Under the pieces are notes generated by a model, which saw only the letters and a list, made by a program, of their open reading frames with translations, ran no database searches and was not told the origin of the DNA. A stretch of DNA of 34,697 nucleotides from an uncultured bacterium (lineage in GTDB: Bacteria > Lernaellota > Lernaellaia > Lernaellales > Lernaellaceae). Shown piece after piece: positions 1 to 34,697 of the stretch. A program made the position numbers and the translations under genes. Every line of letters begins with the position of its first letter. Within the stretch, counting starts at the first letter, position 1. The stretch covers positions 1 through 34,697 of the forward strand of contig CAZHPN010000050.1 in NCBI GenBank assembly GCA_964534375.1. Reading direction: 5' to 3'.

Positions 1-49
1 TGTTCGATTTCCGAACACGCGTGTTCGATTTTCGAACACCATCGAACAC
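1..49. repeat. Tandem palindromic units (GTGTTCGATTTTCGAACAC-like, ~21 bp period) at the window edge
   Basis: 1-18 tgttcgatttccgaacac, 21-39 gtgttcga-ttt-tcgaacac (perfect 8-bp arms), plus a half site tcgaacac at 42-49; possibly truncated by the window start. Confidence 0.6.
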
Positions 50-678
50 TTTTTGGGGCGCGCGGGGGGCGTTTTTGCTGCGGCTAACGGTCCAATTATG
101 CCAGTTTCGGGTCCTTCGCCGACTGCCATTGACGTGGCGCGCGGTTTTCCGATCCCGAGACGATAGGCTCCGACACCTCGTCTTCGCGAGCCTTTTCCGA
201 AGTGGCCAGCGCATTTTTCGGCGTCATCTTTTTCGGACGGGCGACCCTCTCCGAAGTGGCTGGCCCTTCCTTCGGAAGCGCTTCCTTTGGCGCTCCGAAC
301 TGGCTGGCGCTTCCTTTCGGGCGCTTCCGTCCGCGGTTCGTGCGCGGCGCCGCAGGCGATAATGGGGTCTCGCTTGATGGTTGGGCATGGACCCGCAGTC
401 AGCGGATGGAGCGTGCAGACGTAGCGGAATTGAAAAGAATCGCGGTCCGGCGCGCGCCCGCCCTCGCATCGCCGACAAGTCATGGAGAGCGAGGAGGAGG
501 GAAAGCAGGTGACGCGAAAGGCGTGCCGCTTTTCCGGACCGCAGACATCAAAGACCCATGCGCACAAAGATTTCGTCAGATTTCGCTAGCTTACGGCGAT
601 TCCGACCTCCGGATACCGCCGGCTTGCCGTTGCTTGTCGAACGCCTGCCTCATCCACCGTCTAACGTGTCGCGAACGA

Positions 679-990
679 TCAATTCGGCCGTTCAAGCGCC
701 ACGTCGCGCACATTCGCGAAGAACCGCCGCAGCAGCGGATCCTGCACGCGAAACGAGATTTTCGGGAGCACGCCGGCGTTGCGCGCGCGGTCCAGCAGAA
801 ACGCCAGCCCGGCGAACGACACGCCGCGCACGCCGTTGAGATCGACGACGACGGAGCCGAGGCTTTCGCGGGCGGAGCGCCGGACCTGCCGCACGATCGC
901 CATCGCACAGGCGCGATCCAGTTCGGCAACGACCTCCAGCACCGTTTGATTGGCCAGCCACGGTTCGTCCCAGTTCGCTGCCTGTTGCAT
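679..990 (-). CDS. STAS-domain / anti-sigma-factor-antagonist-like protein (103 aa)
   Basis: ATG at 990 preceded by GAAGGAG/GGAG; VLEVVAELD...VVVDLNGVRGVSFAGLAFLL matches the STAS pattern (GELD...vvlDlsgv.fidSsGl..L), although the usual DSS is SFA. Confidence 0.7.
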   Translation of the reverse strand: MQQAANWDEPWLANQTVLEVVAELDRACAMAIVRQVRRSARESLGSVVVDLNGVRGVSFAGLAFLLDRARNAGVLPKISFRVQDPLLRRFFANVRDVALERPN

Positions 991-1063
991 CTCCGTCTCC
1001 TTCTTGCCTCGGCGGGCTGCTTTGTTTCGCCGGCACATTACGGAGAATCAAGTTCTTTCAATA

Positions 1064-1078
1064 TCGGGAGAATCCCGA
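1064..1078. promoter_or_regulatory. Palindromic operator candidate TCGGGA-GAA-TCCCGA
   Basis: Perfect 6-3-6 palindrome upstream of the STAS gene; near-identical copy at 2506-2520. Confidence 0.5.
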
Positions 1079-1139
1079 ATTCGCGGCTCCAAAAACCCGA
1101 CCCGGCCCGCGCCGGGCGCGGTTTTGACGCCGCCGCCCG

Positions 1140-1709
1140 CTACGCCCGCCCGCTGGCGTGCGCCTCCAGGTCGTCGACAAGATGCCGGTATTTCTCGTGA
1201 ATCAAACTGGCGTCGAAATCGAATCCTTCCTGCAGCATCCGCTCTTTCTCCGTCTGGCTGAAATGCGCCATGACCGGCAGGAAGAAATTCTTGTCTTCCT
1301 TCGCGATGTGCCTCGGGTAGAATTCCACCAACTCGGACAACGCGTCGACCATGGCTTCGAAGACGGTGGAATCGCCGGCCGCGTACCGGTCCCGCGCCGC
1401 CACGATCTCGGCCACCTTGGTGCGGCCCAGAATGTGCTCCTCGATCAACTCCTCCATGATGCGCCGCTGGTCCGCCGTGAGGTCTTTCTTGTCCAGTTCG
1501 CGAAACAGGATGTTCTCTTCTTTGCCATGATGGCAGCGGTCGGCGTACATGCGAATGAAATCAACCGCCTGGCTGACAAACAAGATGTCCGCCTTTCCCG
1601 TGCGCCGCATCTGTTCGACCTCCCGAGCGATGCGGAGGATCATCCGCTCGATCAGCCGGTGCTCGATCATCAACGGGCCGATCGGCATCATCTTGCGTCG
1701 CGGTTCCAC
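1140..1709 (-). CDS. Hemerythrin-like (HHE cation-binding) protein
   Basis: Duplicated H...HxxxE ligand pattern: IEHRLI, DRCHHGKEE, EEHILG, RHIAKED; GTG at 1709 follows a GAAGGAG RBS (ORF track starts at 1736). Confidence 0.88.
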   Translation of the reverse strand: MEPRRKMMPIGPLMIEHRLIERMILRIAREVEQMRRTGKADILFVSQAVDFIRMYADRCHHGKEENILFRELDKKDLTADQRRIMEELIEEHILGRTKVAEIVAARDRYAAGDSTVFEAMVDALSELVEFYPRHIAKEDKNFFLPVMAHFSQTEKERMLQEGFDFDASLIHEKYRHLVDDLEAHASGRA

Positions 1710-1813
1710 GTTTTGCTCTCCTTCGTATGTGGGCATCGCCGTTCCGCGGCGAAGGGGATGTCAGAAGAAAAAGTGCGCGGTCCGGCGCGCGCTCACCGTT
1801 AGAAAGCCGTTAG

Positions 1814-2248
1814 TCAAGGTGAGATGGGACGAGAAAAGGAAGGAGCGTGTCTCAAGCGAGCCGCCTTCCGGACCGCAATCTGTAATTCCGTGAACAAGTA
1901 GGGTTTCGAAAGAATCTCGACAGAACTGTCGTTCGAAATTTGGGTCTGGATTTCTTCCCGCGGGCTTGGGGTGCATAGAACAATCGGGGCGTCGCCGCTC
2001 AGGCGCCGTGTCCGCCCGACTGCGGCGGCGACGTCCGAATTCGGTTCGCGCAGGTTCAAAACGACCGCGTTGACCGTGCGCACGAGATCCGAGGCCAACT
2101 CCGCCTCCGGCCACGCGTCTTGCGCAAGCACCACGCGATAGCCCGCGAAATCCAACAAGCGCGCCGTCACGCCCGCCGCGAACGGATCGTCGCCGATCAC
2201 CAAGATGACCTCGCGATTCGCCGTCTTGCTCAAGGCCGTGTTCGACAC
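1814..2248 (-). CDS. Stand-alone atypical (pseudo-)receiver domain protein
   Basis: REC fold motifs ILVIGDDP, AGYRV, PIVLCT, LSKPY; the phosphoacceptor position reads VVLNLREP (Asn for Asp); GTG at 2248 after GAGAGG. Confidence 0.72.
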   Translation of the reverse strand: MSNTALSKTANREVILVIGDDPFAAGVTARLLDFAGYRVVLAQDAWPEAELASDLVRTVNAVVLNLREPNSDVAAAVGRTRRLSGDAPIVLCTPSPREEIQTQISNDSSVEILSKPYLFTELQIAVRKAARLRHAPSFSRPISP

Positions 2249-2505
2249 TTGCCCGCCTCTTCTTATTCGGGGCTCGCCGTTCAATGCGACGCGCCGCAAA
2301 TCGCGGTTCCGTTCATCCGCGCCCCTTTCGGGGGGCGCCGGCGGCCGTCTGGCTGGGGCCGGGGATTGCCGCCGGCGCCGCGGTCACGCGATACGTCCTG
2401 CGTTTAACGGTCGCAACGTTCATCGCCCGCCGCTTTTCCTCTCACCGCACACCCGCACTGCTTTTCTTATGTGCGAAACTTACGAACGGACGGACGGAAG
2501 TGAAA

Positions 2506-2542
2506 TCGGGAGATTCCTGATTTGCGGAAGGGAAAACCCCTA
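2506..2542. promoter_or_regulatory. Tandem operator candidates TCGGGAGATTCCTGA (2506-2520) and AAGGGAAAACCCCTA (2528-2542)
   Basis: Two related imperfect 15-bp palindromes 22 bp apart, upstream of the pseudo-receiver gene; the first matches 1064-1078 at 13/15. Confidence 0.45.
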
Positions 2543-2594
2543 GCCCAATAACCGACTGGCAACCGCTATTGCCGGCATTGTCAAATGACGGACG

Positions 2595-3245
2595 CTAGAA
2601 CTCGAGCGACGTAATGCCCTCGCGCAATGCGTACTTGGTGAGTTCCGCGATGCTGGCAATGCCGAGCTTCTCGGAAATGCGCGCGCGGTGCGACTCGACC
2701 GTCTTGACGCTGACGTTGAGTTCGAAGGCGATCTCTTTCATCGTCTTGCCCTCGGCGAGCCGTTGCAGCACTTCCAATTCCCGCGCCGTGAGGATCGCGC
2801 GGGCGGACCGAATATCGCCGGAGCGTTGCACAAACTCATCGGCAATGACGTGCGACACCGCGGGCGACAAATAAATCTTCCCGGAGGCGACCACGCGAAT
2901 GGCCTTCGCCAACTCTTCGGCGGCCGAATCTTTTAATAGATAGCCGCAGGCGCCGGCGCGCAGCATGTCCGCGACAAAGCGGCGGCTGGCGTGCATCGAG
3001 AGCGCAAGCACTTTGATATTCGGGTCCAGGTCGCGAATCTTCTGCGCCGCGTCGATGCCGTTGAGCCCGGGCATCGAAATGTCCATGACCGCGACGTCCG
3101 GCCGCAATTTCTCCACCATCTGCAGCGCGCACGTCCCGTCCTGCGCTTCGCCGACAACGGTAAAACCGGCCTCTTTCTCGAGCAACGCGCGCAGTCCGTC
3201 GCGCACAATCTGGTGATCGTCAGCCAGGAAGATGCGAATTTCCAT
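2595..3245 (-). CDS. NarL/LuxR-family two-component response regulator
   Basis: REC (LADDH, VAVMDISMP, LSMH, YLLKD) plus LuxR-type HTH (LTARELEVLQRLAEGKTMKEIAFELNVSVKTVESHR). Confidence 0.95.
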   Translation of the reverse strand: MEIRIFLADDHQIVRDGLRALLEKEAGFTVVGEAQDGTCALQMVEKLRPDVAVMDISMPGLNGIDAAQKIRDLDPNIKVLALSMHASRRFVADMLRAGACGYLLKDSAAEELAKAIRVVASGKIYLSPAVSHVIADEFVQRSGDIRSARAILTARELEVLQRLAEGKTMKEIAFELNVSVKTVESHRARISEKLGIASIAELTKYALREGITSLEF

Positions 3246-3588
3246 CGTGTGTTACCTGCGAAATCGCTTGTCCGCGATCGATTGAACGCCCCACGCGGTC
3301 TTATGCCTTTTTCGCCGATGAATTACAAGCCCCGGCCAAATAGCCCTTTTCCGGCCGAATCTGCCCGACGCAGCGCCATGACAGCGCGTGTTCACACAGC
3401 GAGGGTTGGTCTGATGATCTTGACTGTTGGACGAATCCAGCCTCGCGAATTCCCGTTCTCTTCCGAAGACGCTTCTGCCGGCGATCCGGTTGAACCTTGG
3501 TGTAATAACTAAACTAACGGTCGAGATGCCGCGAGAAACCCATGGCCGTAACCATTCAAATTGCCTGCGATTTCGCCAAAGAAAGGAA

Positions 3589-3617
3589 TTGACGTTGCCC
3601 ATTCGCTCGCGTATAGT
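3589..3617 (+). promoter_or_regulatory. sigma70-type promoter upstream of the PilZ-thioesterase-methyltransferase operon
   Basis: TTGACG (3589-3594), 17 nt, TATAGT (3612-3617). Confidence 0.65.
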
Positions 3618-3748
3618 CCCTTTTGTAGCAGGGAAACGGCTTTTCATTCATTCACTTGGCAAACGGCGAGGGAGGATTCGTTCGTTACTGACTGAAAATA
3701 AAGCGCGGGCCTGGGCGACGGCTTGGGGGAGCAACTCGGGAGAGGCAC

Positions 3749-4045
3749 GTGGCTGAATTGCAAGAAAAAGCGCTGGGCCCCGGGGGCGGCGGCCGGCGCG
3801 GCAAAGTGCAATGTTCGTTGGGGCAAGTCACGCCGGCGTTCTTCGCGCCGGTCAGCGGAATAGTTAACGATGGAGACACTTCGGTTAGGGCGCGTGCGAC
3901 GCGCATCGATATCCGGCCGCGACATCCGTTGACGGCCGGGCCCGAATCACCTTGGGACTTCAACACGGCGCTGCGCTATCAGATCGTCGCGAAGACGATG
4001 ACGATTGGCCGGAACAGCGCGCGCAGGAGTATTTTTCGTGGCTAA
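3749..4045 (+). CDS. Possible upstream ORF / hypothetical protein (98 aa)
   Basis: GTG after GGGAGAGG; its stop overlaps the likely start of the next gene (GTGGCTAA); no recognisable motif. Confidence 0.2.
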   Translation: MAELQEKALGPGGGGRRGKVQCSLGQVTPAFFAPVSGIVNDGDTSVRARATRIDIRPRHPLTAGPESPWDFNTALRYQIVAKTMTIGRNSARRSIFRG

Positions 4046-7000
4046 CGTGGCGGAGAAGAAATTTGCCGCGGGGTGGGCCGGTTTGCGCAGCGAGTTGCGC
4101 CGTTCGATACGGCGGCAAACGCTCGCGGAAGCGGTCGTAACGGACGCTGCGGGCGACGCGCGCGAGGCGCTCGTCACCAGCATCAGCGTCGAAGGGGCCT
4201 ATCTCAAAACGGCCGGCGTCCTCGAACTTGGCAGCCGGCTGACATTGACCTTGACGCTGCCGACGGGGTGGCGACGCCCGATCCGCTTGGCCGGCCGCGT
4301 GGTGCGCGTCGACGATGACGGGGCGGCGATCCGCTTCGAAGACGTGAATTCGCGCGACCGCAGCAAGATCCGCGAATATTCGGCGTTTGTCGAAATGGAC
4401 GCCGTCTTTGTCGACTTGCAGCATTCGTTGCGCGGTCAGGTCGCGGGCAACCTGCTGCCGGTCAGCGAGCCGCAATTGCTGCGCGAGCGCTTGCAGGCGG
4501 CCGCCGAGCGCGGGTTGCCGGTCATGGTGATCGTTTCGGTGAAGAGCGATCGCGTGCTCCACGCCCGCTTGGCCCTGGAGCGCGACGGCCTCTTCCTGGC
4601 CGACATCGAGGGACATCTGCCGGCGGACACGCGGGTCGTTTATTGCGTCGTCGCCGACGGCCCGCTGCACACCGCGTTCGAGGGCCTCATCCTTGACGAG
4701 AACGGCCGCCGGCGGCTGATTCTGCCCGAGCGCCTATACCACAACGAACGCCGGGGTTGCCAACGCGAAGCCGTGTTCGACAGTTGGCTGACAATCGAGG
4801 CTCCGCATTTGACCGACGCGGAAATCCGTTTGCCGGTCGTCGATATCAGCGAAACGGGCTGCGCCGTCGTCGTGCCGAAGGCCGGGCTCGTCGCGCCGGG
4901 CATGCGCTTGCCGGCCTTCCGGCTGCATCGCGGCGCGACGGCGCTGGACCGTCAGGGGGCCACGGTGGCGCGGATCGCGTCGCGCGACATCGAGAGCCTG
5001 CTGCTGGGCCTGAGCTACCTCGATCAGACGGCGGATCGCGACGCGTTCGAGCAGATCCGGAACCGGTCGCTGCGGTCGAATTTGTGGAGTTCGATGTTGC
5101 GCCTCGGCGGCGCCGCGCGGCAAAAGCTGGCCGGGTTAATGACGTCAAAAAGTGCGGTGGTTCGCGAACAGGTCTTCGTCGTTCGCTACAAGAACAGCCG
5201 GGGCGACATGGTCGTGGCGTTGTTGGACGCCACATTCGATCTGCGCGAGGACCCGCCGCCGGTCGACGTGGCCGTGTTGATCGGGCCGCCGTTTCCGATT
5301 CGCAAGGAAGTCTTCGGCCTGCTGGCGCGCACGTTGATTGATAATTTCCGGCGCCAGGGGTTGAACGCGGTCGTCCTGCGTTTCGATCTGACCCATTGCC
5401 TGGGCGAGAGCCAGGCGGATCCGGAAATGGTCGCCAAAGGGCATCCGTTCCTCCGCTGGACGTACTCGCATCTGGAAGCGGACATGCTGGCCAGCCTCGC
5501 GTATCTCGAACGTCGCTTCCGCCCGGCCAAGCGCGTCCTGACGACGTACTCGGTCGCCGCCATTCCGGCCCGCCGGTTGCTCGCCGACGGCCCGAAGCCG
5601 CCGGTCGATCTGTTCATCGCGCCCTTCGGCTGTCCGGACGGGCAAGACATGCACAAGAACTACCTCGCCGGCGTCGACCTGTTCCCGTTCTACCTCCGCG
5701 GCGAGAAGGCCGAGCCGTTCTTGATTTACGGCCGGCTGGCGGATCCGAGCTACGTCATGCCGGACGCCATGCGGCGCGGCATGGCCTTCCTCGAAGACGC
5801 GCGCAACGATATGACCAAGATCACCATTCCCGTGGTCTGGTTCGTCGGCACGTACGACTATATGGTCACGCGCGAGCGCGTCCGGCAGATGTTGAACGCG
5901 CCGGGCGGCGGCGTGCGCGAAATTTTCGAATTGGCCACGGGGCATAATCCGAAGGTCGGCCCCGAGGCGATCGAATCGTTCAAGCTGATCTACGAATCGA
6001 TCGCCAAGCATCTCTTCGGCGTCGCCCAGCCGGCGATCGAACCGGACCTCGCGCTCTTTGCCCGGCAAAACGAAGCCGAATGGGCGCGCACCAAGCGCAA
6101 GACGTTCAACAACGCGACGGAATTCTGGAACCGCCACATGTTCGGCACGTCGGACGAAAAGGAAGGCTACGACGTGCTGCTCTACAACCCGACGTACGTC
6201 GATTTCCTCAACCAGCAGGCGGGTCTGCTCGACGTCCATCCGGGGCAGCGCGTGGCCGACATCGGCTGCGGCACGGGCAATTTGTCGGTTGCGCTGTTGC
6301 GCAATCTCGACCTGCAAGGCCAGCCGTTGGAATTGACCTGCCTGGATCTGCTGCCCAAAGCCATCGATTGCGCGCAGAAGAAAATCGCCGCGGTGGTCGC
6401 GGATTCGAGCGACGCCTGGCGGCGCGTCGAATTGCGCTGCCGCGCCATCGATCTCGAAGCGGCGCGGCTGCGGCCGTGGCGCGATTTCATCGACGGCAAG
6501 TTGTACGGGCCGGCGGCGCTGATCGGGCGCCTCGAGGGCCTGCCCGCGTCGACCATCCGCAAGTTTGCCGAGGGATACGGCCAGGAATTTCACGGCATCC
6601 TGCGCGGCGAGCCGGCGACGCTCGAACGCGTGCGCGAACTGCGGCCCGACCTGGACGAGGTCGAAGCCGAAATGACGCTGGATTTATCGCGGGTCAGCCG
6701 CTTCCTCCAAAACGAATTGCTGACCGACGACCTGGTGTCGGGCGCGGCCGAGGCGGCAAGCGCCGCCGACCTGCGCCTGCGCCAGCTCGATTTCGGCCGC
6801 GCGAACCGGGCGTGCGGCTTCGATTTGCCGTCGGGCGCTTTCGATCGCATCGGCGGCTCGCTGATCCTGCCGTACCTTTACGATTCGCCGAGCGTGCTCG
6901 CGGAACTTTACCGCTTGCTGGCGCCGGGCGGCGTGATCGTGCTGTCGAGCCTGAAGCCGAACTTCGATCAATCGAAGTCGTACATCGAGGAAGCCGAGAC

Positions 7001-7241
7001 GATCGCGAAGCGAACGGATTTGAGCGACCTTGAGCGCGAACGCCTGCTGGCCAGCTTGCGCGAGTTCGGGGCGTTCGTCGGCAACGTGATGGAATTGGAA
7101 GAGGAAGGGCGTTTTCGCTTTTTCACGGGCGAAGAATTCGTGCAGGCGATTCGCGCGGCCGGTTTCGTCGAGGCGCGCGCCTACGAGGGCTTCGGCGATC
7201 CGCCGACGGCCGTCATCGTGCGCGCGGTGAAGGGCGGATGA
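4038..7241 (+). CDS. Multidomain protein: PilZ + YcgR-N-like + PilZ + LuxD-like alpha/beta acyl-thioesterase + class I SAM-dependent methyltransferase
   Basis: PilZ1 RRSIR...SISVEG; PilZ2 RRGCQR...DISETG; hydrolase RFDLTHCLGES, TYSVAA (Ser), GTYDYMV (Asp), ATGHNP (His); MTase VADIGCGTGNL, CLDLL, FDRI, LLAPGG; GTG at 4038 lies 8 nt after AGGAG (ORF track uses TTG 4005). Confidence 0.85.
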   Translation: MANVAEKKFAAGWAGLRSELRRSIRRQTLAEAVVTDAAGDAREALVTSISVEGAYLKTAGVLELGSRLTLTLTLPTGWRRPIRLAGRVVRVDDDGAAIRFEDVNSRDRSKIREYSAFVEMDAVFVDLQHSLRGQVAGNLLPVSEPQLLRERLQAAAERGLPVMVIVSVKSDRVLHARLALERDGLFLADIEGHLPADTRVVYCVVADGPLHTAFEGLILDENGRRRLILPERLYHNERRGCQREAVFDSWLTIEAPHLTDAEIRLPVVDISETGCAVVVPKAGLVAPGMRLPAFRLHRGATALDRQGATVARIASRDIESLLLGLSYLDQTADRDAFEQIRNRSLRSNLWSSMLRLGGAARQKLAGLMTSKSAVVREQVFVVRYKNSRGDMVVALLDATFDLREDPPPVDVAVLIGPPFPIRKEVFGLLARTLIDNFRRQGLNAVVLRFDLTHCLGESQADPEMVAKGHPFLRWTYSHLEADMLASLAYLERRFRPAKRVLTTYSVAAIPARRLLADGPKPPVDLFIAPFGCPDGQDMHKNYLAGVDLFPFYLRGEKAEPFLIYGRLADPSYVMPDAMRRGMAFLEDARNDMTKITIPVVWFVGTYDYMVTRERVRQMLNAPGGGVREIFELATGHNPKVGPEAIESFKLIYESIAKHLFGVAQPAIEPDLALFARQNEAEWARTKRKTFNNATEFWNRHMFGTSDEKEGYDVLLYNPTYVDFLNQQAGLLDVHPGQRVADIGCGTGNLSVALLRNLDLQGQPLELTCLDLLPKAIDCAQKKIAAVVADSSDAWRRVELRCRAIDLEAARLRPWRDFIDGKLYGPAALIGRLEGLPASTIRKFAEGYGQEFHGILRGEPATLERVRELRPDLDEVEAEMTLDLSRVSRFLQNELLTDDLVSGAAEAASAADLRLRQLDFGRANRACGFDLPSGAFDRIGGSLILPYLYDSPSVLAELYRLLAPGGVIVLSSLKPNFDQSKSYIEEAETIAKRTDLSDLERERLLASLREFGAFVGNVMELEEEGRFRFFTGEEFVQAIRAAGFVEARAYEGFGDPPTAVIVRAVKGG

Positions 7242-9847
7242 ACGACGAAAAGACGCTAGCAGTCGAGGCCAATCCGCAGTTCCGCGAGCGATTGCATCAA
7301 GAGCGGCAGGAACTCCTTATCACCCGCTATCGTTTATTGCTGATTGTCGCCTGCTTCGTCTACCCTTCGTTCCTGGGCCTCGACGCCATCGACTGGCGCC
7401 CGTTCATCGGGACCTTCGCCGTCATTCGCGCCGTGGTCGTCGCCAATTATCTGGTCTGCCTCGCCCTGCTCTATACGAAATTCGGCCGGCGCATCGCGTT
7501 GCCGTTGTCGATGTGGGGCATCTTCGCCTCCGAGGGCGGCATCGCGGTGATGACCGTTTATCAGGGCGGCTTCACCAGCGTCTATTACATCGGCATCGTC
7601 CTGGCCGTGTTCGTCGCCGGGTTGTTCTTGCCGTGGCGGGCGACGACGACCGGGTTGAGCGGCCTCTTCTGCATGGTCAGCTATTTCCTGGTCAACGTGC
7701 GGTTCGCGCCGCCGGCGAACTGGTCGTGGTCGACCGTCGTGACGCCGCTGTTTTTCATGGGCGGCGGCATCGTGTTGACGTTGTTCTCCAACGTCGGCCA
7801 GGAGCGCTCGCGCCGGCGCGACCTCGCCTTGCGGATGCAGATCGAGACGGCGAACGAGGAGCTCAAAGAACTCGACAAAACCAAAATGCGCTTTTTCTCC
7901 AACGTCAGCCACGAATTGCGCAGTCCGCTGACGTTGATTCTCGGCCCGTTGGAAGCGATGCTCAGCGCCCAGCCGCCGGCCGACCCGCGGCCGCTGCTCG
8001 AGGCGATGGACAGCAACGCCCGCCGGCTCTTGCGGCAGGTGAACACCCTGCTGGATTTCGCCAAGATCGACGCCGGCAAGTTGGAGTGCAAATTCGCGTT
8101 CGGGAATATCGGGCGGCTCCTGGAAGAACTTTTTCGCGCGACGCGGCCCCACACGGAGCGTCGCAAGATCGACCTGACCATCGACGGCGCCGACACGATT
8201 CCGGATTCCATCCTGGATCAAAACAAAGTGGAGACGATCGCCGCCAACCTGATCTCGAACGCCGTGAAGTTCACGCCCGCCGGCGGCAAGATCGCCATTC
8301 GCGCGAGCTTCGACGAAGAACGCATTTCGTTCGAAGTCGAAGACTCGGGCAGCGGCATTCCCGAAGATCAGATCGATTTGATATTCGAGCGGTTCCGCCA
8401 ACTCGACGATGCGCTGTCGCGCCGCGCCGAGGGTACGGGCCTCGGCTTGTCGATGGTCAAGGAACTGACGGCCCTGCACGGCGGCCGCGTCATGGTGCGT
8501 TCGAAGGTCGGGGTCGGCACGACGTTCACGATCGAGTTGCCGCGCCGGCCCGAGCAGAAACCGATCGACCGCCGGCGGATCATCGGCCGCCGCAAAGTCG
8601 ACCAGATGGCGCAGGAGCGCACGATCTCGATGCTTGGCGCCGAGCAGGAACAACGGTCGGGCGCCAAAACGCTGCTGGCGGATGTCGTCACCTCCAAGCT
8701 CGGCGGCGGCGTGCTGATCGACCAGGAGATCAAACAGTTGGCCCCGGCGGATGCGCAGAAGGTGCTCGTTGTGGACGACAACCCGGACATCCGCACGTTC
8801 ATGGCCAGCAACCTCGCGACCGATTTTCGCATCGCGCTGGCCGGCGACGGCGTCGAGGCGTTGGAGGTTGCGCGTCGTTTCCAGCCGGATCTGATCGTCT
8901 CCGACATCATGATGCCGCGGATGGACGGCTACGAACTTTGCCGGCAGATCCGCCAGGACAAGACGCTCGGCCAGATCCCGATCATCCTGGCGACTTCCAA
9001 GTCGGGCGGCGAGGCCGTGGTCACGGGCCTGGAGACCGGCGCCAACGATTACCTCGCCAAACCGTTCGAGATCCGGGAACTGAAGGCGCGCGTCGCGGCG
9101 CAGTTGCGCGCCCATCGCCTCGAACGAAGCCTGGGCGAGCGTGAAAGCCGGCTGGCCGCGATCGGCCAGATGACCAGTTCGATCGTCCACGACTTGAAGA
9201 ACCCGCTCAACACCATTGTCGGCTTCGCCGAAATCGCCCGGGAGGACGCCGCCGCCGCGCAGAGCAAAGACCTCTTGCAAGACGTCGAGCCGATCGTCAG
9301 CGAGGCCAAGCGGCTCGGGCGGATGATCGCGGAGGTGTTGGATTTCGCCCGCGGCTACAGCGCCAACCTCAAGCTGGAGCCGACGCCGCTGGGGCCGTTC
9401 TTGAACATGGCCGCGGCGCCCTGGAAAACCAAGTTGGAGCAAATGGGCGTGACGTTCACCGTCGATCTGCGCATCGCGGACACGCTGAAAATCGATCTCG
9501 ACGCCGACAACATGATGCGCATCGTGGAGAATCTGTTGAAGAACTCCCTGGAGGCGTTGTGCGGCGAAGGCCGCGACCCGCGGGGCAAGCACGTCTGGCT
9601 GTGCGCGGAAGCGGCCAACGGGACCGTGTCGGTCCGCGTGGCCGACGACGGCCCGGGCATCCGCGAGGAAATCGCCGGGCGGCTGTTCGAACCGTTCGCG
9701 ACGGCCGGGAAAAAGTCCGGCACGGGCCTCGGCCTGGCGACCGTGCGCAATTTGGTCAAGGCGCAGAACGGCGACATTGCGGTCACGCCGACGGCCCCGG
9801 AAGGCGGCGCGGCGTTCGTGATGACGTTCCCCCGCAAGGAAGATTGA
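7238..9847 (+). CDS. Membrane hybrid sensor histidine kinase with two transmitter modules (TM-HisKA-HATPase-REC-HisKA-HATPase)
   Basis: About 5-6 hydrophobic helices; H-box SHELRSPL, NLISNAVKFT, DSGSGI, GTGLGL; REC VVDDNP/SDIMMP/LAKPF; second H-box VHDLKNPL, NLLKNS, DDGPGI, GTGLGL; ATGA overlap with the upstream stop. Confidence 0.93.
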   Translation: MNDEKTLAVEANPQFRERLHQERQELLITRYRLLLIVACFVYPSFLGLDAIDWRPFIGTFAVIRAVVVANYLVCLALLYTKFGRRIALPLSMWGIFASEGGIAVMTVYQGGFTSVYYIGIVLAVFVAGLFLPWRATTTGLSGLFCMVSYFLVNVRFAPPANWSWSTVVTPLFFMGGGIVLTLFSNVGQERSRRRDLALRMQIETANEELKELDKTKMRFFSNVSHELRSPLTLILGPLEAMLSAQPPADPRPLLEAMDSNARRLLRQVNTLLDFAKIDAGKLECKFAFGNIGRLLEELFRATRPHTERRKIDLTIDGADTIPDSILDQNKVETIAANLISNAVKFTPAGGKIAIRASFDEERISFEVEDSGSGIPEDQIDLIFERFRQLDDALSRRAEGTGLGLSMVKELTALHGGRVMVRSKVGVGTTFTIELPRRPEQKPIDRRRIIGRRKVDQMAQERTISMLGAEQEQRSGAKTLLADVVTSKLGGGVLIDQEIKQLAPADAQKVLVVDDNPDIRTFMASNLATDFRIALAGDGVEALEVARRFQPDLIVSDIMMPRMDGYELCRQIRQDKTLGQIPIILATSKSGGEAVVTGLETGANDYLAKPFEIRELKARVAAQLRAHRLERSLGERESRLAAIGQMTSSIVHDLKNPLNTIVGFAEIAREDAAAAQSKDLLQDVEPIVSEAKRLGRMIAEVLDFARGYSANLKLEPTPLGPFLNMAAAPWKTKLEQMGVTFTVDLRIADTLKIDLDADNMMRIVENLLKNSLEALCGEGRDPRGKHVWLCAEAANGTVSVRVADDGPGIREEIAGRLFEPFATAGKKSGTGLGLATVRNLVKAQNGDIAVTPTAPEGGAAFVMTFPRKED

Positions 9848-9919
9848 GCGGGGCGGCGCCGGCGTCGGCCGGAGGGCCGCTCTTCTCATTCCGTCGCGAC
9901 TGCTGTATTAAAGGACGCG

Positions 9920-11002
9920 ATGGAATCCAAAAGCCGAATCCTGATTGTCGACGACGAGGAGATGAACCGCCGTTTGCTCGGCACGTTCCTGCAACGGCTC
10001 GGCTACGAGACGAGCGAGGCCGGCGACGGCGTCGACGCGTTGGAAAAAGTCAAAGCCGCGCCGCCCGACATCATCCTGATGGACATTCAGATGCCGCGGA
10101 TGAACGGTCTGGACGCGACGAAACGATTGAAAGAAGACCCGGCGACGCGGGGCATTCCGATCGTCATCGTCTCGTCGACGGCCGATCTCGAACCGCGGGT
10201 GCAGGCGCTGGAAAACGGCGTCGACGATTTCCTGGCAAAACCGGTGGACCGCACCGAGTTGCGCGCGCGGGTGCAATCGCTGCTGAAGGTGAAGGCGTAC
10301 AACGATCAGCAGCGTTCTTATCAAAAAACCCTCGAGGAAGCGGTGGCCCAACGCACGGACCAGTTGCGCCGCGCGTTCGACGATCTCAAGGGCGCCAACG
10401 ACCGGCTGAAGAAGGCCTCGCTGGACACGATCTTCCGCCTGGCGCAGGCGGCGGAATACAAAGACCGCGACACCGGCAACCACATCAAACGCATCGGCTA
10501 TTACACGGCGACCGTCGCCCGCGAACTTGGCCAAAGCGAGATGGAAATCGAGGCGATCCTCTACGCGGCGCCGATGCACGACATCGGCAAAATCGGCATC
10601 CCGGATCGGATCTTGTTGAAGCCGGGCAAGCTCGACCCCGACGAATGGGAAATCATGAAGCAGCATTCCCAGATCGGCAGGGATCTGCTGCACGGCTCCG
10701 ACTCGGCCCTGCTCAACATGGCCGAGACCATCGCCCTGACGCACCACGAGCAGTGGGACGGCAGCGGCTATCCGCAGCAATTGCGCGGCGACGAGATTCC
10801 GCTGGTCGGCCGCATCACCGCCATCGCCGACGTCTTCGACGCCCTCACGTCCAAACGCCCGTATAAAGGCCCGATGCCGACGGACGACGCGCTCGCGATC
10901 CTGCGCGAGAAACGCGCCGTGCATTTCGACCCGCAAGTCGTCGACGCTTTCTTCGGCGCGATCGAACGCATCAAAGAAATCCGCAACGGCTGGTCGGACT
11001 GA
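9920..11002 (+). CDS. RpfG-like response regulator, REC + HD-GYP c-di-GMP phosphodiesterase
   Basis: REC (IVDDE, LMDIQMP, LAKP) plus HDIGK, HHEQWDGSGYP, ADVFDAL, RPYK. Confidence 0.93.
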   Translation: MESKSRILIVDDEEMNRRLLGTFLQRLGYETSEAGDGVDALEKVKAAPPDIILMDIQMPRMNGLDATKRLKEDPATRGIPIVIVSSTADLEPRVQALENGVDDFLAKPVDRTELRARVQSLLKVKAYNDQQRSYQKTLEEAVAQRTDQLRRAFDDLKGANDRLKKASLDTIFRLAQAAEYKDRDTGNHIKRIGYYTATVARELGQSEMEIEAILYAAPMHDIGKIGIPDRILLKPGKLDPDEWEIMKQHSQIGRDLLHGSDSALLNMAETIALTHHEQWDGSGYPQQLRGDEIPLVGRITAIADVFDALTSKRPYKGPMPTDDALAILREKRAVHFDPQVVDAFFGAIERIKEIRNGWSD

Positions 11003-11073
11003 GAACGCGCCCGGCGGGCGATTTCTACGCCGCCTTTCACCGCGCTTGATTAATCGACTCCGGCAAGGGAACA

Positions 11074-11099
11074 TGGCGCGCCGTGAATTCGGCGCGCCA
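11074..11099. other. Perfect 10-bp stem-loop upstream of tldD
   Basis: TGGCGCGCCG-tgaatt-CGGCGCGCCA; no U-tract, so not a classical intrinsic terminator. Confidence 0.4.
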
Positions 11100-11122
11100 C
11101 ATTACCGACGGGGGATCTCGCG

Positions 11123-12667
11123 ATGAACGACACCCATGACGCCGCGGGCGGCTGCCGCATGACCCGCCGCGAATTTCTGCAGACGATGGCGGCCACCAGC
11201 CTGCTGGCGGGCCTGCCGACCGGCGCGGCGGCCGCGCTGGCCGCGGACCGGCCCGCGCTCGGCGGGCTCGGGCTCGACGCGGATTTCTTGAGCAAGCTGC
11301 TGTCGATCGCCATGTCGCGCGGCGGCGAATTCGCGGAAATCTACGTGCAGGACGCCCTGCTGTCGGATATCGCCCTCGACGACGGCAAGATCCGCAGCGC
11401 CTCGGTCGGCGCCAGCCGCGGCGTCGGCGTGCGCGTCATCAAGGGCCTGAAGGTCGGCTACGCGTATTCCGACGACTTCTCGCCCGAGGCCCTGCGCCGC
11501 ACGGCCGACACGGCGGCGTTGATCGCCGGCGGCCAAGGCTCGTGGACGCCCGTGCCGCTGCGGCCGGAGATGGCGCGACCGCTGTCGCCGAAGCGGCTGC
11601 CGTTCGCCGAGGCGCCGGTCGAGAAGAAAACGGCCATCGTGCTGGCGATGGACGCGGCGGCGCGGCAGTACGACCCGCGCGTCAAGCAGGTCTTCGGCCG
11701 CCTGGCCGACACGGCCGTCTACCGCCTGGTCGCCAACACCGAGGGGCTTTTGGCCGAGGACCACGACGCGCTGGTGCGGGCGGCCGTGCAACTGGTCGTC
11801 AGCGACGGCAAAGATCGCCGCACCGGCTTTTTCGGCGGCGGCGGGCGCGTGGGGACGGAGCATTACGACGCGTTCTCGCCGGAGCTGATCGCGCGCACGG
11901 CGGCCAAATCGGGCCTCGCGATGCTGGGCGCGGTCGACGCCAAAGCCGGCGAGCAGTCGGTGGTGCTCGCCAACGGCTGGAGCGGCATCCTGCTGCACGA
12001 GGCGATCGGGCACGGCCTCGAAGCGGATTTCAATCGCAAAAAGACGAGCCTTTATTCGGGCCGCATCGGGCAGAAGGTCGCCAGCGAATTGTGTACGGTG
12101 ATCGACGACGCGACGCTGGCCAACCGGCGCGGCTCGATCAACATGGACGACGAGGGCGCGGCGCCGCAGCGCAAGGTGCTGATCGAAAAAGGCGTGCTCC
12201 GCGGCTACATGTTCGACCGGCTCAACGCCAAACTGATGGGCCAGGGCTTCCAGTCGACGGGCAGCGGCCGGCGCGAAAGTTTCCGGCACTATCCCCTGCC
12301 CCGCATGTCGAACACGTTTCTGGCGCCGGGCGAGCACACGCCGGATGAGATTATTCATTCCGTCAAAAAGGGCCTCTACTGCAAGATGTTCGGCGGCGGC
12401 CAGGTGGATATTGCCAACGGGCAGTTCGTCTTCGAAGTATCCGAGGCGTACCTGATCGAAGACGGCAAGCTCACGGCCCCGGTGAAGGGCGCGACGCTGA
12501 TCGGCATCGGGCCGAAGGCGCTCGAGCAGGTGTCGCTGGTCGGAGCCGACGCCGAACTCGATCCGGGCATCGGCACCTGCGGCAAAGACGGGCAATGGGT
12601 GCCGGTGGGCGTGGGGCTGCCGCACGTGCGGCTCGACAACATGACCGTCGGCGCGGCGAAGGCGTAG
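11123..12667 (+). CDS. tldD: TldD metalloprotease subunit with twin-arginine signal peptide
   Basis: LLHEAIGHGLEAD (HExxxH), DDEG, PRMSNT, C-terminal CGKDGQ; N-terminal TRREFLQ + hydrophobic stretch + ALA. Confidence 0.93.
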   Translation: MNDTHDAAGGCRMTRREFLQTMAATSLLAGLPTGAAAALAADRPALGGLGLDADFLSKLLSIAMSRGGEFAEIYVQDALLSDIALDDGKIRSASVGASRGVGVRVIKGLKVGYAYSDDFSPEALRRTADTAALIAGGQGSWTPVPLRPEMARPLSPKRLPFAEAPVEKKTAIVLAMDAAARQYDPRVKQVFGRLADTAVYRLVANTEGLLAEDHDALVRAAVQLVVSDGKDRRTGFFGGGGRVGTEHYDAFSPELIARTAAKSGLAMLGAVDAKAGEQSVVLANGWSGILLHEAIGHGLEADFNRKKTSLYSGRIGQKVASELCTVIDDATLANRRGSINMDDEGAAPQRKVLIEKGVLRGYMFDRLNAKLMGQGFQSTGSGRRESFRHYPLPRMSNTFLAPGEHTPDEIIHSVKKGLYCKMFGGGQVDIANGQFVFEVSEAYLIEDGKLTAPVKGATLIGIGPKALEQVSLVGADAELDPGIGTCGKDGQWVPVGVGLPHVRLDNMTVGAAKA

Positions 12668-12677
12668 GAGGCGAATC

Positions 12678-14027
12678 ATGGAGAAAATCGAACTGGACCG
12701 TTTGCACAAGCTGGTCGAGCAGTTGCGCCGGGCCGGCGCGGATCAAGTCGACGCCTATTACGAATGGGGCCGCAACACGAACATCAGCGCGCGCAACGGC
12801 GAGGTCGAAAACCTGAAGCAGGCGGTCAGCCAGGGCGTCGGCGTGCGCGTGTTCAAGAACCACCAACTCGGCTTCGGCTTCACCTCGGACATCTCGCCCG
12901 ACGGCCTGTCGCGCTTGGGCGAAAAGACGCTGGCGCTGGCGCACGCGACGGCGATCGACCCGAACCACGGCCTGCCCGACAAAAAATATCTGGGCCGGCC
13001 CACGAAGGCGGCCGACGCGTTCGACCCGCAGGTCGAGGCGCTCGACAACGCGACGTTGACGAAAAACGCCATCCTCATGGAAAAGGTCGCCCTCGCCGCC
13101 GACCCGCGCATCAAGACAGTGCAGGAGGTCGGCGCCGGCTGCAACGTGCAGCGCGTCGCGCTGGTCAACAGCGAAGGCTTTGCCGGCGACTACGCCAAAA
13201 CCTACGCCTGGCTGTACGCCGACACGCTCGCCGAGGCCGACGGCCAGAAGCAATCGGGGTCGTTCGTCGATCAGGCGACGCACTGGGCCGACCTGCTGGG
13301 CCCCGAGGCGGTCGCCCAAGAGGCCGCACGGCGCGGCGTGCGCACGCTCGGCGCACGGAAAATTCCGTCCGCCCAGATGCCGGTGATCTTCGAGCCGCCG
13401 CTGGTCAAGGCGTTTCTGCGCGGCCTGCTCGGCGCGCTCAACGGCGAGATGGTGTTTTTGAAAAGCAGTTTCCTCGCCGACAAACTCGGCCAGACGATCG
13501 CCTCGCCCCTGTTCACGGTCGTCGACGACGGCGGCCTCGACCGCCGCTCGGGCAGCCAGCCGTTCGACGGCGAAGGCCTGGCGACGCGCCGGCAGACGCT
13601 GTTCGACAAGGGCGCGCTGCGCATGTTCCTGTACGACGTCCACACCGCCAACCAGGCCGGCGCGCAACCGAGCGGCACAGCCGGCCGCGGTTACGCGGCG
13701 CTGCCCACGATCGGCTCGACCAACCTCTTTCTCGAACCGGGCGACCAGCCGCCGGCGGCGTTGCGGCGCGGCCTCGACCGGGCGCTGCTGGTCACCGACA
13801 TGATGGGCCAGGGCGTGAACACGGTCACCGGCGATTACTCGCGCGGCGCGAAGGGCTTTCTTATCGAAAAAGGCGAGATCGTTCACCCGGTGCAGGAAGT
13901 CACCGTGGCGGCGCACATGCTCGACATGCTGCGCAACATCGACATGGTGGCCAACGACATGGAGTGGCGCGGCAGCGTCGGCGCGCCGTCGATCCGGTTC
14001 GCGAAGATGACGGTCGCGGGGAAGTAG
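12678..14027 (+). CDS. pmbA: TldE/PmbA non-catalytic partner subunit
   Basis: KSSFLADKLG, PFDGEG, GVNTVTGDYSRGAKGFLIEKGEI, no HExxH; AGGAGG RBS; directly follows tldD. Confidence 0.9.
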   Translation: MEKIELDRLHKLVEQLRRAGADQVDAYYEWGRNTNISARNGEVENLKQAVSQGVGVRVFKNHQLGFGFTSDISPDGLSRLGEKTLALAHATAIDPNHGLPDKKYLGRPTKAADAFDPQVEALDNATLTKNAILMEKVALAADPRIKTVQEVGAGCNVQRVALVNSEGFAGDYAKTYAWLYADTLAEADGQKQSGSFVDQATHWADLLGPEAVAQEAARRGVRTLGARKIPSAQMPVIFEPPLVKAFLRGLLGALNGEMVFLKSSFLADKLGQTIASPLFTVVDDGGLDRRSGSQPFDGEGLATRRQTLFDKGALRMFLYDVHTANQAGAQPSGTAGRGYAALPTIGSTNLFLEPGDQPPAALRRGLDRALLVTDMMGQGVNTVTGDYSRGAKGFLIEKGEIVHPVQEVTVAAHMLDMLRNIDMVANDMEWRGSVGAPSIRFAKMTVAGK

Positions 14028-14039
14028 GCGGAGGTGCAG

Positions 14040-14230
14040 CGGGATTCGGGATTCGGGACTCGGGATTCGGGGCGAACCATGAATGGCGAATGGCGAATGG
14101 CGAATGGCGAATGTCTGGTCCGGCATTCCGCATTCCGCGTTCCGCATTCCGCATTCGTTGTCCGGCATTCCGCATTCCGCGTTCCGCATTCCGCATTCGT
14201 TGTCCGGCATTCCGCATTCCGCATTCCGCA
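14040..14230. repeat. Composite heptamer tandem array: (CGGGATT)x4, (GAATGGC)x5, then TTCCGCA-based 42-bp unit x2.7
   Basis: Read directly; identical 42-bp units at 14119-14160 and 14161-14202, partial third unit to 14230. Confidence 0.95.
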
Positions 14231-14233
14231 CTA

Positions 14234-15304
14234 ATGGCTCCGTTTCGCCGGCGAAATGTGATATCGGCGCTGCTGATCGCGGGTCTGCTGGCGGCGTTCG
14301 TCGCCGCGCCGGCCGCGCGCCGCATTTGGAGCGGCAAAACGGCAGGCGCCCGCGACGCGGCGGGCGAAGCCGCCGGGGCGCCGCTGAACGTCGTCGAGCG
14401 CGTCGATCCGAACGCGGTCTGGGTTTGCGCCGAACCCAATGACTGCATCGCGGATTACCTGGCGTTTCCCGAACGGGCGAAGCCATGGCGGCGGCCGATT
14501 TCCGCGATGCAACTCGAAAATTCGCTGCTCAACTGCCGCGTGCACGCCGCGCCGGACGCGCCGCCGTCCATGACCGAAGACGACCTTGCGGACGCCGTTG
14601 TCGACAAACTCAATATCGCTTTTCTGCTGCGCGGCCTCGACGCCCGGCCGCTGAAGGCGACGATTGTCGCGACCGACGCGGAAGAGCATTGGCAGACGCT
14701 GCGGCTGCTCTTCGACGACCCCTACGTCGGCGTTTTTCCGGCGCTGCTGCTGTTGCCGCGCGGGCCCGGACCGCATCCGGCCGTGCTGGCGCTGCACGGC
14801 CACGGGCAGGACGCCGGAAAATACGCGGCCGCGTTTCGCGCGCAGCAATTCGCCGAACGCGGGTTCGCGCTGCTGGTTCCCACGATGCGCGGCATGGACG
14901 CCGGCCTGGCGGAGGACCGCGTGACGCGGTTCCTGTTGCGCGCAGGCTTTTCGCTGATGACGATTCGCGTTTATGAAACGCTGCTGGCGCTGAAATATCT
15001 GCGGTGGCGCCGCGACATCGATCACGAGGCCATCGGCCTGATCGGGCATTCCGGCGGCAGCGTGACCGGCGCCGTGGCGATCCGCGTCACGCCGTTCTTC
15101 AAAGCGTTCGTTTATGATTTTACCGGCTCGTTCTACCACGAGCGGTACGAAAAGCTGACCGACGAAAACGTCCCCGGCTTATTCCCCTACGGCAAACGCA
15201 TTGCCGACTTTCGCGCCGCGTGCACGCCGGCCTTGGAAGTCGAATACGGCTACGAAGGGAACGACGAGCAGATCTTCCGGTTTTTCGAGAACCATCTGCG
15301 GTGA
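14234..15304 (+). CDS. Alpha/beta hydrolase (dienelactone hydrolase / acetylxylan esterase-like) with N-terminal signal or anchor
   Basis: 3' part of ORF 12764-15304; ATG 14234; hydrophobic N-terminus; PAVLALHGHG, IGLIGHSGGS nucleophile elbow. Confidence 0.8.
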   Translation: MAPFRRRNVISALLIAGLLAAFVAAPAARRIWSGKTAGARDAAGEAAGAPLNVVERVDPNAVWVCAEPNDCIADYLAFPERAKPWRRPISAMQLENSLLNCRVHAAPDAPPSMTEDDLADAVVDKLNIAFLLRGLDARPLKATIVATDAEEHWQTLRLLFDDPYVGVFPALLLLPRGPGPHPAVLALHGHGQDAGKYAAAFRAQQFAERGFALLVPTMRGMDAGLAEDRVTRFLLRAGFSLMTIRVYETLLALKYLRWRRDIDHEAIGLIGHSGGSVTGAVAIRVTPFFKAFVYDFTGSFYHERYEKLTDENVPGLFPYGKRIADFRAACTPALEVEYGYEGNDEQIFRFFENHLR

Positions 15305-15323
15305 TGCGGGCGCGCGCCTTCTC

Positions 15324-17796
<2,473 letters not shown>

Positions 17797-17874
17797 CTGG
17801 GTCTCCTTCTTTTTTTACGGCGAACTCGTGACGCCGGCCCAAATTATTATCGGCGCCTGCCCGGCAGGCAACGC

Positions 17875-17903
17875 AACTTACCGAAGAGATCGCGAGGTGT
17901 CAA
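17875..17903 (-). promoter_or_regulatory. sigma70-type promoter of metK-ahcY
   Basis: Minus strand TTGACA (17903-17898), 17 nt, TAAGTT (17880-17875). Confidence 0.65.
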
Positions 17904-17911
17904 TCAGCGGC

Positions 17912-18016
17912 GAGCAGTGAGCAGTGAACAGTGAACAATATGACCCTGCAAACGGATCGATTTACTGGCCACTGACCACTGACCACTATTCACCGATCCT
18001 GTTGATCCTGTCAAAA
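17912..18016. repeat. Heptamer-array element: (GARCAGT)x4 ... (ACTGACC)x3-4 ... GATCCTGTTGATCCTGTCAAAA
   Basis: Direct reading; the CAGTG and CACTG arrays face each other; 18000-18016 is the exact reverse complement of 21205-21221. Confidence 0.85.
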
Positions 18017-18058
18017 TAAATTCCTCAAAAATTCGCCCGGCCGGTGCAGATCCCGCGC

Positions 18059-18961
18059 TCACGGCAGCAATCCTTTGGCGACCAGCAGGCGCGCCGCGGC
18101 GTCGGCCAGCAAGGCCGAACCTTCCTTATTAATGTGGATCGGATCGCTGTCCGGGTTGAAGAACAGGTCGGGACGACCGAGAAACTCGGGCACTAGGTCG
18201 AGCAGCACGGCGCCGGTTTCGACGGCGACGCGTTTGGTCGCGTCGATGTACGCGCGGTGCTGGTCGCGAAATTCCCACGTCCCGTCGAGGTACGGCGCCG
18301 TCGCGAAGACCGTGCGCCCGCCGGCCGCGCGGGTCATTTCCGCGATACGCAGCAGATTGTCGCGGTAGTCCGCCAGGCTGACCCGCGGCGTGCCGTTCCG
18401 TGTCGATTTCTTGATCAGCAGGGTCCGCAACAAGCGGTACACGCGGCTGCGCGCGAGGTGTTTTTGCCAGAGGAAAATCCGCGGCGGCGGCAGGCGGACG
18501 TCTTTGTCGGCGACGCCGATTTCGCTGGGCCAGTGGTCGTTCCAGCCGAATTCGGCGACGACCACGTCGGGCTCTTCGCGCAGCAACTCGCGCTGCAGGT
18601 AGAGCCGGCCCTGGAAGCTCGTGTAGCTCGGCACGCCGGCGTTGAAGACCTCGACCGGGCGGCCGTAGCCCAACTCGCGCAGGGCGTCGGGCAACAGGTT
18701 GGGCCAACCGCGGCCGTGGTCCATCACCGTGACCGAATCGGACAGGCAAATAATTTTCACGGCGCGGCCCGTGAACCGCGGCTTGATGTTGGGCAGGCGC
18801 CAGAACAGCACCGGGTCGGGCACGCCGCGCAATTCGGCGATCTCGCGGAAAAAGAAATCGGCCGGCGCGGGCGCGCCCCGATAGTCGATCGCGCGCAATC
18901 CGAGTTCCGTCGCCCCGAAGAAAGCGACCACGGCGACGAGGCTGAAGCAGACCTTTTTCAC
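18059..18961 (-). CDS. SGNH/GDSL hydrolase-family protein with N-terminal membrane anchor
   Basis: Block I ICLSDSVT, block II FNAGVPSYTS, block III EFGWND, block V DPIH. Confidence 0.88.
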   Translation of the reverse strand: MKKVCFSLVAVVAFFGATELGLRAIDYRGAPAPADFFFREIAELRGVPDPVLFWRLPNIKPRFTGRAVKIICLSDSVTVMDHGRGWPNLLPDALRELGYGRPVEVFNAGVPSYTSFQGRLYLQRELLREEPDVVVAEFGWNDHWPSEIGVADKDVRLPPPRIFLWQKHLARSRVYRLLRTLLIKKSTRNGTPRVSLADYRDNLLRIAEMTRAAGGRTVFATAPYLDGTWEFRDQHRAYIDATKRVAVETGAVLLDLVPEFLGRPDLFFNPDSDPIHINKEGSALLADAAARLLVAKGLLP

Positions 18962-18989
18962 TGTTCGCTGTTCACTGTTCGCTGTTCAC
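18955..18989. repeat. Heptamer array (TGTTCRC)x4-5 filling the gene junction
   Basis: ttttcac tgttcgc tgttcac tgttcgc tgttcac; reverse complement of the GAACAGT family. Confidence 0.9.
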
Positions 18990-21049
18990 CACCATGCCGG
19001 CGTCCGCACAAACGCCCAGAGCGCCGGCCCGCCGCGAACCGGCGTGACGCGCGCTTCGATCGTCGCCACGCCGGCGATGTTGTCCGCGACCGCGTCGTCG
19101 TTCGGCTCGGCCTCGCGAGCGCGGTCGACAGCGAATTGCGCCACGGGCACGCCGGGCGCGCCGCACACGTAGCGGAGTTGCCGGCGCAGATTCTTTTCCC
19201 ACAGCAGGGCGCCGCCGCGATCGCGGGCCGCGAGGCGCACGTCGTACGGGCCGGCGGCTTCGGGCCGCACGGTCAATTCGAACAAGACGCGGCGTTCGCT
19301 TGCCAGGGCCGGCGGCGCGAGGGCGTCGGGCCGGGCGGCGACCGTCAGCCGGGCCTCGGTCGGATGAACGACGCCCGTGCCGGTGCGATCGAGTTCCGGC
19401 TCGACGAGGCTCCACTCGGGCCACGATTCGTTGTCATAGCGGGCGGCGCCGGCCAGGCGGTAGACCGCGAATTGGCCGTTGTCGAAGGTCCGCGAGGCGG
19501 CGGGGTCCGCGGCGAGCGCCGGGAACGGGTCCGTCGGCCGCGCGGCGCCGCCGGCTTCGGCGGCCAGCGGCGCGAGCATTCCCAGCATGCCCTCCGTGTC
19601 GCGGCGGTTTTCGATCGCGACGTTCAGGCGCAGGGCGCGCATCATCGCCGGCAGCCCCTCGCGGAACATCTGCAACAGCCGCGCGCGCGGCAGGTCGAGA
19701 AAATTGGGATAATTGTCACGGCCGTGCGCGACGAAGCGGATGAAATCGCCGCTGTTCAACACGCCGCCCGTCGCGCCGGCGGACCGCACCGCCTCGACCT
19801 GCGCCATGTAGAGCCGTTCGACCCGGTCGAGATCGCCGTAGCCGGCCACCAGGCCGTACGCCGTCGCCGCCGCGACGGTCAACGCCGCGGCCGGCTCGAT
19901 CCAGACCGCCCGCCGGCGCGGCCACGCCGCCGCCAGCGCGGTCAGCGTCAATCCGGCCGCGGCGAATTCGACCAGCGCCAGCCACGGCCGGGCGTCCAGG
20001 TGCCACGACGGCCGCCACAGCCGCAGCGCCAGCAACGCCGACGCGAGCAGCGCCCAGGCCGCCGCGACGCCGCCGGCGCCCTGCTCGATGGCCCGCGCCA
20101 ATTCGCGGCCGGCGAACCACGCCGCGACCGGCAACGCCGGCAGCAGCACGCGCGGAAAATGATTGACCGGATTGAGCAGGTAGACGGCGAAAACAGCCGC
20201 CAGAAAAAGCCAGTTCAGTTGTTCGAGCGGCGTCTTCTCGCGCCGCGCCGCCGCCAGCAGCAATCCCGGCGCGAACAGCGGGATGGCCAGCCCGTGCAGA
20301 CTCACCAGGTCTTCCCAACGCGCCGACCAGATCGCCACCGCCAGGTTGAAGCGCCAATCGACTTCGTAATCGTTGAACACCGACCAATGAAATTGCGGCC
20401 AGCGCCACGCCACGGTCGCCGCTACGACGATCGCCCACGCGCCGACGGCGAGCAGCGGCGCCAGCCACCGTCGCCGGACGCGCGCCGCCGGCCGCAGATT
20501 CAGCAGCACGAACACGACGGCGGGAAAGACAAAAACCGCGGCGAAGGTCTTGCACAGAAACGCCCCGCCCCAGGCCAGGCCGGCGAACGCCCCGAGCGAC
20601 GGTTCGTCGCGCGTGACGGCGCGCGCCAGCGTCCACACGCCGAACGCGCCCAGAAACGTCAGCAGCGCGTAGGGCAATTCGCTGACGCTGAAGAACAGCG
20701 CGATCGGCGCCGCCGCGAACAGCGCCGCGGCGAAGAGGCCGGCCGGCAAGCCGCCGTCGTCCTCGCCTTCCTGCAATAAGACCAGCATGGCGCCGACGCC
20801 GGCTGCCGCCGACACAAGCCTCGCGGCCCACAGCTTGACGCCGAGCAGGCGAAACAGCACGGAAATGAGATACGTCGGCAGCGTCGCGGTCAGACTCCAG
20901 CCGGCGCCCTCGGCCTGACTGCGCGCGGCGATCAGCAGATTGGCGCTGTCGTTGTCGAACAGGCCGAACAGCGCCGGCAAGATCGCGCGCGCGGTCAACG
21001 CCGCCGCGAGACTGCACCACACCACCTGCATCGCCCGTGGGTTGGACAC
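18986..21049 (-). CDS. GT-C fold (ArnT/PMT-like) polytopic membrane glycosyltransferase
   Basis: Acidic loop after TM1 (FDNDSANLLIAAR), ARLVSAAAG, SELPY, AFLCKTFA, many TM helices, soluble C-terminal domain; start uncertain (GTG 21049 or ATG 21031). Confidence 0.75.
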   Translation of the reverse strand: MSNPRAMQVVWCSLAAALTARAILPALFGLFDNDSANLLIAARSQAEGAGWSLTATLPTYLISVLFRLLGVKLWAARLVSAAAGVGAMLVLLQEGEDDGGLPAGLFAAALFAAAPIALFFSVSELPYALLTFLGAFGVWTLARAVTRDEPSLGAFAGLAWGGAFLCKTFAAVFVFPAVVFVLLNLRPAARVRRRWLAPLLAVGAWAIVVAATVAWRWPQFHWSVFNDYEVDWRFNLAVAIWSARWEDLVSLHGLAIPLFAPGLLLAAARREKTPLEQLNWLFLAAVFAVYLLNPVNHFPRVLLPALPVAAWFAGRELARAIEQGAGGVAAAWALLASALLALRLWRPSWHLDARPWLALVEFAAAGLTLTALAAAWPRRRAVWIEPAAALTVAAATAYGLVAGYGDLDRVERLYMAQVEAVRSAGATGGVLNSGDFIRFVAHGRDNYPNFLDLPRARLLQMFREGLPAMMRALRLNVAIENRRDTEGMLGMLAPLAAEAGGAARPTDPFPALAADPAASRTFDNGQFAVYRLAGAARYDNESWPEWSLVEPELDRTGTGVVHPTEARLTVAARPDALAPPALASERRVLFELTVRPEAAGPYDVRLAARDRGGALLWEKNLRRQLRYVCGAPGVPVAQFAVDRAREAEPNDDAVADNIAGVATIEARVTPVRGGPALWAFVRTPAWW

Positions 21050-21199
21050 TGCGAACCGCCCCCGCCCGTAGAAAAAAAGGCGGGCGCATTGTATGCCATC
21101 CAACACCGCCGGGCAATTTGTCGCCGCGGTTCGAATTCGCGACGACAGGATCGCAAACTCTACGGCCGCCCGCGCGTGGCGCGCGGCCGATTATGATTG

Positions 21200-21283
21200 T
21201 TTTTTTTTGACAGGATCAACACGGTCAGCGAACAAGGAACAATGAACAACGAACAGTGAACAATAAAATCCCCGTCAAAAAAA
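21200..21283. repeat. Heptamer-array element with inverted ends: TTTTTTGACAGGAT-(GAACARN)x5-ATCCCCGTCAAAAAA
   Basis: Array at 21230-21264 bracketed by imperfect terminal inverted repeats. Confidence 0.85.
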
Positions 21284-21287
21284 CCGC

Positions 21288-23354
21288 TCATGTCGGCGCG
21301 GGCAGTTTTTCGAGCTGCGCCTGAAGCCGTTCGGTTTTCTCCTGGAACTCGGTCCACCGGGCCGTCAGCGCCTCGATTTCATCCTGCACTTCCTGGTAGG
21401 CGCGCAAGAGGCGGCTGTATTTCGCCGAGTCCGCGTAGGCTTCGGGGTCGGACAGCGCGCGCTCCAGCGTCGCTTTTTCGGCCTCGCGGCCGGCGACCTT
21501 GGTTTCGTACGCGGCGGCCTGGCGTTGCGCGTCGTCGAGTTGACGCTCGATCCGGCCGCGTTCGCGGTTGAGCCGCTTGCGCTCTTCGAAACGCGCCTTG
21601 TTGTCGTCCTTGGCGTCGTCCACGGTCGGCGCGGCCGGGCGCGGGCCGGCCTTGGGCGCGGGCGTTTCGGGCAGGAGATTCGCGAGCGGCGCAGGTCGTT
21701 TCACCGTGTCCGGCGCGGCGGGCGTCCGCGGTTCGGGGCGGCGTTGCACGAGTTTGAGATGGTGCAGGTATTCTTCGAGGTTGCCGGGAAATTCCTCGAG
21801 TTGCCCGTTTTCGAGATCCCAGATTTTGGTCGCGAGCCGGTTGATGAACGCCTTGTTGTGGCTGACGAACACCAGCGTGCCGTCGTAGGAGGTCAGCGCC
21901 TCGGCGAGCGCCTCGGCGGAAAACAGGTCGAGGTGGTTGGTCGGCTCGTCCATCAGCAGGAGGTTGCCCGGCTTGACCAGGATGCGCGCCAGGCTGACGC
22001 GCGCCAGTTCGCCGCCGGAGAGCACGCCGATCGGCTTGTCGACCTCGTCGCCGCGGAACAGAAACGAGCCGCAGATCGTGCGCACGTCGGTGCGCGTCAT
22101 CGCCGGGTTGACGCCCCAGACTTCGTCGAGAATCGACCGCTCGCGGCGCAGGCCCTCGGAATGGTGCTGCGCGTAATAGCGCAATTCCACGTTGGCGCCG
22201 TATTCGACCCGGCCCGCCGTCGGCGGCAGTTCGCCGGACATGATGCGCAGCAGCGTCGTCTTGCCGGCGCCGTTGCGGCCGATCAGCGCGATGCGTTCGC
22301 CGCGCACCACCGCGGCCGACAGCCCGTCGTAGAGCTGCAGATCGCCGAAGCGTTGCGTGATCTCGTGCACGGCGACGGGCAGTTTGCCGACGTGCGCGGT
22401 CGGCGGGAAACGGAAATCCATCGTCGCGCGTTCGTGGTCGACGGCGATGACGTCGATCTTTTCGAGCATTTTCTTGCGGCTCTGCACCTGGCGGGCCTTG
22501 CTGGCGTTGGCGCGGAAGCGGCGGATGAAATGCTCGGCCTGGCGCACCTCGGCGTCCTGATTGCGGCGCGCGGCGCGGCGCACTTCGAGTTCGGCCTCGC
22601 GCAGCCGGCGGTATTCGTCATAGTCGCCGGAGTAGGACCGCAGGCCCTCGACCTCGAACGACAGCACCCGGCGAATCTGCCGGTCGAGAAACTCGCGGTC
22701 GTGGCTGATCAGCAGCATTGCGTTCTTGAATTGGCGCAGGAATTCGTCGAGCCACTCGACGCTGGGCACGTCGAGATGGTTCGTCGGCTCATCGAGCAAA
22801 AGCACGTCCGGCTTTTTGAATAGCAGCCCGGCGAGCGCCGCGCGCATCTTCCAGCCGCCGGAAAACTCGGTCAGCGGCCGCGCGAAATCGCGCTCGCGAA
22901 AGCCGAGGCCCATCAGGATGCGCTCGGCCTCGTACGGGCTGAACTCCTGCTCGAAGCGATCGAGGTGCAGATGCAGATCGGCGATGCGTTGGGCGAGTTC
23001 CATTTGGCGGTCGTGATCTTCGCAGTCGTGCAACTCGTCCTCGGCCTGACGCAGCCGGTCTTCCAGGTCGGACTTGCCGGGCACCGCGGCGAGCGTAGTC
23101 GCCAATAACGGGCCGTCGCCGAATTCGAGGATATCCTGCGGCAAATAGCCCAGCGACAAACCGCGCGCGAAATGCAGCCGGCCGTCGTCCAGCGGCTGGC
23201 GGCCGGCGATAATGCGGAACAGCGTCGATTTGCCGGAGCCGTTCGGCCCGATCACGCCGACGCGTTCGCCCGCGGCGACCATGAACCCCGCGCCCTGCAG
23301 AATCGTCCGCGGCCCGAACGCCAGACACAGATTGTCGGCAGTCAATAAACTCAT
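21288..23354 (-). CDS. ABC-F family ribosome-associated ATPase (YheS/Uup-like) with C-terminal coiled coil
   Basis: Two NBDs (GPNGSGKST/FSGGW/LLLDEPTNHLD and GRNGAGKTT/LSGGE/LLMDEPTNHLD), helical linker, no TM segments. Confidence 0.95.
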   Translation of the reverse strand: MSLLTADNLCLAFGPRTILQGAGFMVAAGERVGVIGPNGSGKSTLFRIIAGRQPLDDGRLHFARGLSLGYLPQDILEFGDGPLLATTLAAVPGKSDLEDRLRQAEDELHDCEDHDRQMELAQRIADLHLHLDRFEQEFSPYEAERILMGLGFRERDFARPLTEFSGGWKMRAALAGLLFKKPDVLLLDEPTNHLDVPSVEWLDEFLRQFKNAMLLISHDREFLDRQIRRVLSFEVEGLRSYSGDYDEYRRLREAELEVRRAARRNQDAEVRQAEHFIRRFRANASKARQVQSRKKMLEKIDVIAVDHERATMDFRFPPTAHVGKLPVAVHEITQRFGDLQLYDGLSAAVVRGERIALIGRNGAGKTTLLRIMSGELPPTAGRVEYGANVELRYYAQHHSEGLRRERSILDEVWGVNPAMTRTDVRTICGSFLFRGDEVDKPIGVLSGGELARVSLARILVKPGNLLLMDEPTNHLDLFSAEALAEALTSYDGTLVFVSHNKAFINRLATKIWDLENGQLEEFPGNLEEYLHHLKLVQRRPEPRTPAAPDTVKRPAPLANLLPETPAPKAGPRPAAPTVDDAKDDNKARFEERKRLNRERGRIERQLDDAQRQAAAYETKVAGREAEKATLERALSDPEAYADSAKYSRLLRAYQEVQDEIEALTARWTEFQEKTERLQAQLEKLPAPT

Positions 23355-23408
23355 GGCGCGGGGTTTTACACGATTTGCCGCGCGAACGAAAGCGGCGCGA
23401 AGATGGCG

Positions 23409-23600
23409 TTTTTTGACAGGTTAATTATTTTGACAGAAACAACAAAGCCTGCCCCCGCGAAGGCGGGGGATCATCGGGATCGGCGAACAGTGAGCAGAGA
23501 GCAGTGAACAGCGAACAATGTCCTCCCACAACTCGCTCATACGCCACGCGGAACAGTTCGAATACATGGTCCGGTTGATCCTATTGCTCGTTCTGTCAAA
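23409..23600. repeat. Heptamer-array element with TTTGACAGAA / TTCTGTCAAA inverted ends and an internal REP-like hairpin
   Basis: 10-bp perfect IR at 23429-23438 and 23591-23600; extra TTTTGACAGG at 23411-23420; CCCCCGC-gaag-GCGGGGG at 23452-23469; five GARCAGN-like heptamers at 23485-23519. Confidence 0.8.
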
Positions 23601-23663
23601 GAAACCGCCGCTGGCTCTCCGCGCGGTCTTGCGTCGCCGTCGCCGAAAGGGGATGATGGCGGC

Positions 23664-24644
23664 ATGACGCATGCGCCCGAATTGCGACACCGCGACGGCG
23701 GGTATTCCCTGCGCGACACGCCGTGGTTTTTCGGCCTGGTCGTCGGCGCCCCGATCGGCTTCGTTTTCTTCATGATGTTCACCATTTTTTGGCGCGTGCA
23801 ATTTTCCGGGTTCCGTCTTCTCGGGGCAACGGCGGGCGGCTTTCTGATCGCCTTCGCGCTGTGGACGCTGGTGCAAAAAGGCAGCCGCGCCGTGGTCGAC
23901 AAACTGTTCGGCTGGGGCGGCGAGCCGGATCCGGTCGACGTCGCGCGCAATGCGTTGCTGTCACACATCGAACAGTTCGACCACGCCGGCGACGGCCGGC
24001 AGGCCAACCGGCTCCGCGTCGAGTTGATCGACAAAGGGCTCGCCGTCAATCCGGCGGTCGTCTGTTTCCAAATCGGCCGCGTTTTCGAGGAAACGGTCAA
24101 AAGCCCGCGCGAGGCGCTGCAATGGTATCGCCGCTGCCTCGCCGCCGGCGAAGAGAACAACGCCCATTTCCGCGAGGCGCAGCAGCGCGTGGAGTTGCTC
24201 AAAGACGCGGTCCGCGCCGACGACGCCGATCGCCAGGCGCGTGAGATCGTGATCGCCGACGCCATCGGCGCCGGCGACGACGCGCGCGCCGAAGCGGCGA
24301 TCGCCGACCTCGCCCGGCTGCACCCGCACGGCGAAGCGCCGCAGTTTTTCCGCGGCCTGCTGGCGTCCCATCGCGACGCGCACGCGCTCGCCGCCGGCCA
24401 CTATCGGGAAGCCCTCGCCGTCAACCCCGGCAATGAAAAAGCCGCGTTCAACCTCGCCGTGGCGCTGACGAAGACCGGCGATTTCGTCGCGGCCCGCGCC
24501 GCGTGGCGCGATTTTCTGGCGAAATATCCGGCCACGAGCCCCGAGTTTGCGCAGGCCGCCCGGGCGGCGCTGGCCGAGATCGACGAGCGATCGCAGACGG
24601 AACTTGACTTGCACGCGCGCGACGGCGAGCCAGACGCCGAATAA
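23664..24644 (+). CDS. Membrane-anchored tetratricopeptide-repeat protein
   Basis: Two N-terminal TM helices; TPR-like units (CFQIGRVFE...ALQWYRRCL; AAGHYREALAVNPGNEKAAFNLAVAL). Confidence 0.8.
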   Translation: MTHAPELRHRDGGYSLRDTPWFFGLVVGAPIGFVFFMMFTIFWRVQFSGFRLLGATAGGFLIAFALWTLVQKGSRAVVDKLFGWGGEPDPVDVARNALLSHIEQFDHAGDGRQANRLRVELIDKGLAVNPAVVCFQIGRVFEETVKSPREALQWYRRCLAAGEENNAHFREAQQRVELLKDAVRADDADRQAREIVIADAIGAGDDARAEAAIADLARLHPHGEAPQFFRGLLASHRDAHALAAGHYREALAVNPGNEKAAFNLAVALTKTGDFVAARAAWRDFLAKYPATSPEFAQAARAALAEIDERSQTELDLHARDGEPDAE

Positions 24645-24677
24645 CCAGCCGCGAAACGCTCTCACGGCGCACAACGC

Positions 24678-25325
24678 ATGAACCACGATCTCATTTTGTA
24701 TTACGCGAGACGGGCGGCGGAATACGAACGTCACTACGAAACGCCGGCGCGCGCCGGCGACCTCGCGACGCTCAAGGCGTTGCTCCGGCCGGCCTTTGCG
24801 GGCCGCGACGTGCTCGAGGTCGCGTGCGGCACGGGCTACTGGACGCAGGCGATCGCGGCCAGCGCGCGGTCGATTGTCGGCGTCGATGCGAACGTCGTTA
24901 CGCTCGACATCGCCCGGCGCAAAAGCTACGCCTCTTGCCCCGTCTCCTTCGCCGTCGCGGACGCCTACGATCTGGCCGACGTCGGCGCCGGTTTCACCGG
25001 CGGCCTGTGCGCGTTCTGGCTGTCGCACGTGCCGCGCCGGCGGCTCGCCGAGTTTTTCCCTGTTTTTCACGCCAGGCTGAGCCCCGGCGCGCTCGTCATC
25101 GCCCTCGACGCGATTTATGTCCACGGCCAAAACACGCCGATCTCGCGCACGGATGCGAACGGCGACACTTATCAGAGTCGCACGCTCGCCGACGGTTCGC
25201 TGCACGAGGTGTTGAAAAATTTCTTGCTTGACGATGAGCTGAAAAACGCCGTGGGCGAGCAGGCGTTGGACCTCGAGTTGCGACGGCTCGAATATTACTG
25301 GTTGTTGCGTTACCGCCTCGGCTGA
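24678..25325 (+). CDS. Class I SAM-dependent methyltransferase
   Basis: YYARRAAEYE, VLEVACGTGYWT, VGVD, FWLSHVP, LSPGA. Confidence 0.9.
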   Translation: MNHDLILYYARRAAEYERHYETPARAGDLATLKALLRPAFAGRDVLEVACGTGYWTQAIAASARSIVGVDANVVTLDIARRKSYASCPVSFAVADAYDLADVGAGFTGGLCAFWLSHVPRRRLAEFFPVFHARLSPGALVIALDAIYVHGQNTPISRTDANGDTYQSRTLADGSLHEVLKNFLLDDELKNAVGEQALDLELRRLEYYWLLRYRLG

Positions 25326-25412
25326 GACGCCTCTCGGGCTCGTCAACTAAAAATCCGCGATGGAGCGCACTCGCTCCATCGCGGATTTAGCAGGCAGTCG
25401 CCACGTCGCCCT

Positions 25413-26528
25413 TTACGGTTTTGCCGGCGCGGGCGCCGCGGCCGGCGCGGGCGCCGCGGCCGGCGCGGTCGCCGGCGCGGCCGGGTGCGCCGGCGCGGGC
25501 GCGTGGACAGCGACCGGAGCGCCGGGCACATGCGCCGGCGCAGGCGCGACGACGGGCGCCGGCGCGGGCGCGGCGCCGGCCGCCGGCGCGTCCACCGTTT
25601 TGGCCTTCAACAGGCCGCGCATATTGAGGTTCGTGTAGACGGTCTCGGCCAGCAGCGCAAAGCCTTTTTCATTCGGGATGTAAGTCTTCTGGATCAGATC
25701 CTGCACCTGGTCGTAATCGACCACTTTGTTTCCGAAGCCGCGGACGTCGACAAAAATGCTGCCCTCCTTCCGGCCCAGCATCGCCATCGTCCGATCCACC
25801 CACGGCGAGGCGTCATCCCAATAATTGAGCAGAGCCAAAATGGCCCCGGCCTTTTTCGCTTCGGCTTGCAGCGCCTCGATATCGAGGCCCATCCACTTTT
25901 CCATGTACTCGCGTTCTTTGTCGCCGCGGACGTCGAGCGCCATGTCCCACTTCAATTGATCGAACTTCGGCGGCGTTTTGTCGAGCTTTTTCAACCGCCC
26001 GATGGTGATCGGATCGAACCCAAGGCTCTCGGCCTCGCCGGCCAGGTACTTGAACCAAACGCCCGGGTCGGAACGCCGGCTGTCTTCGGGCAAGATGCGC
26101 GCGTTGGTGAAATTGTGCGGATTATTTTTCCCGGCGTTGTAAATGATGATGGTGGGTTTGAGTTCCGACGTTTGCAGGTAATCGATGACCTTGTCCGCCA
26201 CCTGGCTCGAATTCAGGCCGCCCTGCCCGATATTGATCACGCGATACGGCGTCTCCGGGTGCTTTTGGGCCAGGATCGCGCCAAGCTGCGACGGATAGTC
26301 CAAGCCCTTCGGCACGCCCGTGCCCTCGGTGTGGCTGTCGCCGGCGCACAGGATGTGGAAATCGGCGATAAAGGTCCTAGGTCCCGGTTTATGAACATCC
26401 GCATCCAGGCCGCCGCCAAAAAGCTTTTTGCCGGCGTAGACAAAAATCGATGCGACAACGATGCCGGCCAGGACGATTACAATCGTGACGAGCATCACCT
26501 TCTTTTTCGGCGGTGCGGCTTCGTTCAT
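25413..26528 (-). CDS. SGNH/GDSL-like membrane-anchored protein with Pro/Ala-rich tail; catalytic His apparently absent
   Basis: ILCAGDSHT, INIGQGGLNS, NAGKNN; block V reads KTYIPNEKG; C-terminal PAAGAAPAPAP... Confidence 0.78.
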   Translation of the reverse strand: MNEAAPPKKKVMLVTIVIVLAGIVVASIFVYAGKKLFGGGLDADVHKPGPRTFIADFHILCAGDSHTEGTGVPKGLDYPSQLGAILAQKHPETPYRVINIGQGGLNSSQVADKVIDYLQTSELKPTIIIYNAGKNNPHNFTNARILPEDSRRSDPGVWFKYLAGEAESLGFDPITIGRLKKLDKTPPKFDQLKWDMALDVRGDKEREYMEKWMGLDIEALQAEAKKAGAILALLNYWDDASPWVDRTMAMLGRKEGSIFVDVRGFGNKVVDYDQVQDLIQKTYIPNEKGFALLAETVYTNLNMRGLLKAKTVDAPAAGAAPAPAPVVAPAPAHVPGAPVAVHAPAPAHPAAPATAPAAAPAPAAAPAPAKP

Positions 26529-26850
26529 CGGCTCTCACTCCTTGTGGCGCTGTTGGTTCGGCACGGATGCATATTCTTTCCGGAAAAACTTCCACGATCC
26601 CGGACCGTTGTCAACCGGCCCGCGTCGTCGTAGCGCTCTCCCAGTCTGCTTGCACTCGCGCAACGCTCAAACACGGCGAATGTTAGCCTCTTTTTCGCGC
26701 GCCGGTCAACAATCTTCTCAACGCCCATTATAATTCGCCGAGCGGCCCAGGTTGACGCGGAACCGGGTTCGGCGCTACTCAATGTACACAACGCCGGCCG
26801 CCGGCGACGGGCGCCGCCGGCGCTCGCGCGAGGCCGCCGAAGGAGGCGAA

Positions 26851-28401
26851 TTGCCGGACCGTCCGAATGTTCTGATGATCGTCGTCGACTGCCTGCGGGC
26901 GGATCGCGTCTTCGGCGCGAATCGCTCGTGCCGGACGCCGAATGTGGACGCGCTCGTGGCGCGGGGCGCCGTCGCGCCGAACATGTTCGTCGAAAACTCG
27001 ATCACCTCGCCGGCCTTTGCGTCGCTGTTCACCGGTTGCAGCAGCCTGCGGCACGGCGTGACCAGCCTGCTCGGCGTGCAGTTGAATCCCGATCTGACGA
27101 CGTTGGCCGATCTCTTCGCCGCCAACGGCTATCGCACGCACGCCGAGGTCACCGGCCCGCTGATGCCGCAGATCGGCCTGAGCCAGGGGTTCGACGAATA
27201 CCATTACCGCGACCAGCGCGAATGTTTTTTCTGCGGCTGGGGCGAATCGTTGATCGCGCGGCTGAAGCGCAAAGGGTTCGCGGCCCCGTGGTTCCTGCTG
27301 GTCCATTTTTGGGAATTGCACGAGCCGCGGCAGGTGGCGCCGGAGTTCGCCGGCGGCGAGTGGGGCGCGACGACGTACGACCGCTCGTGGAGCGGCCTGG
27401 ACTCCTACCTCGGCCGCCTGTTGAACGCGGCCGGCCCGGACACGGCCGTGATCCTCACGGGCGATCACGGCGAACGCCTCACGGAGCGGATCGAGCCGGC
27501 CAGCTTGCTGCCGTACTTCATGCACAAGCTGCGAATTCCGATGCTGCAAAAAGAGGAAGACACGCGCGTCGGCGAAGACGTCGAGTTGATGAACCGCCAG
27601 AGCGGACGCTTGCACGACGTCGCCGTCGATCTCGCGCAGCAAACCGCCGGCGGCGGGCGCCTCGGCGTGGCGAAACGCCTGGCGGTGCTGTTGCGGCTGG
27701 GCCGCGTCGCGCTGACGCGCATGCGCACGCAGAAGCGCCGCCCCGGCTGGCGCGGTCTGACCGAATGGCTGCGATTGAAATGGGACGACATGCACGTCGC
27801 CTGGGCGGTGGCGCGCGGCGACAGTCGCGACGCGCAATTGCACTTGCTGCGCACCACATTGTCGCAATTCCATCTGCAGCACGGATTTCACGTGTACGAT
27901 TATCTGGCGCGCGTGCCGTTCATCGTCGCCGGCCTGCCGGGGCTGGCGGCCGGACGGACGGACGCGGCGGTGCGCAATCTCGATGTCCTGCCGACGCTGG
28001 TCGAGGCGCTCGGCCTCGCGACGCCGACGCCCGATTGGCACGGCGTCAGCTTCTGGCCGCAGTTGCACGACGGCGGCGCGGCGGAGCGGCCGCTGTACAT
28101 GGAAGCGCGCGGCGGGGCGCAGGCGACGCACGCGTTTTACGTGCGGGGCGTGCGCCGCGACGGTTGGAAGCTCGCCTACGCGCCGCACGATTCGCGCGCG
28201 CCGGCGGAATTGTACGACTTGCGCGCCGATCCGGCGGAGACCCGCAACCTGTTCGCCGCGAATCCGGAGACCGCCGCCGCCCTGCGCGCCGAATGCGAAG
28301 CCCTGGCCGCCGCCTGGTCCGCCGCCGGCGACGGCGCGGCGATGTCCGCCGCGGATCGCGCGGCGATGGTCGAAAAACTCAAATCGTTGGGCTACATGTA
28401 A
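26851..28401 (+). CDS. Sulfatase-like / alkaline phosphatase superfamily hydrolase or transferase (Thr at the nucleophile position)
   Basis: PNVLMIVVDCLRAD, TPNVD, ITSPAFASLFTG, HFWELHEP, TGDHGE, ELYDLRADPAETRNL, LKSLGYM; TTG 26851 after AGGAGG (alternative ATG 26782). Confidence 0.88.
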   Translation: MPDRPNVLMIVVDCLRADRVFGANRSCRTPNVDALVARGAVAPNMFVENSITSPAFASLFTGCSSLRHGVTSLLGVQLNPDLTTLADLFAANGYRTHAEVTGPLMPQIGLSQGFDEYHYRDQRECFFCGWGESLIARLKRKGFAAPWFLLVHFWELHEPRQVAPEFAGGEWGATTYDRSWSGLDSYLGRLLNAAGPDTAVILTGDHGERLTERIEPASLLPYFMHKLRIPMLQKEEDTRVGEDVELMNRQSGRLHDVAVDLAQQTAGGGRLGVAKRLAVLLRLGRVALTRMRTQKRRPGWRGLTEWLRLKWDDMHVAWAVARGDSRDAQLHLLRTTLSQFHLQHGFHVYDYLARVPFIVAGLPGLAAGRTDAAVRNLDVLPTLVEALGLATPTPDWHGVSFWPQLHDGGAAERPLYMEARGGAQATHAFYVRGVRRDGWKLAYAPHDSRAPAELYDLRADPAETRNLFAANPETAAALRAECEALAAAWSAAGDGAAMSAADRAAMVEKLKSLGYM

Positions 28402-28425
28402 CGGCCTCAGTCAGGATTTCCATCG

Positions 28426-29481
28426 ATGAGCATTGGGACAAAAATTATCGGCGTCGGTTCCTACGTGCCTGAGCGGCTCGTTTCGAACGACGACGCGCTC
28501 GCCATGCTGCGCGAGCAAAGCCGCCCCTTTCTGAGCCCGGCCGATCTCGACACCGTGCTCGCCAAGGCCCGGTACAAGATCGCCAAGGCCGGCAACGCCA
28601 CGCGCTACTGGTGCCGTGACGACGAATACGGTCCGGAGATCGCCCGGCACGCCGCGCAACGCGCCCTCGCCGACGCCGGCCTCGACGCGCGCGACCTCGA
28701 CCTGATCATTTATACGGGCATGTCCAAGGCGTTCGTCGAGCCGGCCACCGGCCACGTGCTGCGGCAGGAACTGCGGGCGCTCAACGCCAACGTCATCGAC
28801 ACGCAGGACGCGTGCGCCAGCTTCATCAAGTCGCTCGACATCGCCGACAGCCTGATCAAAACCGGCAAATATCGGACGATCCTCGTCGCGGCGGGCGAAC
28901 GCACGTTCGACTGGGCGGATTTCGCCTGCCGGACCGTCGACGATCTCGCCTGGAAATTCGGCTCGCTCACCATCGGCGACGCGGCCGGCGCGCTCATCGT
29001 GCAGCGGACCGAAGACCCGCTCTACGCCGAGAACCCGCGCCACATGCGCTGCTTTCATCGCCTCGCCGACGGCGAATACGAGGTGTGCAGCATCGGGCTG
29101 AACTATTCGTTCGGCGAACGCTACCGCCTGCGGTCGCACTCGTCGCGGCTGGTCCGCCTGGGTCTGCAGTTGGTCATGGAAATGCTCGCCGACATTCTGC
29201 AACAGGACGAATGGCGCGGCATCCGCTACGATAATCTGTTCATTCACGACATCGGCCGCGTCATCGACGACATGGTGCTGCCGTTCGTGCGCGAGGCGAA
29301 GGTCTGCGTGCCCGAAGCGTACGCTTCGTATTACCCGAAATACGGCAACGTCGCCTCGGCGAGCCTGCCGCTGTCGTTGGATTTGGCCAAGCGACGCGGC
29401 GCCCTGACCCGCGGCAATCTGGCGGTGTTCGTGTGCCCGGCGGCGGGCGTGCAGGCCGGCGCGCTGGTGTTTGTCTATTAG
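28426..29481 (+). CDS. 3-oxoacyl-ACP synthase III-family condensing enzyme (OleA-like)
   Basis: Cys-His-Asn triad DACASF / FIHDIG / YGNVASAS; FVEPATG and SLTIGDAA resemble OleA. Confidence 0.88.
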   Translation: MSIGTKIIGVGSYVPERLVSNDDALAMLREQSRPFLSPADLDTVLAKARYKIAKAGNATRYWCRDDEYGPEIARHAAQRALADAGLDARDLDLIIYTGMSKAFVEPATGHVLRQELRALNANVIDTQDACASFIKSLDIADSLIKTGKYRTILVAAGERTFDWADFACRTVDDLAWKFGSLTIGDAAGALIVQRTEDPLYAENPRHMRCFHRLADGEYEVCSIGLNYSFGERYRLRSHSSRLVRLGLQLVMEMLADILQQDEWRGIRYDNLFIHDIGRVIDDMVLPFVREAKVCVPEAYASYYPKYGNVASASLPLSLDLAKRRGALTRGNLAVFVCPAAGVQAGALVFVY

Positions 29482-29543
29482 CGGGCCGGTGGCTAGCTTT
29501 TCCCAACGGTCGTTCAACCGCGACGAACCGGGAGGAGAGGGTC

Positions 29544-29984
29544 ATGCTGCGTTTTCGTTTGGCGAAGGCGAAAGATGCGCCCGCCATCCTCAAGCTGGGC
29601 CGGGATCCGGTTTTCGACCACGACGGATTGATCCGCTATTACGACGCGTCGCACTTGGCCGCCTGGTTTCGCGAAACCGCGAACAACGTTTGGATGGTCG
29701 CCGAGACCGAACGCGGCAAGGTCGCCGGCTTCGCGTTCTGCAAGATTATCTCCAAGGGCTGGGCGATGCTCGACACCCTATACGTCGCGCCGGCGCAGCG
29801 CGACGGCGAGGTCGGCGCGCGGTTTCTCGAGGCGATCAAGAAACGGTTGCGCGCCCGCGGGATCGTCTATCTGTCTACTTTAATCGAAGTCGATCGCCAG
29901 GATTTGCAGAAAAAGGCCCGTGAGCAGGGATTCGACCGGAACAAACGTTACGACTGGTTCAGCCAATTGTTGATTGAGGAGTAG
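29544..29984 (+). CDS. GNAT-family N-acetyltransferase
   Basis: ATG 29544 after GGAGGAG; FRLAKAKDAPAI, WMVAE..GKVAGF, LYVAPAQRDGEVG (variant of the acetyl-CoA motif). Confidence 0.85.
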   Translation: MLRFRLAKAKDAPAILKLGRDPVFDHDGLIRYYDASHLAAWFRETANNVWMVAETERGKVAGFAFCKIISKGWAMLDTLYVAPAQRDGEVGARFLEAIKKRLRARGIVYLSTLIEVDRQDLQKKAREQGFDRNKRYDWFSQLLIEE

Positions 29985-29990
29985 CGGCGC

Positions 29991-30680
29991 ATGGCTTCCG
30001 ACCTCGCTCGCCCGTGGCGGTTCCTCGCGCCCGCCATGGCGATATTCGTGACCGCCGTAGCGGCCGCGTGCGCGTATTGGCACGGCGACTACGGCCTCAC
30101 GAAAACCATCGACGACAACGCCGTCGACCCCGACGATTCGGCGCTCGTCGTGCGGCTTGTCGCGCCGAAAAATCTGCTGCCGGTTTACCTCTGTTCGGCG
30201 AGCGGCGGTTGGAATCTGGCGTTGCGGCCGGGCGTCGCCGCCGACCGTTCGCCCGCGACCGACGCGGACGCCAAAGCCTTGCGCCGCGCGGCCAACGGCT
30301 ACTTCTATTCGCTGATTCGGCCGGGCCCCTACGTTTTCCGCCTGCTGCGGCCGACGGCGATCAACCTCGCGCCCGGACAAAATGACAGCCTGGCGCAGCG
30401 CTTGTTCGGCGCTCTGGCGGACAACGACCGGCGGCATCCGCCAGCCGGCGGCGTGCAAATCGACAATCGGTTTTTCGCGTTCACCGTCCCGGCGAACAAG
30501 CTGCTTTACTTGGGCACAGTCCAGGCCAAGGGGTTCGCGCCGCTGCAACGCAACGATCCCGGCGCCGCGGTCGGCGCCGCCATCGGCGGGGTCACCCGCG
30601 AAAAAGACACCTTGCGGGCCTTCGTGGCCGAATGCCCCGAGGTGTACGCGCTCTACGAAAATCGCGTCGTGACGTACTGA
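29991..30680 (+). CDS. Hypothetical exported protein, possible lipoprotein
   Basis: Hydrophobic N-terminus ending VAAAC; 6 nt after the GNAT stop; no family recognised. Confidence 0.65.
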   Translation: MASDLARPWRFLAPAMAIFVTAVAAACAYWHGDYGLTKTIDDNAVDPDDSALVVRLVAPKNLLPVYLCSASGGWNLALRPGVAADRSPATDADAKALRRAANGYFYSLIRPGPYVFRLLRPTAINLAPGQNDSLAQRLFGALADNDRRHPPAGGVQIDNRFFAFTVPANKLLYLGTVQAKGFAPLQRNDPGAAVGAAIGGVTREKDTLRAFVAECPEVYALYENRVVTY

Positions 30681-30699
30681 TTCGGCCGCCGCGCGGCGT

Positions 30700-32397
30700 T
30701 TACGGATTCATCTCGTACGCGTCTTTCAGCGGATACACGAAATCGTTCCAGATTCGGCCGTAGCGCGCCGCGTCGACCGCCGGCTTGCGGATCATCTTCT
30801 GGCACAGCGCCATCTGCTTTTCGTTGCTGCTCGGCTTGCTGTAGACCTGCAGCGCGAACTTCGCGAAATCGCGCACCATGAAGTCGAAGATCTGATCGAC
30901 GTGGTCGTTGTCGAGCCCGTAGATCGTCGCGTTTTCCAGCACGAGTTGGCCGTATGCGACCAGGGTGAAAATTTCGCCGATGCTGAGCAGGAAGTCGATG
31001 TCCTTCTGCTGATTCGCATCGGGCGTCGCCGTCATCAGGAATTCCTTGAAGATCTCGATTTGCTCGCGGAAAATGGCGACATTCGGCGTCGGCCAGGCGT
31101 CGAACGCCGGCTGGTAGTCGTGGAAGCGGATTTTGCCCAGGCCCCGCGCCGAACCCTGGTCGAACAGGAAGGCGTCATTGCCCACCTGGCTCTGCTGCGC
31201 CACGGGCGCATACGCCGCCGGGTTGAAGAAATAGTTCGGCATGAACTTGACGATCAAGGCGATGTTGACGTGAACCGTGCCTTCGAGCTTCGGCAGGGCG
31301 CGGATGTCGCGGGCGGCCATCTCGAAGAACATGTCTTTTTCGAAGCCCTTGGCGGCGATCACGTCCCACATCAGGTTCATCACTTCTTCGCCCTGCGTGG
31401 TGACCTTCATTTTGACGATCGGGTTGTACAGCAGGTAGCGGCGATCTTCCGGCGAGGCGACGCGCATGTAGTCCGCGGCGCGCAGCGCGAACAGCTTCAT
31501 CGCCGTGAGACGCGAATAGGCGTCGACGAACATTTGTTTGACGTGCGGGAAATCGGTGACCGCCATGCCGTACAAGCGGCGGTTCGCGGCGTGGCGGATC
31601 GCCTCGTAGAGCGAGTGCGTGCACATGCCGATCGACGCCCAGCCGAGGTTGTATTTGCCGATGTTGACCGTGTTGAGCGCGGAGTCCCACGCCGCCGGGC
31701 CCTTCGACAGGACATCCGCCTCGGAAATGGGATAATCCTTCAACGCGAATTCCGAGACGAAGTTCTGGCTGGCGACGACGTTCTTGATGCACTCGTACTG
31801 CGGCTGGTGGTAGTTGGCGACGAAAAAGACGTACTCGCCGCTGTCCGACAGCTTGCCGAAATTCGAGACCATCTCGGCTTCGTTGCCGTTGCCGATGTAG
31901 TACTTCACGCCGTTGGCTTTGTATTTGCCCTCGCCGACCGGCGTTAGCTTCATTTCCGTCGAGTAAATATCGGCGCCGTGGTCGCGCTCCGACAAGCCGA
32001 AGGCGAAGATCGCGCCGTCTTGCAGCAGTTTGGCCGCGCGTTTTTTCAGGTCTTCGTTTTTCGTCATCCAGATCGGGCCGAGGCCGAGGATCGAAACCTG
32101 CCAAGTGTACCAATAGGCCAGCCCGTAAAAGCCAAGGATTTCGTTGAAGCCGCAAATCCGCCAGGTGTCCCACCGTGAATCCGCGGCGCCGTAGCCGGCG
32201 GGCGTCAGCAGCGTGGCGAAGGCCTGCTCGTTTTTGACGAATTCCAGAAAATCCTTGTACCAAACCTGCTTGCGATCGTCTTCCTTGACCTTGCCTTTGC
32301 CCTTGCCTTCAAAGAAGGCGATGGTCTTGCGCATCAGTTGCGCGGTTTTCTCGTCGGGATAAAAACGGTCGTACTTTTTCGGATTGAGCAGAATCAT
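30700..32397 (-). CDS. Acyl-CoA dehydrogenase (FadE4-like, ~565 aa)
   Basis: Start MILLNPKKY at 32397; FAFGLSERDHGAD, NGVKYYIGN, KLEGTVHVN; N-terminus resembles mycobacterial FadE4 as I recall it. Confidence 0.9.
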   Translation of the reverse strand: MILLNPKKYDRFYPDEKTAQLMRKTIAFFEGKGKGKVKEDDRKQVWYKDFLEFVKNEQAFATLLTPAGYGAADSRWDTWRICGFNEILGFYGLAYWYTWQVSILGLGPIWMTKNEDLKKRAAKLLQDGAIFAFGLSERDHGADIYSTEMKLTPVGEGKYKANGVKYYIGNGNEAEMVSNFGKLSDSGEYVFFVANYHQPQYECIKNVVASQNFVSEFALKDYPISEADVLSKGPAAWDSALNTVNIGKYNLGWASIGMCTHSLYEAIRHAANRRLYGMAVTDFPHVKQMFVDAYSRLTAMKLFALRAADYMRVASPEDRRYLLYNPIVKMKVTTQGEEVMNLMWDVIAAKGFEKDMFFEMAARDIRALPKLEGTVHVNIALIVKFMPNYFFNPAAYAPVAQQSQVGNDAFLFDQGSARGLGKIRFHDYQPAFDAWPTPNVAIFREQIEIFKEFLMTATPDANQQKDIDFLLSIGEIFTLVAYGQLVLENATIYGLDNDHVDQIFDFMVRDFAKFALQVYSKPSSNEKQMALCQKMIRKPAVDAARYGRIWNDFVYPLKDAYEMNP

Positions 32398-32483
32398 GAT
32401 GCGGCCTCGCAGGTGTGAGTTTCGTTTTCTGTCCGCGAACGACGGAATTAATACACGGAACGGCCGGCGCCGCCAACCCGGCC

Positions 32484-34376
32484 TCAACCGCCGTAGTGCA
32501 GGATCGCGCCGCCGCTGCCGACCGCGAAGACGTCGGTCGGCGACGAGCACCAAACGCCGTAAAAAGGCACTTCGCCTTCGGGCAGCGCCATCGCCTTCCA
32601 CGACGCACCGTTGAAATAGAGGATCGAGGTGACCGGAATAACGGGATCGCCGCCGACCGCCCACACAGCCCCCGGCGACGCGCCCCAAACGGCGTACAAG
32701 GTCGTGACTTGCGGTTCGCTCATCGGCGACCAGTTCGCGCCGTCGTAGTGCAAAATTGTCTGCGAATCGGACCCGCCCGCCGCGTAGACGTCGGACGGCG
32801 AATTTCCCCACACGGCCTGCAGCGGCTGTGCTATGCCGCTGTTCATCGGGGACCAACTCGAACCGTCGAAGTGCAAAATCACGCCGTCGTCTCCGACGGC
32901 GAACGCGTCCGAAGCCGACGTTCCCCAAACGCCGTAAAGGTCGCCGGCGACAACCGGCGAAACTGCGTTCCACGATGCCCCATTGTAGTGCAGCATCGCG
33001 CCGTTCGCGCCCACCGTGAAAACATCCGACGGCGAGTCGCCCCAAACGGTTTGCAGATCGTCAACCGCGCCGCTGTTCATCGCCGTCCAGCCGGTCCCGT
33101 CGAAATGTTCGATTTCGCCGGCGGCGCCCACGGCGAACACGTCGGTGTCGGCGGTTCCCCACACGCCGTACAGGCTCGCATCATCCGGGTTTGTCATTTG
33201 GCTCCAGGCGGCCCCGTTGTAATGGAGCACGGCGCCGTGATGGCCGACGGCAAAAACGTCGGCGGCCGCGGCGCCCCATACCGCGTAAAGATTGCCGAAG
33301 AACTCGTTGGTCAGGTTGCGCCACGTCGCCCCGTCGTATTCTTGGATGCACCCGGTTTCGCCGGCGGCAAATACGGCGGTCGGGGAGGCTCCCCAAATTC
33401 CCATCGAATTGCACGCGGTCGCGCCGGCCATCTGCGACCAGGAAGAGCCGTCATAGTGCAAAACGGCGTTGTTGCCGCCATTTGTGAAGACGTTCGAAGG
33501 CGAAGAACCCCAGATGTTGCAGCACGGCGGCGGCAGGCCGTCGGTCATGGTCGACCAGGCGTTGCCGTCGAAATGAAATATCGCGCCGTCTGCAGTGTCG
33601 CTGCCCCACGTCTCGGCTATGGCGAAAACATCATTCGGCGCCGCGGCCCACACCGCGACAAAATCCAAGGTCGTGCCGGTCTGCAGCGCCGACCAGGACG
33701 ACCCCCCGTAGTGCAGAACCGTGCCGCTTTTGCCGACCGCGTAGACGTCCGACGACGACGTGCCGCCGACGCCAAACAGATCCTCGTCGGTGCAACTGGT
33801 CATCAGGGACCACTGCGTTCCGTTGTAAAACCCGATCGTGCCGCCCGAGCCGACGGTGTACACCTCCGTGGCCGAGGCGCCCCAGATGCTGCGAAACCAG
33901 ACGCTCGCGGGCGCGGCCATCCGCCGCCAAGCCGACCCGTCGTAGTGCAGAATCGTATGCTCATACCCGGACACGAATACGTCGGACGAGGACGATCCCC
34001 AAATGCCCCACAAATCGCTGGTCACGCCGGTCGGCATCGGCGTCCACACATTGCCGTCGTAATGCAGGATCGTGCCGAATTCGGCGACGGCGAACACGTC
34101 CGTCGGCGAAACGCCCCACAGCGCGGTGATGTCATTGCCGTCGGGCAACGGGTTCTGCCAGCACCAATTGTCGGCGCTGCACACGCCGCCGGCGTCGTTG
34201 TCGTTGTCGTCGTTGTCGTCGTTGTCGTCGTCATCGTCGGCCGAGCCGGCGTCGTCGTCGGACTCGCGCAAGTTGGCGGTCGCGGCGGAACCGCCGCCGC
34301 AGGCGGCGAAGCAAACGACCGTCAACAGCGCAAGGCAACATGACAAAATGCCAATAGTGAGGCGATTGACGTACAT
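32484..34376 (-). CDS. Lipoprotein with Asp-rich linker and 14 W-G...LHYDG..W repeats (probable double beta-propeller)
   Basis: ATG 34376 after AAGGAG; lipobox FAAC; DDDAGSADDDDDNDDNDDNDND; 14 ~39-aa repeats counted by eye. Confidence 0.88.
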   Translation of the reverse strand: MYVNRLTIGILSCCLALLTVVCFAACGGGSAATANLRESDDDAGSADDDDDNDDNDDNDNDAGGVCSADNWCWQNPLPDGNDITALWGVSPTDVFAVAEFGTILHYDGNVWTPMPTGVTSDLWGIWGSSSSDVFVSGYEHTILHYDGSAWRRMAAPASVWFRSIWGASATEVYTVGSGGTIGFYNGTQWSLMTSCTDEDLFGVGGTSSSDVYAVGKSGTVLHYGGSSWSALQTGTTLDFVAVWAAAPNDVFAIAETWGSDTADGAIFHFDGNAWSTMTDGLPPPCCNIWGSSPSNVFTNGGNNAVLHYDGSSWSQMAGATACNSMGIWGASPTAVFAAGETGCIQEYDGATWRNLTNEFFGNLYAVWGAAAADVFAVGHHGAVLHYNGAAWSQMTNPDDASLYGVWGTADTDVFAVGAAGEIEHFDGTGWTAMNSGAVDDLQTVWGDSPSDVFTVGANGAMLHYNGASWNAVSPVVAGDLYGVWGTSASDAFAVGDDGVILHFDGSSWSPMNSGIAQPLQAVWGNSPSDVYAAGGSDSQTILHYDGANWSPMSEPQVTTLYAVWGASPGAVWAVGGDPVIPVTSILYFNGASWKAMALPEGEVPFYGVWCSSPTDVFAVGSGGAILHYGG

Positions 34377-34436
34377 GGCGCGCTCCTTTTGTCCCAAGAG
34401 GCCCGCGAAACAAGACGATTTCATATATTCCAAAAA

Positions 34437-34465
34437 AGAATATGGAAAAGGGTGAAAATTGTCAA
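34437..34465 (-). promoter_or_regulatory. sigma70-type promoter of the propeller lipoprotein gene
   Basis: Minus strand TTGACA (34465-34460), 17 nt, TATTCT (34442-34437). Confidence 0.65.
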
Positions 34466-34473
34466 GAATGCCC

Positions 34474-34697
34474 TTACGCTACCGCCTCGCCCAGCGCGCT
34501 ACGCAGGGCCGCTTCCGCGTCGCGGGCGATCCGCGCCACTAATTCGGCGACGGTCGGCACGTCATGAATGCGGCCGATCGACTGGCCGACGGTCAGCATC
34601 GCTTCGTCCACGTTGCCGGATTGCCAAACCTGCCGCGCGCGTTCGCCGGTGATCAGCGGGAACAGCGCCGAAAAATCGCCCCCGGTCTTTTCGACGT
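34474..34697 (-). CDS. 3' end of nitronate monooxygenase / FabK-family flavoenzyme (partial; not in the ORF track)
   Basis: Manual translation: ...VEKTGGDFSALFPLITGERARQVWQSGNVDEAMLTVGQSIGRIHDVPTVAELVARIARDAEAALRSALGEAVA*; GQSIGxIxDVPTVAEL is typical of this family's C-terminus. Confidence 0.8.
   Translation of the reverse strand, partial: VEKTGGDFSALFPLITGERARQVWQSGNVDEAMLTVGQSIGRIHDVPTVAELVARIARDAEAALRSALGEAVA

Follow-up and report, generated by a model that had tools for sequence, protein, structure and literature searches.

The locus examined here raises the question of what an enzyme joining a LuxD-like hydrolase to a methyltransferase does for its host. The gene occupies positions 4038–7241 of the forward strand in the window, the whole 34,697-nt stretch that was analysed, and is present as a single copy in its own genome. 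An earlier note on this DNA described positions 5170–7241; this interval proved to be only the C-terminal two thirds of the gene, whose reading frame begins further upstream. The frame is open from TTG 4005, whereas the database gene call starts at GTG 4038 and encodes 1067 aa; with AGGAG 8 nt upstream, GTG 4038 is the likely start codon. Residue numbers given here count from TTG 4005. The first ~345 residues hold two PilZ domains, which the earlier reading missed together with the kinase/HD-GYP operon, whereas its LuxD-like fold, methyltransferase fusion and absence of lux genes all held. In the light of the two PilZ domains and the conserved operon, the protein reads as an enzyme of signalling rather than a plain metabolic one. 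As read from its sequence, the product is a large enzyme of unassigned function joining two predicted c-di-GMP sensor domains, a LuxD-type thioesterase and a methyltransferase.

Domain organisation of the encoded protein

4038–7241, + strand: whole gene, PilZ–middle region–PilZ–LuxD-like hydrolase–SAM methyltransferase (ORF list; database gene call)
4095–4382, + strand: PilZ domain 1, aa 31–126, with R32xxxR36, and S59-I-S61-V-E-G64 at the [D/N]xSxxG position (Pfam PilZ, E 3.1e-14)
4383–4739, + strand: middle region between the PilZ domains, aa ~127–245 (no family match)
4740–5039, + strand: PilZ domain 2, aa ~246–345, bounds approximate, with R250xxxR254 and D280-I-S282-E-T-G285 (Pfam; motif conservation)
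5166–6101, + strand: LuxD-like alpha/beta-hydrolase (acyl-thioester hydrolase/acyltransferase) domain, aa ~388–699 (AlphaFold model, structure searches, profile alignment to 1THT)
5550–5552 (TCG), + strand: putative nucleophile Ser516 in the elbow T-Y-S-V-A, not GxSxG (conservation; aligns to LuxD Ser114)
5856–5858 (GAC), + strand: putative triad Asp618 (conservation; aligns to LuxD Asp211)
5943–5945 (CAT), + strand: putative triad His647 (conservation; its equivalent in the relative P0228 aligns to LuxD His241)
6114–7238, + strand: class I SAM-dependent methyltransferase domain, aa ~704–1078 (Pfam, model, fold matches)
6258–6281, + strand: SAM-binding motif D-I-G-C-G-T-G-N, aa 752–759 (conservation)
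6453–6836, + strand: helical insertion of ~128 aa within the methyltransferase fold, aa ~817–944 (model secondary structure)
7238–9847, + strand: hybrid histidine kinase with six hydrophobic segments (aa 30–186), HisKA-HATPase, receiver and second HisKA-HATPase (Pfam, hydropathy)
9920–11002, + strand: response regulator with an HD-GYP domain of the c-di-GMP phosphodiesterase type (Pfam Response_reg and HD_5/HD)

The Pfam PilZ profile matched two stretches of the protein with 53.6 bits (cut-off 22.5), and the second PilZ domain aligns to the single PilZ domain of a sister clade. Position 59 of the first domain is D or N in 104 of 105 homologues and Ser in this protein alone; because of this replacement, the domain carries the motif only partly, and its site may bind c-di-GMP weakly. 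Judging from their motifs, we infer that the two domains are c-di-GMP receptors. The middle region (aa ~127–245) gave no Pfam match at E ≤ 10 and is conserved among close homologues. In BcsA and Alg44, a canonical PilZ domain is fused to or packed against the enzyme, and c-di-GMP gates catalysis (10.1101/814665). Those are membrane glycosyltransferase systems, whereas the present protein combines a soluble hydrolase–methyltransferase pair with two PilZ domains. The accessible parts of two PilZ surveys (10.1101/814665 and 10.1101/2020.02.11.943704) make no mention of a hydrolase–methyltransferase–PilZ architecture.

The five peptides singled out in the earlier note all fall in one frame of the ORF 4005–7241 (+), namely LIGPPFPIRKEVFGLLARTL at 5277–5336, VLRFDLTHCLGES at 5373–5411, LTTYSVAAIPA at 5538–5570, FVGTYDYMV at 5841–5867 and ELATGHNP at 5928–5951. 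The Ser, Asp and His codons likewise lie where it placed them, separated by 102 and 29 residues. The three residues are invariant across 79 aligned sequences, and in 151 diverse sequences they are retained in 147 (Ser), 150 (Asp) and 150 (His). Given at least 168 homologues (clusters of the ~1070-aa form at 90% clustering) and this conservation of the triad, the peptides and the triad are not chance occurrences.

The central domain has no Pfam match of its own, and its AlphaFold model (pLDDT 90.5) was used in structure searches. The top PDB match in Foldseek was the Vibrio harveyi myristoyl-ACP thioesterase/acyltransferase LuxD (1THT; E 7.7e-16, TMt 0.81), whose TMq of 0.73 exceeded the 0.64 of the runner-up. 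VIA-align also placed 1THT first, aligning 279 of 293 residues at rmsd 3.0 with Z 28.6, whereas its runners-up reached Z 24.9 with 244–253 residues aligned. The best solved match is thus LuxD and not a member of an unrelated hydrolase class. Other fold matches included the methylesterase RdmC (VIA-align, Z 18.9) and, in both searches, the thioesterase DcsB. A family profile aligned to 1THT below threshold (E 0.34) placed Ser516 on Ser114 and Asp618 on Asp211, and the relative P0228, whose sole PDB match was 1THT (E 0.0078), placed its Asp and His on Asp211 and His241. We take Ser114, Asp211 and His241 to be the catalytic residues of LuxD, in agreement with the earlier note. The LuxD family model PF02273 (Acyl_transf_2; gathering cut-off 20.3 bits) gave no row for the domain at E ≤ 10 and none on the gene in the whole-genome search at the same limit, whereas 14 of 34 sampled distant relatives matched it at E ≤ 1e-3, nine of them above the cut-off (best 40.6 bits). 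The homology to LuxD is thus transitive rather than direct. The model shows an alpha/beta hydrolase of LuxD-type fold, and its triad is conserved, which upholds the LuxD-like assignment made previously.

The domain resembles LuxD in fold, in triad positions and in a similar residue spacing, and both elbows depart from GxSxG (T-Y-S-V-A here, A-A-S-L-S in 1THT). It differs from LuxD in sharing only ~16% identity and in falling outside the reach of the Pfam and NCBIfam LuxD models; the NCBIfam equivalog, with a cut-off of 420, matched relatives alone and gave them no more than 40.9 bits. Furthermore, none of the best 150 cluster representatives bearing the hydrolase domain shows it as a free-standing protein: 144 carry the methyltransferase, usually with PilZ, and the remaining six gave no methyltransferase match and have lengths suggestive of fragments. 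The earlier statement that no lux genes lie nearby also stands. LuxE has no match in the genome (94% complete). LuxC-family matches occur only on other contigs, none near the gene, and cover just a part of the profile (~90 of 401 positions); the LuxC family was matched in 9 of 14 control genomes as well. Assignment to the LuxD of the lux fatty-acid reductase system was rejected, as the gene does not co-occur with luxC and luxE. An ordinary LuxD, acting as the transferase subunit of the bioluminescence fatty-acid reductase system, would account for the fold and the remote homology, but the lux gene content, the equivalog scores and the named host lineages of related loci, which are Desulfobacterota, Acidobacteriota, Myxococcota and Planctomycetota MAGs, refute it for practical purposes.

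The fusion to a SAM methyltransferase, as reported in the earlier note, is borne out by Pfam matches to Methyltransf_12, 25, 11, 31 and 23, all above their cut-offs (Methyltransf_12, 38.8 bits against 30; Methyltransf_25, 35.7 against 27; Methyltransf_11, 34.1 against 21.2). All 105 homologues share the GCGTGN motif unchanged. Methyltransf_23 spans residues 746–1054 against a profile of 164 positions, and the ~820-aa sister clade lacks the ~128-aa helical insertion. The best matches of the model (pLDDT 88.7) were Rossmann-type small-molecule methyltransferases, including CmoA (Z 19.7), Coq5 and CouO, and many were tailoring enzymes (CouO, RebM, MitM, NovO); C-, N-, S- and O-methyltransferases were matched about equally. 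Among NCBIfam models, BioC (TIGR02072) ranked best with 35.4 bits against a cut-off of 184.95, over residues 748–817 only, and the fatty-acid O-methyltransferase Mtf2 (NF045825) gave 15.6 bits against 400. Assignment to BioC was rejected; both scores are far below their cut-offs and confined to the SAM-binding region. Both families are class I SAM enzymes like this domain and act on fatty-acyl carboxyls; the helical insertion and the fusions occur in neither. Since no result singles out the methyl acceptor, the "one-polypeptide FAME synthase" proposed in the earlier note is something that we infer.

The combination of the two catalytic domains could also represent a methylation–demethylation cycle, in which the methyltransferase puts a methyl ester on a carboxyl group, either of a small molecule or of a protein (the kinase being one candidate), the hydrolase removes the ester and c-di-GMP sets the balance. 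BioC/BioH form a comparable pair, as do CheR/CheB and LCMT-1/PME-1. Methylesterases occur among alpha/beta hydrolases, RdmC was among the fold matches, BioC was the best NCBIfam row and several homologues are labelled "pimeloyl-ACP methyl ester carboxylesterase" by JGI annotators. However, the JGI annotation carries a generic COG name, BioC scored far below its cut-off, and LuxD, an acyl-thioesterase, leads the matches of the hydrolase domain by a clear margin, with relatives matching the LuxD Pfam family and not a methylesterase family. A fused writer and eraser would also be futile unless reciprocally gated. A strict linkage of enzyme and kinase would suit a kinase-modifying enzyme, but the MMPL exporter linkage described in the following section has no role in such a cycle, which we regard as rather improbable.

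Gene neighbourhood and family distribution

The start of the kinase gene, at 7238, overlaps the stop codon of the enzyme gene (ATGA), and the gene order is enzyme, TM-HK-REC-HK kinase and REC-HD-GYP regulator. By hydropathy, the kinase crosses the membrane with six segments and lacks a periplasmic loop of appreciable size, and the translation of 9920–11002 contains both the HD and the GYP motifs. A TM-HK-REC-HK kinase adjoins the enzyme gene downstream in 53 of 53 related loci. Of 38 own-clade loci with sufficient flank, 33 carry a linked REC-HD-GYP gene; the five that do not include cultured Desulfoluna limicola. In the sister clade (~30% identical), 26 loci extend 3.5 kb or more downstream; of these, 25 contain the kinase and 18 an MMPL/RND transporter gene (Pfam MMPL, E 1e-27 to 1e-29); HD-GYP had no match in any of 80 sister-clade loci. 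MMPL genes were present in only 2 of 58 own-clade loci, and the cluster of 4038–7241 contains no exporter gene.

The hydrolase domain falls into 460 clusters at 50% identity, and a member of the ~820-aa form is matched by at least 493 proteins (90% clustering). The family is widespread and includes a cultured host with a complete genome, D. limicola ASN36 (DSLASN_30670); it appears to be undescribed. PilZ fusion and kinase linkage are near-universal within it.

This setting bears on a further alternative, the two-step tailoring of a natural product other than a fatty acid, whereby a polyketide- or peptide-like acid would be released from its carrier and methylated to give a product with no signalling role. 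Thioesterase and methyltransferase chemistry is common in such pathways, and the tailoring enzymes matched by the methyltransferase model, together with DcsB among the hydrolase matches, are consistent with it. However, no PKS, NRPS or carrier-protein gene adjoins the gene in the window, and the recurrent neighbours in 138 related loci were signalling and transport genes, in a survey whose queries were the window's own neighbours and MMPL only. Given also the near-universal PilZ fusion and kinase linkage, we consider this explanation very improbable.

A candidate lipid methyl-ester signal synthase

The enzyme always adjoins a membrane sensor kinase and may therefore make a lipid methyl-ester signal. 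We tentatively favour, at somewhat less than an even chance, a c-di-GMP-gated enzyme that frees and O-methylates an acyl chain, the exported lipid methyl ester perhaps being sensed by the kinase. Judging from the motifs, c-di-GMP would be bound by the two N-terminal PilZ domains of a soluble four-part enzyme. The LuxD-family hydrolase, going by its fold and homology, would take a fatty acyl group from acyl-ACP or acyl-CoA via an acyl-Ser516 intermediate and release the chain, and the fused class I methyltransferase, as the fusion and precedent suggest, would then cap the freed carboxylate as a methyl ester. The product would be a hydrophobic lipid derivative that exits the cell, and its likely sensor would be the translationally coupled six-TM hybrid histidine kinase. 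The REC-HD-GYP regulator could turn the kinase output into c-di-GMP breakdown, which would reset the PilZ-gated synthase and close the loop. The linkage of enzyme and kinase fits equally well if the kinase only regulates the enzyme via c-di-GMP and senses something unrelated.

The domain evidence would also suit a c-di-GMP effector whose task is to remodel lipids of the host cell and not to make a signal. The LuxD-like domain would then draw acyl chains from lipid synthesis or from a lipid, the methyltransferase would modify the lipid, and the kinase would read the membrane state or an unrelated cue and tune the enzyme through HD-GYP only. The simplest path through the operon is indeed linear, from the kinase through REC-HD-GYP and c-di-GMP to the PilZ enzyme; structural lipids are also moved by MMPL transporters, and the window's cluster has no exporter. 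However, the kinase–enzyme pair persists without a linked HD-GYP gene, in 5 of 38 own-clade loci and in the sister clade, none of whose 80 loci gave an HD-GYP match, which favours a relation between enzyme and kinase more direct than a shared second messenger. The exporter adjoining the enzyme in the sister clade also better fits a released product. Lipid remodelling is an unlikely explanation in our assessment.

A more far-reaching version of the signal-synthase reading is that 4038–7241 encodes the signal synthase of an unrecognised, widespread lipid methyl-ester cell–cell signalling system in environmental bacteria (Desulfobacterota, Acidobacteriota, Myxococcota and Planctomycetota). In such a system, the single c-di-GMP-switched polypeptide would make the ester by methylating an acyl chain drawn from fatty-acid synthesis, a dedicated six-TM hybrid kinase would sense it once released, and HD-GYP (in the sister clade, an MMPL exporter) would complete a loop tying quorum-like sensing to c-di-GMP. 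We consider this possible but doubtful.

Parallels with known signalling systems and possible significance

A precedent for the proposed chemistry is the Phc system of Ralstonia. The PhcB methyltransferase produces methyl 3-hydroxy-myristate/palmitate, and the operon runs phcB, phcS (kinase), phcR (receiver plus kinase domain) and phcQ (receiver), so that the methyltransferase gene comes first and those for a sensor kinase and receiver proteins come after it, as here (PMC8578825 for Phc). The TM-HK-REC-HK kinase has its domains in the order obtained by placing PhcR after PhcS, a likeness of architecture. Unlike PhcB, the methyltransferase shares its polypeptide with a thioesterase and PilZ domains; the system ends in a phosphodiesterase of HD-GYP type where Phc controls PhcA, and the host lineages differ. 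No PhcB-named protein occurs among the named or annotated homologue matches listed, in lists that were not aimed at PhcB.

The Rpf/DSF system of Xanthomonas provides a second parallel. RpfF has acyl-ACP thioesterase activity, and its fatty-acid signal is sensed by the RpfC/RpfG pair (PMC7912708); the signal thus comes from acyl-ACP and acts through a multi-TM hybrid kinase and a REC-HD-GYP protein that lowers c-di-GMP (PMC7912708, PMC5391125 and PMC4159695). The REC-HD-GYP architecture of RpfG is also found here, and the parallel covers the kinase and REC-HD-GYP half only. RpfF is a non-methylating protein of crotonase fold, whereas here an alpha/beta hydrolase is joined to a methyltransferase, and the crotonase/ECH family is absent from the Pfam rows of the cluster's genes. 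In further contrast to Rpf, the synthase itself is a predicted c-di-GMP receptor. RpfC carries an HPt domain, and at the corresponding position the present kinase has a second kinase module.

If the signal-synthase reading is true, it would provide a candidate function for a large uncharacterised family and a c-di-GMP effector of a new type, a PilZ-gated lipid-modifying enzyme pair. The natural one-polypeptide thioesterase–methyltransferase would be of interest for the microbial production of fatty acid methyl esters, a point also made in the earlier note. The strict pairing of enzyme and kinase would represent a matched candidate synthase–receptor pair. We know of no chemical communication system in the host phyla of this family, and signalling by fatty-acid methyl esters would reach beyond Ralstonia, to which it has been tied so far, into further phyla.

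Domain architecture and relationship to LuxD

The gene under study and the region immediately upstream of it are located as follows:

3246-4037: spacer of ~790 nt between a divergent NarL-type regulator gene and the enzyme gene
4005..7241, + strand: long ORF of the enzyme (ORF listing of the window)

All five peptides quoted in the earlier note were present in this ORF, and the codons named there encode Ser516 (TCG, 5550-5552), Asp618 (GAC, 5856-5858) and His647 (CAT, 5943-5945), with spacings of 102 and 29 residues as claimed. The span assigned to the protein in that note (5170-7241) lies within the enzyme gene but takes in just its final two thirds, as the ORF begins upstream. Residues of the window protein (P0001) are numbered from TTG 4005, and the start codon is likely GTG 4038 because AGGAG occurs 8 nt upstream and the database gene call comprises 1067 aa. 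The gene is single-copy in the host genome (94% complete). No Rfam family was detected at gathering scores in the window, or at E<=1 in the 790-nt upstream spacer. A scan of 3200-11300 yielded weak evidence of two kinds, namely, two upstream promoter-like sites (3391-3418 and 3589-3617; 1.1 expected from shuffles) and the lack of a convincing terminator inside the three-gene cluster.

The first ~345 residues of P0001 contain two PilZ stretches (Pfam, E 3.1e-14), which the earlier domain account had omitted. The motif residues R32xxxR36 and x-S61-x-x-G64 (PilZ1) and R250xxxR254 and D280-x-S282-x-x-G285 (PilZ2) belong to motifs kept across 105 full-length homologues. In the [D/N]xSxxG c-di-GMP motif of PilZ1, P0001 carries Ser59 (window 4179-4181) where 104 of the 105 homologues have Asp or Asn, and c-di-GMP binding by PilZ1 may be weaker in P0001 owing to this residue.

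The central ~310 residues had no family match of their own in Pfam, with the LuxD family absent even at E<=10 and only sub-threshold rows in the C-terminal part (Hydrolase_4, E 0.037; FSH1, E 0.21). A direct test did not place this domain of P0001 in the Pfam LuxD family, a whole-genome search with PF02273 (the LuxD-family model) did not match the enzyme gene, and NCBIfam rows were confined to the methyltransferase (MTase). The AlphaFold model, built with 78 homologues, was a canonical alpha/beta hydrolase (pLDDT 90.5, pTM 0.90). In structure searches of the kind suggested by the earlier note, the Vibrio harveyi LuxD structure (1THT) ranked first both in Foldseek against the PDB (E 7.7e-16, TMq 0.73, TMt 0.81), followed by feruloyl esterases (E 7.5e-14, TMq 0.64), and in an independent all-against-representatives comparison with VIA-align (Z 28.6, rmsd 3.0, 279/293 residues aligned), in which the runners-up reached Z 24.9 with 244-253 residues aligned. 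A profile of 33 central domains did not match 1THT significantly (E 0.34); its alignment placed Ser516 on Ser114 and Asp618 on Asp211. Among 34 relatives sampled across lengths from the 460 clusters described below, 14 matched PF02273 at E<=1e-3, nine of them above the 20.3-bit cut-off (best, 40.6 bits). For P0228, one of these relatives, 1THT was the sole PDB sequence match (E 0.0078), with Asp and His on Asp211 and His241, in an alignment opening just past the nucleophile.

Searching 1.84 billion cluster representatives with a central-domain profile retrieved 460 clusters at E<=1e-3. In the best 150 of these representatives plus P0001, the triad was nearly invariant (Ser516, 147/151; Asp618 and His647, 150/151 each), and K434-E435, R459-x-D461 and G467-E468-S469 were as fixed as the triad. 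The nucleophile elbow of P0001 is T-Y-S-V-A and thus non-GxSxG. The structure ranks, the PF02273 scores of relatives, the P0228-1THT match and the conserved triad together lead us to conclude, from sequence and modelling, that the central domain is a remote yet genuine LuxD-family relative with an intact triad. The LuxD-like hydrolase with a Ser/Asp/His triad proposed in the earlier note agrees with fold, relatives and conservation alike.

The adjoining SAM methyltransferase was likewise borne out. Pfam identified a class I SAM MTase from ~745 to ~1054 of P0001, the match being interrupted by a large helical insertion (~128 residues, aa ~817-944); the model was Rossmann-type (pLDDT 88.7), and the SAM loop D-I-G-C-G-T-G-N (aa 752-759) was invariant among homologues. 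The closest folds were those of mixed small-molecule MTases (CmoA, Z 19.7; OxaG, TmtA, Coq5, CouO and RebM). NCBIfam scores were 35.4 for BioC (cut-off 184.95) and 15.6 for the Mtf2 fatty-acid O-MTase (cut-off 400), ESM Atlas features corresponded just to unnamed or generic methyltransferase clusters, and a tblastn search of plasmids with a short family member returned generic MTases only, covering <=45% of the query. Because no fold match stood out and the NCBIfam scores fell far under their cut-offs, none of these searches pointed to the methyl acceptor. Domain composition, LuxD-type fold, conserved triad, and SAM and PilZ motifs are direct observations.

Family distribution and gene neighbourhood

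Clustering at 90% identity gives at least 168 clusters with the ~1070-aa architecture, and these come from Desulfobacterota, Myxococcota, Acidobacteriota (Thermoanaerobaculia, Holophagales) and Planctomycetota. In a sister clade with proteins of ~820-840 aa, of which at least 493 match one member, a single canonical PilZ domain (RxxxR and DxSxxG both invariant) accompanies the LuxD-like domain and an MTase that lacks the insertion. Hydrolase and MTase occurred together in 144 of the 150 best representatives, and the remaining six, lacking an MTase match, resembled fragments; this co-occurrence indicates that the two domains are an obligate couple, nearly always under PilZ. One representative (P0264, 1182 aa) carries an extra receiver domain that precedes the PilZ domains, suggesting that some versions may take direct phosphorylation input besides c-di-GMP. 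The gene is patchily distributed: counting the genome of the window itself, 6 of 41 carry it (other same-family genomes, 4/7; other same-class, 1/9; more distant, 0/24). Two related loci carry interrupted copies, with a single in-frame stop in the linker immediately before the hydrolase domain (L002, 10001-10963) and several frame breaks within that domain (L057, 10001-11002), which may reflect errors in assembly or gene decay.

The genes downstream of the enzyme are as follows:

7238-9847: hybrid kinase with six hydrophobic segments, HisKA-HATPase, receiver and second HisKA-HATPase (Pfam, hydropathy)
9920-11002: REC-HD-GYP regulator, HD and GYP motifs intact
11123-14027: TldD/PmbA metallopeptidase gene pair, directly after the three-gene cluster
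15324-16583, - strand: AdoHcy hydrolase
16636-17796, - strand: SAM synthetase

The enzyme stop overlaps the kinase start (ATGA, 7238-7241). A kinase homologue lay directly downstream of the enzyme in 53/53 loci, i.e., those of the 58 related loci with >=600 nt of downstream sequence. The hydrophobic segments of the window kinase fall within residues 30-186, without a sizeable external loop; its double-kinase layout is unusual and is kept in both clades. Of the 38 loci whose flanks were long enough, 33 contained a full REC-HD-GYP gene (upstream in 23, from Acidobacteriota; downstream in 10) and five lacked one. In the sister clade, none of 80 metagenome loci showed an HD-GYP gene; among the 26 with >=3.5 kb of downstream flank, 25 carried the same TM-HK-REC-HK kinase and 18 an MMPL-family RND transporter (Pfam MMPL, E 1e-27 to 1e-29), and every one had at least one of the two. 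An MMPL gene also follows the kinase in two window-clade loci (L046, L048). Enzyme and kinase genes thus form a conserved pair, accompanied by HD-GYP or MMPL genes, a neighbourhood that the earlier reading had left out.

Other neighbours were not retained. At E<=1e-10, none of the 58 related loci gave a match to the TldD/PmbA pair, the SAM-cycle genes or the two upstream ORFs, and the NarL-type regulator was also not conserved beside the enzyme. The SAM-cycle genes, ~8-10 kb from the enzyme, were considered as functional partners of a SAM-consuming enzyme and rejected, their proximity probably being a coincidence, since they are not kept in related loci. At 18059-21106, 25413-26528 and 28426-33045, the window has additional genes related to lipids or the envelope, encoding two GDSL-type lipase/acylhydrolases, a PMT_2 glycosyltransferase, a KAS III-like protein and a large acyl-CoA-dehydrogenase-like protein. 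In Desulfoluna limicola (L012; 11-6975, 15691-19219), the enzyme-kinase pair is flanked on one side by a Wadjet system (JetA, DUF4194, JetC-like, JetD) and on the other by integrase/HipA-fragment genes adjoining smpB, an arrangement suggestive of a mobile genomic island in the tmRNA region.

The earlier statement that no lux genes lie nearby held genome-wide for LuxE, which had no match in the 94% complete host genome; LuxC-family matches were only partial, on other contigs, and occurred in most control genomes as well. A bioluminescence role was rejected on these grounds, and it is scarcely conceivable that the enzyme is a true lux component. Tailoring of a non-fatty-acid natural product is very improbable, as the neighbourhoods surveyed showed no biosynthetic genes.

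Proposed mechanism and comparison with Phc and Rpf

We tentatively propose, with slightly more doubt than confidence, a c-di-GMP-controlled circuit. Binding of c-di-GMP to the PilZ domains would gate catalysis; the LuxD-like domain would load Ser516 with an acyl group taken from acyl-ACP or acyl-CoA and then free the chain, whose carboxylate would be methylated by the fused MTase. Carboxylate methylation is put forward because it is the simplest chemistry making the hydrolase and MTase consecutive. The hydrophobic ester would exit the cell, aided by MMPL where present, and be sensed by the membrane-embedded kinase, while the HD-GYP regulator would lower c-di-GMP and thereby feed back on the synthase. 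Taken separately, an exported lipid-type product is reasonably probable, and sensing of this product by the kinase is a more doubtful possibility.

The enzyme might instead remodel lipids under c-di-GMP control with no signal role, which we consider unlikely. A methylation-demethylation cycle, with a small molecule or the kinase as its target, is less likely again, given the match to LuxD, a BioC score below threshold and the linkage to an exporter.

The proposed ester circuit has precedents for its parts. According to PMC8578825, the Ralstonia MTase PhcB produces methyl 3-hydroxy-myristate/palmitate from the operon phcB-phcS-phcR-phcQ, and PhcR combines a receiver with a kinase domain; the PhcB literature searched yielded no statement on a hydrolase domain. 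By domain layout, the window kinase resembles a fused PhcS-type kinase and PhcR-type receiver-kinase. In Xanthomonas, RpfF has acyl-ACP thioesterase activity (PMC7912708) and a signal route through the kinase RpfC and the REC-HD-GYP protein RpfG (PMC7912708; PMC5391125; PMC4159695). Homologues carry generic source annotations ('UbiE methylase / pimeloyl-ACP methyl ester carboxylesterase', 'PilZ domain-containing protein'), and no description of a PilZ-hydrolase-methyltransferase protein was found in full-text searches of the open literature or in term look-ups in two PilZ surveys. Within that literature, the novelty lies in the combination and the operon, each single part being of a known kind. 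By analogy, the window cluster would represent a blend of Phc and Rpf with one added feature, namely, that the synthase itself is a predicted c-di-GMP receptor.
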